From assembly GCF_053078305.1 (NCBI RefSeq), contig NZ_CP166875.1: DNA of 64,000 bases. The stretch is one strand, 5' to 3'. The first letter of the stretch is position 1, and every line of letters starts with the position of its first letter. This document shows, one piece after another, positions 1 to 64,000 of this stretch. Both the position numbers and the translations under genes were made by a program. This stretch comes from a plasmid. The notes beneath the pieces were generated by a model. It was not told where the DNA came from. It made no database searches and worked only from the letters and a program-made list of their open reading frames with translations.

Positions 1-407
1 GTGAAGGCGCCGGGCGTACCATTCAGCTGGTCAGCGATTTGCGCGGAACAGGAGAAACTGCCGGTGCATGGGAAACATCCACGCCTTACGAATCCCTGCT
101 GGTTTCCATCAGTCAGGCGGTTCGTGCCGGACAACTGCCAGAAGGCTGGTATCAGATCCCCGTGACAAAGGAAACCCTGCAGGCCCCTGCCGGAATGTCC
201 GCAAAAGCTGAAGCCGTATGGACGGGGAATCACCTGAAGATGGTGCGCTTTACCGTGGAAAATAAAACGCTGTCTGCGCTGAATATCCGGGAAAGTGACT
301 TCTGGCAGCCGGGAACCCGGGCGGTGATGTTCAGCCAGCCTGTCAGCCAGTTACTGGTCGCTGCCCGTATGGATGTGTACGTCATTCGTGACGGGGAGGG
401 CAACTGA
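1..407 (+). CDS. traK: TraK C-terminal part (5' end outside window)
   Basis: ORF immediately upstream of traB with ATGA overlap; position in F tra gene order. Confidence 0.55.
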
Positions 408-1837
408 TGGCCAGTATCAACACCATTGTGAAACGCAAGCAGTTCCTGTGGCTGGGGATTGTGATTGTCGGATCGGTATCAGCAATTGGTGGTGCGCTTT
501 ATCTGTCTGATATGGATATGTCCGGGAACACTGATGCCGTTGCAGGGCAGGAGCCTGTGCCGGATATGACCGGTGTTGTGGATACGACCTTTGATGACAA
601 GGTGCGTCAGCATGCCACCACAGAGATGCAGGTGACGGCGGCACAGATGCAGAAGCAGTATGAGGAAATCCGTCGTGAGATGGATGTTCTGAACAAACAG
701 CGTGGTGATGACCAGCGTCGCATTGAAAAGCTGGGGCAGGAGAATGCTGCGCTGGCAGAGCAGGTGAAAGCCCTGGGCGCGAATCCCGTTACAGTGACCG
801 GAGAGCCTGTGCCACAGATGCCGGCATCCCCTCCCGGTCCGGAGGGGGAGCCTCAGCCCGGTAATGCGCCCGTTGCTTTTCCACCGCAGGGGGCAGGTGC
901 AGTGCCACCGCCCACCGCGTTCTATCCGGGCAACGGAGCCACGCCGCCGCCACAGGTGACGTACCAGTCTGTGCCGGTGCCGAACCGGATACAGCGTAAA
1001 ACGTTCAGCTATGATGCTGGCACAAAGCAAACTCCGTCCCTGCCGTACATTCCGTCAGGCAGTTTTGCGAAAGCCATTCTGATTGAAGGGGCGGATGCCA
1101 ATGCTTCTGTCACCGGTAATGAATCCACGGTGCCGATGCAGCTGCGTATCACCGGTCTGGTGGAAATGCCGAACAGCAAAACCTATGACGCAACGGGATG
1201 CTTTGTTGGGCTGGAAGCCTGGGGGGATGTGTCCAGTGAGCGTGCCATCGTGCGTACCCGCAATATCAGCTGCCTGAAGGAGGGTAAAACCATCGATATG
1301 CCGGTTAAAGGGCATGTCAGCTTCCGGGGTAAAAACGGTATCAAGGGTGAAGTGGTGATGCGTAACGGCAAAATCCTCGGCTGGGCATGGGGCGCGGGAT
1401 TTGTTGACGGTATCGGTCAGGGAATGGAGCGCGCTTCCCAGCCGGCTGTCGGGCTGGGTGCCACTGCCGCTTACGGGGCCGGCGATGTCCTGAAAATGGG
1501 TATCGGTGGCGGTGCATCGAAAGCGGCACAGACACTCAGTGACTACTACATCAAACGCGCTGAGCAGTATCACCCGGTGATACCCATCGGGGCGGGTAAT
1601 GAAGTGACGGTGGTGTTCCAGGACGGTTTCCAGCTGAAAACCGTGGAAGAGATGGCGCTGGAGCAGGCTCAGGGGCAGGTGGAAGAGAGTAACCCGGGAA
1701 GTCCCGTGCCGAATCCGCCATCCGCAGAGAGTCACCTGAATGGTCTGAATACCGACCAGATGCTGAAGCAGCTGGGCGACCTGAATCCGCAGCAGTTTAT
1801 GGCCGGTGGTCAGGAAGGGGGCAACGATGGCAAATAA
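407..1837 (+). CDS. traB: TraB, T4SS inner-membrane/periplasmic component (VirB10-like), Pro-rich linker
   Basis: 476 aa, F TraB is ~475 aa; gene order traK-traB-traP; proline-rich central region. Confidence 0.9.
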   Translation: MASINTIVKRKQFLWLGIVIVGSVSAIGGALYLSDMDMSGNTDAVAGQEPVPDMTGVVDTTFDDKVRQHATTEMQVTAAQMQKQYEEIRREMDVLNKQRGDDQRRIEKLGQENAALAEQVKALGANPVTVTGEPVPQMPASPPGPEGEPQPGNAPVAFPPQGAGAVPPPTAFYPGNGATPPPQVTYQSVPVPNRIQRKTFSYDAGTKQTPSLPYIPSGSFAKAILIEGADANASVTGNESTVPMQLRITGLVEMPNSKTYDATGCFVGLEAWGDVSSERAIVRTRNISCLKEGKTIDMPVKGHVSFRGKNGIKGEVVMRNGKILGWAWGAGFVDGIGQGMERASQPAVGLGATAAYGAGDVLKMGIGGGASKAAQTLSDYYIKRAEQYHPVIPIGAGNEVTVVFQDGFQLKTVEEMALEQAQGQVEESNPGSPVPNPPSAESHLNGLNTDQMLKQLGDLNPQQFMAGGQEGGNDGK

Positions 1838-2411
1838 TACGTCGTCCAGTCAGGCGTGCCATACCGCCCGGTATGTTGTCGCCCGGGTTCTGCGTGGACT
1901 GTTCTGGTGTCTGAAATACACCGTCATTCTGCCACTGGCCACAATGGCCCTGATGGCGTTATTTGTTTTATGGAAGGACAACACCACACCAGGGAAATTA
2001 CTGGTTCAGGAAATTGACTTCATAAGACAAACAGCCCCTGCCGGGCAGTTTCCTGTAAGAGAATGTTTGCCTTCTCTGCCAGATCTTCCAGGAGCAGAAG
2101 AGAAAATCTGCCGTTACCGTGCTGCTGATGCTGCAGATTATGTCAGGGAGACTGACCGGTCACTGATGCAACTGGTCACCGCATTATGGGCAACACTGGC
2201 ACTGATGTATGTCTCGCTGGCAGCAATCACCGGGAAATATCTGGTGCGACCCGGAAAAATGAAATGTATCCGGGTGGTAACCGCAGATGAACATCTGAAG
2301 GAAGTTTATACGGAAGATGCTTCCCTGCCGGGAAAAATCAGGAAATGCCATGCTTATTTCCCTGATAACAGAACAAACAGAAACAACGGAGATAAAAATG
2401 AACATGCGTAA
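1827..2411 (+). CDS. traP: TraP inner-membrane protein
   Basis: size and position after traB; start overlaps traB stop; TM helix. Confidence 0.65.
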   Translation: MANNTSSSQACHTARYVVARVLRGLFWCLKYTVILPLATMALMALFVLWKDNTTPGKLLVQEIDFIRQTAPAGQFPVRECLPSLPDLPGAEEKICRYRAADAADYVRETDRSLMQLVTALWATLALMYVSLAAITGKYLVRPGKMKCIRVVTADEHLKEVYTEDASLPGKIRKCHAYFPDNRTNRNNGDKNEHA

Positions 2412-2592
2412 TATTCATGTTATTACGGCCCTCTCTGTACCGGATAAACGCATATCAGATGATTTTATGCATGCTGTTCTCAGTAACTGCACCACAGGAG
2501 TACTTCCTGCACCGGAGAAATTCGGTTCTGAGTCATTGCCGGACAATTTTACTATGACTGCTGTCGGTGTGATGAAGAATTCAGAAATATAA
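2398..2592 (+). CDS. trbD: TrbD small protein
   Basis: 64 aa ORF starting MNMRNIHV, position between traP and trbG. Confidence 0.6.
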   Translation: MNMRNIHVITALSVPDKRISDDFMHAVLSNCTTGVLPAPEKFGSESLPDNFTMTAVGVMKNSEI

Positions 2593-2603
2593 GGAACCCT
2601 TCG

Positions 2604-2855
2604 ATGAATAAGCTGGTTTCTGATGGCAGCGTCAAAAAAATAAATTATCCGGTGCTGTATGAGTCCGGAATAACACCTCCGTTATGTGAAGTCAGTGCAC
2701 CAGAACCTGATGCGGGTGGGAAACGCATTGTGGCATATGTTTATAAATCATCACGGAATACGGTTTTTGAAAATCCTGACATTGTAAAAACCTGTACGGT
2801 CAGGGATTTGAAGAATGATTTTGTGAACTGCGATGAGAAAGGTGAGGGACAATGA
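2604..2855 (+). CDS. trbG: TrbG
   Basis: 83 aa, same length as F TrbG; position upstream of traV. Confidence 0.6.
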   Translation: MNKLVSDGSVKKINYPVLYESGITPPLCEVSAPEPDAGGKRIVAYVYKSSRNTVFENPDIVKTCTVRDLKNDFVNCDEKGEGQ

Positions 2856-3367
2856 AACAGATTTCTTTATTTATTCCGCTGCTGGGGACGTTATTACTTT
2901 CCGGCTGTGCCGGAACAAACTCCGACTTTGAGTGTGATGCCACCACATCCGATACCTGTATGACGATGGAGCAGGCCAATGAGAAGGCCAAAAAACTGGA
3001 GCAGTCCTCAGAAGCAAAGCCGGTTGCGGCATCACTGCAGCGCCTGGCTGAAGGGAACTTCCGGACAATGCCGGTGCAGACCGTCACCGCGACCTCTCCG
3101 TCCGGCAGCAGACCTGCGGTGACGGCACTTCCGGAGCAGAAACTGCTGGCACCACGTCCGCTGTTTACCGCTGCCCGGGAAGTGAAAACGGTTGTTCCGG
3201 TCAGTTCAGTTGCACCGGTAATACCTCCCCGTCCGCTAAGAACGGGTGAGCAGACGGCAGCATTATGGATAGCGCCTTATATTGATAATCAGGATGTTTA
3301 TCATCAGCCATCCAGTGTGTTTTTTGTTATTAAACCGTCTGCGTGGGGAAAACCACGTATTAATTAA
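2852..3367 (+). CDS. traV: TraV outer-membrane lipoprotein of T4SS core
   Basis: 171 aa, lipobox LLLSGCAG, F gene order. Confidence 0.85.
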   Translation: MKQISLFIPLLGTLLLSGCAGTNSDFECDATTSDTCMTMEQANEKAKKLEQSSEAKPVAASLQRLAEGNFRTMPVQTVTATSPSGSRPAVTALPEQKLLAPRPLFTAAREVKTVVPVSSVAPVIPPRPLRTGEQTAALWIAPYIDNQDVYHQPSSVFFVIKPSAWGKPRIN

Positions 3368-3501
3368 CAGGCCCTGAAGTTGTATATCAGCCGGCAATGC
3401 CGGCGGGCTTTCTGTATTCAAAATCTGCCTGTAAAACGAGTGCCCTGTGCGTGAAAAGGGATGGGCGGTAGCGTGTCAGAACATGTCGGGAGGAATATTC
3501 C

Positions 3502-3723
3502 GTGAGTGATGAAGCCGATGAAGCATATTCAGTAACAGAACAACTGACCATGACAGGAATAAACCGGATACGCCAGAAAATAAATGTTCATGGTATTCCT
3601 GTTTATCTCTGTGAAGCATGCGGAAATCCTATTCCGGAAGCCCGGCGGAAAATATTTCCCGGTGTGACGTTGTGCGTTGAATGTCAGGCGTATCAGGAAA
3701 GGCAGAGGAAACACTATGCATAA
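3502..3723 (+). CDS. traR: TraR, DksA-like C4 zinc-finger protein
   Basis: 73 aa, CEACGNPIP...CVEC zinc-finger motif. Confidence 0.85.
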   Translation: MSDEADEAYSVTEQLTMTGINRIRQKINVHGIPVYLCEACGNPIPEARRKIFPGVTLCVECQAYQERQRKHYA

Positions 3724-4189
3724 ATCAGAAAATGAAAAAATAGATTCTATTCTGGATGAACATCAACAGATATATCGCAGACATAACCGAATAGATAACA
3801 TCCTGGCGTTTTTTGCGTGTATTGCATGGATTCCCTGTATTATTGCTGCGTTCGGCGTTGATGGTATATATCTGAAAATCCTGTTTGCGGTCCTTGCCTG
3901 CTGTGGTGCGGTATGCTTTTTTATTTTCTTCTTCACTCTCCTGCCGGAATCACTCATGGTCCTCAGCCGTCAGAGCCTGCTTCAGCTTATGCGTCTGACT
4001 GAAGACGTACCGGATGCGAGACAGGAACTGCTTAACCGTCTGCTGTCCGGTAAAAAACTGACTGGTCGGGATGAAAAGGATATCCGGCGTCTCTGGCAGG
4101 AGAAAGTGGATGCAATGCAGGAGTCTGCCACCCGTCAGCGTGAACAGGATACCATCCGGAAGTTTACTGAAGGGAATAAATCCGAATGA
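3716..4189 (+). CDS. hypothetical membrane protein (2 TM helices plus charged C-terminal helical domain)
   Basis: ORF start overlaps traR stop; hydrophobic segments; no recognised family. Confidence 0.45.
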   Translation: MHKSENEKIDSILDEHQQIYRRHNRIDNILAFFACIAWIPCIIAAFGVDGIYLKILFAVLACCGAVCFFIFFFTLLPESLMVLSRQSLLQLMRLTEDVPDARQELLNRLLSGKKLTGRDEKDIRRLWQEKVDAMQESATRQREQDTIRKFTEGNKSE

Positions 4190-4268
4190 AAATCTGCTGT
4201 GTTTTATAACCTCATAAGTTAACTGAAGGAGTATTCAGTGATTAATATTTCACTGGAGGTAATAAAGA

Positions 4269-4487
4269 ATGCATACCTTTATTTTTCTTGTGCTGATGAA
4301 AAATGTTGGCGGTGGCGGAAGCTGGAATGTTACCCCCATGCCAAATACGGACGTATGCGTGCAGGTTCTTCGGACAATCGAAGCACATGGAGGCAGGGGA
4401 TTTGGAAATACAGGGGAGTGTATTGAAGTTAAAACTAATGAACCTTTGAATAACGTGATGGAAACACTGAATGGTGGTGGGCTATGA
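4269..4487 (+). CDS. hypothetical small Gly-rich protein
   Basis: 72 aa ORF in traR-traC islet; weak. Confidence 0.25.
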   Translation: MHTFIFLVLMKNVGGGGSWNVTPMPNTDVCVQVLRTIEAHGGRGFGNTGECIEVKTNEPLNNVMETLNGGGL

Positions 4488-4514
4488 GTGCTTACTGCTT
4501 CGAAGGAAAATGAA

Positions 4515-4862
4515 ATGAAGTCGATATATTTAAAATATTTTCTGTCTTTTGTATTTGTTGGTGTTATGGCTATGATTGTATGTATTCCTTTTTACATCAT
4601 TTACCTTGCGCAACAACCTGCAACACCAGAACAACTGACAGAGATTTTACAGGAAACTCCCTGTGCAGCAGAAGCATTTCAGGAGACACTTAATTATCAG
4701 TCTGAACCTTTAACATTTGGTAAGGCAAATAAAATCGCATCAGAATGCAGAAAAAGAAATGAAATGGAAGAGGCGCGACGGGTAAGAGAAAACGAGCTCA
4801 ATAAGATACGCGAAAAACAACTTCAGGCATTAAGTGATGCTGATTCAGCAAAGGAACGTTAA
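4515..4862 (+). CDS. hypothetical single-pass membrane protein with coiled-coil C-terminus
   Basis: ORF with TM helix (FLSFVFVGVMAMIVCIPFYIIYL) and charged C-terminal region. Confidence 0.4.
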   Translation: MKSIYLKYFLSFVFVGVMAMIVCIPFYIIYLAQQPATPEQLTEILQETPCAAEAFQETLNYQSEPLTFGKANKIASECRKRNEMEEARRVRENELNKIREKQLQALSDADSAKER

Positions 4863-4992
4863 TTGTAATCCTGGTTTCCTGTTAAAAGCCTCCATCTCTT
4901 ATTTGTGCTGTGGTTTCAGAAATGGCACTGCGTGATATATCCACGCCACAGACTGATATTTTCCTTTTTTAAACGTACTAAGGAATACTCAT

Positions 4993-7623
4993 ATGAGTAA
5001 TAACCCACTTGAGGTCGTCACTCAGGCGGTCAATTCACTGCTGACCGCACTTAAATTACCGGATGAATCTGCTCAGGCTAATCAGATCCTCGGTGAGATG
5101 AACTTCCCGCAGTTCAGCCGTCTGCTGCCATACCGTGATTACAACCAGGAATCCGGTCTGTTCATGAATGACTCCACAATGGGCTTTATGCTGGAAGCCA
5201 TTCCCATCAATGGTGCGAATGAGACCATTGTGGAGGCTCTCGACCATATGCTGCGCACCAAACTGCCGCGCGGTATTCCGCTGTGTATCCATCTGATGTC
5301 CAGCCAGCTGGTTGGCGAGCGGATTGAGTACGGGCTGCGTGAGTTCTCCTGGTCAGGTGAACAGGCAGAACGGTTTAACGCCATTACCCGGGCCTATTAC
5401 ATGAAAGCCGCAGAAACACTGTTTCCGCTGCCGGAAGGGTTGAACCTGCCTCTGACCCTGCGCCATTACCGGGTGTTTATCTCGTACTGTTCTCCCTCGA
5501 AGAAAAAAAGCCGGGCCGACATTCTGGAAATGGAAAACCTGGTGAAAATCATCCGGGCGTCTCTGCAGGGAGCATATATCACCACGCAGACGGTGGATGC
5601 ACAGGCTTTCATCGATATTGTCGGGGAGATGATTAACCATAACCCGGACTCCCTGTACCCGAAAAGACGTCAGCTGGACCCGTATTCTGATTTGAATTAT
5701 CAGTGCGTGGAGGACAGTTTTGACCTGAAGGTCCGGGCAGATTACCTGACGCTGGGACTGCGTGAGAACGGCAGGAACAGCACTGCCCGCATCCTGAATT
5801 TCCATCTGGCCCGTAACCCGGAAATCGCCTTCCTGTGGAACATGGCCGACAACTACAGCAACCTGCTGAACCCGGAACTGTCCATCTCCTGCCCGTTCAT
5901 TCTGACGCTGACCCTGGTGGTGGAAGACCAGGTGAAAACCCACAGCGAAGCCAACCTGAAGTACATGGACCTGGAGAAAAAGTCGAAGACCTCCTATGCC
6001 AAATGGTTTCCGTCCGTGGAGAAAGAAGCGAAGGAGTGGGGGGAACTGCGTCAGCGGCTGGGCTCCGGTCAGTCTTCTGTCGTGTCCTACTTCCTCAACA
6101 TCACAGCATTCTGCAAGGACAATAATGAAACGGCACTGGAAGTGGAGCAGGATATCCTGAACAGCTTCCGTAAAAACGGTTTTGAACTGATTTCACCGCG
6201 CTTTAACCACATGCGCAATTTCCTGACCTGCCTGCCCTTTATGGCCGGGAAAGGGTTGTTTAAACAACTGAAAGAGGCCGGAGTGGTTCAGCGCGCAGAG
6301 AGCTTTAATGTGGCCAACCTGATGCCGTTAGTGGCGGATAACCCCCTGACGCCGGCAGGTCTGCTGGCACCCACCTACCGTAACCAGCTGGCGTTTATCG
6401 ATATTTTCTTCCGGGGGATGAATAACACCAACTACAACATGGCGGTCTGTGGCACTTCCGGGGCCGGTAAAACCGGGCTGATACAGCCACTTATCCGCAG
6501 TGTGCTGGACTCCGGGGGTTTTGCTGTGGTGTTCGACATGGGGGATGGCTACAAGTCCCTGTGTGAAAACATGGGGGGCGTATATCTGGACGGTGAAACC
6601 CTGCGCTTTAACCCGTTTGCGAACATCACCGATATTGACCAGTCAGCGGAGCGTGTCCGTGACCAGCTGTCGGTGATGGCCAGCCCCAACGGTAACCTGG
6701 ATGAAGTGCATGAAGGTCTGCTGCTGCAGGCGGTCAGGGCCTCCTGGCTTACCAGACAGAACCGGGCGCGTATTGATGACGTGGTGGATTTCCTGAAAAA
6801 CGCCCGGGATAACGACCAGTATGCCGAGTCCCCGACCATCCGCAGCCGTCTGGATGAAATGATAGTGCTGCTGGACCAGTACACAGCCAACGGTACTTAC
6901 GGCCAGTATTTTAACTCTGATGAACCGTCCCTGCGGGATGACGCAAAAATGGTGGTGCTGGAGCTGGGTGGACTGGAAGACCGTCCGTCCCTGCTGGTTG
7001 CGGTGATGTTCAGCCTTATCATTTACATCGAGAACCGGATGTACCGCACGCCGCGTAACCTCAAGAAACTGAACGTCATTGATGAGGGGTGGCGTCTGCT
7101 GGACTTCAAAAATCACAAGGTCGGTGAGTTTATTGAGAAAGGTTACCGTACCGCCCGCCGTCATACTGGTGCCTATATCACCATCACACAGAACATCGTC
7201 GACTTTGACTCTGACAAGGCCTCCAGTGCGGCCCGTGCGGCATGGGGTAACTCCTCCTACAAAATTATCCTCAAACAGAGTGCGAAGGAGTTCGCGAAAT
7301 ATAACCAGCTGTATCCGGACCAGTTCCTGCCACTGCAGCGCGACATGATTGGTAAGTTTGGTGCGGCCAAAGACCAGTGGTTCAGTTCCTTCCTGCTGCA
7401 GGTGGAAAACCACTCCTCCTGGCACCGTCTGTTTGTGGACCCGCTAAGCCGTGCCATGTACAGCTCTGACGGCCCGGATTTTGAGTTTGTGCAGCAGAAA
7501 CGTAAAGAGGGGCTGAGTATTCATGAGGCGGTGTGGCAGCTGGCGTGGAAGAAGTCAGGGCCGGAGATGGCTTCGCTGGAAGCATGGCTGGAAGAACATG
7601 AGAAATACAGGAGTGTTGCATGA
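4993..7623 (+). CDS. traC: TraC, VirB4-family T4SS ATPase
   Basis: 876 aa; Walker A GTSGAGKTG; F TraC is 875 aa. Confidence 0.95.
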   Translation: MSNNPLEVVTQAVNSLLTALKLPDESAQANQILGEMNFPQFSRLLPYRDYNQESGLFMNDSTMGFMLEAIPINGANETIVEALDHMLRTKLPRGIPLCIHLMSSQLVGERIEYGLREFSWSGEQAERFNAITRAYYMKAAETLFPLPEGLNLPLTLRHYRVFISYCSPSKKKSRADILEMENLVKIIRASLQGAYITTQTVDAQAFIDIVGEMINHNPDSLYPKRRQLDPYSDLNYQCVEDSFDLKVRADYLTLGLRENGRNSTARILNFHLARNPEIAFLWNMADNYSNLLNPELSISCPFILTLTLVVEDQVKTHSEANLKYMDLEKKSKTSYAKWFPSVEKEAKEWGELRQRLGSGQSSVVSYFLNITAFCKDNNETALEVEQDILNSFRKNGFELISPRFNHMRNFLTCLPFMAGKGLFKQLKEAGVVQRAESFNVANLMPLVADNPLTPAGLLAPTYRNQLAFIDIFFRGMNNTNYNMAVCGTSGAGKTGLIQPLIRSVLDSGGFAVVFDMGDGYKSLCENMGGVYLDGETLRFNPFANITDIDQSAERVRDQLSVMASPNGNLDEVHEGLLLQAVRASWLTRQNRARIDDVVDFLKNARDNDQYAESPTIRSRLDEMIVLLDQYTANGTYGQYFNSDEPSLRDDAKMVVLELGGLEDRPSLLVAVMFSLIIYIENRMYRTPRNLKKLNVIDEGWRLLDFKNHKVGEFIEKGYRTARRHTGAYITITQNIVDFDSDKASSAARAAWGNSSYKIILKQSAKEFAKYNQLYPDQFLPLQRDMIGKFGAAKDQWFSSFLLQVENHSSWHRLFVDPLSRAMYSSDGPDFEFVQQKRKEGLSIHEAVWQLAWKKSGPEMASLEAWLEEHEKYRSVA

Positions 7624-8006
7624 CCACAACGCAAAAAACGACTGATGTGACAGCCCGTCGACGCAGCCACTGGTGGTGGACGGTGCCGGGATGCCTGGCA
7701 ATGGTGTTACTGAACGCAGCCGTCAGTTACGGCATTGTCAGACTGAACACGCCGGTAACCGTCGCCTTCAACATGAAACAGACAGTGGATGCGTTTTTTG
7801 ACAGCGCCAGCCAGAAAAAACTGTCAGAAGCGCAGTCGAAGGCGCTGGCTGACCGTTTTAACGCGGCACTGGAGGCCAGTCTGCAGACGTGGCAGCAGAA
7901 GCACCACGCTGTCATTCTGGTGTCGCCTGCCGTGGTACAGGGGGCACCGGATATCACCCGTGAAATCCAGCAGGATATTGCCCGGCGAATGAGGGCAGAA
8001 CCATGA
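7620..8006 (+). CDS. trbI: TrbI
   Basis: 128 aa with TM helix, position after traC as in F. Confidence 0.8.
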   Translation: MTTTQKTTDVTARRRSHWWWTVPGCLAMVLLNAAVSYGIVRLNTPVTVAFNMKQTVDAFFDSASQKKLSEAQSKALADRFNAALEASLQTWQQKHHAVILVSPAVVQGAPDITREIQQDIARRMRAEP

Positions 8007-8635
8007 GATGCCGGGGGCTGATTGCCCTGCTGGTATGGGGGCAGAGTGTGGCTGCAGCTGATCTTGGCACCTGGGGGGATTTGTGGCCGGTAAAGGAGGC
8101 GGACATGCTGACGGTGATTATGCAGCGTCTGACAGCTCTGGAGCAGTCCGGAGAGATGGGCCGGAAAATGGATGCGTTTAAGGAGCGGGTGATCCGCAAC
8201 AGCCTGCGGCCCCCTGCCGTGCCCGGTATCGGTCGGACGGAGAAATACAGCAGCCGCCTGTTTGACCCGTCTGTCAGACTGGCTGCGGATATCCGGGATA
8301 ACGAAGGTCGTATCTTCGCCCGCCAGGGGGAGGTGATGAACCCGCTGCAGTATGTGCCTTTTAACCAGACACTGTATTTCATCAACGGTGATGATCCTGA
8401 GCAGATTGAATGGATGAAGCGCCAGACGCCTCCCACACTGGAGAGCAAAATTATCCTGGTGCAGGGCAGTATCCCGGAGATGCAGAAGGCTCTGGACAGT
8501 CGTGTTTACTTTGATCAGAACGGCGTGATCTGCCAGCGTCTCGGCATTGATCAGGTGCCGGCACGGGTGAGTGCTGTCAGTGGCGATCGTTTCCTGAAGG
8601 TGGAGTTTATTCCGGTCGGGGAGGGAGGGAAATGA
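8003..8635 (+). CDS. traW: TraW pilus assembly protein
   Basis: 210 aa with signal peptide, F gene order. Confidence 0.85.
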   Translation: MRCRGLIALLVWGQSVAAADLGTWGDLWPVKEADMLTVIMQRLTALEQSGEMGRKMDAFKERVIRNSLRPPAVPGIGRTEKYSSRLFDPSVRLAADIRDNEGRIFARQGEVMNPLQYVPFNQTLYFINGDDPEQIEWMKRQTPPTLESKIILVQGSIPEMQKALDSRVYFDQNGVICQRLGIDQVPARVSAVSGDRFLKVEFIPVGEGGK

Positions 8636-9624
8636 AACGGTGTATGTGGTTGTGTGTGGTTTTGCTGCTGACTGGCCATGTTCCCGCAGCCTCAGCGGAC
8701 GCTGCCTGTGAAGGGCGGTTTGTTAACCCGATCACGGATATCTGCTGGAACTGCATTTTTCCACTGTCGCTGGGCAGCACAAAAGTGAGTCAGGGGAAGG
8801 TGCCGGATACAATAAACCCGTCAATGCCGATCCAGTTCTGTCCTGCGCCACCGCCTGTATTTAAACGTATCGGGCTGGCTATTGGTTACTGGGAGCCGAT
8901 GGCACTGACGGATGTGACCCGCAGTCCGGGATGTATGGTAAATCTTGGAATAACAATCCCGGAGCTGGGGAAAACCGGGCAGGGAACGGCCAAAAAAGAC
9001 GACAAGCAGGTGAACGGGGCATTTTACCATGTTCACTGGTACAAATACCCGCTGACATACTGGCTGAGTATTATCACCTCAGCAGGATGTCTGATGGGCG
9101 GCGATATGGATATCGGGTACATCTCAGAAATTGACCCTACCTGGACAGACAGCAGTCTGACCACCATTCTCAACCCGGAAGCGGTCATCTTTGCAAATCC
9201 GATAGCACAGGGAGCCTGTGCGGTGGATGCCATTGCCAGTGCCTTTAACAAGCCGCTGGATATCCTGTTCTGGTGTGCCGGTTCGCAGGGCAGTATGTAT
9301 CCGTTTAATGGCTGGGTGAGCAATGAATCCAGTCCGTTGCAGTCATCCCTGCTGGTCAGTGAACGGATGGCGTTTAAGCTCCACCGTCAGGGAATGATAA
9401 TGAACAGCATCGGCGTGGATGTGGCTGTCTGTTATGAATATCCGTCGCCCATACTTCCCAAAGAGCGCTGGCGTTATCAGATGGTGAATATGTACCCGGA
9501 CAGCGGACAGTGCCATCCGTTCGGACGCAGTGTGATGCGCTGGGAGACGGGAAAAAATCCGCCCAACACAAAGAAAAACTTCGGTTACCTGATGTGGCGT
9601 AAACGTAACTGTGTGTTCCTGTAA
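8632..9624 (+). CDS. traU: TraU pilus assembly/DNA transfer protein
   Basis: 330 aa with signal peptide, Cys-rich, F gene order. Confidence 0.9.
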   Translation: MKRCMWLCVVLLLTGHVPAASADAACEGRFVNPITDICWNCIFPLSLGSTKVSQGKVPDTINPSMPIQFCPAPPPVFKRIGLAIGYWEPMALTDVTRSPGCMVNLGITIPELGKTGQGTAKKDDKQVNGAFYHVHWYKYPLTYWLSIITSAGCLMGGDMDIGYISEIDPTWTDSSLTTILNPEAVIFANPIAQGACAVDAIASAFNKPLDILFWCAGSQGSMYPFNGWVSNESSPLQSSLLVSERMAFKLHRQGMIMNSIGVDVAVCYEYPSPILPKERWRYQMVNMYPDSGQCHPFGRSVMRWETGKNPPNTKKNFGYLMWRKRNCVFL

Positions 9625-9637
9625 TCGGGAAAATGTG

Positions 9638-10180
9638 ATGCGCAACAGTAAAGTGCAACTTGTATCAATCCTCAGACAGGTCAGTCTTTCACTGAACACG
9701 GAGCCATTACGACAGTTTATCTCTCTGAGGGAGATTGCAGAAGAGACGGATCACGTCGCTGCTCGTTTGTCCGGAGGAAAACGGGTAACACCTGCACAAA
9801 TTTATGAATTGTGTGCACAGTTATGGATGGCCAGGATGAAGGCAGTTGAAGTTTATGGGCGACATTCTGATGTGGTGATGTCTCTGGAAAGACAGACTGA
9901 TTTACTTGAGGCTGCAGGCAACGTATTAAAACAACGCTGGTTTTACCGTCCGTGGGGATCATCAAAAGCATCTGTGATGCTGACAGGTATACTGGTGATC
10001 CCCGTATTTCTGGTTTTATCCGGATTGTTGAGTGCAGGGTATCCCGGGTTATTATGTATTACCGTATCCGGCTGTTATTTTTCCGGGATTGCCGCTTTTT
10101 CTTTGCGGGCTAAAGATCCAGTCGGGCTTTGCTGGTCTGTGTTCTGTTTTATTCTGCTATATCTGCTCCTGAAAAAATGA
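9638..10180 (+). CDS. hypothetical protein, soluble N-terminal domain plus C-terminal TM helices
   Basis: ORF directly after traU stop; not part of canonical F tra set; C-terminal hydrophobic helices. Confidence 0.4.
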   Translation: MRNSKVQLVSILRQVSLSLNTEPLRQFISLREIAEETDHVAARLSGGKRVTPAQIYELCAQLWMARMKAVEVYGRHSDVVMSLERQTDLLEAAGNVLKQRWFYRPWGSSKASVMLTGILVIPVFLVLSGLLSAGYPGLLCITVSGCYFSGIAAFSLRAKDPVGLCWSVFCFILLYLLLKK

Positions 10181-10908
10181 GATTAATTATTCTGCGTCTG
10201 AATAATGAATGCTCCGCCATTGCGATGTACTCTGAATCCATTGGGATGCCTCCTGCAGGAGAACAGTCTGTAGCGGGTTTTTCCCCCATACCTCAGATTC
10301 AGGACAATAGTTTCACAGAGTGGCGTCTTCCTTGCCTTTTCTTTATATAGTATACCTTTTTTTTTCAGGTTATTAGCTATTCTGTTTCGGATTCCGTGGC
10401 GCAGGATGTGAGACTGTAATGTGATCGTGTTATAAGACGGATAGCATAATATGAAATGTTCAATATTTCCGACAAGCTTGTCTGCGTTGATTCTTGAGGA
10501 TACTTTGACAGATGGTCTGGTAATATATTGTGGATGTATATCGATTCTCAGGCTGGATATAAAGGGGGTAAGATAAAGACCCGTAACAGGCGTTCTGAGC
10601 ATGGACGATGAGAAAAAGAACAGAAAAAACCATAGTGTAATTACAGATATCCCTGACCTGATAATTACAGAGTATATGTTTCCGCTGAAAGGTGAATAAT
10701 CTTTTTGTATCATCAGATGTATGATGGATGACAGTAAAAACAAAATAAAGCCAGCCGGGAATGGTCTTCTCAGAACTCTGAAAAAGAGACTGTTATTTAT
10801 GAAGCGAAAACGAAGCAGGACCGTTAACAACAGCGATAAGAATATCAGTATTATGACCATTTGCACTCCGAAACTGATACATGAACAGATGTTTAAGGGT
10901 GATATTAA

Positions 10909-19735: not shown

Positions 19736-22575
19736 ATGAAGTCTATGTGATTGCCGGTGGTGAGTGGTTGCGCAATAACCTGAACGCCATTGCCGCTTTT
19801 ATGGGGACCCGGACGTGGGATTCCATTGAAAAAATTGCGCTCACATTATCTGTTCTCGCAGTGGCTGTGATGTGGGTACAACGGCACAACGTGATGGATT
19901 TGCTGGGCTGGGTGGCCGTGTTTGTGCTTATCAGCCTGCTGGTTAATGTCCGCACATCGGTGCAGATTATTGATAACAGTGACCTGGTTAAGGTTCACCG
20001 GGTGGACAATGTGCCGGTCGGTCTGGCGATGCCACTTTCACTGACGACCCGTATCGGGCATGCGATGGTGGCCGGCTATGAGATGGTGTTCGCTCAGCCG
20101 GACAGCGCCACCTACAGCAAGACAGGCATGCTGTTCGGGGCGAACCTGATTGTGAAAAGCACCGATTTCCTGTCCCGGAATCCGGAAATCATCAATCTGT
20201 TTCAGGACTACGTCCAGAACTGCGTGCTGGGTGATATTTACCTGAACCATAAATACACGCTGGAAGACCTGATGGCCTCCTCTGACCCGTACACCATAAT
20301 CTTTTCTCAGCCCAGCCCTTTACGTCAGGTGCCGAATAATAATTACAGTTTTCTGCAAAGCTCAGAGCCGTTTGTGTCCTGTAAGGACGCATCCGTCGGA
20401 CTGAAGGATAAGCTGAATTTTGATACGAATACCGGAGGCAAGACCTGGAATTATTATGTGCAGCAGATATTTGGCGGCAGGCCGGACCCTGACCTGTTAT
20501 TCAGACAACTGGTGAGTGACAGTTACAGTTATTTCTACGGCTCCAGCCAGTCTGCCAGCCAGATTATGCGCCAGAACGTCACCATGAATGCCCTGAAAGA
20601 GGGTATCACCAGTAATGCGGCCCGTAACGGTGATACCGCCAGCCTGGTGAATCTGGCCACCACCTCATCGATGGAGAAACAGCGTCTGGCACATGTCTCC
20701 ATTGGTCATGTGCTGATGCGAAACCTGCCGATGGTACAGACCATTCTGGTGGGCATTACTATTGGTATCTTCCCGCTCCTGGTGCTGGCTGCGGTCTTCA
20801 ACAAACTGACGCTGTCCGTCCTGAAAGGCTATGTGTTTGCCCTGATGTGGTTCCAGACTTGGCCGTTGCTGTATGCCATCCTGAACAGTGCCATGACATT
20901 CTATGCGAAGCAGAACGGGGCTCCGGTCGTGCTCTCTGAACTCTCTCAGATACAGCTGAAATACTCCGACCTGGCATCAACCGCAGGTTATCTTTCAGCA
21001 ATGATCCCCCCTCTGTCATGGATGATGGTACGAGGCCTTGGTGCCGGATTTTCCAGCGTATACAGCCACTTTGCGTCTTCTTCCATCACGCCAACCGCCA
21101 GTGCGGCAGGCAGTGTGGTTGACGGTAATTACTCCTACGGCAACATGCAGACGAATAACGTGAACGGCTTCAGCTGGAGCACCAACAGCACCACGTCATT
21201 TGGTCAGATGACGCACCAGACCGGTAGTGGTGCAACCGCCACGCAGACCCGTGACGGCAGTATGGTGATGGACGCCAGTGGGGCAATGTCCCGTTTGCCG
21301 GTTGGTATTAATGCAACGCGTCAGATTGCAGCAGCGCAACAGGAAATGGCCCGGGAGTCGATGAATAAGGCGGAAAGTGCCCTGCATGGTTTCAGCAGCA
21401 GTATTGCCAGTGCCTGGAACACACTCAGCCAGTTTGGCTCTAACCGGGGAAGCAGTGATTCAGTCACCAGTGGCGCTGACAGCACGATGAGCGCGCAGGA
21501 CTCCATGATGGCCAGCCGTATGCGCAGTGCGGTGGAAAGCTATGCGAAGGCGCATAATATCAGCGATGAGCAGGCGACAAGAGAACTGGCATCCAGAAGT
21601 ACGAGAGGTTCTGCGGGGATGTATGGTGATGCTCATGCTGAATGGGGGGTTAAACCTAAAATTCTTGGTGTTGGTGGTGGCGCAGGTGTCAGAGGTGGTG
21701 GTAGGACAAGTATTGACTGGAATGATGAGGATGCGCATCAGGCCAGCAGTGGTTCACGGGCCAGCCATGATGCCCGTCATGATATTGATGCCAGAGCTAC
21801 ACAAGACTTTAAAGAAGCAAGCGATTACTTTACCAGTCGCAAGGTCAGTGAATCCGGCAGCCATACTGACAATAATGCCGATTCCAGGGTGGACCAGCTT
21901 TCTGCAGCCCTGAACTCAGCGAAACAGAGTTACGACCAGTACACGACGAATATGACCCGCAGCCATGAATATGCTGAAATGGCCTCCCGTACTGAAAGCA
22001 TGAGTGGGCAGATGAGTGAAGACCTGTCACAACAGTTTGCACAGTATGTGATGAAACACGCGCCGCAGGATGCAGAAGCTATTCTGACAAACACCAGTTC
22101 ACCGGAGATTGCAGAACGTCGTCGGGCAATGGCCTGGTCTTTTGTTCAGGAACAGGTACAGCCTGGTGTTGATAACGCCTGGCGTGAATCCCGTGGCGAT
22201 ATCGGTAAAGGAATGGAGAGCGTACCTTCGGGCGGTGGCAGCCAGGATATTATTGCAGACCATCAGGGGCATCAGGGTATTATTGAGCAAAGAACGCAGG
22301 ACAGTAATATCCGTAACGATGTGAAGCAGCAGGTTGATAATATGGTCACAGAATATCGGGGCAATATCGGGGATACTCAGAACAGCATCCACGGCGAGGA
22401 AAATATTGTAAGAGGGCAGTATTCTGAACTGCAAAATCACCATAAAACAGAGGCATTATCTCAGAATAATAAATATAATGAAGAAAAATCAGCTCAGGAA
22501 GGAATGCCCGGTGCTGACAGCCCACAGGAACTTATGAACAGGGCAAAAGAGTATCAGGATAAGTATAAGCAATAA
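19732..22575 (+). CDS. traG: TraG mating-pair stabilisation/entry-exclusion target (VirB6-like N-terminal domain)
   Basis: 947 aa, polytopic N-terminus, F TraG is 938 aa. Confidence 0.9.
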   Translation: MNEVYVIAGGEWLRNNLNAIAAFMGTRTWDSIEKIALTLSVLAVAVMWVQRHNVMDLLGWVAVFVLISLLVNVRTSVQIIDNSDLVKVHRVDNVPVGLAMPLSLTTRIGHAMVAGYEMVFAQPDSATYSKTGMLFGANLIVKSTDFLSRNPEIINLFQDYVQNCVLGDIYLNHKYTLEDLMASSDPYTIIFSQPSPLRQVPNNNYSFLQSSEPFVSCKDASVGLKDKLNFDTNTGGKTWNYYVQQIFGGRPDPDLLFRQLVSDSYSYFYGSSQSASQIMRQNVTMNALKEGITSNAARNGDTASLVNLATTSSMEKQRLAHVSIGHVLMRNLPMVQTILVGITIGIFPLLVLAAVFNKLTLSVLKGYVFALMWFQTWPLLYAILNSAMTFYAKQNGAPVVLSELSQIQLKYSDLASTAGYLSAMIPPLSWMMVRGLGAGFSSVYSHFASSSITPTASAAGSVVDGNYSYGNMQTNNVNGFSWSTNSTTSFGQMTHQTGSGATATQTRDGSMVMDASGAMSRLPVGINATRQIAAAQQEMARESMNKAESALHGFSSSIASAWNTLSQFGSNRGSSDSVTSGADSTMSAQDSMMASRMRSAVESYAKAHNISDEQATRELASRSTRGSAGMYGDAHAEWGVKPKILGVGGGAGVRGGGRTSIDWNDEDAHQASSGSRASHDARHDIDARATQDFKEASDYFTSRKVSESGSHTDNNADSRVDQLSAALNSAKQSYDQYTTNMTRSHEYAEMASRTESMSGQMSEDLSQQFAQYVMKHAPQDAEAILTNTSSPEIAERRRAMAWSFVQEQVQPGVDNAWRESRGDIGKGMESVPSGGGSQDIIADHQGHQGIIEQRTQDSNIRNDVKQQVDNMVTEYRGNIGDTQNSIHGEENIVRGQYSELQNHHKTEALSQNNKYNEEKSAQEGMPGADSPQELMNRAKEYQDKYKQ

Positions 22576-22590
22576 TGCTGGGTTTGGGAG

Positions 22591-23094
22591 ATGATAATGA
22601 AAAATTTAGCTCATGTTGCTCTGATAACTGTGATACAGCTCATTGCCTGTAATCTGGCTGATTGGGGGGGCGCTGAGACAGTTTTTATCCTGTGCTTTAT
22701 TGTACTATGGCAGGGATTGTTTATATGGTTGTTTTCTCAAATACGAAAAAAACGGCATGTGTCGGATGAGTTTAAATTCAGTAAAGGCGTTTGGTATATA
22801 CTGATGCCAGTATCTTCTTTATTCTCTCCGTTATTAAGCCTGATGACTTTTATCATTGGTACACTATACGAATTAAGGCGAGTTTGTGGTTGTGTAAGTG
22901 TAAGAGAATGGATGCAATCTCAGGTAAATGAAAACACCAATGAAGAATTGCATCTGGATTTTGATGATGTGAATTTTGATTATGTGGATTTTTATCGTAC
23001 TAATCCGGCAACAGGATTAGCTATGCATGGAGGATTTGATTCAGCAGGAAATACTTTTGGGACTTGTTGGCAGGACTATGATGATAGGCGATAA
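22591..23094 (+). CDS. traS: TraS entry exclusion inner-membrane protein
   Basis: hydrophobic ORF between traG and traT. Confidence 0.6.
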
Positions 23095-23125
23095 GAAAAC
23101 TGTAGCTTGTAATAAAGGTAATTTG

Positions 23126-23857
23126 ATGAAAACAAAAAAATTGATGATGGTTACCCTGGTCAGTTCCACTCTGGTCCTTTCAGGGTGTGGTGCGATGAGC
23201 ACAGCAATCAAGAAGCGTAATCTTGAAGTCAAAACTCAGATGAGTGAAACCATCTGGCTGGAGCCTTCCAGTGAACGCACCGTTTTCCTGCAAATCAAAA
23301 ACACATCTGACAAGGATATGAGTGGATTGCAGGCAAAAATCAGTGATGCCGTTAAAGCCAAAGGCTACCAGGTTGTGACCTCACCTGACAAGGCATACTA
23401 CTGGATCCAGGCCAATGTCCTGAAGGCAGACAAAATGGATTTGCGGGAGTCCCAGACCTGGCTGAACAGCGGTTATGAAGGTGCCATTGCCGGTGCAGCA
23501 TTGGGCACCGGCATCACAGGATATAACTCCAGCTCTGCCGGTGCGGCGCTGGGTGTAGGGATTGCCACAGGGTTGATTGGTATGGCTGCCGATGCAATGG
23601 TGGAGGATATCAACTACACCATGATCACGGATGTGCAGATTGCAGAGCGGACAACATCTAAAGTCAGAACTGATAATGTTGCTGCTCTCCGCCAGGGAAC
23701 CTCCGGTGCAAAAGTGCAGACCAGCACATCAACCGGAAATCAACATAAATACCAGACCCGTGTGGTATCTAATGCCAACAAGGTTAACCTGAAATTTGAA
23801 GAAGCGAAGCCTGTACTGGAAGACCAGCTGGCTAAATCCATCGCGAACATCCTGTAA
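23126..23857 (+). CDS. traT: TraT surface exclusion outer-membrane lipoprotein
   Basis: starts [38 protein letters not shown], lipobox, matches F TraT. Confidence 0.9.
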
Positions 23858-23916
23858 ATTACCCATCCGGCCCGGACAGATTGTACCGGGCCGATATTCC
23901 TGCCCCGGATGAATAC

Positions 23917-24177
23917 ATGAACCGTGCAGAATCTCGTCTCTCGCAGGTACTCTTTCTGCTGGGCTATGACAGTGAAAAGTATCCTGAGCATGTATGTCGG
24001 GAGTTATTAAAAGAACTTTACCGGTTTGCTGATGCAACCGGAGATTCTGAACTGGCCATAGCCTGCCAGAGATACCTGACAGCACTGGAACCGTTCTCTG
24101 CATATGAGATCGGCGTAAGCGCAACAGAATATCTTCCTGTGAGTGAATATCCGACCGGACGTCGCAGAAGAAAATAG
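23917..24177 (+). CDS. hypothetical small protein
   Basis: ORF in traT-traD islet, followed immediately by conserved structured element. Confidence 0.35.
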   Translation: MNRAESRLSQVLFLLGYDSEKYPEHVCRELLKELYRFADATGDSELAIACQRYLTALEPFSAYEIGVSATEYLPVSEYPTGRRRRK

Positions 24178-24249
24178 CTGACGCCTCGCGTTGCTCGTTG
24201 TCCAACCCCGGGAAGTAACAAAATAAATTTTGTCACTTCCCGGCGTTTC
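24178..24249 (+). repeat. conserved ~72-bp structured element (copy 1)
   Basis: CTGACGCCTCGCGTTGCTCGTTGTCCAACCCCGGG + 12-bp stem hairpin + CCCGGCGTTTC; second copy at 36456-36530. Confidence 0.6.
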
Positions 24250-24344
24250 CGAAATAAATATGAGAACACTGAACGGTTGTGCAAATTCTTTGTGCGACCG
24301 TGAAGTGTTGCCGGCGAAGCCGGAAGCTTCCGGAGAAAGTCATT

Positions 24345-25076
24345 ATGACATCAGACAATATCGCTGAATATGTTGGTGAGAATAATCAATTTACTGAGAA
24401 GCCTGTAACTGAATACTCCCCGGTGATACAGGATAATACAGCGACCACAAAAGATTATCTGTACAGCAATAATATTGATACTGACCTTTTAGTGGTTATC
24501 GGAGGGCTTATTGTTATATTGTTTCTCATGATGCTTGTCATGTACTTTATTAATTCTCTCAGGCATAAGGAATTAACTGAAATACTGACAAAAATATCTT
24601 TTCCTGAGAAATCCGGGAGCAATCCGCTTAAGCCGGAAGAGGGCCGCTGTAATTTGTTGTCCCTGTGTGTGCTGGCCCCGGTATTCTGTACCCCCAAAAA
24701 ACTGGCAGAAGTCTCCAGACAGATCATCGTGACCAGTGCGAAGGAAATTGCCTGGACGCCCGGGAGTAGCCGTATTGATGGTGAGCAGGAAGAAAATATT
24801 ACCTGGTCTCTGTCGTCACAGACTCATGCCGATAAATACGATCTCATCAATAAAACATCCCGTGTTTCTCCTGACAGTGGCCACTTTTATGAACCGGGCA
24901 CGGCTCTGGATTATCGTGAGCGGGTACGCCTTTTTGTTCAGATCCAGTATTCACACGAGAGTGACTGGTCTGAAATATTGCGCCTGACTGATATCGTGCT
25001 GGAAAAAGTTTCTTCCGGCAGACCAGCAGGCGGCTATCACCACCGGTATACAGGGTATACATGGTTTGTTCTGTGA
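24345..25076 (+). CDS. hypothetical single-pass membrane protein
   Basis: 244 aa ORF with one TM helix (LLVVIGGLIVILFLMMLVMYFI), no recognised family. Confidence 0.45.
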   Translation: MTSDNIAEYVGENNQFTEKPVTEYSPVIQDNTATTKDYLYSNNIDTDLLVVIGGLIVILFLMMLVMYFINSLRHKELTEILTKISFPEKSGSNPLKPEEGRCNLLSLCVLAPVFCTPKKLAEVSRQIIVTSAKEIAWTPGSSRIDGEQEENITWSLSSQTHADKYDLINKTSRVSPDSGHFYEPGTALDYRERVRLFVQIQYSHESDWSEILRLTDIVLEKVSSGRPAGGYHHRYTGYTWFVL

Positions 25077-25131
25077 ATGTATTCCACACCGCTCTTTTCT
25101 GCTCTGTACCTGACTTTACCGGAGTTTCATC

Positions 25132-27330
25132 ATGAGTTTTAACGCAAAGGATATGACCCAGGGCGGTCAGATTGCGTCCATGCGTATCCGCATGTTCAGC
25201 CAGATCGCCAATATCATGCTTTACTGCCTGTTTATTTTTTTCTGGATCCTCGTTGGTCTGGTTTTATGGGTAAAAATAAGCTGGCAGACGTTTGTGAACG
25301 GCTGTATTTACTGGTGGTGCACCACGCTGGAAGGCATGCGGGATTTAATCAGGTCCCAGCCGGTCTATGAGATCCAGTATTACGGCAAAACCTTCCGGAT
25401 GAACGCGGCTCAGGTACTGCATGATAAATACATGATCTGGTGCGGTGAGCAGCTATGGTCTGCATTCGTTCTGGCGTCTGTCGTGGCCCTGGTTATCTGC
25501 CTGATCACCTTCTTTGTTGTCTCCTGGATTCTGGGGCGTCAGGGTAAACAGCAGAGTGAAAATGAAGTCACAGGTGGTCGTCAGCTGACTGACAATCCGA
25601 AAGAGGTTGCCAGGATGCTGAAAAAAGACGGCAAGGACTCCGATATCCGGATTGGCGATCTGCCGATTATCCGGGATTCTGAAATCCAGAATTTCTGTCT
25701 GCACGGCACGGTCGGGGCCGGTAAGTCGGAAGTTATCCGTCGTCTGGCCAACTACGCCCGTCAGCGCGGTGATATGGTGGTGATTTATGACCGATCAGGG
25801 GAATTTGTTAAAAGTTACTATGACCCGTCCATCGATAATATCCTGAATCCGCTGGATGCCCGCTGTGCCGCCTGGGATTTGTGGAAGGAGTGCCTGACAC
25901 AGCCGGATTTTGATAATACGGCAAATACCCTGATCCCGATGGGCACAAAAGAAGACCCGTTCTGGCAGGGCTCAGGACGCACCATTTTTGCGGAAGCGGC
26001 GTACCTGATGCGTAATGACCCCAACCGCAGCTACAGCAAACTGGTGGATACACTACTCTCCATCAAAATTGAAAAACTGCGTACCTTCCTGCGTAACTCA
26101 CCGGCGGCCAACCTGGTGGAAGAGAAAATCGAGAAAACGGCGATTTCCATCCGTGCTGTGCTGACCAACTACGTGAAAGCCATCCGTTACCTGCAGGGGA
26201 TTGAGCATAATGGTGAGTCCTTCACCATCCGTGACTGGATGCGGGGTGTCCGTGAAGATAAGAAAAACGGCTGGCTGTTTATTTCGTCGAATGCCGACAC
26301 CCATGCTTCCCTGAAACCGGTGATCTCCATGTGGCTGTCCATCGCCATTCGTGGCCTGATGGCGATGGGGGAGAACCGTAACCGTCGTGTGTGGTTCTTC
26401 TGTGATGAGTTACCCACGTTACACAAACTGCCGGACCTGGTGGAGATCCTGCCGGAAGCCCGTAAGTTCGGTGGCTGTTATGTGTTCGGTATCCAGTCCT
26501 ATGCCCAGCTGGAAGATATCTACGGTGAGAAATCGGCAGCCTCGCTGTTTGACGTCATGAACACCCGTGCCTTTTTCCGTTCCCCCAGCCATAAGATTGC
26601 AGAGTTCGCTGCCGGTGAAATTGGTGAGAAAGAGCACCTGAAAGCCAGCGAGCAGTATTCCTACGGTGCTGATCCGGTACGTGACGGGGTATCGACCGGT
26701 AAGGATATGGAGCGCCAGACGCTGGTCAGTTATTCCGACATTCAGTCTCTGCCGGATCTGACCTGTTATGTCACCCTGCCCGGACCGTATCCGGCAGTAA
26801 AACTCTCCCTGAAATATCAGGCACGACCGAAGGTTGCTCCGGAGTTTATTCCGCGTGACATCAATCCTGAAATGGAGAACCGTCTGAGTGCCGTACTTGC
26901 CGCAAGGGAAGCAGAAGGTCGTCAGATGGCCAGCCTCTTCGAACCGGATGTCCCGGAGGTTGTTTCCGGAGAAGACGTGACTCAGGCTGAACAGCCGCAA
27001 CAGCCGCAACAGCCGCAACAGCCGCAACAGCCGCAACAGCCGCAACAGCCGGTGTCTCCTGCCATCAACGATAAGAAGTCAGATGCAGGTGTGAATGTTC
27101 CGGCAGGGGGGATCGAGCAGGAGCTGAAAATGAAACCGGAAGAAGAGATGGAACAGCAACTGCCACCCGGGATCAGTGAATCCGGTGAAGTGGTGGATAT
27201 GGCCGTTTATGAGGCATGGCAACGGGAGCAGAATCCGGATATCCAGCAGCAGATGCAGCGCCGTGAAGAGGTGAATATCAACGTGCACCGGGAGCGCGGG
27301 GAGGATGTTGAGCCGGGAGATGATTTCTGA
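25132..27330 (+). CDS. traD: TraD type IV coupling protein
   Basis: 732 aa, Walker [10 protein letters not shown]-terminal QPQ repeats as in F TraD. Confidence 0.95.
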
Positions 27331-30300
27331 TGTTGAGTTTCAGCGTTGTTAAATCGGCAGGCAGTGCCGGAAACTATTACACCGACAAGGATAATTACTA
27401 TGTGCTGGGTAGCATGGGGGAACGCTGGGCGGGCAAGGGGGCTGAACAGCTTGGGCTGCAGGGCAGTGTTGATAAGGATGTCTTTACCCGTCTTCTGGAG
27501 GGGAAGCTGCCGGACGGGGCGGATTTAAGCCGTATGCAGGATGGCAGTAATAAGCATCGTCCCGGCTATGACCTGACCTTCTCCGCCCCCAAAAGTGTCT
27601 CCATGATGGCCATGTTAGGTGGCGATAAGCGCCTGATTGATGCACATAATCAGGCCGTGGATTTTGCTGTCCGTCAGGTGGAGGCGCTGGCTTCCACACG
27701 GGTGATGACGGACGGACAGTCAGAAACGGTACTGACCGGTAATCTGGTGATGGCACTCTTTAACCACGACACCAGTCGCGATCAGGACCCACAGTTACAC
27801 ACGCATGCGGTGGTGGCTAATGTCACGCAGCATAACGGCGAATGGAAGACACTGAGCAGTGATAAAGTGGGGAAAACCGGTTTTTCCGAGAACGTGCTCG
27901 CGAACCGTATTGCGTTCGGGAAAATATATCAGAGTGAGTTACGTCAGCGCGTTGAGGCGCTGGGCTATGAAACTGAAGTGGTGGGTAAGCACGGTATGTG
28001 GGAGATGCCGGGCGTACCGGTGGAGGCCTTTTCCGGACGCTCACAGGCTATCCGGGAGGCCGTCGGGGAAGACGCCTCGCTGAAATCCCGGGATGTGGCG
28101 GCACTGGATACGCGAAAATCCAAACAGCACGTCGATCCTGAAGTCAGAATGGCTGAATGGATGCAGACGCTGAAGGAAACCGGGTTCGACATCCGGGCGT
28201 ATCGTGACGCGGCAGACCAACGGGCGGAGACCCGCACGCAGACACCCGGACCCGCTTCACAGGACGGGCCGGATGTGCAGCAGGCGGTGACACAGGCCAT
28301 TGCCGGATTAAGTGAACGAAAAGTGCAGTTCACGTACACGGACGTGCTGGCCAGGACGGTCGGCATACTGCCGCCGGAAGCCGGTGTGATTGAGCGGGCG
28401 CGTGCCGGTATCGATGAGGCCATCAGCCGTGAGCAGCTTATCCCCCTCGACCGTGAGAAGGGGCTGTTCACGTCCGGGATTCATGTGCTCGATGAGCTGT
28501 CCGTCCGGGCACTCAGTCGTGACATCATGAAACAGAACCGGGTGACTGTACATCCGGAGAAAAGTGTTCCCCGGACGGCCGGTTACAGCGATGCGGTCAG
28601 TGTTCTGGCACAGGATCGCCCGTCGCTGGCCATTGTGTCCGGGCAGGGCGGTGCAGCCGGGCAGCGTGAGCGGGTGGCTGAACTGGTCATGATGGCCCGG
28701 GAGCAGGGGCGGGAGGTGCAGATTATTGCCGCTGACCGTCGCTCACAGATGAACCTGAAGCAGGATGAACGGCTGTCCGGTGAACTGATAACCGGACGTC
28801 GTCAGCTGCTGGAAGGCATGCCCTTCACGCCGGGCAGTACCGTTATCGTCGACCAGGGCGAAAAACTCTCCCTGAAAGAGACGTTAACCCTGCTGGACGG
28901 TGCCGCACGTCATAACGTACAGGTCCTGATAACCGACAGCGGGCAGCGAACCGGTACAGGCAGTGCGCTGATGGCCATGAAGGATGCCGGGGTGAACATA
29001 TATCGCTGGCAGGGGGGAGAGCAGCGACCGGCAACCATCATCTGTGAACCGGACCGTAATGTCCGCTATGCCCGGCTGGCCGGAGATTTTGCGGCCAGCG
29101 TGAAAGCCGGAGAAGAGAGCGTGGCACAGGTCAGCGGAGTACGGGAACAGGCCATACTGACACAGGCCATTCGCAGTGAACTGAAAACGCAGGGCGTACT
29201 CGGGCAGAGGGAGGTGACCATGACGGTGCTGTCACCGGTCTGGCTGGACAGCCGGAGTCGTTATCTGCGGGATATGTACCGCCCGGGGATGGTGATGGAG
29301 CAGTGGAACCCGGAGACACGCAGTCATGACCGCTATGTTATCGACCGGGTGACAGCGCAGAGTCACAGCCTGACCCTGCGGGATGCGCAGGGCGAAACGC
29401 AGGTGGTGCGTATATCCTCCCTGGACAGCAGCTGGTCGTTGTTCCGGCCGGAAAAAATACCGGTGGCAGACGGCGAGCGTCTGAGGGTGACAGGGAAAAT
29501 TCCCGGACTCCGCGTCTCCGGCGGTGACCGCCTGCAGGTGGCATCCGTCAGTGAAGATGCGATGACGGTTGTTGTGCCGGGGCGGGCTGAACCGGCCACC
29601 CTGCCTGTGAGCGATTCACCGTTCACGGCACTGAAGCTGGAGAGCGGCTGGGTGGAAACGCCCGGGCATTCCGTCAGTGACAGTGCGAAGGTTTTTGCCT
29701 CCGTCACACAGATGGCAATGGACAACGCCACCCTGAACGGTCTGGCCCGCAGCGGTCGTGATGTCCGGCTGTATTCCTCACTGGATGAAACCCGTACTGC
29801 GGAAAAACTTGCCCGTCACCCCTCCTTTACGGTGGTTTCTGAGCAGATAAAGGCGCGTGCCGGTGAGACATTGCTGGAAACCGCTATCAGTCTGCAGAAA
29901 GCCGGGCTTCACACGCCGGCACAGCAGGCCATTCATCTGGCCCTTCCTGTGCTGGAAAGTAAAAACCTGGCCTTCAGCATGGTGGACCTGCTGACAGAGG
30001 CGAAGTCGTTTGCTGCAGAAGGAACCAGTTTTACTGAACTGGGAGGGGAAATCAATGCGCAGATAAAACGCGGTGATTTGCTGTATGTGGATGTGGCAAA
30101 AGGCTATGGCACAGGCCTGCTGGTTTCCCGTGCGTCGTATGAGGCAGAAAAGAGCATTCTTCGCCATATTCTCGAAGGTAAGGAGGCGGTCACGCCGCTG
30201 ATGGAGAGGGTACCCGGCGAACTCATGGAGACACTGACGTCGGGGCAGCGTGCCGCCACCCGCATGATACTGGAAACGTCCGACCGTTTCACGGTGGTGC

Positions 30301-32600
30301 AGGGTTATGCCGGTGTGGGTAAGACCACACAGTTCCGGGCGGTGATGTCAGCCGTGAAGATGCTGCCGGAGAGTGAGCGTCCCCGTGTCGTGGGGCTGGG
30401 CCCCACGCACCGTGCGGTCGGTGAGATGCGCAGCGCCGGCGTGGATGCACAGACACTGGCATCCTTTCTGCATGACACGCAGCTGCAGCAGCGCAGCGGA
30501 GAAACGCCGGATTTCAGCAACACGCTGTTCCTGCTCGATGAGAGCTCTATGGTGGGCAATACCGACATGGCACGGGCATACGCCCTGATTGCGGCCGGTG
30601 GTGGTCGTGCCGTGGCCAGCGGTGACACGGACCAGCTGCAGGCTATCGCGCCCGGTCAGCCTTTCCGTCTCCAGCAGACGCGCAGTGCTGCCGATGTGGT
30701 CATCATGAAGGAGATTGTGCGTCAGACGCCGGAACTGCGGGAGGCGGTATACAGCCTGATTAACCGGGATGTGGAAAGGGCACTGTCCGGGCTTGAGAGT
30801 GTGAAACCGTCTCAGGTGCCACGTCAGGAGGGCGCATGGGCACCGGAGCACTCCGTGACGGAGTTCAGTCACAGCCAGGAAGCGAAACTGGCAGAAGCGC
30901 AGCAGAAGGCGATGCTGAAAGGCGAGGCTTTTCCGGATGTCCCCATGACACTGTATGAAGCCATTGTCCGCGACTATACCGGCAGAACACCGGAAGCACG
31001 GGAGCAGACGCTGATTGTCACGCACCTGAATGAGGACCGGCGCGTACTGAACAGCATGATTCATGATGTACGGGAAAAGGCCGGTGAGCTGGGGAAAGAG
31101 CAGGTCATGGTGCCTGTCCTGAACACAGCGAATATACGTGACGGAGAGCTGCGTCGTCTCTCCACCTGGGAGACACATCGGGACGCACTTGCCCTGGTGG
31201 ATAATGTGTATCACCGGATTGCCGGTATCAGTAAGGATGACGGGCTGATAACCCTGGAGGATGCGGAAGGTAACACGCGGCTGATTTCGCCCCGGGAGGC
31301 GGTGGCTGAAGGTGTCACACTGTACACCCCGGACACCATCCGGGTGGGGACCGGTGACCGGATGCGCTTCACGAAGAGTGACCGGGAGCGCGGCTATGTG
31401 GCCAACAGCGTCTGGACGGTGATGGCGGTTTCCGGTGACAGTGTCACGCTTTCTGACGGACAGCAGACCCGGGTGATTCGCCCCGGCCAGGAGCAGGCAG
31501 AGCAACATATTGACCTGGCCTATGCCATCACCGCTCACGGTGCGCAGGGGGCGAGTGAAACCTTTGCCATCGCGCTTGAAGGCACGGAAGGTAACCGGAA
31601 ACAGATGGCCGGCTTTGAGTCAGCCTATGTGGCCCTGTCGCGTATGAAGCAGCATGTGCAGGTGTACACCGATAACCGTCAGGGCTGGACGGATGCCATC
31701 AGCAAAGCCGTACAGAAAGGAACGGCCCATGATGTGCTGGAGCCGGGGGCTGACCGGGAGGTCATGAATGCAGAGCGGTTGTTCAGTACGGCACGGGAGC
31801 TGCGGGATGTGGCAGCTGGCCGTGCTGTTCTCCGCCAGGCGGGACTGGCCGGGGGCGACAGTCCGGCACGGTTTATTGCACCGGGGCGCAAATATCCGCA
31901 GCCGTATGTGGCCCTGCCGGCTTTTGACCGTAACGGCAAGTCCGCCGGTATCTGGCTGAACCCACTGACCACGGATGACGGAAACGGGCTGCGGGGATTC
32001 AGTGGTGAAGGCCGGGTGAAAGGCAGCGGGGATGCGCAGTTTGTGGCCCTGCAGGGCAGCCGTAACGGCGAGAGCCTGCTGGCTGATAATATGCAGGATG
32101 GTGTCTGGATTGCCCGTGATAACCCCGACAGCGGTGTGGTGGTGAGAATCGCCGGTGAAGGTCGTCCGTGGAATCCCGGTGCCATCACCGGTGGCCGCGT
32201 GTGGGGGGATATCCCGGACAACAGCGTCCAGCCGGGGGCCGGAAACGGTGAGCCGGTCACGGCAGAGGTGCTGGCACAGCGGCAGGCTGAAGAGGACATC
32301 CGTCGTGAAACGGAACGCCGTGCGGATGAGATTGTCAGAAAAATGGCAGAGGAAAAACCTGACCAGCCGGATGGTAAAACAGAGCAGGCTGTCAGGGCTA
32401 TTGCCGGGCAGGAGCAGGACAGGGCTTCGTCATCAGAACGGGAAACTGCGCTGCCGGAAAGTGTGCTGCGTGAGTCTCAACGGGTGCAGGACGCTGTCCG
32501 GGAGGTTGCCCGGGAAAATCTGCTGCAGGAGCGACTTCAGCAGATGGAGCGGGATATGGTCCGTGACCTGCAGAAAGAGAAAACCCTGGGCGGAGACTGA
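27330..32600 (+). CDS. traI: TraI relaxase/helicase
   Basis: 1756 aa (F TraI is 1756 aa); N-terminal relaxase with HTH motif region, helicase Walker A GYAGVGKT. Confidence 0.95.
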   Translation: MLSFSVVKSAGSAGNYYTDKDNYYVLGSMGERWAGKGAEQLGLQGSVDKDVFTRLLEGKLPDGADLSRMQDGSNKHRPGYDLTFSAPKSVSMMAMLGGDKRLIDAHNQAVDFAVRQVEALASTRVMTDGQSETVLTGNLVMALFNHDTSRDQDPQLHTHAVVANVTQHNGEWKTLSSDKVGKTGFSENVLANRIAFGKIYQSELRQRVEALGYETEVVGKHGMWEMPGVPVEAFSGRSQAIREAVGEDASLKSRDVAALDTRKSKQHVDPEVRMAEWMQTLKETGFDIRAYRDAADQRAETRTQTPGPASQDGPDVQQAVTQAIAGLSERKVQFTYTDVLARTVGILPPEAGVIERARAGIDEAISREQLIPLDREKGLFTSGIHVLDELSVRALSRDIMKQNRVTVHPEKSVPRTAGYSDAVSVLAQDRPSLAIVSGQGGAAGQRERVAELVMMAREQGREVQIIAADRRSQMNLKQDERLSGELITGRRQLLEGMPFTPGSTVIVDQGEKLSLKETLTLLDGAARHNVQVLITDSGQRTGTGSALMAMKDAGVNIYRWQGGEQRPATIICEPDRNVRYARLAGDFAASVKAGEESVAQVSGVREQAILTQAIRSELKTQGVLGQREVTMTVLSPVWLDSRSRYLRDMYRPGMVMEQWNPETRSHDRYVIDRVTAQSHSLTLRDAQGETQVVRISSLDSSWSLFRPEKIPVADGERLRVTGKIPGLRVSGGDRLQVASVSEDAMTVVVPGRAEPATLPVSDSPFTALKLESGWVETPGHSVSDSAKVFASVTQMAMDNATLNGLARSGRDVRLYSSLDETRTAEKLARHPSFTVVSEQIKARAGETLLETAISLQKAGLHTPAQQAIHLALPVLESKNLAFSMVDLLTEAKSFAAEGTSFTELGGEINAQIKRGDLLYVDVAKGYGTGLLVSRASYEAEKSILRHILEGKEAVTPLMERVPGELMETLTSGQRAATRMILETSDRFTVVQGYAGVGKTTQFRAVMSAVKMLPESERPRVVGLGPTHRAVGEMRSAGVDAQTLASFLHDTQLQQRSGETPDFSNTLFLLDESSMVGNTDMARAYALIAAGGGRAVASGDTDQLQAIAPGQPFRLQQTRSAADVVIMKEIVRQTPELREAVYSLINRDVERALSGLESVKPSQVPRQEGAWAPEHSVTEFSHSQEAKLAEAQQKAMLKGEAFPDVPMTLYEAIVRDYTGRTPEAREQTLIVTHLNEDRRVLNSMIHDVREKAGELGKEQVMVPVLNTANIRDGELRRLSTWETHRDALALVDNVYHRIAGISKDDGLITLEDAEGNTRLISPREAVAEGVTLYTPDTIRVGTGDRMRFTKSDRERGYVANSVWTVMAVSGDSVTLSDGQQTRVIRPGQEQAEQHIDLAYAITAHGAQGASETFAIALEGTEGNRKQMAGFESAYVALSRMKQHVQVYTDNRQGWTDAISKAVQKGTAHDVLEPGADREVMNAERLFSTARELRDVAAGRAVLRQAGLAGGDSPARFIAPGRKYPQPYVALPAFDRNGKSAGIWLNPLTTDDGNGLRGFSGEGRVKGSGDAQFVALQGSRNGESLLADNMQDGVWIARDNPDSGVVVRIAGEGRPWNPGAITGGRVWGDIPDNSVQPGAGNGEPVTAEVLAQRQAEEDIRRETERRADEIVRKMAEEKPDQPDGKTEQAVRAIAGQEQDRASSSERETALPESVLRESQRVQDAVREVARENLLQERLQQMERDMVRDLQKEKTLGGD

Positions 32601-32619
32601 TACAGGAAGACAAACGCTG

Positions 32620-33366
32620 ATGACAACGGATAACACGAACACGACACGTAACGATTCACTGGCTGCCCGGACCGATACCTGGCTGCAGTCGTTGCTGGTC
32701 TGGTCACCCGGACAGCGGGATACCATCAAAACGGTGGCACTGGTGCTGATGGTGCTGGACCATGCAAACCGCATTCTGCATCTGGAGCAGACGTGGATGT
32801 TTCTGGCCGGGCGGGGCGCGTTTCCGCTGTTTGCGCTGGTCTGGGGACTGAATCTGTCCCGTCATGCGCATATCCGTCAGGCGTCCGTAAACCGCCTGTG
32901 GGGATGGGCTGTTGTGGCGCAGTTCGGGTACTTTCTGGCGGGATATCCGTGGTATGAGGGCAATATTCTGTTTGCCTTTGCGGTGGCAGCACAGATGCTG
33001 AAATGGTGTGAATATCACTCGCTGGTATGGTCAGTCAGTGCACTTACACTTCTGGTTCTCTGGTTCCCGTTATCTTCCACCAGTTACGGTGCTGTCGGGA
33101 TCATATTACTGATGCTCTGTCACAGGATATACAGGACGACGCACCTTTCTGTACGGAGCATGCTGGCGCTTTGTCTTTTCCCGGTCGTTGCTCTCGTTAA
33201 CCTGCAGGACAGCGTGACTGCCGCTGTCAGTGGTGTGTTAGTGACATACATGGTCGTCAGGATGGTATCCGGTATCCGGTGGCCTGCTGCCCGTTTCTGG
33301 CCGGCAGACTTTTTCCCGGTATTTTATGTCTGTCATCTCGCTGTGCTGGGAGTGATGGCCCTGTAG
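32620..33366 (+). CDS. traX: TraX pilin N-acetylase, polytopic membrane protein
   Basis: 248 aa from in-frame ATG after traI stop; matches F TraX length. Confidence 0.85.
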   Translation: MTTDNTNTTRNDSLAARTDTWLQSLLVWSPGQRDTIKTVALVLMVLDHANRILHLEQTWMFLAGRGAFPLFALVWGLNLSRHAHIRQASVNRLWGWAVVAQFGYFLAGYPWYEGNILFAFAVAAQMLKWCEYHSLVWSVSALTLLVLWFPLSSTSYGAVGIILLMLCHRIYRTTHLSVRSMLALCLFPVVALVNLQDSVTAAVSGVLVTYMVVRMVSGIRWPAARFWPADFFPVFYVCHLAVLGVMAL

Positions 33367-33445
33367 CAGGAAGCGCAAGAAAGCGGATGAACTGTGAAAG
33401 TCTTTTTGTTTAAATCAGAGCGCATTCAGGAAAAAACAGGAGCAG

Positions 33446-33817
33446 ATGATGAAAAAAATATTACTGGTGGCAGCCATTACGGGAATGTTCGTTCAGGGGG
33501 TATGGGCAAAATCAGATCAGCAAATCCGGGATGAGGCTAAAAATAATGTGATCACTGTTTCTCAGGTGAGTGACATGACGGAGGGGACCGGTGTGACGCT
33601 GAATGGTCAGATAGTGAAGCAACTGGCAGCCGAAGAGGATCATTTTGAACTCAGTGATGCATCAGGAAGTATTGTCATTGATGTCGATGATGAAGTATGG
33701 CGCCCGCTGGCCCTGAAAGCCGGAGATAAAGTTCAGGTTGTGGGAGAAGTGGATATTTCTGATGAGGGAAACCGGAAAGCCACGGTGGATGTACTGACTC
33801 TTGAGCGTCTTCGCTGA
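33446..33817 (+). CDS. periplasmic OB-fold protein (YgiW/BOF-like)
   Basis: signal peptide and sequence pattern of BOF family; inference from memory. Confidence 0.5.
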   Translation: MMKKILLVAAITGMFVQGVWAKSDQQIRDEAKNNVITVSQVSDMTEGTGVTLNGQIVKQLAAEEDHFELSDASGSIVIDVDDEVWRPLALKAGDKVQVVGEVDISDEGNRKATVDVLTLERLR

Positions 33818-33852
33818 TATGAACAACGGATACCGGTGAGGGCAGGTGAGTT

Positions 33853-34410
33853 ATGACAGAGCAGAAACGGCCAGTACTGACACTGAAACGAAGAACCGAC
33901 GTGGAAACACCGACCCGGAGCCGGAAAACCATCATCAATGTCACCACGCCACCAAAATGGAAGGTGAAAAAGCAGAAACTGGCGGAGAAGGCTGCCCGGG
34001 AAGCAGAGCTGGCGGCGAAGAAAGCACAGGCCAGACAGGCGCTGTCCATTTATCTGACGCTGCCCTCGCTGGATGAGGCGGTGAACACTCTGAAACCCTG
34101 GTGGCCGGGATTGTTTGACGGTAACACGCCCAGGCTTCTTGCCTGCGGTATCCGGGAGGTTTTACTGGATGAGGTGTCTCAGCGAAATATCCCGCTCTCT
34201 CATAAAAAACTCAGCCGGGCGCTGAAAGCCATCACCCGTTCGGAAAGTTATCTGTGCGCAATGAAAGCCGGCGCCTGCCGCTATGATACGGAAGGCTATG
34301 TGACAGAACATATCACACAGGAAGAAGAACAGTATGCGCAGGCGCGCCTGGAAAAGGTGCGCAGACAGAACCGGATCAAGGATGAGCTGCGGGCGATCCT
34401 GGCTGAATAA
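33853..34410 (+). CDS. finO: FinO RNA chaperone (fertility inhibition)
   Basis: 185 aa, basic N-terminus, matches remembered FinO. Confidence 0.9.
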
Positions 34411-34417
34411 TAAAAAC

Positions 34418-34438
34418 GCCCTCTGTATGACAGAGGGC
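34418..34438. terminator. hairpin GCCCTCTGT-ATG-ACAGAGGGC downstream of finO
   Basis: 9-bp perfect stem; A-tract 5' and no T-tract 3' on + strand, so may serve the opposite strand. Confidence 0.35.
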
Positions 34439-34562
34439 AACAGCGAAAAAATCGGGAAAACAGACATCCAGAGTTTTGATGGAGAAAAACACCCAACCGT
34501 TCAGGGATGTTTCATAATGTTTCTGACATAATCCGGGCGCCGGGTCAAGGGGGGGATAAAAA

Positions 34563-34766
34563 ATGGCTGTATCCAGTGGATTATCTGAGCACAGCGGTAT
34601 TTATCGCTATCAGCGCGTGGGGCGTCATGCCGTCCGTCAGGAGATTCGTGGCTTTTTCAGGGAAGCCGCTGAGGCCTGGCAGAATGCGGCCCGGCTGGCA
34701 CCCTGTGAAGCATGGCGGGATTTTGCCCTGAAGAGGGCATCTGCATGCCGGTGTAAGTGCCGATAA
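34563..34766 (+). CDS. hypothetical small basic protein
   Basis: 67 aa ORF with strong GGGGGGAT RBS; weak. Confidence 0.25.
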   Translation: MAVSSGLSEHSGIYRYQRVGRHAVRQEIRGFFREAAEAWQNAARLAPCEAWRDFALKRASACRCKCR

Positions 34767-35511
34767 AAATAACCCCCGTCGCGGAGCTCCGGGGGATCAG
34801 GCTTATATGGCAGATCGTTATTATTATTATTATAGTGGTGTAAGAAGGAGTTGCCCTGTCTTTCAAACGGACATCACAGAATTAACATATTTCACCTCCC
34901 GGGTAAGCCAGCAGGGATAAAAAATGTGATGAATTTCAAGAAGCAGGAGGTGACAGTGGCATGCATAACAGCAGGGTTATCCGGTGAATCTGACAGACAG
35001 CCGGGCTGTATTCGCGGCAGGATAAAGAAAAACCGGGAGATGACTCTCCCGGTCCGTCTTATCGCTAATCCCCTGAGCAGGGCATGTATGACTTATCTAT
35101 GACCATTATATTCAGCGCCACATCCGGTAGCCTGCGATATAACACAGTTATCCTGTCAGTAAGAGCAGGTATGATGAATACACGGAGATTAAAAATATAA
35201 TCTCCGTCACATGTTACCCCCGGAAACCGGTAACGCCGTCACGGGAAAGACGTGACAGAAAAAGCAGCCTCCGTTACTCCAGGTATCAGAAGGCTGAATA
35301 ATGCATGAGACTTTCTTTCTTATGTGTCTGGTCAGGCTGGCTGACCAGCGTTTTTAGTAACACATAGCCATATGTGTATTAAGCCACCTCATCTTATTTT
35401 GTTGAATTGATCACAATTCAACGGTTTATTTTTGGCGTGATGTGTGAGCCGTTATTCATCCCGGCATGGAATTCATGCAATAACGAAAAGTAATCAGTGA
35501 CGGAGAGTAAA

Positions 35512-35973
35512 ATGAAGAAATATATACCACTGGTATTATTTGTTTTTTCATGTCAGGTATTTTCTGCTGATATTCATGGACGGGTTGTGCGTGTTCTGGA
35601 TGGCGATACCATTGACGTTATGTTATCTCAGCATCCGGTGCGTGTCCGTCTTGTTAATATTGATGCACCTGAAAAGAAACAGGACTATGGCCGGTGGTCT
35701 GAAAAAATAATGAAATCTCTGGTTGCGGGAAAAACGGTTACTGTCACATATTTTCAGCGAGATCGTTATGGTCGTATTCTCGGGCAGGTTTATGCACCAG
35801 ACGGAATGAATGTTAATCAGTTTATGGTCCGTGCAGGCGCTGCATGGGTTTATGAGCAGTACAACACCGATCCTGTTCTTCCCGTCCTGCAGGGAGAAGC
35901 ACGACAGCAGAAACGTGGTCTGTGGGCAGACAGCGCTCCTGTTCCGCCCTGGGTATGGCGCTCACGGAAATAA
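35512..35973 (+). CDS. secreted thermonuclease-family (SNase-like) nuclease
   Basis: signal peptide; RVVRVLDGDTIDV...VRLVNIDAPE motif typical of staphylococcal-nuclease fold. Confidence 0.75.
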   Translation: MKKYIPLVLFVFSCQVFSADIHGRVVRVLDGDTIDVMLSQHPVRVRLVNIDAPEKKQDYGRWSEKIMKSLVAGKTVTVTYFQRDRYGRILGQVYAPDGMNVNQFMVRAGAAWVYEQYNTDPVLPVLQGEARQQKRGLWADSAPVPPWVWRSRK

Positions 35974-36060
35974 TGATATTTCTGTGGCTATTGAGTTCTC
36001 ATTGAAATGCGATATTTAAAAGTATGAAGCATATTACATTATTAACTTATTTCTCTGTTA

Positions 36061-36459
36061 ATGAAAGGTGAACAAATGAACTATCAGGCAGTATCAGAAT
36101 TAATCACATCGTCTAATCATAATGTTCTTATTGTGGGGGACTCAGCTTCTGAAGTTGATAGCTTTTTAAATAAACTGAATATTACTGATTATAAGTATTA
36201 TGATTTCAGCCAGATTTACAGTTGTTCTGACAGAACATTAAATGATTATGCGGTTATTTTTATCAGGGATGCACTGAACGCCAGTGAGCATATTATTATT
36301 TTTAATTGTACAGGATGGCCTGATTTGAATAATGAATCTGCCGTCATGCAGTTTGCCAGAGTGGCACGAAAATCAGGAAAACAACTGATAGTCGCAGTAA
36401 GAGAACAGGATATGAAAAAAATGGAAGCAGAGTTTGGAAGGATCATAAAAATCCACTGA
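36061..36459 (+). CDS. hypothetical protein with alternating strand/helix pattern
   Basis: 132 aa AT-rich ORF; followed immediately by second copy of structured element. Confidence 0.4.
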   Translation: MKGEQMNYQAVSELITSSNHNVLIVGDSASEVDSFLNKLNITDYKYYDFSQIYSCSDRTLNDYAVIFIRDALNASEHIIIFNCTGWPDLNNESAVMQFARVARKSGKQLIVAVREQDMKKMEAEFGRIIKIH

Positions 36460-36530
36460 CGCCTTCGCGTTGCTCAGTTGTCCAACCCCGGGGACGGGAA
36501 AAAGCAAGTTTTCCCCGCCCCCGGCGTTTC
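36456..36530 (+). repeat. conserved ~72-bp structured element (copy 2)
   Basis: same flanks as 24178-24249 with a different but self-complementary stem. Confidence 0.6.
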
Positions 36531-36681
36531 TGTAGTGAAAAGCGGGAAATGGAGGGAATGGTCAGTAACAGGGAATGTGGTATTATCGCGGCGGGTGTCT
36601 GAGCCTTTCTGGTTCAGGCAAGACGCAGGTACTAGAAATGCGAAGACCCCACTTGTTAATCCATTAACTCGTGAGGCCTGC

Positions 36682-36888
36682 ATGAAGTACTTGAACACTA
36701 CTGATTGTAGCCTCTTCCTTGCAGAGAGGTCAAAGTTTATGACGAAATATGCCCTTATCGGGTTGCTCGCCGTGTGCGCCACGGTGTTGTGTTTTTCACT
36801 GATATTCAGGGAACGGTTATGTGAGCTGAATATTCACAGGGGAAATACAGTGGTGCAGGTAACTCTGGCCTACGAAGCACGGAAGTAA
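36682..36888 (+). CDS. srnB: SrnB/PndA-type Hok-family type I toxin
   Basis: MKYLNTTDCSLFLAERSKFMTKYALIGLLAVCATVLCFSLIFRERLCELNIHRGNTVVQVTLAYEARK matches remembered SrnB. Confidence 0.8.
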   Translation: MKYLNTTDCSLFLAERSKFMTKYALIGLLAVCATVLCFSLIFRERLCELNIHRGNTVVQVTLAYEARK

Positions 36889-37171
36889 GCTGCCGGGCGG
36901 GGACGGAAGTCCCCGCTTTCCGGAAGTGTGAGGTATTTCAGGGGCAGACACCCGACATGCCAGAAACCGCCGGTCCCGCCCGGGGCCGGCACACAGGTTA
37001 AGGCATTTCCTGTTTTTCAGCCATTTCGCAACAAAAATCACATTAAACAACAGTAATCACCGTTGATTTGTGCGCCAACACAGATCTTCGTCACAATTCT
37101 CAAGTCGCTGATTTCAAAAAACTGTAGTATCCTCTGCGAAACGATCCCTGTTTGAGAATTGAGGAGGCGAG

Positions 37172-37432
37172 ATGTCGCAGACAGAAAATGCAGTGACTTC
37201 CTCATTGAGTCAAAAGCGGTTTGTGCGCAGAGGTAAGCCTATGACTGACTCTGAGAAACAAATGGCCGCTGTTGCAAGAAAACGTCTTACACACAAAGAG
37301 ATAAAAGTTTTTGTCAAAAATCCTCTGAAAGATCTCATGGTTGAGTACTGCGAGAGAGAGGGGATAACACAGGCTCAGTTCGTTGAGAAAATCATCAAAG
37401 ATGAACTGCAGAGACTGGATATACTAAAGTAA
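37172..37432 (+). CDS. copB: CopB (RepA2) transcriptional repressor of repA
   Basis: 86 aa, matches IncFII CopB; position upstream of copA/repA1. Confidence 0.85.
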
Positions 37433-37494
37433 AGACTTTACTTTGTGGCGTAGCATGCTAGATTACTGATCGTTTAAGGAATTTTGTGGCTGGC

Positions 37495-37585
37495 CACGCC
37501 ATAAGGTGGCAGGGAACTGGTTCTGATGTGGATGTACAGGAGCCAGAAAAGTGAAAACCCCGATAATCTTCTTTAACTTTGGCGA
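37495..37585 (-). ncRNA. copA: CopA antisense RNA (approximate bounds)
   Basis: region between copB and tap matches remembered R100 copA target sequence; bounds estimated. Confidence 0.55.
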
Positions 37586-37656
37586 GTGAGAAAGATTACC
37601 GGGGCCATCTAAAAACCGTATAGCCAACAATTCAGCTATGCGGGGAGTATAGTTAT

Positions 37657-37731
37657 ATGCCCGGAAAAGTTCAAGACTTCTTTCTGTGCTCGCTCCTTCT
37701 GCGCATTGTAAGTGCAGGATGGTGTGACTGA
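37657..37731 (+). CDS. tap: Tap (RepA6) leader peptide
   Basis: 24-codon [27 protein letters not shown] ending just after repA1 GTG start. Confidence 0.6.
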
Positions 37732-38581
37732 TCTTCAACAAACGTATTACCGCCAGGTAAAGAACCCGAATCCGGTGTTTACACCCCGTAAAGGTGCCGG
37801 AACGCTGAAGTTCTGCGAAAAACTGATGGAAAAGGCGGTGGGCTTCACCTCCCGTTTTGATTTCGCCATTCATGTGGCGCATGCCCGTTCGCGTGGTCTG
37901 CGTCGACGCATGCCACCGGTGCTGCGTCGACGGGCTATTGATGCGCTGCTGCAGGGGCTGTGTTTCCATTATGACCCGCTGGCCAACCGCGTCCAGTGTT
38001 CCATTACCACACTGGCCATTGAGTGCGGACTGGCGACAGAGTCCGGTGCAGGAAAACTCTCCATCACCCGGGCCACCCGGGCCCTGACGTTCCTGTCAGA
38101 GCTGGGACTGATTACCTACCAGACGGAATATGATCCGCTTATCGGGTGCTACATTCCGACCGATATCACGTTCACACCGGCGCTGTTTGCCGCCCTTGAT
38201 GTGTCTGAGGATGCAGTGGCAGCTGCGCGCCGCAGCCGTGTGGTATGGGAAAACAGACAGCGCAAAAAGCAGGGGCTGGATACCCTGGGTATGGATGAGC
38301 TGATAGCGAAAGCCTGGCGTTTTGTCCGTGAGCGTTTCCGCAGTTACCAGACAGAGCTTAAGTCCCACGGCATGAAACGTGCCCGTGCGCGCCGCGATGC
38401 AGGCAGAACCCGCCAGGACATTGTCACCCTGGTGAAACGGCAGCTGACGCGTGAAATCGCGGAAGGGCGTTTCCGGGGAAGCCTGGAGGCCGTGAAGCGC
38501 GAAATCGACCGTCGTGTGAAGGAACGCATGATAATGTCGCGTAACAACAACTACACACGGCTGGCCACTGCCTCCCCCTGA
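37724..38581 (+). CDS. repA1: RepA1 IncFII replication initiator (GTG start)
   Basis: [22 protein letters not shown]... near-identical to remembered R100 RepA1. Confidence 0.9.
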
Positions 38582-38599
38582 GTTTTACCTCATCTGAAT

Positions 38600-38900
38600 A
38601 ATCCGGCCTGCGCCGGAGGCATCTGCACGCCTGAAGCCTGTCAGCGAACAAAAAAACAGCACCACATACAAAAAACAATCTCATCATCCCGCTTCTGGTG
38701 CATCCGGCCCCCCTGTTTTCGATACAAAACATGCCTCACTGACGGGGAATTTTGCTTATCCACATTTAACTGCAAGGGACTTCCCCATAAAGTTACAACC
38801 GTTCATGTCATAAAGCGCCAGCCGCCAGCCTTACAGGGTGCAATGTATCTTTTAAACACCTGTTTATATCTCCTTTAAACCACTTAACTACATTCATTTA
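38600..38900. promoter_or_regulatory. oriR-type origin region with DnaA box TTATCCACA at 38756-38764
   Basis: DnaA box and AT-rich stretch downstream of repA1 as in R1/R100. Confidence 0.6.
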
Positions 38901-39157
38901 AAAAGAAAACCTATTCACTGCCTGTCCTGTGGACAGACAGATATGCACCTCCCACCGCAAGCGGCGGGCCCCGACCGGAGCCACTTTAGTTACAACACTC
39001 AGATACAACCACCAGAAAAACCCAAGTCCCGCGCAGAACTGAAACCACAAAGCCCCTCCTCATAACTGAAAAGCGGCCCCGCCCCGGCCCAAAGGGCCGG
39101 AACAGAGTCGCTTTTAATTATGAATGTTGTAACTATACTCCATCATTGCTGTCAGTA

Positions 39158-39427
39158 TTCTGGCTGGAAGTCCTCAGTACACGCTCGTAAGCGGCCCTCA
39201 CGGCCCGCTAACGCGGAGATACGCCCCGACTTCGGGTAAACCCTCGTCGGGACCACTCCGACCGCGCACATAAGCTCTATCATAGCTGACAGCGGGTATG
39301 GCTTTGCAGGGTGGGGATGGGTAAGGTGAAATCTATCAATCAGTACCGGCTTACGCCGGGCTTCGGCGGTTTTACTCCGGTATCACATGTAACCACAGCG
39401 TGCCGCCTTACATGCGCTGACGCGCAT
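39158..39427. repeat. 270-bp GC-rich structured segment, copy A (IncFII ori-downstream type)
   Basis: ~90% identical direct repeat of 41040-41310. Confidence 0.7.
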
Positions 39428-39516
39428 AAACAACAAGTTGCTACATTAGCTTACAGGTTAATTCACCTTGCATAAGATTAGCATATAGGTTAATGTTTAT
39501 CGAAATGGGAGGTCAT

Positions 39517-39846
39517 ATGTTTAGCGTTGTTTATCACCCGGAAGCCAGGGAAGAAGCCACAGCATTACCCATAAAAATCAGGGTGAAGTTTGACCGTCTC
39601 ATCAGCAAACTGGAATATGACGCCCGATTACTGCGGGAACCGGATACAAAGCCCCTGGGGGATGGACTTTTTGAGATCCGCACGATGGGGACGGACATAG
39701 CCAGAGGCATCTGGGTATACCACAAAGGCAATACCATCATCATGCTCCGGGTTTTCATCAAGAAGTCTCAGAAAACGCCAGCAAAAGAAATCGATCTCGC
39801 CAAAAAGCGGTTAGCGGAGGTACTTAATGAAACTGGTAAGCCATAA
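39517..39846 (+). CDS. HigB/RelE-family toxin
   Basis: toxin-first order followed by overlapping HTH gene. Confidence 0.65.
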   Translation: MFSVVYHPEAREEATALPIKIRVKFDRLISKLEYDARLLREPDTKPLGDGLFEIRTMGTDIARGIWVYHKGNTIIMLRVFIKKSQKTPAKEIDLAKKRLAEVLNETGKP

Positions 39847-40108
39847 AGAACTGCATAACGAGTGGATGCAGGACGACGAATATCGCGCTGCATGGCAGGA
39901 AGAAGAACGTAAGGAGAAACTCAGGGAGTTGCTTGCAGAATGGCGTAAGCATGACAATTTGACAAAAGCGCAGGTTGCTGAACGCATGGGGGTTACTCCT
40001 CCTGTTATTTCCCGCCTGGAAAACAACATCACTAAAGCCAGCATCGACACCCTGACTCGCTATGCCCATGCGTGCGGTATCAAAAAACCTGTTATTACGC
40101 TGTACTGA
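39827..40108 (+). CDS. HigA-like HTH-XRE antitoxin
   Basis: 93 aa, HTH motif LTKAQVAERMGVTPPVISRLEN. Confidence 0.65.
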   Translation: MKLVSHKELHNEWMQDDEYRAAWQEEERKEKLRELLAEWRKHDNLTKAQVAERMGVTPPVISRLENNITKASIDTLTRYAHACGIKKPVITLY

Positions 40109-40296
40109 ACTCTGCTCTATGGCTGCCAGTTCTGGAGAAATCAGTAACTAAATTTTAATTAGCTACGTTATGGTAAATCTGCCTGATGTGTCGATTTCTC
40201 TGAAAGTAATTCGGCTTCTGTGGGCTGCGTTTGCCTTGTGCCACCTGAATGTAATCACTATGATTAAATATGATTAACAACTAATCGGATATACAA

Positions 40297-40575
40297 ATGA
40301 AAAACAATACCGCACAGGCAACAAAAGTAATTACCGCGCATGTGCCATTACCTATGGCTGATAAAGTCGACCAGATGGCCGCCAGACTGGAACGCTCCCG
40401 GGGCTGGGTTATCAAACAGGCACTTTCTGCATGGCTTGCCCAGGAGGAGGAGCGTAATCGCCTGACGCTGGAAGCCCTGGACGATGTGATATCCGGACAG
40501 ATTATCGACCATCAGGCTGTACAGGCCTGGGCAGACAGCCTCAGTACTGACAATCCGTTACCGGTTCCACGCTGA
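40297..40575 (+). CDS. ribbon-helix-helix antitoxin (ParD/CopG-like)
   Basis: 92 aa upstream of and coupled to ParE-like ORF. Confidence 0.6.
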   Translation: MKNNTAQATKVITAHVPLPMADKVDQMAARLERSRGWVIKQALSAWLAQEEERNRLTLEALDDVISGQIIDHQAVQAWADSLSTDNPLPVPR

Positions 40576-40850
40576 TGGAACTGAAGTGGACCAGTAAGGC
40601 GCTTTCTGATTTGGCGCGGTTATATGATTTTCTGGTGCTGGCCAGTAAACCTGCCGCCGCCAGAATGGTACAGTCCCTGATACAGGCACCGGTCATTCTG
40701 TTAACTCATCCACGTATGGGAGAACAGTTGTTTCAGTTTGAACCCAGGGAGGTCAGACGGATTTTTGCTGGCGAGTACGAAATCCGTTACGAACTTAATG
40801 GGCTGCGTTTGGGAAACGTACAATATTGTACGGTTGCGCTATTGCGGTAG
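40575..40850 (+). CDS. ParE/RelE-family toxin
   Basis: 91 aa, ATGA overlap with antitoxin. Confidence 0.6.
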   Translation: MELKWTSKALSDLARLYDFLVLASKPAAARMVQSLIQAPVILLTHPRMGEQLFQFEPREVRRIFAGEYEIRYELNGLRLGNVQYCTVALLR

Positions 40851-41039
40851 GGTGTACTCCAACGCTATACGGTATTTGGCAGACCTTTAGGGACATGAGA
40901 TAACCTAAATGCAATAAGAGAAAAGCAATAACTTAAAGGCGATAGCTGATCACGATGAATCAATCAGTTACTTATCCGCATCGATTAAAAAATGCTCCTA
41001 ACGTACAATAATTCCGTTTCCCAAACCGACCCCTCAGTG

Positions 41040-41310
41040 TTCTGGCTGGAAGTCCTCAGTACACGCTCGTAAGCGGCCCTGACGGCCCGCTAACGCGGAG
41101 ATACGCCCCGACTTCGGGTAAACCCTCGTCGGGACCACTCCGACCGCGCACAGAAGCTCTCTCATGGCTGAAAGCGGGTATGGCTTAACAGGGTGGGAAT
41201 GGGATAGGCGAAATCTATCAATCAGTACCGGCTTACGCCGGGCTTCGGCGGTTTTACTCCGGTATCACATGTAACCACAGCGTACCGCCTTCCATGCCGC
41301 TGGCGCGGCA
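41040..41310. repeat. 270-bp GC-rich structured segment, copy B
   Basis: direct repeat of 39158-39427. Confidence 0.7.
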
Positions 41311-41385
41311 TATCATGGTGACGATATCTGAATCGTTATATACTGTGTATATACGTGGTAATGACGAGGTGATAAATGGCACAGG

Positions 41386-41469
41386 TTAATATGAGTTTAA
41401 GAATCGACGCTGAACTGAAGGATGCTTTTATGGGGTCAGCCTGGAATTCGGAAAATAAACCACGTTAAG
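41386..41469 (+). pseudogene. truncated RHH antitoxin remnant (MAQVNMSLRIDAELKDAF...)
   Basis: 27-codon ORF with RelB/ParD-like N-terminus, no toxin partner. Confidence 0.4.
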
Positions 41470-41640
41470 ACTATTTTTTAGCCAAATGACTGTCAGGAAT
41501 CCGGACGGTCGGAACATTTCGTACAGCCTTTACGTTCAGTGAGTTAGCTGGCCTGGATGTAACCACTCGTTCAACTCAATTCTCTTAGCGTGGGAAAATT
41601 TCCGTTTTCCAAGCGGACCCCTAGAAGAAGGGAAGCGATA

Positions 41641-42057
41641 TCAAGCCCAGGGATTAATAATTGATACTCCGGTTAATTCAAAATCACCAACATTTCTGGT
41701 TACAACCGTCATCCCATGTACCAGCGCCGTTGCTGCGATCAATGCGTCTCGTTCACTGCGCCTGTCGGGAACATGTAAACGAGAACAACGTAATGCAACC
41801 GCAGTATCTACAGGAAGTATCTTATCAGAAAACGCTGGTAACACATGCTGATCCATCCAAGAACGTAGCATAATCCCTTGTCGCATATCTCGACGTTCAA
41901 CTTGTAATATTCCCTGTTCAAGTTCCATTATGGAAATAACAGAAATAAAGAAATCTGCCGCATCTGTATGCAATACCCATTTTGCAACATTATTATCTAT
42001 ACGTCCTGTCCGAGCCTTCCGTAGCTCAGAGATAACATTAGTATCAAGAATATACAC
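41641..42057 (-). CDS. vagD: VapC/VagD PIN-domain toxin
   Basis: 138 aa, MYILDTNVISE PIN motif. Confidence 0.85.
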   Translation of the reverse strand: MYILDTNVISELRKARTGRIDNNVAKWVLHTDAADFFISVISIMELEQGILQVERRDMRQGIMLRSWMDQHVLPAFSDKILPVDTAVALRCSRLHVPDRRSERDALIAATALVHGMTVVTRNVGDFELTGVSIINPWA

Positions 42058-42311
42058 TATAAAAACTCCGCAGGTTTTAAACTAACCGTAATACGAGGCG
42101 GTTCAAATTCAACTGCATCAGCATCGGGCATCGCCAGAATGTCAATGAGAGTTCGTCGTTGTTGCGTCAATTTTCGGTATTCTTCGATACTAAGAAGTAC
42201 ATGTGCGGTTTTACCCCGATCAGTAATAAATACTGGACCATAATTCGTGGCGCGTTTGGCTCGAGTTACATCTTGATTAAGTTCCCGACTGGATAGGGTT
42301 GTAATCTTCAT
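42057..42311 (-). CDS. vagC: VapB/VagC antitoxin
   Basis: MKITTLSSRELNQDV..., overlaps toxin start. Confidence 0.8.
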   Translation of the reverse strand: MKITTLSSRELNQDVTRAKRATNYGPVFITDRGKTAHVLLSIEEYRKLTQQRRTLIDILAMPDADAVEFEPPRITVSLKPAEFL

Positions 42312-42424
42312 GCTGTTGCCTTTTGATGTATATAGGTACGTTACTACATTGTAGGGCATGAAATAGTACAATGCAAGAAATGTACTTGATTAGGGGTAGT
42401 CTTCGCCGCTTGTTGCTGTCAGAT

Positions 42425-42458
42425 ATTAATGCTAATGTATGCATACATTAGCATTAAT
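42425..42458. promoter_or_regulatory. 34-bp perfect palindrome ATTAATGCTAATGTATGCATACATTAGCATTAAT
   Basis: perfect dyad in divergent intergenic region. Confidence 0.45.
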
Positions 42459-42470
42459 GAGGGATGATAT

Positions 42471-42884
42471 GTGAGAGACAAAACCAGGGAGGCCATGCGG
42501 TTTTTTTTAGGCGGCAGGTGTTACACGGCTGAAAACCTTGAAAAGGATTATCTGGCTGAAGTTGCTAATTACAGTGACGACCGCTGGGAAGCACCCCAAC
42601 GCGCCGCACGTCTGGCAGCTGCCGTAAAGCGTTACAAGACATCAGAAATGCTGCGCTTTATTTTTGCTACCACTGCCTACGATCCCGATCCAGATTTAAC
42701 CCCGCTGACTGTGAGACGTTTGTGCAAGGCATTGTTCGGCAGAACAGGAAGCCAGTGGCTGGTTGTTGAAGTTTTTGGGGAGAAGGGGCGTCAGCACCGC
42801 AGCGCGGACAGCAATCCGGAGATGGTGGAAAAAGGGGGTTCGCGCCCATTTCCTCTAAAAGTCTCACCTTGCTTAGGTAATTAA
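42471..42884 (+). pseudogene. hypothetical ORF whose 3' end runs into the Tn3-family left IR
   Basis: ORF C-terminus encoded by IR sequence at 42834-42884. Confidence 0.35.
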
Positions 42885-42890
42885 TTGAAT

Positions 42891-43472
42891 TTATTTATAA
42901 AACGTTGCAATTTTAGCATCATTTTTTATTGTTCTTTTTAACCTGAAGTACGTCGATCGAGAGATACCTGTTTTTTCTGTCACACTGCCCAGAGATTCTC
43001 CCTGTGATATAAGCTCCAACGCTGTAGGCGTTCGTGGATGCTTCTTCCTGCCAAATTTTACGCCTGCGGCAAGTGCCGCTATTCTTCCGTCGTTTGTCCG
43101 CTCCAGAATACGCTCACGTTCCGCTTCAGCTACAGCAGCAAGGATTTGGATAACCATTTTGCCCATTGTCCCTTCTGTACTGAGACCGTTCTCCAGGAAC
43201 CGGATGGCGATCCCCTTTTTGTAACAGCTATCAACCACACGAATCATGTCAGCAGTGTTACGCCCCAGTCGGTCCATTTTTGTACAGATGATTACGTCGT
43301 CTTTCTCTGCACGGGCCAACAACCGCTGTAGTCCTTCCCGTTCATCAGTTGCGCCAGTCATCATATCCGTAAAAATACGATCTTCCCGTACCCCGGCATT
43401 TTTTAGCTCCGAGATTTGATGTGTTAGCTTCTGATGACTGGTTGATACCCGTGCATACCCCAATAACGCCAT
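42891..43472 (-). CDS. tnpR: serine-recombinase resolvase TnpR
   Basis: MALLGYARVSTSHQ catalytic Ser motif, C-terminal HTH. Confidence 0.85.
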   Translation of the reverse strand: MALLGYARVSTSHQKLTHQISELKNAGVREDRIFTDMMTGATDEREGLQRLLARAEKDDVIICTKMDRLGRNTADMIRVVDSCYKKGIAIRFLENGLSTEGTMGKMVIQILAAVAEAERERILERTNDGRIAALAAGVKFGRKKHPRTPTALELISQGESLGSVTEKTGISRSTYFRLKRTIKNDAKIATFYK

Positions 43473-43484
43473 TTTTAGTCTCAC

Positions 43485-43628
43485 TTATCGTTTTTGACAC
43501 TGCATGGTATCATAATGTACAAAATACGATTTTTGAAACCTGCTTTTATGCTGTTTTAGACAGGTATCAGATATCTTAATATTTGATACTAGCCATATTT
43601 AACAAATATTTAGCATTTTGGTAAATGT
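43485..43628. promoter_or_regulatory. res site region between tnpR and tnpA
   Basis: divergent intergenic region with TGTC..GACA-type dyads. Confidence 0.5.
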
Positions 43629-46600
43629 ATGCAGAAGTACAAGAAAAGAATTAGTATATTAACAAAAAGTGAAATAAATGAATTATATCAAGTCCCCTCT
43701 TTTAATCCTGTTGAAAGGGATGAGTTTTTTTCGCTGGATATCAGCCTTAAAAGAGAAATTGATAAAATAATAAATATAGAAAGCAGGGTGTATCTGATAT
43801 TAATAACAGGGTATTTCAGATATAAACCTGTGATTCCTGAATTTACATTAAAAGACGTAAAAAGGGATGTGAAATATATTATCCAGACATATTATAAAAA
43901 CGAAAGTACTAATCTCAATTTAAACATACCTAAAAGTACAAAGTACCGCCTTGTTAAACGAATGCTTTCTACTCTAGGATTTGAACAACTCACCCCATCT
44001 ATAAAAAATGAGTTAAGTGAACGTCTGAATGATGTTGCTACTATATGTATGGAACCAAAATATATTTTTGATGAATTACTTGCTTTTTTAGGACAGCGGC
44101 GTATAGCTCTTCCTGGATACAGTACTGTCCAGAACCTCGTTTCAGATGCTTTAAACTTTGAAAGGAAAAGGACAATTAATATTTTGTCAAAGAGAATTTA
44201 TCCTGCCACTGCACAAAAGATTACATCCATCATCCATGATGATGGAATATTAAATTCCATCAGGGGATATAATTATAGCACGAGAGACTTCTCAGCATCA
44301 GAAATAGAAAATGAATTAAGAACTCACAATGTGATAAGTAGTATTTACTATGAAATAAAAGATATAATTAATTCATTAGGTATATCCCAGGGAAACATGG
44401 AGTACTATGCAACTATCGTAAAACACAGTACAACATTCAGACTTAAGCGACACCCTAAATGGCAAGGAATACTTTATTTGTGCTGCTACTTGTACTTCAG
44501 ATACAGAGAGATAAATGATAAAATAATCACAGCCTTCAGATATTTAGTAAAAAAACATAAAGACGCTTCAGTTTTGTTTGCAAAAGCTCGGGCAACAGAG
44601 GAAATAGATCTAATAAATAAAAAGCTTAAGTTTGCGAGTAAAATATTTAACTTCTTCGTTGATAGTAACATTGAAGACAGCATCCCTTTTGGATATGTTC
44701 GTGAAAAGGTTTTTTCACTTATATCGAAAGATGATATGCATCTTGTGAGTGAATTTTTTGACAAAAATAAAATCGATGTAATTGAATATCAATGGCAGTA
44801 TATTGACAGCCATCACCTTAAGATCGCCAATTCAATCCGAAAGCTTTTTCTGGCTATAGATATAGTATATGACAACGAGAAGTCTGTTATTGGCCAGCAA
44901 ATTACTGCTGCCAAGGATGATCTCAGAGGAAAAGGAAAGCTGGATGCTAAGGATCTGAGGGTAATTCATCCATCCGAGAAAAATTACATTGTAAAAGAAG
45001 GAGAAATTAACACTCAACGATTCGAATTTCATATGTACAGCAGGGTATCTAACCATCTGGAAAACGGTGTCTTTTATGCTGCGGAGAGTGAACAAAACAA
45101 GAGACTGGAAGATGATCTCATAGAACGAAGTTACTGGCATAAGAATAAATCGATTTTGATAGAGAAAACAGGCCTTGAACGACTTATCACACCAATAACG
45201 CAGACTCTTAATGAGCTGGAGAATACCTTTAGCGATAAACTGGCTCGTATAACCATTGGAATAAACTCAGATGCTAATGAGTTTGTGAAAAAACAACCAC
45301 ACTCCAACAGATTACAGTGGAGTCTGGCCAGTAAAAAATGGAAGACCAGCATCGATAATCCGATTTACAATCAGATAAAAAATATCGGAATAGTTGACGT
45401 AATGAAGTATGTAAACAATGAGACGAATTTTTTGTCTGTGTTTAATGCCATATCATCCAGGAAAAATAATCTTGAAGCTGACTATAATGACCTTCTTGCC
45501 TGTATATTTGGTAATGGCGCAAATTATGGTGTTCACAGAATGGCATCTGCATCAGACCGTAGTATTGGAATACTACGTGATGTGAATGACAAATTCATTC
45601 GTCCAGAAACAACAGGAATGGCCAACACAGTAATATCTGATGCAATTGCAAATCTTTCTGTATATAAATACTGGACGATAAATGAAGATTCTCCATTTGG
45701 AAGTGTTGATGGGCAGAAGCACACTTGCAGAATAAATACATTTAAAGCCCGTTATTCTGCCAAGTATTTCAGAAAGGGGAAAGGGGTTTCTGCGATGACA
45801 CTGGTATCTAATCATGTGCCATTATCAACTGTGGTAATTTCTCCAAATGAATATGAAGGTCATTTTGCATTTGACTTGTTATATAACAACACCAGTGAAA
45901 TACAACCAAAGTCATTAGCGACTGACAATCATGGTATAAACAACGTTAATTTTGCGATTCTTGACATTTTTGGCTATCAGTTTTCACCACGTTATGCAAA
46001 ATTCAAGAAAATATTTAATGAATTATTTGATGTTATACTGGAGAGTGATAAACTCATTATAAAACTTAAAAAACAATTTAACTTTAAGCTCATTGAACAT
46101 GAATGGGAAAACATCCAACATATTATTTGTTCTTTAAGCAGAAAAACAACCATTCAAAGTACGGTTGTTAAGAAGTTATCTAATACAAAGCGTAGCAACA
46201 AGACATTAGCAGCACTTCGGGAGTATGACCGAGTTATAAAATGCATATATGTCCTGGATTATGCTGACAATAAAACCTTAAGGCAATTTGTGCAACAAGC
46301 ACTGAACAGAGGTGAAGCTTATCATCAACTAAGAAGAGCAATAGCATCAGTAAATGGAAATCAATTTCGCGGTGGTAATGACTACCAAATAGATCAATGG
46401 AACGACTGTGCGAGGTTAATAGCTAATTGTGTAATCTATTATAATTCAGCAATATTATCCAGGCTGGTCGAGAAATTTGAAAAAGAAAATAATAAAAAAG
46501 CGATAGATGTTCTGGCTAACTTATCCCCAGTAGCATGGAGACACATTCTCCTTGGAGGGAATTATTCTTTTGAAGATCAAGTTGCGATCACAAATTTGGA

Positions 46601-46667
46601 CAGTCTTTTGGAGGGAGTAGACCCACTAAGTGATATCGGAGATATTGAGTCCGAATATGACGGTTAA
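43629..46667 (+). CDS. tnpA: Tn3-family transposase TnpA
   Basis: 1012 aa, AT-rich, typical size for the family. Confidence 0.9.
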   Translation: MQKYKKRISILTKSEINELYQVPSFNPVERDEFFSLDISLKREIDKIINIESRVYLILITGYFRYKPVIPEFTLKDVKRDVKYIIQTYYKNESTNLNLNIPKSTKYRLVKRMLSTLGFEQLTPSIKNELSERLNDVATICMEPKYIFDELLAFLGQRRIALPGYSTVQNLVSDALNFERKRTINILSKRIYPATAQKITSIIHDDGILNSIRGYNYSTRDFSASEIENELRTHNVISSIYYEIKDIINSLGISQGNMEYYATIVKHSTTFRLKRHPKWQGILYLCCYLYFRYREINDKIITAFRYLVKKHKDASVLFAKARATEEIDLINKKLKFASKIFNFFVDSNIEDSIPFGYVREKVFSLISKDDMHLVSEFFDKNKIDVIEYQWQYIDSHHLKIANSIRKLFLAIDIVYDNEKSVIGQQITAAKDDLRGKGKLDAKDLRVIHPSEKNYIVKEGEINTQRFEFHMYSRVSNHLENGVFYAAESEQNKRLEDDLIERSYWHKNKSILIEKTGLERLITPITQTLNELENTFSDKLARITIGINSDANEFVKKQPHSNRLQWSLASKKWKTSIDNPIYNQIKNIGIVDVMKYVNNETNFLSVFNAISSRKNNLEADYNDLLACIFGNGANYGVHRMASASDRSIGILRDVNDKFIRPETTGMANTVISDAIANLSVYKYWTINEDSPFGSVDGQKHTCRINTFKARYSAKYFRKGKGVSAMTLVSNHVPLSTVVISPNEYEGHFAFDLLYNNTSEIQPKSLATDNHGINNVNFAILDIFGYQFSPRYAKFKKIFNELFDVILESDKLIIKLKKQFNFKLIEHEWENIQHIICSLSRKTTIQSTVVKKLSNTKRSNKTLAALREYDRVIKCIYVLDYADNKTLRQFVQQALNRGEAYHQLRRAIASVNGNQFRGGNDYQIDQWNDCARLIANCVIYYNSAILSRLVEKFEKENNKKAIDVLANLSPVAWRHILLGGNYSFEDQVAITNLDSLLEGVDPLSDIGDIESEYDG

Positions 46668-46733
46668 CAACATGATAAATAATGGTTTTTATGCTAAGAG
46701 TGAGACTTTTGGAGGAAATGGGCGCAGAACCCC

Positions 46734-46957
46734 TGTATCTGCCGTTCGGTTTTTGCACGAAGTTTTTCTGAGCTTTTACCGAACTGCATACGTTGCAGTT
46801 TCGCAACCAGCGCCTTCAGCCGGTTGATTTCGGAAGCATAAGCCGCCACCCGCTGTGAGAGCAGGCGGTTGTATTCAGCCATCTGGCGGATGGTGTCCTG
46901 TTGCGTCTGCAACAGTGCCCGCAGGCGGGCGTTCTCATGAGCAAGTGAGGTGTCCAT
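46734..46957 (-). pseudogene. IS66-family TnpC N-terminal fragment truncated by Tn3-family insertion
   Basis: leucine-zipper N-terminus MDTSLAHENARLRALL...; ORF ends at Tn IR. Confidence 0.7.
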
Positions 46958-46976
46958 ATCCTCACTTTACAACGGG

Positions 46977-47324
46977 TTATATGCGGATTCCAGCGCGTTC
47001 CGTTCGTTTCGGGTGCTTCCAGTTGATACCTTCAAGAAGCATGGATAACTGAGCCGGAGTAAGGTGCACCTTGCCGTCACGGGTGACTGGCCAGACGAAG
47101 CGGCCCCGCTCCAGGCGTTTGGTGAAGAGGCACAGTCCGTCACTGTCAGCCCACAACACTTTTATCTGGTCACCCCGGCGTCCGCGGAAGATGAACAGGT
47201 GTCCGGAGAACGGGTCATCCTTCAGGACGTTCTGAACTTTTGATGCCAGGCCGTTAAAGCCATTTCGCATATCGGTGATACCTGCAACCAGCCAGATACG
47301 CGAACCTGCAGGGAGAGATATCAT
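46977..47324 (-). CDS. IS66-family TnpB (orf2)
   Basis: 115 aa, typical IS66 orf2 size and sequence. Confidence 0.8.
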   Translation of the reverse strand: MISLPAGSRIWLVAGITDMRNGFNGLASKVQNVLKDDPFSGHLFIFRGRRGDQIKVLWADSDGLCLFTKRLERGRFVWPVTRDGKVHLTPAQLSMLLEGINWKHPKRTERAGIRI

Positions 47325-48001
47325 CAGTGGCTGCTCCCTTTTATTTCGCGGATAAGTGTCTGTAATAACGCCGGCGTCAGTTTACCTTTAAGCCTGAGAG
47401 TTCCGGCCGGCAGAACCAGCTCACAACACAGACTGTCGGACGGTGTATTTATCTGCTCTGGTTCCTGTGCGGGGGCCGGGATTTTATTATCCGGCTCCGG
47501 CGTTAACGTCACGGGAAGCAGTGCCGGCATATTTTTTCCGGAAGGCAGCAGGCCACCTTTCCGGTATTGATGGCGCCAGTTGAAGAGCAGGTTATCGTTG
47601 ATTCCGTTTTCCCGGGCGATCTGCGCCACACAGGCTCCGGGCTGCAGTGACTGCTCCACTAAGGCGATTTTAAACTCATAAGGGAAGTTGGGCCGCCGGG
47701 GACGTTTTTTTACCACGGGGGCTTCGGATATAACGGTGCTTTCAGGACGTACGACTGGTACCGTGGAAAATTGTCCGTAAAGGCAGGCATCAAGTTCCTG
47801 CTCCGACATGCCTGCGGGCAAAGGCCACGAAAGGCCAGCTCTCCGAAAGCGCACGAACATACTACAAACTGTTGATTTTGGTACACCCAGGCGACGCCCG
47901 GCCACAACCCGGGGTAAATGTTCTTCAAAGTGAAGACGTAAAGCTTCAGTGATCCAGGTCCGGTGTTTCATACGATAGTGTCCATTAAAAATGATGGACA
48001 T
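47324..48001 (-). CDS. IS66-family TnpA (orf1)
   Basis: contains KRPRRPNFPYEFKIALVEQSL...LLFNWRHQYR HTH region; start uncertain. Confidence 0.7.
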   Translation of the reverse strand: MSIIFNGHYRMKHRTWITEALRLHFEEHLPRVVAGRRLGVPKSTVCSMFVRFRRAGLSWPLPAGMSEQELDACLYGQFSTVPVVRPESTVISEAPVVKKRPRRPNFPYEFKIALVEQSLQPGACVAQIARENGINDNLLFNWRHQYRKGGLLPSGKNMPALLPVTLTPEPDNKIPAPAQEPEQINTPSDSLCCELVLPAGTLRLKGKLTPALLQTLIREIKGSSH

Positions 48002-48329
48002 TATTTTTGTAGAGCCGGAGGAAACAGACCAGACGGTTTAAATGAGCCGGTTACAAACAAATTCGCTTCATAAATTTCATAGTGCAGACCACATCCCCAA
48101 TGAGCCTGCTTTTCCAGCCTGCTGATCACCACATCAGCCCGGATAACATCAAAGGGATTGCGGGAATGAATATTACGAATAAAGCCATCGGTACGTGCTG
48201 CTGACATATTTCTGCCCATCTTTAATACACCTCTGTTTTTTGCCCCCATCATCTGTTGAGTTTCGGGAGCCGCGGTTTTGACGTTTTGCGGGGACCTGCC
48301 TTTTGTTCCCTCCGGTATTCACCATCACC

Positions 48330-48720
48330 TGTTTGAGAACCTTCGCCGCAAGGGGCATCACTGCCACGGCCGGAAACGACTGTCCGGGGGCAGACCGCAA
48401 AAGTTTTTGCCTGCTTTTGGGCAAAAAGTTTTGCGGGATGTGCATTTCACCCCTGGACTGGCGGAGACGGTTGTGGCTGTCTTTGCCCCCGGCGACAGGG
48501 GCTTAAACAGGTGTATGGCACCGGACACAACAACGGGCAGGGACCCGCCGCAACGACGAAGAGCGCGTGCGCGAAACGGCGTTGCCCCTTACATCCCGGC
48601 GGCCTTTTGCCGGGATGCCAGGAGCGCAGGCCACGGCGCGACAGAGGCGGCGCGACCGGAACGGTCGCTGCAAGCCCGGGGTTTCGCGTCAGGGATGGAA
48701 GCCCGCCAGGGCGGAGACAG
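48330..48720. promoter_or_regulatory. GC-rich hairpin repeat, copy 1 (candidate Frpo/ssi-type single-strand element)
   Basis: homologous to 53740-54010; core GAGCGCAGGCCACGGCGCGACA.AGGCGGCGCGACCG...CGGTCGCTGCAAGCCCGG. Confidence 0.5.
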
Positions 48721-49078
48721 CTTCGCTGGCTCCGTTCACGACAGCCCGCCCCGCCTGGGGGACGCCCGGAAAAGGCATAAGCAGGAGAACAACAAAACAG
48801 ACAATAATCAGGGCAGCAGTAATCAGAGTCAGAACAGGAGGAAAAAGAGAATAATCAAAGGGAAGGTGATGTGATTTCCGACAGGTCATAAACAGAGAAG
48901 GCGGGGGAAAAGAACGGGCGCCGCAGGCGCGCGTTCATCCCCGTTCCCGGAGGGAATCGGCCTTCCTGGCAGTCTGGTTGTTCATGCTGCTGCAATGTCA
49001 GCAAGGAGAAAGGGGCCACCGGCGAACCAGCAGCCCCTTTATAAAGGCGCTTCAGTGCAGTCAGACCAGCATCAGCCC

Positions 49079-49104
49079 TGAAAAGGCGGGCCTGCGCCCG
49101 CCTC
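49079..49104 (-). terminator. rho-independent terminator of hok transcript
   Basis: GGCGGGCGCAGGCCCGCC hairpin followed by T-tract on - strand. Confidence 0.6.
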
Positions 49105-49111
49105 CAGGTTG

Positions 49112-49270
49112 CTACTTACCGGATTCGTAAGCCATGAAAGCCGCCACCTCCCTGTATCCGTCTCTGTAACGAATCTCGCACAGCGATTTTCGTGTCAGAT
49201 AAGTAAATATCAACAGTGTGAGACACACAATCAACACACACCAGACAAGAGAGCTGCGTGGTAGTTTCAT
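49112..49270 (-). CDS. hok: Hok host-killing type I toxin; overlapping mok frame extends to 49411
   Basis: [52 protein letters not shown]. Confidence 0.85.
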
Positions 49271-49544
49271 GGCCTTCTTCTCCTTGCGCAAAGCGCGGTA
49301 AGAGGCTATCCTGATGTTGTCAGACATATGGGATGCCTCGTGGGTTAATGAAAAATTAACTACGGGGCTATCTTCTTTCTGCCACACAACACGGTAACAA
49401 ACCACCTTCACGTCATGAGGCAGAAAGCCTCAAGCGCCGGGCACATCATAGCCCATATACCTGCACGCTGACCACACTCACTTTTCCTGAAAATAACCCG
49501 CTCATTCAGGCTGTTTACGGGTAATCTGTGTGATTGTTGCCGCA

Positions 49545-50264
49545 TCACGCCGCCTCCCGGAGTTTGTTCGGCACCATCCACCGCTCCATCTCACGGACAG
49601 CGTGACCCGCCTCCCTTGCTGCCATACCTGCCTCTGCGATGACCTGCCAGAATGGCATATCCTGCCACTGCCAGCGTTCCATCCCGGCCAGTGACGGAAA
49701 ACGCTCACCCCACTGCCAGAACAGGGTTTCCAGGTCATGCTCTGCCACCCGGTCACTCCAGCGTGCATACCAGCTTCCGACTGTTTCCGGTGAATGGAAC
49801 GCCAGTTCGATTTCAGCCTGAGCGACCAGCGTCTGGTACGCACGGGCTTTCTGCTCTGCCTCCCGTGCCTGCTGGCGGCTGTACTTCTGCATGACCAGCA
49901 CGGATTTATGGCGACTGCGTTCCCTGACACGGAACCGCACCGACGGGAACAACCGCTCTGCTGCATCACCGGGAAGGGGAAGGAGGCAGACCTCGCCCTG
50001 TGTTTCAATCAGCACATCGACGGCATACAGCCACTGAGAACGGTTGCCGCGCAGTTCTTCTGCGGTCAGGGACGGCATGAAAAATCGCAGGTCAGACAGC
50101 GAAATCCTGCGGCTTCCGTTCAGACAGCGGAAAAACGCCCCCGCATACGGATATTCCGCCAGCGTGTTACCCTGGTGGCGGCGTTTTTCTGTCTCCGCCA
50201 CCGCCCGCCATGCGGCCTGTTGCTCTGTGCTGAGAGGAACCAGTGCCTGTGAACGTGCGCTCAT
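49545..50264 (-). CDS. psiA: PsiA plasmid SOS-inhibition protein
   Basis: 239 aa matching remembered F PsiA. Confidence 0.9.
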
Positions 50265-50695
50265 GCCTGACCTCCTTCCGCCATCAGGATATGGATGATG
50301 TCACTGACGCTGTATCCCTGTTCATCCAGTGATGCCGCCAGTGCCAGTGAATGGCTGACAGCTTCCGGTGCAAACCGCCGCTGCACCTGAACCACCGCAA
50401 ACGGCTCACCACCGGCATTCACCAGAACCAGCACCCAGACCTGAGAGACATCGCCCGGTGAACATAACGCCAGGTGAAAACGTTCGTGGGCAGGCGTGAA
50501 ACGGACCTGGACGGGGAAAAAGCCGCCGAACTCGCTGCCGTACTCGCCATTCATCGTCCAGTTGTCCGGCGCATCCAGTTCCCGCATCACGGCGTGTGTC
50601 AGCTCACGGCGTTCATCACTTCCGGCAGCCCGGATATCTTCATATTCCTGTGCGCTCATGGTCTGTAATACATTCAGGGTCAGTTCAGTTTTCAT
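50261..50695 (-). CDS. psiB: PsiB RecA inhibitor
   Basis: [66 protein letters not shown] matches F PsiB. Confidence 0.9.
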
Positions 50696-50749
50696 CACGG
50701 TATCTCCCTTGCTGCCGCCCCGTCTCCGGCGGGGCGGTGTGGTTGTTCA

Positions 50750-52708
50750 TCAGGCGGCATCAGCCAGGTTATCGGCGCGTTCAGTGGCATCCGTCTGTGG
50801 ACGTGGTGAACCCATCCAGCCAGGCACCCAGCGGTTGTCTTTCATGTGGAACTCTGCATGTTCAGCGGCATCGCCTTTCTTCATCTTCTCCGCGTCCCGT
50901 GCGGCACCGGACAGTCCGGCATCATTCAGGGCATCGATAATCTGCGGCTTTTTCAGGTGACCGAAGAAGTTTGCTTTTGTCGGCTGCCACCAGTCACGCA
51001 TGTGAAAGCCGATGGCGCTCTCCAGCGAGTCCAGCGGACTGCGTGACGTGTGACCATACTCGCGGGTCTGAACGCCGTGGATGCTGCACGCGGTGCAGAA
51101 ACTGAGCAGTGATAACAGCACGTCCTGGCTGAGTGACAGGAACGTCGTCATGTCCCGTGCCCATCCCTCCGGTAACAGGGCAGCAAGACGGGCTTTTTCT
51201 GCCATCATCGCCATGAATGCGGCACCGTCCTTCCCCGATGGCGCATCGCTGGTCAGCGAATAATGTTTACATTCCAGGCTGATTTGTGCTGGTTTACTGT
51301 ACGCTCCGCTGCCAAACACATTCAGGCAGAGCGTCCATGCCAGCAGTGCCAGAGATTTGTCCGGTTGCTGCATGAGTGCCGCCTGGACTGCCAGCGTGCG
51401 TTCGGAAGACATTTTCGTCAGCAGTGGCAGACTGATTTCCTCCACTGACGCTTTCTCCTGCACCTGTTCCGTGCGGTCAGCGTCGTCAGTCACGTCATCT
51501 TCACTGCGCAACTGCACACCACGCTGGACACACACATTACCGTAACGCCAGGACACCACCACGCCACTTCCGGCACGCATCTCCGGCGTCCACGCCCTGA
51601 CCTTCGCCATGCAGTCAATCAGCTTCATTTCTGCTGCCAGCAGGTCAGATTCCTCACACTGGTTTTCCAGCGCGTCGTAACGCATCATCAGTTCGTTCAG
51701 GCGTTCTTCTTCTGCCTCCGTCAGCACCGCTTCCGGCTCCGGCAGGTTGCGGTATGCCCGGGAATCTTCACGGCACTCACCGACAGGCTCCATGCGTCCG
51801 GCGCACCATTCCCAGCCTTCGGCTTCCCGAAGGTGTTCAGCGACAGCCTGGAGTTTTTCCAGCAGGGCGGCATCGAGCGCCACGCAGTCCACATAGCCAC
51901 CCTCGTCATCGCTGAACAAATCAGTACGCAGTTCGTCAGGTGAGAAAGCATCAGCCCCCACGAAGCGGAATTTAGTGTTGTCCTTCACCGCCACTTCACT
52001 TTCCGTAATCAGATTGCGGATAACCCGCACATCCGGTTTACCGCCCCATCCTGACTGGCAGGCCGCTTCAAACACCTGCACCTGACGCGCGGTGTCGTTC
52101 TCCAGCGCCAGCGCCTGACAGTGCTCGGTGGTGATGCGGTCTTCTGCCAGCGCATCGAGGATGACAGGCGCAAGGTCTGCCAGTTTCAGCATTCGCTGAA
52201 CGTGGCGGGGCGAATAACCCAGCAAATCACCGATTTGTGCAGGTGTTTTGCCTTCCTGCGCCATTGCACGGAATCCGGCAATCTGTTCGGCAGGGTGCAT
52301 ATCCCGACGATGACCGTTCTCGGTCATCGATGCGGCAGTCGCCAGCTCCTGCGGAATGACCTTCACACGGACAGGCCAGTCAACCTGAATGATGTCACGC
52401 TCTGCCAGCATGTTGAGTGCTGCCAGTCGGCGACCACCTGCGGCGACACCGTAACGGTCACCTGGCAGGGCATGAACAACCAGATTCTGTAACAGGCCGA
52501 CACCTTTAATGGAGTCCGCCAGTTCGCTGACGGACTCCGCAGAATACGGCACCGTGCGCACATTCAGCGGAGACTTAATCAGCGAGGCCAGCGGCACGCT
52601 CACTTCCTCCGTCTGCGCCAGCAGGGCCGACAGGACTGTTTCCTGCGTTTTTGCAGGTTTACGGCTGGATTTACGCTCCGTTTTTGCCTTAGACTCTGTA
52701 ACTGACAT
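50750..52708 (-). CDS. ParB-like nuclease domain protein of leading region
   Basis: ~652 aa with N-terminal ParB/Srx fold motif; position between ssb and psiB as in F. Confidence 0.8.
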   Translation of the reverse strand: MSVTESKAKTERKSSRKPAKTQETVLSALLAQTEEVSVPLASLIKSPLNVRTVPYSAESVSELADSIKGVGLLQNLVVHALPGDRYGVAAGGRRLAALNMLAERDIIQVDWPVRVKVIPQELATAASMTENGHRRDMHPAEQIAGFRAMAQEGKTPAQIGDLLGYSPRHVQRMLKLADLAPVILDALAEDRITTEHCQALALENDTARQVQVFEAACQSGWGGKPDVRVIRNLITESEVAVKDNTKFRFVGADAFSPDELRTDLFSDDEGGYVDCVALDAALLEKLQAVAEHLREAEGWEWCAGRMEPVGECREDSRAYRNLPEPEAVLTEAEEERLNELMMRYDALENQCEESDLLAAEMKLIDCMAKVRAWTPEMRAGSGVVVSWRYGNVCVQRGVQLRSEDDVTDDADRTEQVQEKASVEEISLPLLTKMSSERTLAVQAALMQQPDKSLALLAWTLCLNVFGSGAYSKPAQISLECKHYSLTSDAPSGKDGAAFMAMMAEKARLAALLPEGWARDMTTFLSLSQDVLLSLLSFCTACSIHGVQTREYGHTSRSPLDSLESAIGFHMRDWWQPTKANFFGHLKKPQIIDALNDAGLSGAARDAEKMKKGDAAEHAEFHMKDNRWVPGWMGSPRPQTDATERADNLADAA

Positions 52709-52773
52709 AGTTAGTACCTCCCAAAACGGTAATAATGATTGTCTGCCGGACGCGTTCCCGTCCGGCACCTCTC

Positions 52774-53049
<276 letters not shown>

Positions 53050-53064
53050 TCACAGTCAGGCCAG

Positions 53065-53592
53065 TCAGAACGGGATATCGTCTGAAAATCCGTAATCCTC
53101 CCCCTCCGGCGGCTGAGGCTGAGGCTCGGGCTGCGCGGCCTTACGTCCACGGCCTTTCGTTTTCGCGCCACTTTTTTTCGTCGCGTCAGCACTCTGTGGC
53201 TGCCCATTCTGCTGAGGCTGCGGTTGTGCCTGAGCGTTCTGCTGTGGTGCAATCCCCAGCATCTGCATGGTGCCCGTGGTCTTAACAAGAATTTCAGTGA
53301 CGTAACGGGTGATACCGTTATCTTCCCAGCTACGGGTTCGGAGTTGCCCCTCGATATAGACCTGCGCGCCCTTGCGCAGATATTCACCAGCCACTTCCGC
53401 GAGCTTGCCGAACAGCACCACGCGGTGCCATTCCGTCTGCTCCCGCATCTCCCCCGTCTTTTTGTCGCGCCAGCTTTCTGATGTGGCCACCTGCAGGTTT
53501 GCCACTGCGCCCCCGTTGGGGATGTAACGGACCTCCGGATCATTGCCCAGACGCCCGACGAGGATGACCTTGTTGATACCACGTGCACTCAT
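53065..53592 (-). CDS. ssb: plasmid single-stranded DNA-binding protein
   Basis: [25 protein letters not shown]-fold; acidic C-terminal tail DDIPF. Confidence 0.9.
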
Positions 53593-53739
53593 GAGAACCT
53601 CCTGACTGAAAGATGTGAGATAAACCGGATACCGGAGACGGGACGTTCATATGCCCCTTCAGAGGAGCGAAAGCTCCTCCTGCCGTCCACTTCTTCGGGG
53701 TTTCTCCCCGCAGTGGACCTTTCCGATGGGGGCCCGTTT

Positions 53740-54010
53740 ACCGCCTCACGGGACAGCTGTCCGGGGGCGGACGCAAAATTTTTTGCCGGGTTCATGGCTA
53801 AAAATTTTGTGGCCGGTATATCTTCCCCTGGACTGATGGAACGGGAGGTGGTTACGTCTGCCCCCCGGAAAGTCCACAGCGGGAAACAGGCCGCAGAGGT
53901 GGCGGCAGAAGAGGAGCGCAGGCCACGGCGCGACAAAGGCGGCGCGACCGTTCCGGTCGCTGCAAGCCCGGGTTTTCACGCATCGGACCGTAGCGACAGC
54001 CCGAAACCGC
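53740..54010. promoter_or_regulatory. GC-rich hairpin repeat, copy 2, upstream of ssb
   Basis: homologous to 48330-48720. Confidence 0.5.
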
Positions 54011-54292
54011 GCCAGCGGGTTCGGCGGAGACTGGCGGGTGCGCCAGCAGTTGCCTGTCGGAGTCGGGCCTGACGACCGGATGCCGCCAGGCAGCCGGGAG
54101 CCGAAGGGGCGCATGTGTAAGAAGGTTCTTTAACGACAGGTCTGTAACAGGTACTTCCTGAAACAACGCCTGTCACCAACAGGAAGGGTAACGGGCGACG
54201 CGCCAGCGTGGCCCGCATCCCTTCCGGCAGGCGCCAGCCTGCCAGGGGTTTTCGCGCGGGCTGACAGGCGGCCTCCACCGCCTACCCCTGTA

Positions 54293-54484
54293 TCACCTGT
54301 GCCTGCTGCCCTGAAGGATGTAGTGACCACCGAGGAAAACCGCCTGCTGATTCGCCACAAAATCACAGATTTCATCAACAATCTGCGCGGTGGTGAGCGG
54401 TTTCTGCCCCATTTCACGACGCCGCGCATTAATCACGGCTTTGTAATTGCGCAGAATTTCGCGGGTTTCCGTGCTGATATTCAT
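54293..54484 (-). CDS. hypothetical small protein
   Basis: 63 aa ORF. Confidence 0.35.
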   Translation of the reverse strand: MNISTETREILRNYKAVINARRREMGQKPLTTAQIVDEICDFVANQQAVFLGGHYILQGSRHR

Positions 54485-54903
54485 TACCCGTTCTCCCCGT
54501 CCAGCGCCTGACGCATTACCCGCATAATCTCACGTTCTTCCCTGACAAATGCGTCACCGTCGCCCCCGTTCTCGCTCCCTACAGCATGGAGGCGATAAAT
54601 TTCACTACCAGCCATCACCATCACTTTTTCCAGCAGCACCGCAGGGACTGTTACAAGACGGTTTACGCGCTTTTCCTCCATCAGTTCATTGACAATATCG
54701 GAAACAACTCTGTCACATGCGCCATATACAAAAGCATCGTCCAGCCGCTGCATGACGGTTTCCAGCTCATCGTCTGACAGGTTCCAGTCCCGGGCTATGT
54801 GGCGCACATCCCCGCGGGTCAGCACCACGGCAAAAACACATTCACTGTCCGGCACGTCTGTATTCAGCACTTCGCGGATAATTTCTTTAACAGTACAGTA
54901 CAT
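54484..54903 (-). CDS. hypothetical acidic protein (paralog of 56437-56871)
   Basis: shared LSD.E..TV..RL.D and VTVPA.LL motifs with 56437-56871 product. Confidence 0.5.
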   Translation of the reverse strand: MYCTVKEIIREVLNTDVPDSECVFAVVLTRGDVRHIARDWNLSDDELETVMQRLDDAFVYGACDRVVSDIVNELMEEKRVNRLVTVPAVLLEKVMVMAGSEIYRLHAVGSENGGDGDAFVREEREIMRVMRQALDGENG

Positions 54904-54949
54904 GTTCTCGTCTCCTTTACAGGGGCGGCATTGCCGCCCCGTCCGTTAA

Positions 54950-55375
54950 TCAGTCCAGTGCCGCGTAAATCGCGTTACATTCGGGGTGAAATTCGATGTG
55001 GCTCCACAACTGCGCATCGCGCATCCGGTAAAGCTGGGTCAGTCCTGCATCCCCGCTGTCGTGGTACAGCCACAACTGGCGGTTAATCACAAGGGAAGTC
55101 AGGATGATACCTGCGGCATCAGCACTCACAGTGCGGTCAAACCAGTTTTCACCGTTGACCAGATGAAAACGGTCGCCATCCGGCATCATGTAACCGCCAC
55201 CGTCCGGCAGGCGGATGAAATGCCAGAAGCCTCCCTGATATTCCGGCATCATTTTTTGCGCCAGCGCGTACACATACGCCTCGGCATACAGAAAATCGTT
55301 GCCAAACAGGTAAGGCAGAAAGGAGAGACGGTCGCACTCTTCAACGTTCAGAGTGACAGATTTCGCATACTGCAT
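54950..55375 (-). CDS. klcA: KlcA/ArdB-family anti-restriction protein
   Basis: 141 aa from [30 protein letters not shown]; family assignment from memory. Confidence 0.6.
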
Positions 55376-55621
55376 GGGATTTCCTCCGTTGTTCACATAT
55401 TCCGCGACACCGGGCGGTGCCGTGCCTCCAGAAAAGCCGGGCGATAAGGCGGGGATGCAAGGGCGCAAGGGAAGCCGCAGCCTGACGCACACGGCTGGCG
55501 GGAGTTGGAGGGTGAGACCGCGAAATCTGAGCGGGTGAACGACCGGAAAATCACGGCAGACGGGAAGGAGGGACCGGGTGACCGCCGCGTGCATTTTACC
55601 CTTGCATCCCCGCCAGCGTCA

Positions 55622-56392
55622 TCATTTCCGGATTTTCGCCAGTGCATCCGCCATGCTGCGGATTTCATCCCGTGCCTCCAGAACAACCTCCCGCAGAATA
55701 TCCCTGTCAAACCAGCGACGGGACGGTTCATCCGGTATACGCAGCACATCACAGACCAGACCACTGGCCAGGATATGCTCCACACACTCACAGACCAGGT
55801 ACATTTCCACCGCCGAAAAACGGGCGCCACGGTTCAGAATGGCATCGAGCACCACGGGCAGATTTTCGTCATCTTCATCAAGCCAGCAGGGGTAATCGCT
55901 TTCCTTCACGACCAGACGAAAGCGGCGCGTCTGGCGGGTCAGCAACGTCTGACCGGTGGTGGTCAGCGCCGCCCGGATACGCCGCGTATCTTCTGCCACC
56001 TGGTAACAGATGCTTCGTACTGCATTGCGCACCGCATCAAGAACTGCCCTGATTTCTTCCTCCGTCAGCCATTCACCGGCATACGGGAAAGACACCTGCG
56101 TTCCGTCTGCCGGAAGTACCGGCAGCGCCTGCCACTGGCTGCCGGACAGAACAAGTTCCGCTCCGGTTCCGGTCAGTTTCTGAATGGCGGAGGCCAGGTG
56201 CGGCGGCAGTACGCCATCATGGCGGCTGATAAGTAACGTCGCCAGCCGGGATATATCCAGTCGCACATAAATGCTGATCCAGCCCGGATAGTGCGGATTC
56301 AGTTGTTCAATATCCGTCTCTTCCGGCCAGCCCTGCGCCAGCAGCAGGTTACGGGCGTGGCGACAAACCAGTGCATTCAGCGTTTTGTTCAT
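55622..56392 (-). CDS. hypothetical protein
   Basis: 256 aa ORF from MNKTLNALV. Confidence 0.45.
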
Positions 56393-56436
56393 GATTAATG
56401 GTCTCCCTGAATCGCCGCCCGAAGGCGGCGATAACA

Positions 56437-56871
56437 TCAGTCGTTTTCGTGTGTGTTGTTTTTCAGCAGGGCGCGGGCCTGATTAACCACCGCCTGACGG
56501 CGGGTGACGCATTCCGGGACGACGAGGCCGTTATCACGGGCGTCCCACTCACGTTTCCACAGTGCCTGTTCGGCGGTCTGAATCAGGGACGCCAGCAGTT
56601 CAGCCGGGACGGTCACCTGGCGGTTTTCGCTCACGTTGCTGATAATCTCCATCGCCACGCCGGAAGAAATACCGGACTCAGTCCGCTGGTCTTCCGGGAT
56701 GTCCTCCAGGCGCACCAGGACGGTCCTGATTTCATGATCGGACAGGGAAATATCCATTCCGTCAGCGAGGGCCTGAATCTCTTCCGGGGACCAGACAACC
56801 AGCATCAACGGCGTGTCTCCCGGATACTTTACTGCCAGCGCCCGGCAGAGCGTTTCGCATGTTCCGTACAT
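56437..56871 (-). CDS. hypothetical acidic protein (paralog of 54484-54903)
   Basis: 144 aa, shared motifs with 54484-54903 product. Confidence 0.5.
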
Positions 56872-56882
56872 ACTCTCTCCCC

Positions 56883-57104
56883 TCAATCTTTGAAGCAGGA
56901 ATCCAGTTCCAGAATTTCGGTATATGCCTCCATCAGGAGGCGGTTTGCGCGAAACAGCGTCTGACGCACCAGACGTTCCGGCAGGGTGTCAGCATTAAAG
57001 CTGTACCGCCGCTCCATCTCATTCATGGTTGTACGCAGGTCGCACATGGCATTGGCCACCTCCGCCACTTCGGCGCGAAGGTTTTCATGTCCGGCATAGT
57101 TCAT
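56883..57104 (-). CDS. hypothetical small protein
   Basis: 73 aa ORF. Confidence 0.35.
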   Translation of the reverse strand: MNYAGHENLRAEVAEVANAMCDLRTTMNEMERRYSFNADTLPERLVRQTLFRANRLLMEAYTEILELDSCFKD

Positions 57105-57788
57105 TTACGCAGCCTCCGGCATAAACCAGTCATCATTTGCGGCCCCCTGCTGCATGGCCCGCTGTACGGCAGCCAGACGTTGCTGTCCGGCACGGTGATA
57201 CTGCTCAAGCAGCTCGATACCGATATACCGGCGTCCGGACTGGAGGGCGGCGACGCAGGTTGAGCCGCTGCCTGCAAACGGGTCCAGCACAATCGCGTTC
57301 GGATGTGTGAAGCTCTCAATCAGTGGTTGCAGGCTGGTAACGGGCTTTTCCGTCGGGTGATGGCGGTTGCCCGAATATTTCCAGCCCAGCACATCCGGCA
57401 GCGGGTTACGGGGCCGGGCCGGACTGCCCTTTGCCAGGATGTAAGCGCATTCGTGGCGGTACGCGACATACACAGATTTGGATGTGTAGTTTTTGGTGAA
57501 GACCAGGTGCCCAACCACGCTGAATCCGGCGCGTTTCCAGGCCGCCATAAAGCGGTCAATACGGTGCCAGCCGTAGAAGCTGACCATCAGCGCGTCTTTT
57601 TTGAGTACGCGGTACATCTCATTGCTGGCAGGTTGCAGCCAGTCATCATTAACGTCACCGGCAATGGTGCGCCCGGAACGGTCACGGAAACCGACGAGAT
57701 ATGGCGGATCGGTTAATATGAAATCAATGGCGTTATCAGGAATCGTGGCCATAACACGCACGCAGTCACCCAGGATAAAACGGGACAT
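57105..57788 (-). CDS. orphan N6-adenine DNA methyltransferase
   Basis: DPPY catalytic motif, FAGSGSTCVAA AdoMet-binding motif, no adjacent restriction enzyme. Confidence 0.8.
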   Translation of the reverse strand: MSRFILGDCVRVMATIPDNAIDFILTDPPYLVGFRDRSGRTIAGDVNDDWLQPASNEMYRVLKKDALMVSFYGWHRIDRFMAAWKRAGFSVVGHLVFTKNYTSKSVYVAYRHECAYILAKGSPARPRNPLPDVLGWKYSGNRHHPTEKPVTSLQPLIESFTHPNAIVLDPFAGSGSTCVAALQSGRRYIGIELLEQYHRAGQQRLAAVQRAMQQGAANDDWFMPEAA

Positions 57789-58171
57789 AACAGCTCCTTC
57801 TCTTACAGAGGGCACCGGGAGGGCACCCCTGTGGTGCCCGTTCCCCGCTGCCTGTGGGCTGTACACCGCGTCCGGTAACGGGTCAGGCCGACCGTGGAAT
57901 ACCGCAGCCGTCGTCTTTTTGACGGCAAGGTTATGCCGCGAAAGCGGCTTGAAGGGCGTTCATCAGAAAAGGGCGACGGGCTGGCGTACACTGTCACCGA
58001 CGCCAGCCGGGAGCGGTAAAAGCGCCCGTCCCGTGCCCGGCCGGACGCGGGACACTGACCACAGGCAGCGTTTATGCCGCGCCGCATCAGCCGGCGCAGT
58101 AAAAAGAGGAGCACAGCGACATCCTTTACCGGAAAAGAAACGGGCGGTTGCCCGCCCGTCTCCGTCATACT

Positions 58172-59098
58172 TCATCCGCCATAATGCGCCACCTTGTCGA
58201 CTATCCACGCAGGTCCGGTGACTTCCGGCAGCTCATCGTCATCTGTCGGGGAAGACCATTCCAGTTCCCCCCACAGCACATCAACGAGCTCTCCGCGCTC
58301 ATACAACTGCCAGCCACAGAAATCACAGCCCTGTTCGGCATACCAGTGCTCCAGCGTGCAGCTGAAACGGCGGCTTAATTCTGCAATAACGTCGCTTTCC
58401 GGCTGACACCACGGCGTGTCGAAATCAACCTGAATGAAGTTGTCTCCCTGACTACTGATATTCACCTCATACCCCACAGGCCACTTCACGCCATACCGTT
58501 CCGTATACCAGTGATATGCAGAAGGAACACCGTTCAGAACACCACCGTTAAAGCCATTCACTTCAACATCCAGGCGGGTCGGCAGAACCGTCAGCAGGTC
58601 AAACGGCATGGTTTTTTCCGGCAGTACGTTGTCACACAGACGGTTCCACCACACCGATACATCCTCGTTACTCCAGAAGCCACACCAGTCACCTCTTTTT
58701 GCGGTGAAAAGTGCGGTGATGGTATCCCTGACATCGTCCGGTAATCCTTTCCAGCGACGCTGTCCAGTACCGCTCTGCAGCCAGAGTTCATGCAGCATCA
58801 GGCAGTTTTGCTCATCCAGCAGTACACCGTCCTGCAGGTGTGTCAGCCAGCGGGTGAACGCGATATTCTCCGGCGATACAACGCCACGTCCGGCAGCCGT
58901 CAGTCCGGGGCATGGTTCAAACCGCACATCTTCAGTGGTCTGCAGAAGTCCGGCACTTCCGGCCAGAAACAGCTGAATACCTTCATTTGTGGCGCGGCGA
59001 TAAAGCGGTGTGACTGCACCGCTGGCCAGTCGTTTAATCTCAGCAATCTGTGCCGGTTCACCAGAAAAATGCATACGATTTGAGCACCAGTTTGGCAT
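58172..59098 (-). CDS. hypothetical Cys/Trp-rich protein
   Basis: 309 aa from MPNWCSNRMHF; no recognised catalytic motif. Confidence 0.45.
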   Translation of the reverse strand: MPNWCSNRMHFSGEPAQIAEIKRLASGAVTPLYRRATNEGIQLFLAGSAGLLQTTEDVRFEPCPGLTAAGRGVVSPENIAFTRWLTHLQDGVLLDEQNCLMLHELWLQSGTGQRRWKGLPDDVRDTITALFTAKRGDWCGFWSNEDVSVWWNRLCDNVLPEKTMPFDLLTVLPTRLDVEVNGFNGGVLNGVPSAYHWYTERYGVKWPVGYEVNISSQGDNFIQVDFDTPWCQPESDVIAELSRRFSCTLEHWYAEQGCDFCGWQLYERGELVDVLWGELEWSSPTDDDELPEVTGPAWIVDKVAHYGG

Positions 59099-59450
59099 GG
59101 GAATTCTCCTCTCACATGCGGCCTCCATCAGGCCGTGCCGCACCTGTAACCGGGCGACCGCATACGAATGCAGGTGCGGCCCCGAAGCCGCATCGCGTGG
59201 AGGAGGAACGACGAAACGTGACCGGGTGAGGAGGCTGGCGACAGCGACACACTTGCATCGGATGCAGCCCGGTTAACGTGCCGGCACGGCCTGGGTAACC
59301 AGGTATTTTATTCACAGAACCGTGCGCAAAATGCTGTGGATAAGCTGGACACAGCAGTCCACAGCAGGCATACAGCCACCCCCTCAGAGAATTGAGCGTT
59401 TTTTAGTCACAATAATGACATTTGACTGTGTGGATTCAGTTATTAGAATG

Positions 59451-59466
59451 CTGTATATACATACAG
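59451..59466 (+). promoter_or_regulatory. LexA box CTGTATATACATACAG upstream of impC
   Basis: matches CTGT-N8-ACAG SOS box consensus. Confidence 0.75.
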
Positions 59467-59489
59467 CAATAGAAAAGGGAGATGAGAAC

Positions 59490-59738
59490 ATGATCCGCAT
59501 TGAAATTCTTTTCGACCGCCAGAGCACAAAAAACCTCAAATCAGGCACACTTCAGGCGCTACAGAATGAAATCGAACAACGTCTGAAACCACACTACCCG
59601 GAAATCTGGCTGCGTATAGACCAGGGCAGCGCCCCGTCTGTATCTGTCACAGGAGCCCGCAACGACAAGGATAAAGAACGTATCCTGTCTCTGCTGGAAG
59701 AAATCTGGCAGGACGACAGCTGGCTGCCTGCAGCATGA
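59490..59738 (+). CDS. impC: ImpC
   Basis: 82 aa MIRIEILFDRQSTKN...; first gene of impCAB. Confidence 0.75.
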   Translation: MIRIEILFDRQSTKNLKSGTLQALQNEIEQRLKPHYPEIWLRIDQGSAPSVSVTGARNDKDKERILSLLEEIWQDDSWLPAA

Positions 59739-60172
59739 GTACCGTTTATCACCGTCCGGCTGACCCTTCAGGCGATGACAGTTACGTGCGACCGTTGTTT
59801 GCCGATCGTTGCCAGGCCGGTTTTCCTTCGCCTGCCACTGATTATGCTGAGCAGGAACTGGATCTGAACAGCTATTGCATCAGCAGACCTGCAGCCACCT
59901 TCTTTCTGCGCGCCAGCGGTGAATCGATGAACCAGGCTGGCGTGCAGAATGGTGATCTGCTGGTAGTGGACAGGGGCGAAAAACCACAACACGGGGACAT
60001 CGTTATCGCTGAGATCGACGGTGAGTTCACCGTCAAACGACTGCTGTTGCGCCCACGCCCGGCACTGGAGCCGGTTTCAGACAGCCCGGAATTCCGCACA
60101 CTGTATCCGGAAAACATCTGTATTTTTGGTGTTGTCACTCACGTGATACACAGGACGCGGGAGTTACGCTGA
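59735..60172 (+). CDS. impA: ImpA/UmuD-like self-cleaving mutagenesis protein
   Basis: 145 aa, LexA-like S24 peptidase motif GESM...K. Confidence 0.85.
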   Translation: MSTVYHRPADPSGDDSYVRPLFADRCQAGFPSPATDYAEQELDLNSYCISRPAATFFLRASGESMNQAGVQNGDLLVVDRGEKPQHGDIVIAEIDGEFTVKRLLLRPRPALEPVSDSPEFRTLYPENICIFGVVTHVIHRTRELR

Positions 60173-61446
60173 TGTTTGCACTGGCTGATATCAACAGTTT
60201 CTACGCCTCATGTGAAAAAGTTTTCCGCCCGGACCTTCGCAACGAACCGGTCATCGTACTCAGCAATAACGATGGCTGTGTGATCGCGCGCAGCCCGGAG
60301 GCAAAAGCCCTTGGCATCAGAATGGGGCAGCCCTTGTTTCAGGTGAGACAAATGCGCCTGGAGAAGAAAATACATGTATTTTCCAGCAATTATGCGCTGT
60401 ACCACAGCATGAGCCAACGGGTCATGGCTGTTCTGGAGTCGCTTTCTCCCGCAGTTGAGCCCTACTCAATTGATGAAATGTTTATTGATTTGCGGGGGAT
60501 AAATCATTGCATCTCTCCGGAGTTTTTTGGTCATCAGCTCAGGGAACAGGTAAAGAGCTGGACAGGACTCACCATGGGGGTGGGCATTGCGCCTACAAAA
60601 ACGCTGGCTAAAAGTGCACAGTGGGCAACAAAGCAATGGCCACAGTTTTCCGGTGTGGTCGCGCTGACGGCAGAAAACCGTAATCGGATCTTGAAGCTAC
60701 TGGGACTGCAGCCAGTTGGTGAGGTCTGGGGAGTAGGACACAGACTGACGGAAAAGCTGAATGCGCTGGGTATTAACACAGCACTGCAGCTGGCGCAGGC
60801 TAACACGGCATTCATCCGGAAAAACTTCAGCGTCATTCTTGAGCGTACGGTACGCGAACTCAACGGCGAGTCCTGCATATCCCTGGAAGAAGCACCACCG
60901 GCAAAACAGCAGATTGTCTGTAGTCGCAGTTTTGGTGAACGAATCACAGACAAAGATGCCATGCACCAGGCTGTTGTTCAGTATGCAGAGCGGGCCGCAG
61001 AGAAACTACGTGGGGAGCGTCAGTATTGCCGGCAGGTGACGACATTTGTACGGACATCCCCCTTTGCAGTAAAAGAACCCTGTTACAGCAATGCCGCTGT
61101 GGAAAAGCTTCCATTGCCCACACAGGACAGCCGGGACATTATTGCCGCCGCATGCAGAGCCTTAAACCATGTCTGGCGTGAAGGGTACCGCTATATGAAG
61201 GCAGGAGTCATGCTGGCTGATTTCACACCATCGGGTATAGCGCAGCCGGGATTATTTGATGAAATCCAGCCCCGTAAAAACAGTGAAAAGTTAATGAAAA
61301 CACTCGATGAACTGAACCAGTCGGGAAAAGGGAAAGTGTGGTTTGCGGGGCGAGGAACCGCCCCTGAATGGCAAATGAAACGGGAAATGTTGAGTCAGTG
61401 TTATACAACTAAATGGCGAGATATTCCCCTGGCCAGGCTGGGTTAG
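60172..61446 (+). CDS. impB: ImpB/UmuC-like Y-family DNA polymerase
   Basis: 424 aa, MFALADINSFYASCE N-terminus typical of UmuC. Confidence 0.85.
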   Translation: MFALADINSFYASCEKVFRPDLRNEPVIVLSNNDGCVIARSPEAKALGIRMGQPLFQVRQMRLEKKIHVFSSNYALYHSMSQRVMAVLESLSPAVEPYSIDEMFIDLRGINHCISPEFFGHQLREQVKSWTGLTMGVGIAPTKTLAKSAQWATKQWPQFSGVVALTAENRNRILKLLGLQPVGEVWGVGHRLTEKLNALGINTALQLAQANTAFIRKNFSVILERTVRELNGESCISLEEAPPAKQQIVCSRSFGERITDKDAMHQAVVQYAERAAEKLRGERQYCRQVTTFVRTSPFAVKEPCYSNAAVEKLPLPTQDSRDIIAAACRALNHVWREGYRYMKAGVMLADFTPSGIAQPGLFDEIQPRKNSEKLMKTLDELNQSGKGKVWFAGRGTAPEWQMKREMLSQCYTTKWRDIPLARLG

Positions 61447-61447
61447 T

Positions 61448-61864
61448 TCAGTCATCTCCGAACATATTTTCAGCGTTTCTTCTGGTCTGGTCTTCACCGT
61501 CATTTCTCGACAGACTCTGCTCTGTAAGAGGAGTACTGCAATCCACAGACGTATGGAGACCAGATTGTTTTTCCAGTAATTCAAGCAATTTCTTTTCAAC
61601 CGAAAAAGCACCTGGTATCACGCTGGAAATCACCTTATTAATATCATCCAGAGTCGTATTTTCTGTCAGTAACTCCGATATCAGCAAAGGAAGACGTTTA
61701 TCTATAGCTGCAAACGCCGCACCAGTAACTAACATCGCGCGCATGAAACGTCCCCGCTCCTTCAGTTTTTCATTTGCAATGAGCTCATCTGCTATCTTAT
61801 CTCCTGTCCGTTCATCCGGGAAAAGTTCAAATGAGCAGCGTCTGGATTTATTTTCATCACTCAT
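61448..61864 (-). CDS. parR: ParR/StbB centromere-binding adaptor
   Basis: 138 aa downstream of parM, similar to R1 ParR. Confidence 0.7.
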   Translation of the reverse strand: MSDENKSRRCSFELFPDERTGDKIADELIANEKLKERGRFMRAMLVTGAAFAAIDKRLPLLISELLTENTTLDDINKVISSVIPGAFSVEKKLLELLEKQSGLHTSVDCSTPLTEQSLSRNDGEDQTRRNAENMFGDD

Positions 61865-62837
61865 TAGTCACACCACCTTTCATTTTTATCATTCCCATGA
61901 CTAAATCAAACTGCGGGGATGAGCTCAGATAAAAGCGCTCATCAGGAACCTTAGTCAGGTTCTTCACAGCCTCGGCCACAATTTCAGCCCCACCACCAAC
62001 ACACATTACATGTGTATAGTCGGTGAAACGGCTGATGACATCATTAACTCGTTTAATAAGCAACTTCTGCCGTTCATTGATAACATTAATGATAGACTCA
62101 CGCTGTTCAGCATTATAAATGCGACGGGAAAGGTAGTCAGGTTCATTACGGTGCACAATGATATTGTCAGCCTGGAATGAGCTCACTCTTGTATTAGCAT
62201 GTACAGCCATCTGTTCCTTAACCCCGGATGTAATCAGGGACACGCCGATATTCGGATCACACCAGGTTTTTGTAATCCCTGTCATTTTGCTACGAACATG
62301 CGACACATCAAGAGTTGTACCACCGAGATCTACGATCAAAAGGGATTCATCATCCTCAAGCCCCGCAAGAACACTGAAACCAGCGGGAATACTTTCAGGA
62401 AGAACGGAAACACTGCGAATAACAAATGCATCACTCCCCTGCACCCGTACTTCACGCATCACATTTTTTTTCTTTCTTTCAATGTTTTGCTTATTTTTCT
62501 GATTGTTGGCGTCAAGGTATTCAGAGATCGGCAATGTGACGATGACATCAACAGGCTGCGCTTTCAGGCCGGTCTGCTGTAGCGCATGCTGAATGGCCAC
62601 AACATTCACATCACTGTACTGATAGCGTGTTTCAGTCGTTACGACAGCATCAGCACTTAATGGATCAAATGAAAACTTCTCGCCGTCGATCTCGTAATTA
62701 GCCGGGGCAGCATCATCCAGTAAACTAAAAGACCATTCCGGTTTAAAGCTGTTAGGGCTGATTAACGTTTTCACGTCACCATCCTCCAACCAGGCAAGTT
62801 TAATGTTGGTAGAACCATCATCAATAAAGATTTTCAT
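61857..62837 (-). CDS. parM: ParM/StbA actin-like segregation ATPase
   Basis: MKIFIDDGSTNIKLAW... clear similarity to R1 ParM. Confidence 0.85.
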   Translation of the reverse strand: MKIFIDDGSTNIKLAWLEDGDVKTLISPNSFKPEWSFSLLDDAAPANYEIDGEKFSFDPLSADAVVTTETRYQYSDVNVVAIQHALQQTGLKAQPVDVIVTLPISEYLDANNQKNKQNIERKKKNVMREVRVQGSDAFVIRSVSVLPESIPAGFSVLAGLEDDESLLIVDLGGTTLDVSHVRSKMTGITKTWCDPNIGVSLITSGVKEQMAVHANTRVSSFQADNIIVHRNEPDYLSRRIYNAEQRESIINVINERQKLLIKRVNDVISRFTDYTHVMCVGGGAEIVAEAVKNLTKVPDERFYLSSSPQFDLVMGMIKMKGGVTNE

Positions 62838-63100
62838 AACCAGTCTCCGTTGCTCATAAACAAATAGAAAAAACAAACATGCTTCATACATGCAATGTAT
62901 ATTTAATTATAATGAAAAAATGGTCTTTCTGAAAGGAGAAATACAACATAAAAACACGATAAATTGCATGTGCATTGTACACACAACTTTAAGACCAGAG
63001 GAAATCATAGATACAAAAACATTATGAAGGTTATATGTAATACATAAATGCAATATAAAAACATCTTTGACATCATGGTTCAGGTTAAGGGAAAAGGAAT
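62838..63100. promoter_or_regulatory. candidate parC-like centromere/promoter region
   Basis: AT-rich region upstream of parM with reiterated ATGCAAT/ACATGC motifs. Confidence 0.35.
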
Positions 63101-63250
63101 GACATGGTGAAACTGAGAGGAAAGGAAAGCGGTGACGAATCATGTCACCATAAACAGAAAGATGTCTAATGGGGACTCTTTAGGTACGTGAAGAATCCCC
63201 ATAACGCATTTAAAAGACACACATCAGATACCCTTAAGGTATCCGATAGT

Positions 63251-63559
63251 TTATTGACCTATTGCACCATCACGTTCAAGCTTCTCTCTTATAGCCTCAA
63301 TAATATATGAGCTAAAATCCAGAGATGTTTTACTGGTCGCTTTAAGTTCCGCATGAGCTTCAAAATACGACAGCGGTATGGCCTTAAGATTCTTAGCCTT
63401 CGTCCTGGCAGCCACGGGACGACCTGAAACTTCCTCTGCACCTTCATTTGGCTGAGACGGGGCTGTTGCTGTTACGGCAGAAGAAGAAGTTTGTAATCTG
63501 GCAGAATCCACCAGGTTTTTCAGTTTTTCAGCCTGTGCACTAAATTTCGCTTTGCTCAT
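63251..63559 (-). CDS. candidate ribbon-helix-helix partition protein (ParG-like)
   Basis: 102 aa, C-terminal pattern consistent with RHH fold; inference only. Confidence 0.35.
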   Translation of the reverse strand: MSKAKFSAQAEKLKNLVDSARLQTSSSAVTATAPSQPNEGAEEVSGRPVAARTKAKNLKAIPLSYFEAHAELKATSKTSLDFSSYIIEAIREKLERDGAIGQ

Positions 63560-63645
63560 GAGATAACCAAGGATGTTTGTTAGATACTTAAAAGATATCC
63601 ATTAAAAGCCCAAAGGATACTATATGGATACCCAATAGATACACC

Positions 63646-64000
63646 TTACTGTTTGTTATTTTCAATCAGATGATTGATTTCTTCGATCAGGGCAATAACT
63701 TCCTTACCTCCTGCCGAATAGCGCCCATGAACAGACTCAGTGATTCCCATCCCAGTCTCAATGACATCCTCAAATTCTGCACGAGCAGAAATGCGGCTCT
63801 TCATCAGTTTCAGATGTTTGAACGATGGCAGGATTGCATCAAGCTTAGGGAATTTCTTCTTGTTAGGATTAACTTTACAGAGATACAGGTGAGCAGTTAT
63901 ATCGGTCCCCATGATAGAGCTGATTTCGTCCAGTACTCCATCAAAATGCATCAAACCAATACGTTCAGTCAGGGAGTCTTTTGAAGGGACAATAACGCAG
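63646..64000 (-). CDS. candidate ParA-type ATPase, C-terminal part (N-terminus outside window)
   Basis: C-terminal sequence pattern resembles ParA/ParF; open to window edge. Confidence 0.35.
   Translation of the reverse strand, partial: CVIVPSKDSLTERIGLMHFDGVLDEISSIMGTDITAHLYLCKVNPNKKKFPKLDAILPSFKHLKLMKSRISARAEFEDVIETGMGITESVHGRYSAGGKEVIALIEEINHLIENNKQ

Follow-up and report, generated by a model that had tools for sequence, protein, structure and literature searches.

An orphan adenine methyltransferase, very probably an orthologue of M.EcoGIX, in a leading-type block inverted relative to the transfer genes of an F-like IncFII plasmid

An adenine methyltransferase gene that lies among leading-type genes of a plasmid, with no restriction partner beside it, raises two questions, namely what such an enzyme does for the plasmid and whether the copy at hand is placed where it could do so. 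Both were addressed here for a gene in a 64,000-nt stretch (hereafter the window) of the plasmid contig NZ_CP166875.1 (RefSeq assembly GCF_053078305.1), which belongs to an F-like IncFII plasmid. The initial annotation of a DPPY-motif, adenine-type methyltransferase at 57105-57788 was confirmed with exact coordinates. The protein matched the Pfam family PF01555 (N6_N4_Mtase) over residues 21-201 (E = 2.2e-38; 132.9 bits, cut-off 26.7) and the NCBIfam model NF010253 (PRK13699 plasmid DNA methyltransferase) from end to end (484.9 bits, cut-off 244; residues 1-227 aligned with profile positions 1-226), and both matches are far above chance. The motif order DPPY, HPTEKP, FAGSGS is that of the beta-class amino-methyltransferases (Table 1). 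An identical 227-aa protein is already present in NCBI under the name "DNA methylase", and no second methylase copy was found in the 64-kb window. A longer, GTG-started reading of the gene (to 57866) was rejected, as it enters the hairpin upstream and fits neither M.EcoGIX, at 227 aa, nor the gene calls of related loci, and two plus-strand antisense ORFs (57137-57310 and 57303-57716) were judged to be by-products of the GC-rich coding region.

Table 1. Features of the methylase locus and of the end of the leading-type block (positions in the window)
Feature	Position	Strand	Remarks
Truncated ISCro1 (IS66 family)	46732-48230	minus	tnpA 47324-48001, tnpB, first 87 codons of tnpC
YchA-like ORF	55622-56437	minus	256-271 aa; last ORF before the klcA/ardB promoter region; syntenic with pESBL Hp11/YchA
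DUF1380 protein, third operon gene	56437-56886	minus	PF07128, E = 9.8e-53; same position in pESBL
73-aa YubE-family ORF	56883-57104	minus	PF27407 (precomputed Pfam on the identical locus L003); equals pESBL Hp9
Orphan beta-class N6-adenine DNA methyltransferase	57105-57788	minus	227 aa, ATG (57788) to TAA (57105)
FAGSGS, SAM-binding motif I	57261-57278	minus	aa 171-176; aligned to the same motif in CcrM 6pbd
HPTEKP motif, conserved in beta-class enzymes	57342-57359	minus	aa 144-149; aligns with HPTQKP of CcrM
DPPY, catalytic motif IV	57699-57710	minus	aa 27-30
Methylase ribosome-binding site AAGGAG	57794-57799	minus	5 nt before the ATG; conserved in alignments
Long imperfect hairpin, predicted equivalent of the class 3 ssDNA promoter	57789-58171	plus	383 nt; template strand, must be single-stranded
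DUF1281 (Api92-like) gene, upstream of the hairpin	58172-59143	minus	PF06924 and PF18406; no PADLOC match; not a nuclease

Comparison with nine homologues yielded dN/dS values of 0.06-0.14 with dS up to 0.47, and the DPPY and FAGSGS motifs were retained in all nine, indicating at the level of sequence comparison that purifying selection acts on the gene, which is no pseudogene. At least 5000 PLSDB plasmids carry a homologue, as do 3367 of the 5426 complete E. coli genomes (~60%), where 4569 places are on plasmids and 54 on chromosomes; the identity of the gene was only 80-90% in 4014 of the best 5000 PLSDB records. Among divergent relatives, no segment of the neighbourhood has diverged more than the methylase (87-89% nucleotide identity, compared with 94-98% for the hairpin and the DUF1281 gene), whose amino acid changes there cluster at residues 5-21, 46-55, 75-86, 105-109, and 122-128, a pattern that could reflect allelic exchange or adaptation of DNA-contacting parts.

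The claim that the enzyme is an orphan without a restriction partner also held. The eight neighbouring ORFs at 54293-59143 gave zero matches to the PADLOC defence models, their Pfam families being DUF1281, DUF1380 (twice), and ArdB/KlcA antirestriction, no endonuclease of the kind expected for a Type II restriction-modification system adjoins the methylase, and the same nuclease-free gene order was repeated in all related loci inspected. PADLOC does place the full-length protein under its Type II methyltransferase models (PDLC03228), as would suit a restriction-modification methylase parted from its endonuclease, which would lie elsewhere or have been lost. Given this neighbourhood, and given that the enzyme, by analogy with its characterised relative, leaves double-stranded DNA unmodified and so could not shield a host from a cognate nuclease (PMC7736820), that explanation is considered extremely improbable.

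The gene downstream of the methylase begins directly after its stop codon (TAAATG), which suggests translational coupling between the methylase and the 73-aa ORF. The YchA-like ORF at the end of this series gave no family match in Pfam, PADLOC, or NCBIfam. Further downstream, 1.5 kb from the methylase, the klcA/ardB ORF (54950-55594) was called with 214 aa, compared with 141 aa in its homologues, and is probably over-extended; the sequence upstream of it (55382-55617) shares 88.9% identity with that directly preceding ardA in another plasmid (L004, 19279-19505), a likeness that fits the published class 2 ssDNA promoters common to klcA and ardA. On the other side of the locus, the impCAB operon (59322-61446) encodes a DinI-like protein, a UmuD-related S24 peptidase, and a Y-family polymerase and is encoded on the other strand from the leading genes, an arrangement also seen in IncI1 plasmids; its ImpC ORF of 138 aa (82 aa in homologues) is probably over-extended as well.

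The nature of the enzyme becomes clearer from its likeness to M.EcoGIX of pESBL-EA11 (NC_018659.1, 54782-55465), with which it shares 216 of 227 residues (95%) without gaps (E = 4e-171). All 11 substitutions lie between residues 5 and 106, and none falls in DPPY or FAGSGS. For comparison, the M.EcoGIX homologues YfbB of R64 and YfeA of F are 94% and 91% identical to it, respectively (Yamaichi et al., PMC4288162). The likeness extends to the neighbourhood, in that the window and pESBL have in common impCAB (on the opposite strand), DUF1281, a gap of ~380 nt, the methylase, the 73-aa ORF, and DUF1380, followed by YchA, klcA/ardB, two small ORFs, ssb, DUF905, parB, psiB, and psiA. The NF010253 match, the identity, the motif order, the operon and its neighbourhood, and the upstream hairpin (in both sequence and predicted fold) all point to the M.EcoGIX family. 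As such, the gene is very probably an orthologue of M.EcoGIX, that is, a beta-class anti-restriction (establishment) methylase of IncI-/IncF-type conjugative plasmids. The substrate, specificity, timing, and protective effect of the window allele would then be those described in the literature for its 95%-identical relative.

For M.EcoGIX itself, deletion reduced plasmid transfer up to 1000-fold when the recipient carried EcoRI or EcoGIII, and ~9-fold when it was a Klebsiella strain (Yamaichi et al., PMC4288162). The enzyme was described as a promiscuous m6A methyltransferase that modifies ~40% of the sites in the context SAY on one strand only (Fomenkov et al., PMC7736820); it works on single-stranded DNA, does not modify double-stranded DNA, and associates with DNA polymerase I, and changing its DPPY motif to APPA abolishes its effects (PMC7736820). 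The target specificity had initially been regarded as unknown for the window gene, a view that is outdated if the orthologue is a guide, since M.EcoGIX places m6A with a preferred SAY context (PMC7736820). The adenines protected by M.EcoRI (GAATTC) and by PstI-type methylases (CTGCAG), sites that occur 6 and 54 times in the window, respectively, are outside the strict SAY context. The protection that M.EcoGIX is reported to give against EcoRI and EcoGIII, an enzyme with the PstI site, therefore implies a specificity broader than SAY. Orphan methylases are among the most prominent functions in the gene families enriched in leading regions (PMC11541004).

Two roles had been proposed for the gene in the initial annotation, the pre-methylation of incoming DNA and the alteration of recipient gene expression. 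The first stood in part. Protection by methylation has been demonstrated for the 95%-identical M.EcoGIX (PMC4288162, PMC7736820), but it is not done ahead in the donor. Inversion of oriT in pESBL abolishes the protection conferred by M.EcoGIX (PMC7736820), which means that the recipient must make the enzyme from the strand that enters. The M.EcoGIX operon was among six operons strongly induced within 15 minutes after transfer in a 2025 study (PMC12672017).

The second role found no support, as SAY sites in both plasmid and host are left unmodified in the native context (PMC7736820). A mainly epigenetic function of the Dam or CcrM kind, in which plasmid or recipient genes are regulated, would suit an orphan enzyme whose closest relative of solved structure by sequence is the regulatory CcrM (6pbd, E = 1.2e-17), and a study of how plasmids counter restriction raised possible regulatory roles of plasmid methylases in its discussion (PMC11602122). 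Nevertheless, the protein scored far below the CcrM equivalog cut-off (89.9 against 830 bits), lacks the C-terminal part of CcrM, and is shorter in the segment aligned at residues 101-139; furthermore, double-stranded DNA is not a substrate of M.EcoGIX (PMC7736820), and deletion of its gene left plasmid stability and host growth unchanged (PMC4288162). Regulation as the main role is thus judged highly improbable. A different selected function, interference with competitors whose replication passes through single-stranded or PolI-dependent intermediates (ColE1-type plasmids and filamentous phage, for instance), is suggested by the observation that active M.EcoGIX and M.BceJIII lower the copy number of ColE1/p15A plasmids and suppress M13 while catalytic mutants do not (PMC7736820). 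These effects were, however, seen under artificial constitutive expression, natural expression is only transient after transfer (PMC12672017), and the knock-out phenotype that was measured is restriction sensitivity (PMC4288162), so that interference is regarded as very unlikely to be what the gene is selected for. The anti-restriction function remains the preferred reading, and its significance, namely that resistance plasmids are helped across restriction barriers, is already established in the literature on the family.

Early expression of this kind calls attention to the region upstream of the gene. When the plus strand of 57789-58175 was folded as single-stranded DNA, it gave -110.8 kcal/mol compared with -78.3 ± 4.8 kcal/mol for shuffled sequences (z = -6.8), and none of the 100 shuffles was as stable. 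The hairpin is 97.6% identical to the region upstream of M.EcoGIX in pESBL, where a transcription start was mapped by 5' RACE and the element was named a class 3 ssDNA promoter (PMC12672017); the hairpin of this class is conserved in F as well (PMC12672017). Among the best 5000 PLSDB records, 4883 carried it at 95-99% identity. In paired loci the hairpin was 95-98% identical where the methylase gene was 87-89%, and its divergence was far below that of the synonymous sites of the methylase, so in divergent relatives the hairpin is markedly more conserved than the gene that it drives. Covariation analysis of 12 sequences found 97.8% of the cells paired and one compensatory pair in 125, a minimal support because the element hardly varies. 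No sigma-70 double-strand promoter was found in 56800-59400 at 9 of 12 consensus positions, and by these simple consensus criteria no -35/-10 hexamers were found within the hairpin at 9/12 or at the relaxed 8/12.

In most public records, the hairpin region is annotated as a "hypothetical protein" of ~100 aa. This annotation is probably wrong and the hairpin non-coding, because 1-nt indels occur at three positions of the element among the 12 sequences, gene callers differ on whether its ORF has 70, 103, or 121 aa, and the 121-aa reading had no match in NCBIfam or PADLOC.

Taken together with the published work, the sequence features suggest the following course of events. The transferred single strand would enter the recipient, where the long hairpin upstream of the methylase would fold into a promoter usable by the host RNA polymerase on single-stranded DNA, and the methylase-YubE-DUF1380-YchA operon would be transcribed within minutes. 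The methylase, apparently together with DNA polymerase I, would then place promiscuous m6A on the single strand, preferring SAY and modifying ~40% of such sites. Once the complementary strand had been made, many restriction sites would be hemimethylated and escape cleavage. With the DNA double-stranded, the promoter would fall silent and the DNA would no longer be a substrate, which would explain why donors show no SAY methylation. For the copy in the window, the early-expression step may fail, the block being inverted relative to the F-type tra operon.

This inversion is evident from the gene order. The genes for TraB, TraC, TraD, TraI (1756 aa), FinO, and RepFII all lie on the plus strand (407-38581), and the leading-type block lies on the minus strand, running from parM (61857-62891) through the methylase, ssb, and psiB to psiA (49545-50264) and hok (49112-49411). 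By contrast, 14 further contigs that share this TraB or TraP have psiB, psiA, hok, DUF932, traM, and the tra genes co-oriented, with oriT between them, and in NZ_CP129254.1 the orientation of the methylase relative to finO/repA is the opposite of that in the window. No oriT or traM homology was found within the 64-kb window, and homology to canonical leading regions ends at 48234. There, the truncated ISCro1 ends the block after hok and adjoins a Tn3-family transposon (42891-46667 and its end; resolvase 42891-43484, transposase 43629-46667), by which it was cut at ~46732. The block is thus joined to the RepFII side of the plasmid via the truncated ISCro1 and the Tn3-family transposon, and no record in PLSDB or among the complete E. 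coli genomes spans the junction between these two elements. A single match of 100% was retrieved, to JPQG01000008.1, which covers 47105-64000 of the window and whose retrieved part stops short of oriT. The leading-type context noted in the initial annotation is accordingly upheld for the gene set by homology, but the block runs opposite to the tra operon, and mobile elements separate it from oriT; within the window, which is part of the plasmid, it neither adjoins oriT nor is co-oriented with tra, as a leading region would be.

A hok/mok-type locus (PF01848) follows psiA at 49112-49411, as in F-like plasmids, and pESBL has a 198-aa ORF and ardA instead; since hok replaces these, the block is a mosaic of IncI-like and IncF-like leading regions. 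Repeats upstream of ssb (53913-54112) and downstream of hok (48234-48684), 83-96% identical to copies in other plasmids, lie where class 1 Frpo/ssi single-stranded promoters have been described in F and ColIb-P9.

What the orientation means for transfer depends on the strand that enters first. During transfer of F, the strand that has been nicked moves out 5' to 3', away from traM, and is the template from which the leading genes are transcribed. From this exit and the orientation of the tra genes, the strand transferred from an F-type oriT would be the minus strand of the window, which is the sense strand of the methylase and not its template. If an F-type oriT is the sole oriT, the window copy would not be transcribable from the entering strand, a geometry that resembles, by analogy, the inverted-oriT constructs that lost protection.

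It is therefore worth asking whether the window copy is functionally stranded, entering late and as the non-template strand, unexpressed from single-stranded DNA, and giving little or no protection, in which case it would be a hitch-hiking relic or be useful only after recombination into another backbone. The opposite strands of the transfer and leading-type genes, the co-orientation in the 14 contigs and the contrary arrangement in NZ_CP129254.1, the lack of oriT/traM homology in the window, the end of the block in a truncated ISCro1 at a junction without a database match, and the loss of protection on oriT inversion in pESBL (PMC7736820) all speak for it. On the other hand, oriT lies outside the window and a second oriT may be present elsewhere on the plasmid, a second, correctly oriented methylase may lie beside an F-type oriT, and the contig may be misassembled across repeats. 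In addition, the gene is undamaged, and identical copies occur in IncI/K-type contexts with the normal arrangement, so any stranding would be recent. On balance, stranding is possible but doubtful. It bears on this copy and does not conflict with the anti-restriction function of the family, which is the reading kept here.

A more specific form of the idea, rather unlikely and slightly less favoured than stranding itself, is that the plasmid is a natural counterpart of the laboratory inverted-oriT constructs, in which an intact block (methylase, klcA, ssb, psiB, and psiA with their ssDNA promoters) was flipped and carried away from oriT by transposons. If so, the hairpin promoters would be on the wrong strand during transfer and the plasmid would be unusually restriction-sensitive and SOS-prone on entry, and the flipped hairpins might give rise to antisense RNA or provide new sites at which synthesis of the complementary strand is primed. 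The orientation of the block, which should disable early methylase expression, would make a natural experiment of modest interest and is the sole unusual aspect of the locus; the methylase is already known and well characterised through M.EcoGIX, and the window copy adds no new biology.

Among other known systems, CcrM (PDB 6pbd) and E. coli YhdJ are beta-class N6-adenine enzymes with an N-terminal DPPY and a C-terminal HPT(Q/E)KP...FxGxG arrangement like that of the window methylase. CcrM differs in being a 366-aa chromosomal regulator specific for GANTC, whose chain extends further at the C-terminus and is longer in the central segment, and the window methylase also fell far below the YhdJ equivalog cut-off (NF008572; 79.5 against 292 bits). 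The missing C-terminal part and the shorter segment at residues 101-139 would fit an enzyme of low specificity. ArdA and ArdB/KlcA of the same leading regions share the purpose and the timing of the methylase family (zygotic induction from ssDNA promoters), but they are non-enzymatic inhibitors acting mainly against Type I systems, whereas the methylase family consists of enzymes that mask sites by methylation and have been shown to counter Type II enzymes. Phage orphan methyltransferases such as M.EcoGII are likewise orphans by which a mobile element evades restriction through low-specificity adenine methylation; these phage enzymes, the non-specific adenine methylase M.EcoGII among them, act on double-stranded DNA. 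M.BceJIII of the Burkholderia cenocepacia plasmid pBCA072 belongs to the same beta-class family and shares single-strand SAY m6A and association with PolI (PMC7736820); it comes from a distant host and plasmid. The closest counterpart is M.EcoGIX of the IncI1 plasmid pESBL from E. coli O104:H4, which has the same 227-aa length, motifs, and flanking genes and a nearly identical upstream hairpin, and from which the window differs in its IncFII/F-type rather than IncI1 backbone and in its block, which runs opposite to the transfer genes and is cut short by ISCro1 after hok.

Follow-up and report, generated by a model that had tools for sequence, protein, structure and literature searches.

A predicted class 2-type single-stranded DNA promoter hairpin upstream of the DUF1281 gene in the leading region of IncI and IncF plasmids

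Six single-strand promoters were mapped in the IncI1 plasmid pESBL by Wen et al. (NAR 2025; PMC12672017), all of them with start sites determined by 5'-RACE: three of class 1 (ssi1-3/Frpo), two mutually similar ones of class 2, located 5' of klcA and ardA, and one of class 3, located 5' of the M.EcoGIX methylase gene. Class 2 was validated by RNA-seq and 5' RACE and is conserved in F. For the F leading region, Fraikin et al. (2026) describe four ssDNA-promoter operons and name no promoter before yfdA. In addition, three low-certainty candidates from another plasmid lineage, Frpo'4, Frpo*1 and Frpo*3, were reported before KlcA- or methylase-type genes (Samuel et al., Nature 2024, Supplementary Table 2), and their insect metagenome source matches Candidatus Erwinia dacicola contigs. 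The list of leading-region single-strand promoters dates from 2025 and is based on a fixed energy cut-off.

The stretch analysed here, called the window, consists of 64,000 nucleotides of a plasmid (contig NZ_CP166875.1). The leading region of this conjugative plasmid of the IncI/IncF type occupies 48-60 kb of the window. The 1.6 kb around its DUF1281 locus match upwards of 5,000 plasmid records of Escherichia, Salmonella, Shigella and Klebsiella with 95-99% identity, and the hairpin upstream of the gene occurs in over 4,000 IncI and IncF plasmids among those sequenced. The IncI-gamma/K1 plasmid L001, which is 98% identical, has nikB, nikA and oriT on the low-coordinate side, and these are followed, in order from oriT, by ardA, psiA, psiB, a ParB-like gene, ssb, a KlcA-type antirestriction gene, a DNA methylase gene and the DUF1281 gene. 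Every leading-region gene from ardA through DUF1281 is directed toward oriT, and beyond DUF1281 comes the divergent dinI-like/umuD/Y-polymerase (impCAB) operon. DUF1281 is always the first gene of the leading-region island, adjoining this divergent umuDC/imp operon. From the gene order and direction relative to oriT in L001, it follows that the + strand of the window is the transferred strand (T-strand) and the template for the leading-region genes. The matches of known single-strand promoters to the + strand are consistent with this reading: F ssiD matches 48243-48591 with 95% identity and ColIb-P9 Frpo3 matches 53659-53911 with 96% identity.

The gene and the elements read on its strand are as follows:
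58172..59098, - strand: coding sequence of the DUF1281 (Api92/YubB-like) protein, with the ATG at 59098-59096 and the stop codon at 58174-58172 (308 aa plus stop).
59106..59110, - strand: Shine-Dalgarno sequence AGGAG, 7 nt before the ATG, read from the sequence.
59099..59136, - strand: predicted 5' UTR, placed from the position of the putative -10 box.
58131..58163, - strand: RNA hairpin ACGGGCGG-GCAA-CCGCCCGU with a U-run behind it, resembling an intrinsic terminator and located 9 nt past the stop codon, obtained by RNA folding.

In pESBL, where it lies at 53471-54397, this gene is called Hp8; its name in F is yfdA, and some annotations of IncI1 plasmids use yfaB. The F name was assigned because the F methylase is yfeA and because of the family naming of Samuel et al., in whose Supplementary Table 1 the family is named YfdA, YccB or YubB and ranks 27 among the leading-region families, with 1,949 members. 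In the initial annotation, the product was described as a Cys/Trp-rich protein of 309 aa starting with MPNWCSNRMHF. The open reading frame and its start are borne out, whereas the length has to be corrected to 308 aa, since 309 is the number of codons with the stop included. MPNWC is regarded as the true start because all 25 aligned full-length homologues begin with MPNWCxNR and because the alignment to Api92 begins at residue 3; the RefSeq annotation of 300 aa, which begins at a Met9 start lacking a Shine-Dalgarno site such as AGGAG, is probably wrong. The richness in Trp and Cys was also confirmed: the 308 residues include 16 Trp (5.2%) and 9 Cys (2.9%), proportions considerably higher than is usual for bacterial proteins, and a large number of them do not vary among the aligned family homologues. 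The protein is acidic (pI 4.55; 44 Asp+Glu, 23 Lys+Arg).

A profile search, proposed as a check of the earlier statement that no catalytic motif could be recognised, returned only the Pfam families DUF1281 (PF06924, 3.8e-49) and DUF1281_C (PF18406, 1.9e-15), both above the gathering score, and no functional homology. DUF1281_C is described as a "ferredoxin-like domain in Api92-like protein". The structural-genomics entry 2IJR was matched at 1.7e-50, and the similarity to Api92 extends over the full length. Api92 of Yersinia pseudotuberculosis, for which a crystal structure exists (PDB 2IJR), differs from the plasmid proteins in that it lacks the GCxFCG cysteine pair, which is invariant in the latter. 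In BFVD, only uncharacterised "YubB ferredoxin-like domain" proteins from phages and giant viruses were matched, and searches of NCBIfam and PADLOC with the protein gave no match. No sequence or fold similarity to characterised inhibitors (ArdA, KlcA/ArdB and other anti-restriction or anti-defence families) was detected, and literature searches found no functional study of DUF1281, Api92 or yfdA. The protein belongs to a known but functionally uncharacterised family.

The initial annotation had also drawn attention to GC-rich dyads upstream of the gene. These dyads exist, and their positions, together with those of the consensus hairpin, are the following:
59129..59293, + strand: long imperfect T-strand hairpin, read from its fold, covariation and profile match as a class 2-type ssDNA promoter (short variant).
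59129-59140/59282-59293, 59147-59155/59267-59275 and 59169-59176/59250-59257, + strand: paired segments of the consensus hairpin.
59180-81/59233-34, 59186-90/59223-27 and 59238-39/59244-45, + strand: remaining paired segments of the consensus hairpin.
59137..59180, + strand: local perfect 10-bp dyad GCCGCACCTG/CAGGTGCGGC, an alternative and lineage-specific pairing that competes with the long stem.

In the local dyad, GCCGCACCTG (59137-59146) is perfectly complementary to CAGGTGCGGC (59171-59180), and the longer dyad joins 59129-59155 with 59267-59293 over 27 nt with 81% complementarity. Folding of the upstream region as ssDNA, which had been put forward as a check, gave -50.1 kcal/mol for the 183-nt element (z = -4.06; none of 200 shuffles was as stable), and the MFE and centroid folds agree on one long hairpin closed by the 27-nt dyad; for a 242-nt stretch, z was -2.87. 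The 10-bp dyad, which the initial annotation had quoted, did not behave as a conserved structure: across 28 related elements, 50% of its cells are paired, compared with 30-42% in slid controls, and no covariation was detected, so that it was rejected in this role. The conserved structure upstream of DUF1281 is the long-range hairpin.

Analysis of seven sequences with RNAalifold yielded this long hairpin with 53 pairs, 26 of which show compensatory changes, and the same long hairpin, with 31 pairs, was obtained from 28 short variants. In these 28 elements, 96.8% of the cells are paired, and shifting the 3' partners by 1-3 columns lowers this share to 29-42%. Both sides are changed in 83 cells, compared with 2-17 after such shifting, and the observed covariation score was not attained in any of 500 shuffles. 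The search pattern by which the family was collected fixes 19 positions of the 3' arm, so that invariance there is partly by construction; the covarying pairs fall at positions that it leaves free. In the window copy, all 31 consensus pairs are formed, with six compensatory double changes and no uncompensated one.

Over the 28 aligned elements, 39 G·T cells and 2 A·C cells were counted on the + strand, which argues for the T-strand DNA, rather than its complement or the mRNA, as the folding strand; the pairing of family cells is 96.8% on the + strand versus 92.5% on the complement. The same count bears on the proposal that the dyads act at the RNA level, as a 5' leader structure or a terminator, or code for a small ORF (59112-59315, - strand, 67 aa), since the mRNA-sense strand turns the G·T pairs into mismatches. 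Such a proposal could draw on RefSeq records in which a 'hypothetical protein' is placed between the genes for DUF1281 and the DinI-like protein, and on a terminator-like hairpin flagged by the scanner on the + strand at 59289-59304. Nevertheless, the family alignments display single-base indels and covarying pairs instead of codon patterns, and the 67-aa ORF is Arg/Pro/Gly-rich, as for a chance frame in GC-rich DNA. Furthermore, a promoter scan of 57800-59600 found no canonical double-strand promoter on the - strand upstream of DUF1281 that could make such an RNA, the sole canonical promoter in this interval being the imp promoter (59422-59449, + strand). An RNA-level or coding role is consequently considered very improbable.

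To survey the family, one genome per species was searched with a fixed-length pattern derived from the 3' arm. This pattern was found at 69 loci, nearly all in Enterobacterales (Pantoea, Erwinia, Enterobacter, Buttiauxella, Klebsiella, Yersinia and others). The survey set comprised 75 elements for which a 5' arm could be recognised and an ORF was called downstream, and in 70 of them the first opposite-strand ORF is the homologue of a leading-region protein (ArdA, 19; KlcA, 24; methylase, 21; DUF1281, 5; a 271-aa protein, hyp271, 1). Nearly all of these 70 have a start codon, preceded by a Shine-Dalgarno sequence, at a distance of 33-49 nt from the 5' arm. The exceptions are a small number of ORFs that were truncated or had been re-called, among them two methylase ORFs whose start codon is 20 nt from the arm. 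The two arms are separated by about 180-192 nt in long variants and by 115-135 nt in short ones, to which the DUF1281 copy belongs (120 nt). A profile (nhmmer) built from 72 unique family members, from which the DUF1281 lineage was excluded, gave a + strand match to 59132-59290 of the window (E = 8.9e-16, model positions 13-231), and it also matches the klcA-upstream region of the window.

Alignments revealed blocks on both arms that are common to the DUF1281-upstream region and to the hairpins preceding klcA and ardA in L001, and the same blocks are present in the klcA-upstream hairpin of a Klebsiella IncF plasmid and in Frpo'4, Frpo*1 and Frpo*3. Frpo'4 matches the klcA-upstream region of the window at 89%, and Frpo*1 is 77% identical to 59217-59290 (E = 1e-5). 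On these grounds, the DUF1281-upstream hairpin is assigned to the class 2 ssDNA promoter family as a diverged member with a short apex. The idea that the upstream dyads are of the kind that drives early expression from ssDNA is thereby supported, by family homology and profile match as well as by covariation. Their supposed resemblance to the other hairpins of the block stood in part, for one of the three hairpin classes found there: it holds for the klcA-upstream (class 2) element at the level of profile and structure, and it does not hold for the class 1 Frpo/ssi elements or, within the window, at the BLAST level. The kinship of the DUF1281 hairpin to the klcA-upstream element is indeed visible only at the profile or alignment and structure level, and blastn of the DUF1281-upstream region against the whole window detected no other copy.

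With the class 2 elements (ssp2 of F before yfgB/klcA, and those of pESBL before klcA and ardA), the DUF1281 hairpin has in common the homologous blocks on both arms, a long T-strand hairpin with covarying pairs and a conserved G·T mismatch in the putative -35 stem, TTG...TAnnGT on the 3' arm, the distance to the Shine-Dalgarno sequence and ATG, and the type of leading-region island. It differs from them by its total length (about 165 nt instead of about 230-250 nt, owing to the short apical domain), its weaker fold, the additional competing local dyad and its location before DUF1281 rather than before an anti-restriction gene. Frpo'4, Frpo*1 and Frpo*3 are further members of this family of elements and align over the whole DUF1281 hairpin, Frpo*1 and Frpo*3 being short variants like it; a copy upstream of DUF1281 is not listed in Supplementary Table 2 of Samuel et al. 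The class 1 Frpo/ssi elements (ssiD/Frpo of F; ssi1-3 of ColIb-P9) share the principle of a T-strand hairpin that mimics a duplex promoter and serves early transcription of the leading region, but their architecture is different, they fold much more strongly, at -94 to -101 kcal/mol, and they have no sequence similarity to the DUF1281-upstream region. Membership in class 1 was rejected, as blastn with five known sequences matched only 48243-48591 and 53659-53911.

Two candidate promoter boxes were assigned on the 3' arm:
59253..59258, + strand (3', non-template arm): putative -35 box TTGCAT, paired with 59168-59173.
59274..59279, + strand (3' arm): putative -10 box TAACGT (family consensus TAnnGT), proposed from column counts and the inverted-repeat reading.

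The putative -35 stem contains the family-conserved G·T mismatch, here between 59173 and 59253. TTG occurs at the putative -35 position in all 28 aligned elements, where the search pattern forces it, and TAnnGT is likewise forced in part; both are also kept in the DUF1281-upstream elements of Salmonella (L073), Pantoea ananatis (L075) and Kosakonia (L077), which were found via the protein and not via the pattern scan. The TAACGT sequence lies in a partly mismatched stem, in which 59276, 59277 and 59279 are unpaired and 2x2 and 3x3 internal loops are formed; Frpo-type promoters likewise have internal loops at -10. The spacer between the putative boxes is 15 nt, below the usual 16-18 nt, and both boxes are poor consensus matches; they are oriented toward DUF1281 and occupy family-conserved columns. 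As the 5' arm is contiguous with the DUF1281 gene on the T-strand hairpin, it would be the template. With a start 7 nt after the putative -10 box, transcription is predicted to begin opposite about 59286-59287, at template base 59136-59135 or thereabouts, giving a 38-nt leader that contains AGGAG. At the other end of the gene, the terminator-like hairpin folds at -26.5 kcal/mol (z = -3.7), although it is not among the terminators listed by the consensus scanner. This GC-rich hairpin with its U-run, 9 nt past the stop codon, suggests that the DUF1281 transcript is monocistronic.

The position of the hairpin relative to the gene is also relevant to a possible role in DNA replication, in which it would act mainly as a single-strand initiation or priming site, or as a roadblock delaying the complementary strand, the expression of DUF1281 being secondary. 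The stem of ssp2, a member of the same family, stalls complementary-strand synthesis until UvrD resolves it (bioRxiv 10.64898/2026.01.09.698686), and Frpo-type elements also prime DNA synthesis according to Masai and Arai (1997). On the other hand, the near-constant spacing of 33-49 nt to the Shine-Dalgarno sequence and ATG among the 70 elements, together with boxes on the correct arm, points to transcription as the selected function, and the short variant is devoid of most of the ssp2 apical domain. A mainly replicative role therefore appears improbable, bearing in mind that the two roles are not mutually exclusive.

The association of a promoter-type hairpin with DUF1281 is also seen with diverged homologues of the protein. 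Such homologues occur in Salmonella L073 (61% amino acid identity), Pantoea ananatis L075 (50%) and Kosakonia L077 (50%), with the same synteny of divergent umuDC followed by DUF1281, methylase, DUF1380 and an antirestriction gene, and in all three a hairpin of the class 2 family is located 33-37 nt from the DUF1281 start (nhmmer E = 1e-18, 4e-32 and 5e-38, respectively). The homologue of a Klebsiella IncF plasmid (L002, 47%) is preceded instead by a copy of the methylase-upstream element (80% identity). Because class 2-family hairpins precede the gene in the first three and a methylase-type element in the last, DUF1281 genes appear to be regularly preceded by a single-strand-promoter-type hairpin whose class is not always the same.

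The published energy screen was repeated on the T-strand of the pESBL-like plasmid L001 (300-nt windows, 10-nt steps, DNA parameters, cut-off of -75 kcal/mol). Exactly six regions passed, with energies of -76.7 to -101.2 kcal/mol: three of the Frpo/ssi type (one upstream of ssb), the ardA-upstream and klcA-upstream regions, and one directly 5' of the methylase gene. The DUF1281-upstream hairpin reached -74.5 kcal/mol in L001 and -73.5 kcal/mol in the window and did not pass. As these energies are 0.5-1.5 kcal/mol short of the cut-off, the hairpin was probably overlooked by the published screen. These results also bear on the identity of the class 3 promoter. The possibility that the published class 3/M.EcoGIX promoter is the DUF1281 hairpin itself, driving one DUF1281-methylase operon, is argued against by three results, namely the screen region located directly 5' of the methylase, the terminator-like hairpin after DUF1281 and the missed threshold; the screen supports the methylase-upstream element as class 3.

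The observations that speak against an active promoter are the weakness of the hairpin compared with its relatives (-74 versus -77 to -101 kcal/mol per 300 nt), the competing local dyad, the 15-nt spacer, the poor boxes and the lack of functional homology of the product, to which are added data on the gene: Hp8 is dispensable in pESBL for maintenance and for transfer to a laboratory recipient, as judged by TnSeq, a frameshift divides yfdA in the reference record of F, and truncated copies are numerous in databases. Moreover, the account of induction in pESBL reports only six induced operons (PMC12672017), and the F study only four, with none assigned to yfdA; in pESBL a seventh might have been expected if Hp8 were strongly induced, and this is the main evidence against activity. 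The fold energy just short of the screening threshold, the spacer, the competing dyad, the six operons and the state of the gene would be compatible with a decaying class 2 ssDNA promoter which no longer fires, DUF1281 being weakly or later transcribed from double-stranded DNA or being lost. But the 31 intact consensus pairs of the window copy, with their six compensated and no uncompensated changes, are unlike neutral decay, the -35 TTG and the -10 TAnnGT are kept, the linkage between hairpin and gene is maintained across 50% protein divergence, and the scan of 57800-59600 found no alternative promoter. Decay of this kind is accordingly judged unlikely.

The preferred interpretation is that of a three-part expression unit consisting of an ssDNA promoter hairpin, the DUF1281 gene and a terminator, which is rated as probable, early expression being predicted from homology and structure. 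During conjugation, the + strand would enter the recipient as single-stranded DNA and 59129-59293 would fold back into a long imperfect hairpin. Its stem would recreate a double-stranded sigma-70 promoter with TTGCAT (-35) and TAACGT (-10) on the 3' arm, the -10 region being partly mismatched. The host RNA polymerase could then initiate near the base of the stem with the 5' arm as template and leave the hairpin through the 38-nt leader, with its strong ribosome-binding site, into DUF1281, and transcription would end at the hairpin and U-run directly past the stop codon. Synthesis of the complementary strand would remove the hairpin, so that the promoter should switch off.

The acidic DUF1281 protein most likely serves early on, as a factor of establishment or anti-defence, because the same module precedes ArdA, KlcA and the ssDNA methylase and because DUF1281 is first in the island. 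A more far-reaching proposal, which we put forward tentatively and consider rather doubtful as a whole, is that the hairpin is an active and so far uncounted ssDNA promoter, which would bring the number to seven in pESBL and other IncI1 plasmids and to five in F, and that DUF1281 is a new protein expressed early for anti-defence or establishment. Its fold would be unrelated to that of any known inhibitor, and its YubB-type ferredoxin-like domain, present also in phages and giant viruses, would mark a broad counter-defence family of mobile elements.

The genes of the leading region decide the survival of an incoming resistance plasmid in its first minutes in a new host. If the DUF1281 hairpin is active, the early regulon gains one more operon and, with it, a very common uncharacterised protein that would be a concrete candidate for a new anti-defence activity. 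The class 2 hairpins appear as a portable module shuffled among ArdA, KlcA, methylase and DUF1281 genes in Pantoea, Erwinia, Enterobacter, Klebsiella and related genera. What results is a prediction that can be tested at low cost, namely that very common resistance plasmids carry one more ssDNA promoter together with a candidate anti-defence gene.

Two single-strand hairpins of the leading region lie upstream of klcA and of the methylase gene on the transferred (T) strand of the window plasmid:

55404-55700, + strand: class 2 hairpin (ssDNA promoter type) upstream of the KlcA-type gene 54950-55375 (- strand)
57789-58175, + strand: T-strand hairpin between the stop codon of the DUF1281 gene and the start of the methylase gene (ATG at 57788)

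The first of these is truncated, and about 158 bp present in both F and L001, a 98%-identical pESBL-like plasmid (L001 17543-17700), are absent from the window plasmid. The absent sequence covers both the -10 box and the basal part of the 3' arm, only model positions 3-208 of the class-2 profile were matched by the region, and no fold-energy peak was detected at 55404-55700. On this basis, klcA may have lost its single-strand promoter in this plasmid. The methylase-upstream hairpin is very stable (387 nt at -110.8 kcal/mol, z = -6.8; -93 per 300 nt) and probably corresponds to the class 3 ssDNA promoter published for M.EcoGIX. In the Klebsiella IncF plasmid L002, copies of this element stand in front of both the methylase gene and the DUF1281 homologue. 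A 101-aa "hypothetical protein" is placed by RefSeq inside the hairpin, and this ORF is likely to be spurious.

In the F reference (NC_002483, 3811-4781), yfdA, the DUF1281 gene of that plasmid, is broken by a frameshift into two ORFs, one of 183 aa and one of 145 aa; the hairpin upstream of it is 97% identical to that of the window. Many database homologues are also truncated or fused. Some RefSeq plasmid records (e.g. NZ_CP018993 and NZ_AP017892) bear an "arginase" feature under the DUF1281 gene and its GC-rich hairpin region, which appears to be an artefact of annotation, namely an ORF that arose by chance in the GC-rich sequence.

Enterobacterial leading-region hairpins were also found in assemblies labelled as unrelated phyla:

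L005 and L006: Streptomyces morookaense
L013: Alicyclobacillus plasmid
L007, L035, L046 and L047: gut Firmicutes/Actinobacteria MAGs

At some of these loci, the ArdA, KlcA, methylase or DUF1281 genes are almost identical to the E. coli plasmid versions. The loci in this list are most likely contaminating or mis-binned IncF/IncI plasmid contigs.

Three further elements are located on the side of the DUF1281-upstream hairpin that faces the dinI-like/impA/impB operon:

59289-59312, + strand: small terminator-like hairpin and T-run (GCCTGGGTAACCAGGT ATTTTATT), with its start at the outer end of the DUF1281-upstream hairpin's 3' arm
59422-59449, + strand: near-consensus sigma-70 promoter (TTGACT-16-TAGAAT) before the operon
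59451-59466, + strand: perfect LexA box (CTGT-N8-ACAG) directly after this promoter, before the operon

The operon is SOS-regulated, divergent from DUF1281 and forms the boundary of the island; umu-like operons in this position have been described by Samuel et al. (Nature 2024). The terminator-like hairpin is not conserved among the other members of the hairpin family. In the duplex form, it would sit a short distance downstream of the TTGCAT/TAACGT boxes, which face rightward, and it might halt any transcription driven by these boxes towards the imp operon.

Follow-up and report, generated by a model that had tools for sequence, protein, structure and literature searches.

The locus is read, at a probability of roughly 0.93, as an intact and ordinary impCAB operon, a plasmid-borne and LexA-repressed homologue of dinI and umuDC (DNA polymerase V). 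The window, the whole stretch of plasmid DNA that was analysed, is 64,000 nucleotides long (64 kb). Within it, impC, impA and impB form three co-oriented reading frames on the + strand, which overlap by 4 nt and then by 1 nt. The first-pass annotation had assigned an SOS-regulated operon to positions 59451 to 61446, and both limits were exact: the core of the predicted LexA box starts at 59451 and impB ends at 61446. The features of the operon are as follows.

59422-59449, + strand: imp promoter, with the -35 hexamer TTGACT at 59422-59427, a 16-nt spacer and the -10 hexamer TAGAAT at 59444-59449
59449-59468, + strand: predicted LexA (SOS) box TGCTGTATATACATACAGCA, a near-consensus 20-mer
59451-59466, + strand: core CTGTATATACATACAG of the predicted LexA box, of the form CTGT-N8-ACAG
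59477-59481, + strand: Shine-Dalgarno sequence GGGAG, 8 nt 5' of the impC ATG, from direct reading of the sequence
59490-59738, + strand: impC, 82 aa, DinI-like
59735-60172, + strand: impA, 145 aa, predicted UmuD-like self-cleaving subunit, with an ATGA overlap with the impC stop
60172-61446, + strand: impB, 424 aa, predicted UmuC-like Y-family polymerase, with a TGATG overlap with the impA stop

The naming of the operon as impCAB was confirmed by ImpC, the sequence of which is exactly that of Swiss-Prot IMPC_ECOLX from TP110. ImpC matched the Pfam DinI family (E 8e-18; 65 bits, cut-off 24.2), and the solved DinI structure 1ghh was aligned along its whole length (residues 3-79). Its score on the NCBIfam DinI equivalog model was 41 bits, below the cut-off of 111. 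Thus, ImpC is a DinI paralogue and not DinI itself.

ImpA contains the Pfam Peptidase_S24 domain and scored 141.9 bits on the NCBIfam UmuD subfamily model (curated cut-off 110). The solved UmuD structures 8gmt and 1umu matched it at E 1e-35. Residues Ala28-Gly29 of ImpA align with the cleavage site Cys24-Gly25 of UmuD, and Ser64 and Lys101 align with the catalytic Ser60 and Lys97. By this homology, ImpA is predicted to be cleaved at Ala28-Gly29.

ImpB contains the Pfam domains IMS, IMS_C and DUF4113, can be aligned to solved Y-family polymerases, and scored 789 bits on the NCBIfam UmuC subfamily model (cut-off 431) with model positions 1-422 of 422 covered. The complete palm, fingers, thumb and little finger of a Y-family polymerase and the UmuC C-terminal domain are present. 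Residues D6, D101, E102, W186 and G187 are all retained; these are fully or almost fully conserved among 140 diverse UmuC-family representatives. The catalytic carboxylates D101 and E102 were found in 140/140 representatives and D6 in 139/140, the remaining one having a gap. With a motif of the beta-clamp-binding QL[SD]LF type as the criterion, the clamp-type motif QPGLF was located at residues 358-362, a position that we take to correspond to the beta-clamp motif of UmuC. Use of the clamp by ImpB would be expected by homology. The UmuD-like and UmuC-like proteins named in the earlier annotation are intact and lie above their NCBIfam subfamily cut-offs. The catalytic and processing residues of ImpA and ImpB are all present, and all three reading frames are of full length.

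A search for known RNA families gave no match at E up to 1 in positions 58900-61900. The structured intergenic DNA at 59144-59320 has 4405 homologues, with identities above 80% in every case and above 95% in nearly all, and no homology was found between it and the two Frpo-like repeats of the window.

The operon is widespread. Over 2.2 kb, the local sequence shares 99.5% identity with the operon copies of more than 1,000 plasmids, which belong mainly to the I-complex (IncI1, IncK, IncB/O/Z). Matches to the operon region were found in 3,855 PLSDB records and, among 5,426 complete E. coli genomes, in 2,473. The impCAB operon of the IncI1 plasmid TP110 was reportedly described by Lodwick, Owen and Strike in 1990. 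It and the I-complex copies of pTF2 and pMS7163B share with the local copy the genes, their order, the overlaps, the promoter and the SOS box. The neighbours of the I-complex copies, the DUF1281 gene and stbB/parM, are also shared; in the IncK2/Z plasmid p3RM9976, the DUF1281 gene lies upstream and divergent, and stbB/parM lies downstream and convergent, followed by parA. The local copy differs from these in its 16-nt spacer, in a TG rather than a TA flank of the box, and in the ImpB substitutions W55L, Q108R and R190H. The plasmid that carries it also differs from the usual hosts, having F-type tra genes and an IncFII repA in place of an I-type backbone.

Compared with umuDC and dinI of E. 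coli, the imp operon likewise comprises LexA-repressed genes, an S24 self-cleaving subunit with a Ser-Lys dyad, a Y-family polymerase with a C-terminal DUF4113 and a DinI-type modulator. However, the imp genes are plasmid-borne, the DinI-like gene is joined into the same operon whereas E. coli dinI stands apart from umuDC, ImpA has an Ala-Gly cleavage site where UmuD has Cys-Gly, and ImpC falls under the DinI equivalog cut-off. Other umuDC-like, SOS-controlled two-gene cores of mobile elements are mucAB of pKM101, samAB of a Salmonella plasmid, rumAB of R391 and humD of phage P1. To our knowledge, these lack a third, DinI-like gene. Such homologues have been surveyed as markers of the boundaries of leading-region islands (PMC11541004). 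Their sequence relationship to the local operon is only distant, the best 50%-cluster representatives being 54-60% identical to ImpB.

The local allele was compared with the common I-complex allele. The local promoter lacks a 2-bp TG, which gives a spacer of 16 nt instead of 18 nt. Position 2 of the box is changed from A to G (TGCTGT for TACTGT), at a cost of 1.7 bits on the approximate LexA matrix described below. ImpA carries A81G, a common variant, and ImpB carries the three substitutions named above. In pTF2, a weak second LexA-like site was predicted at -48 with a heterology index of 13.49 (PMC12211044); the 2-bp deletion removes its CTG-N10-CAG spacing, and the site is therefore lost here. 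Positions 50172-64000 of the window are 100% identical to the E. coli contig JPQG01000008.1.

Two simple accounts of the rare allele were set aside. A sequencing error was ruled out by a second independent assembly, which has the identical promoter and the identical ImpB, so the allele represents a real lineage. The uniqueness of the promoter allele was rejected in part, as the IncF plasmid pRHB21-C11_2 also has a 16-nt spacer and the IncK2/Z plasmid pPIB-2 also has the TG flank. A scan of viral contigs for the exact promoter allele gave no match and was uninformative.

The 16-nt spacer, the lost second LexA-like site, the slightly weaker box flank and the three ImpB substitutions occur together in this allele. 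It is conceivable, although we consider it unlikely, that this rare combination adaptively adjusted the basal and induced levels of mutagenesis after an IncF plasmid had captured an I-complex island.

Somewhat less credible still is the view that the operon is a decaying relic, in which the ImpB substitutions or the altered promoter are inactivating and SOS is no longer exploited. The exact ImpB was found on 3 contigs, against at least 1000 contigs each for the exact ImpC and ImpA, but the identical allele is present in two independent assemblies. The common allele, and presumably E. coli UmuC as well, has W55 and R190. However, among the 140 UmuC-family representatives, column 55 holds Y, F, A, L, V or W (L in 17/140), column 190 holds R, P, S or H (H in 11), and column 108 varies widely, while D6, D101 and E102 are retained in the local protein. 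Inactivation of ImpB by W55L, Q108R and R190H was thus rejected as a candidate: the three positions vary in the family, the local residues at columns 55 and 190 are natural ones, and they give no sign of inactivation. For the promoter, no PLSDB record was at least 99% identical across its 121 nt; nevertheless, both of its changes are found separately on other plasmids, and spacers of 16 and 18 nt are equidistant from the 17-nt optimum. Truncation of the operon is common, with at least 80% of it present in 2090 of the 3855 matching plasmid records, and its toxicity when overexpressed (PMC10286972) would favour loss, yet the local frames are of full length and ImpB matches the UmuC model from end to end. 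No finding contradicts the reading as an intact impCAB operon, and the local allele is predicted to be active as a polymerase.

The presence of a LexA box before impC, as the first-pass annotation had proposed, was examined together with the promoter. TTGACT-16-TAGAAT was the top sigma-70 match within 59100-61700, with 10 of 12 positions. A LexA operator was defined as 20 bp close to TACTG(TA)5CAGTA that overlap a promoter, and TGCTGTATATACATACAGCA is such a sequence. It shares its first base with the end of the -10 hexamer, and 21 nt separate its 3' end from the impC ATG. Because the box starts on the last -10 base, the expected transcription start is covered.

To score the candidate sites, a LexA matrix was derived from 17 known SOS boxes of E. 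coli; the matrix is an approximate one, and so are its scores. On this matrix, the 20-mer scored 25.6 bits, compared with 23.5 for the recA box and 26.8 for the umuDC box. The runner-up in the 64-kb window reached 16.2 bits. By our own estimate, chance alone would give about 0.003 sites of 25 bits or more in 128 kb of two-strand sequence. The matrix scan gave no extra LexA box near psiB, near ssb or elsewhere in the window; the other sites of at least 16 bits lay only inside impB and the Tn3 transposase gene, and their number equals the chance expectation. In seven diverged alleles, both promoter hexamers and the box arms CTGTATA and ATACAG are invariant, whereas the central bases of the box drift.

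LexA-dependent expression of the near-identical pTF2 operon agrees with this assignment. For the common-allele box of the IncI1 plasmid pTF2, TACTGTATATACATACAGCA, a heterology index of 1.60 was reported, and in proteomics of a hyper-SOS lexA mutant ImpC was increased 21-fold, ImpA 9-fold and ImpB about 2-fold (PMC12211044). UV protection and mutagenesis have reportedly been shown for near-identical copies, and translesion synthesis or UV mutagenesis for the impCAB operons of TP110 and Shigella (work cited in PMC12211044 and PMC10286972). Overexpression of impCAB was toxic, and transposon insertions upstream of it were orientation-biased (PMC10286972). The toxicity of forced expression explains the tight repression. 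That the palindrome is no operator, with the operon constitutive or otherwise controlled and the likeness to a LexA box fortuitous, is the least credible alternative and highly improbable: the bare CTGT-N8-ACAG motif has 3 matches in the 64-kb window against 0.98 expected and is for that reason not significant alone, but the full 20-mer stands well above the runner-up, overlaps both the -10 hexamer and the transcription start, has invariant arms around a drifting centre, and shares its core with an operon that is strongly induced in the hyper-SOS lexA mutant (PMC12211044).

The first-pass annotation had also noted psiB and psiA in the window, and both were identified by Pfam and NCBIfam matches. 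They belong to an island on the - strand with the following genes.

49545-50264, - strand: psiA, 239 aa, with a Pfam PsiA match and an NCBIfam subfamily score of 416 bits against 243
50261-50695, - strand: psiB, 144 aa, Pfam PsiB at E 3e-63
50750-52768, - strand: parB-like gene
53065-53592, - strand: ssb, Pfam SSB at E 4e-37
57105-57866, - strand: orphan N6/N4 methylase gene
58172-59143, - strand: DUF1281 gene

The island also contains a DUF905 gene, a KlcA/ArdB-type antirestriction gene and a DUF1380 gene on the same strand. PsiB is of full length, scoring 277 bits on the NCBIfam equivalog model (cut-off 100) with model positions 1-144 of 144 covered. The cluster order ssb-parB-psiB-psiA, with hok/sok beyond psiA and with Frpo-like repeats, is that of the leading regions of F and ColIb-P9. 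The description of the imp operon as lying beside the SOS-inhibition genes was overstated, because psiB is 8.8 kb from impC, on the opposite strand and with about a dozen genes between, and impCAB is transcribed divergently from the whole island.

F-type tra genes (+ strand) and an IncFII replicon (repA) with CopA were located in the left half of the window. In combination with the I-complex island, this marks the plasmid as an IncF/I-complex hybrid. In canonical F-like plasmids, psiB and psiA are co-oriented with tra and lie immediately upstream of oriT and traM. Here, in contrast to the F and ColIb-P9 clusters, the island and the F-type tra genes have opposite orientations. An IS66 fragment and a Tn3-family tnpA/tnpR pair disrupt the oriT-proximal side of the island, which is cut off from an I-type oriT. 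No oriT adjoining the island was found within the 64-kb window.

In a survey of 21,907 conjugative elements, umuCD homologues often formed the distal boundary of leading-region anti-defence islands, and the umuDC-like operons faced away from these islands (Samuel et al., 2024; PMC11541004). By comparison with this description, the divergent umu-like operon and the content of the island match, and the adjoining oriT is absent from the window. The island copy probably lies outside the leading position for F-type transfer, as judged from a window without oriT, and its inversion relative to tra makes its early-expression role in this hybrid uncertain. Since the island is no longer in the leading, T-strand-transcribable orientation, the usual timing, in which PsiB acts early and ImpCAB late, may be uncoupled in this plasmid.

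The further claim that psiB and psiA dampen SOS held for only one of the two genes. SOS suppression is experimentally credited to PsiB with SSB and not to PsiA, despite its name as an SOS-inhibition protein; deletion of psiA made the mating-induced SOS response slightly lower (PMC8406263). The statement that the plasmid both suppresses and exploits SOS corresponds to the accepted picture, but it poses no paradox, as the two are separated in time (PMC11541004): PsiB is transient on entry, and impCAB comes later, after real damage.

The following course of events is proposed for this operon. Without damage, a LexA dimer on the near-consensus box would block the single sigma-70 promoter, because the box overlaps the last -10 base and the expected transcription start. 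DNA damage would lead to RecA filaments and these to the self-cleavage of LexA, after which a single transcript would yield ImpC, ImpA and ImpB through translational coupling. ImpA is predicted to cleave itself on RecA filaments at Ala28-Gly29 by means of Ser64 and Lys101, giving ImpA'. A complex of ImpA'2-ImpB would then act with RecA and the beta clamp in low-fidelity lesion bypass, with mutations as the price. ImpC, judged by its homology to DinI, probably tempers the RecA-dependent processing of ImpA.

In the context of its neighbours, impCAB would mark the distal limit of a leading-region anti-defence island. PsiB, with SSB, would briefly block RecA activation when the plasmid arrives in a new cell as single-stranded DNA. 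Once the plasmid is established, impCAB would serve it and the host cell in response to genuine DNA damage, being expressed from double-stranded DNA upon LexA cleavage.

The locus is an already known system in its ordinary configuration and offers no new concept. Published work already covers the operon with its SOS box, LexA dependence and toxicity upon overexpression, as well as its location at the border of leading-region islands that contain psiB. The points of local interest, both minor curiosities, are the rarity of this natural allele and the IncF/I-complex hybrid that carries it. Plasmid error-prone polymerases can increase mutation rates under antibiotic or UV stress, and because such polymerases travel with resistance plasmids, their correct annotation is useful.

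The promoter of the SOS-regulated impCAB operon varied in its spacer (59428-59443), where alleles differ by one TG unit. The spacer was 16 nt long in the window and in the IncF plasmid pRHB21-C11_2, and 18 nt long in the examined alleles of I-complex (IncI1/IncK/IncB/O/Z-type) plasmids. Compared to pTF2, an IncI1 plasmid with near-identical impCAB, in which a weak second LexA-like site is predicted, the 16-nt form abolishes that predicted site. Two weak LexA-like 20-mers occurred in the window, as many as expected by chance:

60764-60783, inside impB, 16.2 bits
45656-45675, inside the Tn3 transposase gene, 16.1 bits

At the other end of the operon, the stops of impB and stbB are convergent (61444-61450) with 1 nt between them. 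A search of the + strand up to 61700 showed no terminator-like site. Given these adjoining stops and the missing terminator-like site, SOS-induced imp transcription could enter the stbAB (parMR-type) partition operon as antisense read-through.

The GC-rich intergenic DNA at 59144-59320, which separates the DUF1281 gene from the imp promoter, is strongly structured, with single-strand DNA fold z values of -3.8 (- strand) and -3.1 (+ strand). Approximately 4,400 plasmids, F-types included, matched this segment, nearly all at more than 95% identity, and some partial matches stopped at 59298. It had no match in Rfam and no similarity to the Frpo-like (single-strand promoter type) repeats of the window. 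The segment might act as a single-strand promoter, or as a priming signal, for the operon of the anti-defence island. The Frpo-like element is a GC-rich direct repeat of 69 nt (48620-48688 and 53912-53980; copies 91% identical), with one copy upstream of ssb and the other beyond hok/sok. Single-strand promoters of the Frpo/ssi type would be expected at such positions in a leading region.

Further features of the window were as follows:

36593-36749, +, sok antitoxin RNA match near the IncFII replicon
41641-42057, -, PIN-domain toxin gene, directly after the 104-aa ORF
42057-42371, -, 104-aa ORF, directly before the toxin gene
42891-43484, -, Tn3-family resolvase
43629-46667, +, Tn3-family transposase
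46977-48001, -, IS66 fragment with orf1 and orf2 genes only
49268-49439, -, sok antitoxin RNA match after psiA

The Tn3-family genes and the IS66 fragment (42891-48001) break up the oriT-proximal side of the island. The two sok matches mean two hok/sok-type loci in the window, and the gene pair at 41641-42371 (-) looks like a vapBC-type toxin-antitoxin pair.

The ssb-psiB-psiA anti-defence island (49500-59150) and the F-type tra genes (1-34000) occupy opposite strands, whereas in related F plasmids psiB has the tra orientation and adjoins oriT. This difference suggests that an IncFII plasmid captured the island as an I-complex segment, with its leading-region placement lost.

Follow-up and report, generated by a model that had tools for sequence, protein, structure and literature searches.

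Does the end of this plasmid sequence carry two partition systems that belong to different types? If it does, do they act as separate machines, and how did they come to lie side by side? An initial annotation, made from the letters alone, had read the region as an actin-type ParMR system next to what appeared to be a ribbon–helix–helix (RHH) protein and the C terminus of a ParA-type ATPase and had taken the juxtaposition of type II and type I loci, if real, as a sign of a cointegrate history. We reexamined the region within the window, by which we mean the whole stretch of 64,000 nucleotides that was analyzed. The juxtaposition is real, a ParMR pair being found beside a type Ib ParA and its small, predicted RHH partner, and we consider it highly probable that the end of the window is an R64-type double partition module, consisting of two independent segregation machines encoded one behind the other on the minus strand.

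Layout of the Block

The gene calls of the whole block hold on reanalysis. The four genes at the end of the window are all on the minus strand and are transcribed in the order yefA/parA, yegA, parM and parR; by coordinate, they are as follows (L001 being the near-identical plasmid described below):

61448–61864, minus strand: parR/stbB, 138 aa, centromere-binding adaptor (Pfam Plasmid_stab_B, 7.6e-28; PDB 2jd3)
61857–62837, minus strand: parM/stbA, 326 aa from MKIFIDDGS, actin-like partition ATPase (Pfam and PDB matches)
63251–63559, minus strand: yegA, 102 aa, predicted centromere-binding protein of a type Ib system
63646–64000, minus strand: 3' part of yefA/parA, the last 117 codons and a partial codon, with a C-terminal sequence identical to L001 8647–9291

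With parA completed, the coding parts of the type Ib and type II loci span ~2.85 kb. The spacer between yegA and parM is 413 bp long and holds only binding-site candidates, one hairpin, and one promoter-like site; no insertion sequence (IS), transposon end, or second replicon was found in it. The hairpin is the following:

63130–63150, minus strand: weak terminator-like hairpin between the operons, a 7-bp stem TGGTGACATGATTCGTCACCG and then CTTTCCTTTC, from a consensus scan only

The G+C content is 43–45% in both par loci alike, against 52–57% in the flanks. The layout is identical in the prototype plasmid R64, whose order resD-yefA-yegA-parA-parB is the arrangement of our block. The plasmid hosting the block is itself a mosaic, made of an F-type tra region, an IncFII repA, and a Tn3-family element, followed by the leading and stability block, and no record colinear with the window was found in PLSDB or among the Escherichia coli RefSeq sequences; in pFHI_NMBU_11_02, the similarity to the window is confined to the tra half, and that plasmid has a different ParMR and is without yefA/yegA. 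Systems of this kind are not new: double par loci are already well established, as are type Ib systems with RHH proteins, and the block is largely ordinary, the exception being YegA, the small putative DNA-binding partner of ParA.

The ParMR Locus and Its Candidate Centromere

Sequence matches of both proteins confirm the actin-type system. ParM matches the Pfam families StbA_N (5.1e-82) and ParM C-terminal domain (2.5e-72) and, at ~1e-104 and over its full length (residues 1–317), the structures of R1 ParM (PDB 1mwk/4a62); ParR matches the pB171 ParR (PDB 2jd3, "StbB protein") at 2e-6 over residues 1–83 and is nearer to the pB171 type than to the R1 type. RefSeq annotations place the parM start at the equivalent of 62837, while the mechanical reading frame starts upstream, at the ATG at 62891, and in related records, the matching gene is annotated as "plasmid segregation protein ParM." The parR gene lies directly downstream of parM, its start overlapping the parM stop by 8 nt. 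Both the gene order with overlapping stop and start and the A+T-rich upstream region with a promoter-like site are shared with ParMRC of R1 and StbAB of R100. The following elements lie upstream of parM:

62906–62933, minus strand: parMR promoter-like site (TTCAGA, 16-nt spacer, TATAAT; 10 of 12 consensus matches)
62939–63063, minus strand: candidate parC, an 18-nt direct repeat pair with a partial third copy
62888–62900 and 62959–62971, no strand assigned: 13-nt inverted repeat, 92% complementary, bracketing the promoter-like site

The parC of the ParMR system is weakly marked in the sequence. The initial annotation had suggested a possible centromere here on account of reiterated short motifs, but these are at chance level, the best 9- to 12-mers giving p values of 0.4–0.76 under first-order Markov nulls; only one repeat pair is unusual. 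Its copies, TGTTTTTATATTGCATTT (63046–63063) and TGTTTTTATGTTGTATTT (62939–62956) on the minus strand, agree at 16 of 18 positions and lie 107 bp apart, with the partial third copy at 63011–63022 and the proximal copy adjoining the −35 hexamer of the promoter-like site. The longest two-mismatch repeat upstream of parM has a p value of ~0.015, uncorrected, against a Markov null, and the identical test applied to parC1 of pB171 as a positive control gave 0.01. The parC of R1 consists of ten 11-bp iterons, whereas here only the one 18-nt pair and the partial copy are detectable. Promoter-like sites are no more numerous in the region than in shuffled sequences, the one at 62906–62933 being a consensus match only, and the inverted repeat spanning 62888–62971 is a possible operator, inverted repeats of its size not being above chance in the region.

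Completion of the ParA Gene

The ParA fragment within the window has no Pfam match. We took the full gene from L001, a plasmid 99.7% identical over the 3 kb shared here (9 mismatches in 3001 nt), in which the 5' 290 nt that lie beyond the window complete a YefA of 214 aa. The completed protein has a deviant Walker A motif, KGGVGKTT, at residues 10–17, and the partial reading frame is indeed the C terminus of a ParA-type ATPase, the completed frame carrying the Walker A box on whose presence the initial annotation had staked this call; both Walker A and Walker B lie outside the window and were seen in the near-identical plasmid, not in the source molecule. The length, within the ~200–220 aa of type Ib ParA proteins, the deviant Walker A, and the lack of an N-terminal DNA-binding domain place YefA in type Ib. 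Full-length YefA matches AAA_31 (9.5e-9) and MipZ (5.7e-6) in Pfam, and its alignment to NCBIfam NF041546 (ParA_partition) runs from end to end with an E value of 1.6e-14 and 53.9 bits, not reaching the equivalog cut-off of 180 bits; judged by these profile scores, it is a divergent relative of ParA_partition and not a member of the NF041546 equivalog. Its matches in the PDB are weak, namely Soj and ParF, the latter (4dzz) covering residues 1–106.

YegA, the Small Partner

In databases, the 102-aa YegA is annotated as hypothetical or misnamed "GroEL," and in the searchable literature, we found no experiment on YefA or YegA, a search by name giving only unrelated genes called yefA and yegA. The protein is predicted to comprise a conserved N-terminal helix (residues ~4–20) and a C-terminal RHH domain (residues ~53–98), joined by a linker that is variable and disordered. 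An RHH fold had been suggested for it before, and here, the evidence divides: structure prediction supports the suggestion, while the sequence families do not. Among the Pfam and NCBIfam families, YegA matches none except, below threshold, DUF3950 (E value 0.09), a subthreshold match also seen in 10 of 54 relatives, with 0.0088 as the best; searches of PDB sequences with the single sequence and with profiles (alignments A1 and A2) returned no matches, and no sequence link to ParG or to any RHH family was found. The AlphaFold monomer of full YegA has a pLDDT of 65, and Foldseek found no match to it in the PDB. The RHH prediction was made, in place of the monomer, on an artificially linked pseudodimer of the C-terminal domain, and on this model, YegA is predicted to be a dimeric RHH protein. 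As expected of a type Ib partner, it is encoded directly downstream of parA, and in all four of the remote relatives tested, a small gene immediately follows a ParA of 211–220 aa. Both proteins are under purifying selection, the comparison of L004 and L006 giving a dN of 0.12 and a dS of 0.88 for YegA and 0.06 and 0.60 for ParA.

Phased Site Arrays around yegA

The type Ib locus is accompanied by GGATATC-like sites in three arrays with a phasing of ~11 bp: upstream of parA, in the gap between parA and yegA, and downstream of yegA. Two of them lie within the window:

63560–63645, no strand assigned: intergenic array between parA and yegA, ~8 units at 10- to 12-bp spacing (position weight matrix [PWM] hits and inspection)
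63160–63250, no strand assigned: downstream array of YegA-type sites (PWM hit; inverted repeat I8)

The intergenic array includes units such as GGGTATCCATA, GGATATCTTTT, and GGTTATCTC; in the downstream array, the strong sites GGATACCTTAA and GGGTATCTGAT at 63223–63247 are followed by degenerate units onward to ~63160. The upstream array, beyond the window, comes with a conserved TTGACA hexamer that was noticed by eye only, and the consensus promoter scan called no yefA promoter.

The PWM was trained on other loci only and then run on the window, where 9 of its 18 best hits fell within the 211 bp flanking yegA, against 0.06 expected; across loci, GATATCC was seen 19 times, with 0.86 expected. 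A second cluster of hits, at 9001–9500 of the window, was judged to be due to chance because it is unphased and lies inside a coding region. Motif and array position are conserved in L004, L006, L008, L016, and L020: The first three have arrays at the position equivalent to 63160–63250, and the remote relatives L016 and L020 have an intergenic array at the equivalent place with an equal core motif. The core motif and the array positions are kept even in relatives with merely 37–51% identity in YegA. From this enrichment and conservation, the arrays are likely to be the centromere of the type Ib locus, and they are much clearer centromere candidates than the region upstream of parM. They were absent from the initial annotation.

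Distribution and History of the Two Loci

Near-identical copies of both loci occur together in ~1,075 PLSDB records, the database containing full-length parMR in 1,081 records and parA with the small gene in 1,109. More diverged relatives in Pectobacterium, Salmonella, and Cedecea, with ParA proteins 80–89% identical, have a ParMR pair nearby and on the same strand; in these, the identity is 60–77% for YegA and falls to 39–51% for ParM and 23–35% for ParR. The divergence of ParA/YegA is thus discordant with that of ParM/ParR, and the loci do not share one common history; the ParMR partner appears to have been swapped among relatives. Such discordance might be expected if two plasmids had fused, each contributing its own partition system, and the host plasmid of the window is itself mosaic. 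Against a fusion, the two loci form a fixed block in the ~1,075 plasmids, the prototype R64 included, the 413-bp spacer has no trace of an IS, transposon end, or second replicon, and the G+C content is the same in both loci. Moreover, a type Ib plus type II layout beside resD recurs in diverged lineages and also in pB171-type plasmids with unrelated type Ib proteins, which fits local exchange of cassettes and not fusion of whole plasmids. Since the loci occur as a pair and the layout persists in diverged relatives, the cointegrate origin is unsupported, and we regard it as very improbable; going by these sequence comparisons, the discordance points instead to an exchange of cassettes at a maintenance site linked to resD.

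Comparison with Known Systems

Among precedents, pB171 comes closest; its double par locus consists of par1 (parMRC, type II) and par2 (parABC, type Ib), and we compared it using a pB171-type plasmid record reached through the 2jd3 ParR sequence. In both, type Ib and type II loci are adjacent and lie beside a resD-type tyrosine recombinase, the resD gene being 97% identical and alone in being near-identical: The identity is 37% for ParM and just 19% for ParA, ParR is recognizable as related (2jd3, 2e-6), and no alignment was obtained between the small DNA-binding proteins. The type Ib operon and parMR of pB171 are divergent and share the intergenic centromere/operator parC1, whereas those of the window are in tandem with the 413-bp spacer. 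In pB171, as here, repeat arrays flank the type Ib operon on either side (PMC7602700), but the window has an additional array separating parA from yegA.

ParF/ParG/parH of TP228 resembles YefA/YegA in its small ParA (~206–214 aa) with a deviant Walker A, in a partner whose flexible N-terminal tail precedes an RHH dimerization domain at the C terminus (predicted for YegA), and in short repeated sites that are operator and centromere in one (candidate sites in our case). ParG and YegA, however, have no detectable sequence similarity, YegA does not match the Pfam ParG family, and YegA is the longer of the two, its variable linker comprising ~25 residues. The parH of TP228 has ACTC tetramer repeats, in contrast to the GGATATC-like core at ~11-bp spacing in the window. 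The δ/ω system of pSM19035 (PMC3074150) is similar in outline and differs in being Gram-positive and in having contiguous 7-bp heptads. Its RHH protein binds short repeats before several promoters, one of which separates the ATPase gene from the gene of the RHH protein itself, the sites being centromere and operators at once.

On an I-complex backbone, the IncI1 plasmid pESBL has a type Ib parABS locus by impB (Daniel et al. 2020, PMC7602700), with a ParA of 208 aa, a ParB of 100 aa without recognizable motifs, and repeats upstream and downstream, and experiments have demonstrated the stabilization of a mini-F plasmid and binding to the repeats. The two I-complex loci are alike in the small ParA, the partner of ~100 aa, and the repeats on both sides. 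They are not the same locus: the ParA proteins are 24% identical, the repeats differ, with contiguous TTGTTATC octamers in pESBL and arrays of GATAACAA octamers absent from the window, and the pESBL site has no parMR. A 163-bp parR remnant was sought in pESBL and is not there.

Two Machines, One Machine, or One Unit

If the two loci act as independent machines, YegA dimers would coat the arrays, forming a partition complex and autoregulating the operon, and the conserved N-terminal tail of YegA may stimulate ATP hydrolysis by nucleoid-bound ParA-ATP dimers. A diffusion ratchet could then space plasmids along the nucleoid, by analogy with ParF/ParG of TP228 and par2 of pB171. At the other locus, by analogy with R1 and par1 of pB171, ParR would bind the putative parC at the promoter of parM and cap ParM-ATP filaments, and the growing filament would push sister plasmids apart; each locus would have its share in plasmid stability. 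The general type Ib design is supported by the pESBL locus at the equivalent place (PMC7602700).

Only one of the machines might be working, with ParA/YegA mainly a regulator or a decaying remnant, or with parMR redundant. The RHH proteins of type Ib loci double as repressors, and the two loci of pB171 reportedly contribute unequally, as Ebersbach and Gerdes are said to have found in 2001. Deletion of the single par locus of pESBL barely reduced stability, other functions compensating (PMC7602700). We nevertheless consider a single machine improbable: Both pairs are intact in >1,000 plasmids, purifying selection on yefA and yegA is strong with synonymous sites saturated, and conservation of the arrays extends well past the promoter and also covers the one downstream of yegA, something that a mere operator would not need.

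Somewhat less improbable, though still unlikely, is that the loci form one integrated unit, in which YegA bound at 63160–63250 or read-through from yegA controls parMR expression. In pB171, ParB of par2 controls par1 through the shared parC1; here, one strand encodes both loci in tandem, a gap of ~230 bp separates the end of the YegA sites from the promoter-like site of parM, which lies downstream, the terminator-like hairpins between the loci are weak, and the ParMR pair stays adjacent even where the ParMR cassette differs. On the other hand, the YegA sites and the parM promoter-like site do not directly overlap, and the loci of L006 and L008 are set ~2.2 kb apart by an intervening umuDC pair in the opposite orientation, so physical contiguity is not required. 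We keep two independent machines as the preferred reading. A bolder proposal, to which we give little credence, is that the type Ib plus type II pairing is selected and recurrent in enterobacterial low-copy plasmids, with a conserved resD-yefA-yegA unit repeatedly recruiting varied ParMR cassettes, the YegA array next to the parMR control region coupling the machines through cross-talk at the level of regulation or of the centromere, and YegA representing a widespread, unnamed family of centromere-binding RHH proteins whose sites have a conserved GATATC core.

Significance

Among the major carriers of ESBL and AmpC genes are R64-type plasmids and their relatives, which rely for their persistence on maintenance modules such as this one. 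Published surveys of the I complex have counted "parAB of R64" as one system, the adjacent ParA/YegA pair being unmentioned. Our analyses correct this annotation, in that the commonest maintenance block of the I complex holds two partition systems of different types. They also provide concrete sites and residues as targets for experiments, and the two-system view, together with the likely centromere motif, should help to predict partition-mediated incompatibility among these plasmids.

Gene Content and Layout

Two different partition systems do lie side by side at the end of the window, as the initial annotation had proposed: ParM and ParR are recognized by Pfam and PDB matches, and the neighboring ParA, once completed, has a Walker A box. 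Every feature of the par block within the window is on the minus strand, and the order of transcription is parA 3' part, yegA, parM, parR.

Features of the par block
64000 down to 63646, minus strand: ParA-type gene (yefA), 3' part; 5' end outside the window
86 bp: spacer between parA and yegA
63559-63251, minus strand: yegA, 102-aa ORF
413 bp: spacer between yegA and parM, A+T-rich (33.9% G+C)
62837-61857, minus strand: parM
61864-61448, minus strand: parR; 8-nt overlap of its start with the parM stop
60172-61446: impB, convergent with parR; its stop is two bases from the parR end

The Actin-Type System

In the 326-aa ParM, Pfam recognizes StbA_N (5e-82) together with the ParM C-terminal domain (2.5e-72), and the PDB sequences of R1 ParM structures match it over its full length (~1e-104), while the 138-aa ParR matches Plasmid_stab_B (7.6e-28) and the pB171 ParR structure 2jd3 (2e-6); both bear out the actin-type call. 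A mechanical ORF call extends parM by 54 nt (62838-62891, MYEACLFF...); the annotated MKIFIDDGS start has GGAG 9 nt upstream and aligns to residue 1 of R1 ParM, which makes translation of the extension unlikely.

The suggestion that reiterated short motifs upstream of parM may form a centromere is weak. The best 9- to 12-mers occur in four to six copies, as expected under a first-order Markov null (p 0.4-0.76); what is unusual is one 18-nt direct repeat (63046-63063 and 62939-62956, 16/18 matches, 107 bp apart; p ~0.015, uncorrected), with a partial third copy at 63011-63022. Its proximal copy adjoins a promoter-like site at 62933-62906 (10/12 consensus matches). The identical test on the experimentally defined parC1 region of pB171, with two ParR repeats, gave p 0.01, so the candidate parC signal is of the size expected for this ParR type, which is not proof. 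Other repeats were found upstream of the diverged ParMR neighbors, as expected from different ParR specificities.

The Type Ib System

The ParA fragment in the window, 117 residues, matched no Pfam family, and the call of a ParA-type ATPase C-terminus was thus not verifiable from the window alone. Megablast places the 3-kb stretch in many plasmids at 99.6-99.7% identity, and the check proposed in the initial annotation, completing the gene and looking for a Walker A box, was run with pSLy4 (9 mismatches to the window in 3001 nt). The complete ParA has 214 aa, a C-terminus identical to that of the window and the N-terminus MPVIANTHPKGGVGKTTSS, a Walker A box of the deviant type. Its Pfam matches are AAA_31 and MipZ, and its alignment to NCBIfam ParA_partition (E 1.6e-14) takes in 1-202 of the model's 203 positions, with a score of 53.9 bits that is far under the 180-bit cut-off; its PDB relatives, Soj and ParF, match weakly. 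On these grounds YefA is a divergent small ParA of type Ib.

YegA has no significant match in Pfam, NCBIfam or PDB sequences, whether as single sequence or profile. Close homologues conserve residues 1-25 and, beyond a variable linker, a nearly invariant stretch of C-terminal 50 residues, and a whole-library profile search yielded 60 representative relatives, mostly 70-100 aa, aligned over the C-terminal domain. The AlphaFold monomer was a poor model (N-terminal helix, disordered linker, extended segment, two helices), and Foldseek found nothing with it. When two C-terminal domains were joined by a Gly/Ser linker and modeled with a 51-sequence alignment, each half of the pseudo-dimer became strand-helix-helix (pLDDT >90, pTM 0.77). 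The ribbon-helix-helix call is therefore supported as a fold prediction for the C-terminal domain; the sequence searches gave no support for membership in ParG or another named ribbon-helix-helix sequence family. For the gene (63251-63559), many NCBI/GenBank records give "molecular chaperone GroEL" and RefSeq gives "hypothetical protein"; as YegA has no similarity to GroEL, the former is a propagated misannotation.

GGATATC, GGTATCC and GGATACC motifs recur every 10-12 bp in three places (spacers read by eye).

Motif arrays
Array 1: upstream of parA, outside the window
Array 2: between parA and yegA
Array 3: just downstream of yegA

Arrays at the three equivalent positions are denser in the Pectobacterium, Salmonella and Cedecea loci, whose small proteins show 60-77% identity, and GATATCC occurs 19 times in the four loci pooled vs. 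0.86 expected from window composition. A position weight matrix (consensus GGATATCCATT) built from the three other loci alone and scanned over the 64-kb window placed 9 of its 18 hits at the strict threshold in the 211 bp flanking yegA, where 0.06 were expected; the motif being near-palindromic, these represent about five sites. A second cluster of weak matches at 9001-9500, inside a tra-region ORF (8632-9624) and without 11-bp phasing, was rejected and judged to be chance. In all four remote relatives examined, a small gene with 37-51% identity to YegA directly follows a 211- to 220-aa ParA, and two of them have GATATC-core 11-bp arrays upstream of and between the genes. Midway through the upstream array, all four enterobacterial loci hold a TTGACA/TTGACT hexamer, at which a consensus promoter scan called no promoter. 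This arrangement is standard for a type Ib operator-centromere, the conserved array between the two genes being less usual.

The block likely comprises two independent partition machines: YegA dimers on phased GATATC-core arrays would work with YefA as a diffusion-ratchet, and ParR on parC with ParM filaments as a pusher. The present analysis shows gene identities and motifs, a predicted fold, the statistics of the sites, and evidence of conservation and selection; binding to DNA, stimulation of the ATPase and stabilization are inferred from the analogous TP228 ParFG, pB171 and R1 systems. There may be cross-talk between the parMR control region and the YegA array downstream of yegA.

Origin of the Double Locus

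A cointegrate history, suggested initially from the pairing of type I and type II loci, found no support. No marker of a fusion joint was seen in the DNA between them, both loci have the same G+C content (43-45% vs. 52-57% in the flanks), and diverged relatives keep the layout: resD, in some cases a Rep3-type gene, and next parA and yegA with a ParMR pair on their strand. Identities in these relatives are 84-88% for the integrase, 80-89% for ParA, 60-77% for YegA, 39-51% for ParM and 23-35% for ParR, the ParMR divergence being strongly discordant with that of the other three; saturation is seen at synonymous sites, and where estimable, dN/dS for ParA is ~0.1. The best reading is a resD-linked maintenance site that accumulates and exchanges par cassettes, with type Ib plus type II as a recurrent outcome; fusion of two plasmids is not required to explain the block, nor does the evidence point to it.

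The Rep3-type replication gene of the Pectobacterium (L004, 3870-4733) and Salmonella (L006, 3867-4730) loci lies between resD and parA, divergent from parA and with iteron-like repeats (TTATGAAAGTGACCGC and similar), and there the type Ib locus is directly attached to the replicon. In L006 (6576-8275) and the Cedecea locus L008 (6605-8306), the umuDC/impAB genes separate the par loci and are oppositely oriented, whereas they are reduced to a fragment there in L004 and to a DUF4113 remnant in L005, and lie beyond parR, convergent, in R64 and the window; these differing positions imply that the polymerase V genes move around within the block.

Known Systems and Distribution

Double par loci are established for pB171, as cited in PMC7602700. 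The resD of pB171-type plasmids is 97% identical to the one beside this block, but their type Ib pair is unrelated (ParA 19% identical), ParM is 37% identical and the orientation is divergent; pESBL-type IncI1 plasmids lack ParMR and have a further, different type Ib locus beside impB. A survey of the I-complex counts "parAB of R64" as a single system, found in 48% of plasmids, leaves the neighboring pair unmentioned and states that R64 parAB is identical to the pESBL par locus (PMC10286972). The sequences disagree: R64 has ParM/ParR plus YefA/YegA, pESBL a different type Ib pair beside impB. Our literature search found no functional study of yefA/yegA.

R64 carries resD, ParA, the 102-aa gene, ParM, ParR and then convergent impB, and its ParA and that of pSLy4 share one protein accession. 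Under the R64-style names, ParA and the 102-aa gene are yefA and yegA, and ParM and ParR are parA and parB. PLSDB has 1,081 records with full-length parMR and 1,109 with parA plus yegA at full length; ~1,075 have the combined stretch. The host plasmid itself is not plain IncI1 but mosaic.

Other features of the host plasmid
1-33 kb: F-type tra operon (traD 25132-27330, traI 27330-32600, finO 33853-34410)
37712-38581: IncFII repA
42891-46667: Tn3-family resolvase and transposase

After the Tn3-family genes come psiA, a ParB-like gene, ssb, DUF1281, impCAB and the par block; psiA, the ParB-like gene and ssb form a leading region set apart from any oriT. No record colinear with the window was found in PLSDB or E. 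coli RefSeq. The deposited product names in pCH49 (LC567087, 3001-5843) have been swapped: ParM/ParR are labeled "type I plasmid partitioning protein," and yefA is labeled "type II bacterial partitioning protein." Roughly 1,000 other plasmids, most of them IncF, contain an unannotated 163-bp piece of the parR 3' end (61448-61610) at 98.8% identity. In pAR-0401-2 this piece adjoins an IS1 next to sitABC, and a RepFIB-type rep gene and an integrase lie ~1.7 kb away; the piece looks like a scar of this par block.

The par block is a real but largely ordinary part of a very common plasmid backbone; the new element is limited to an uncharacterized type Ib member with a newly inferred ribbon-helix-helix protein family and its site motif.
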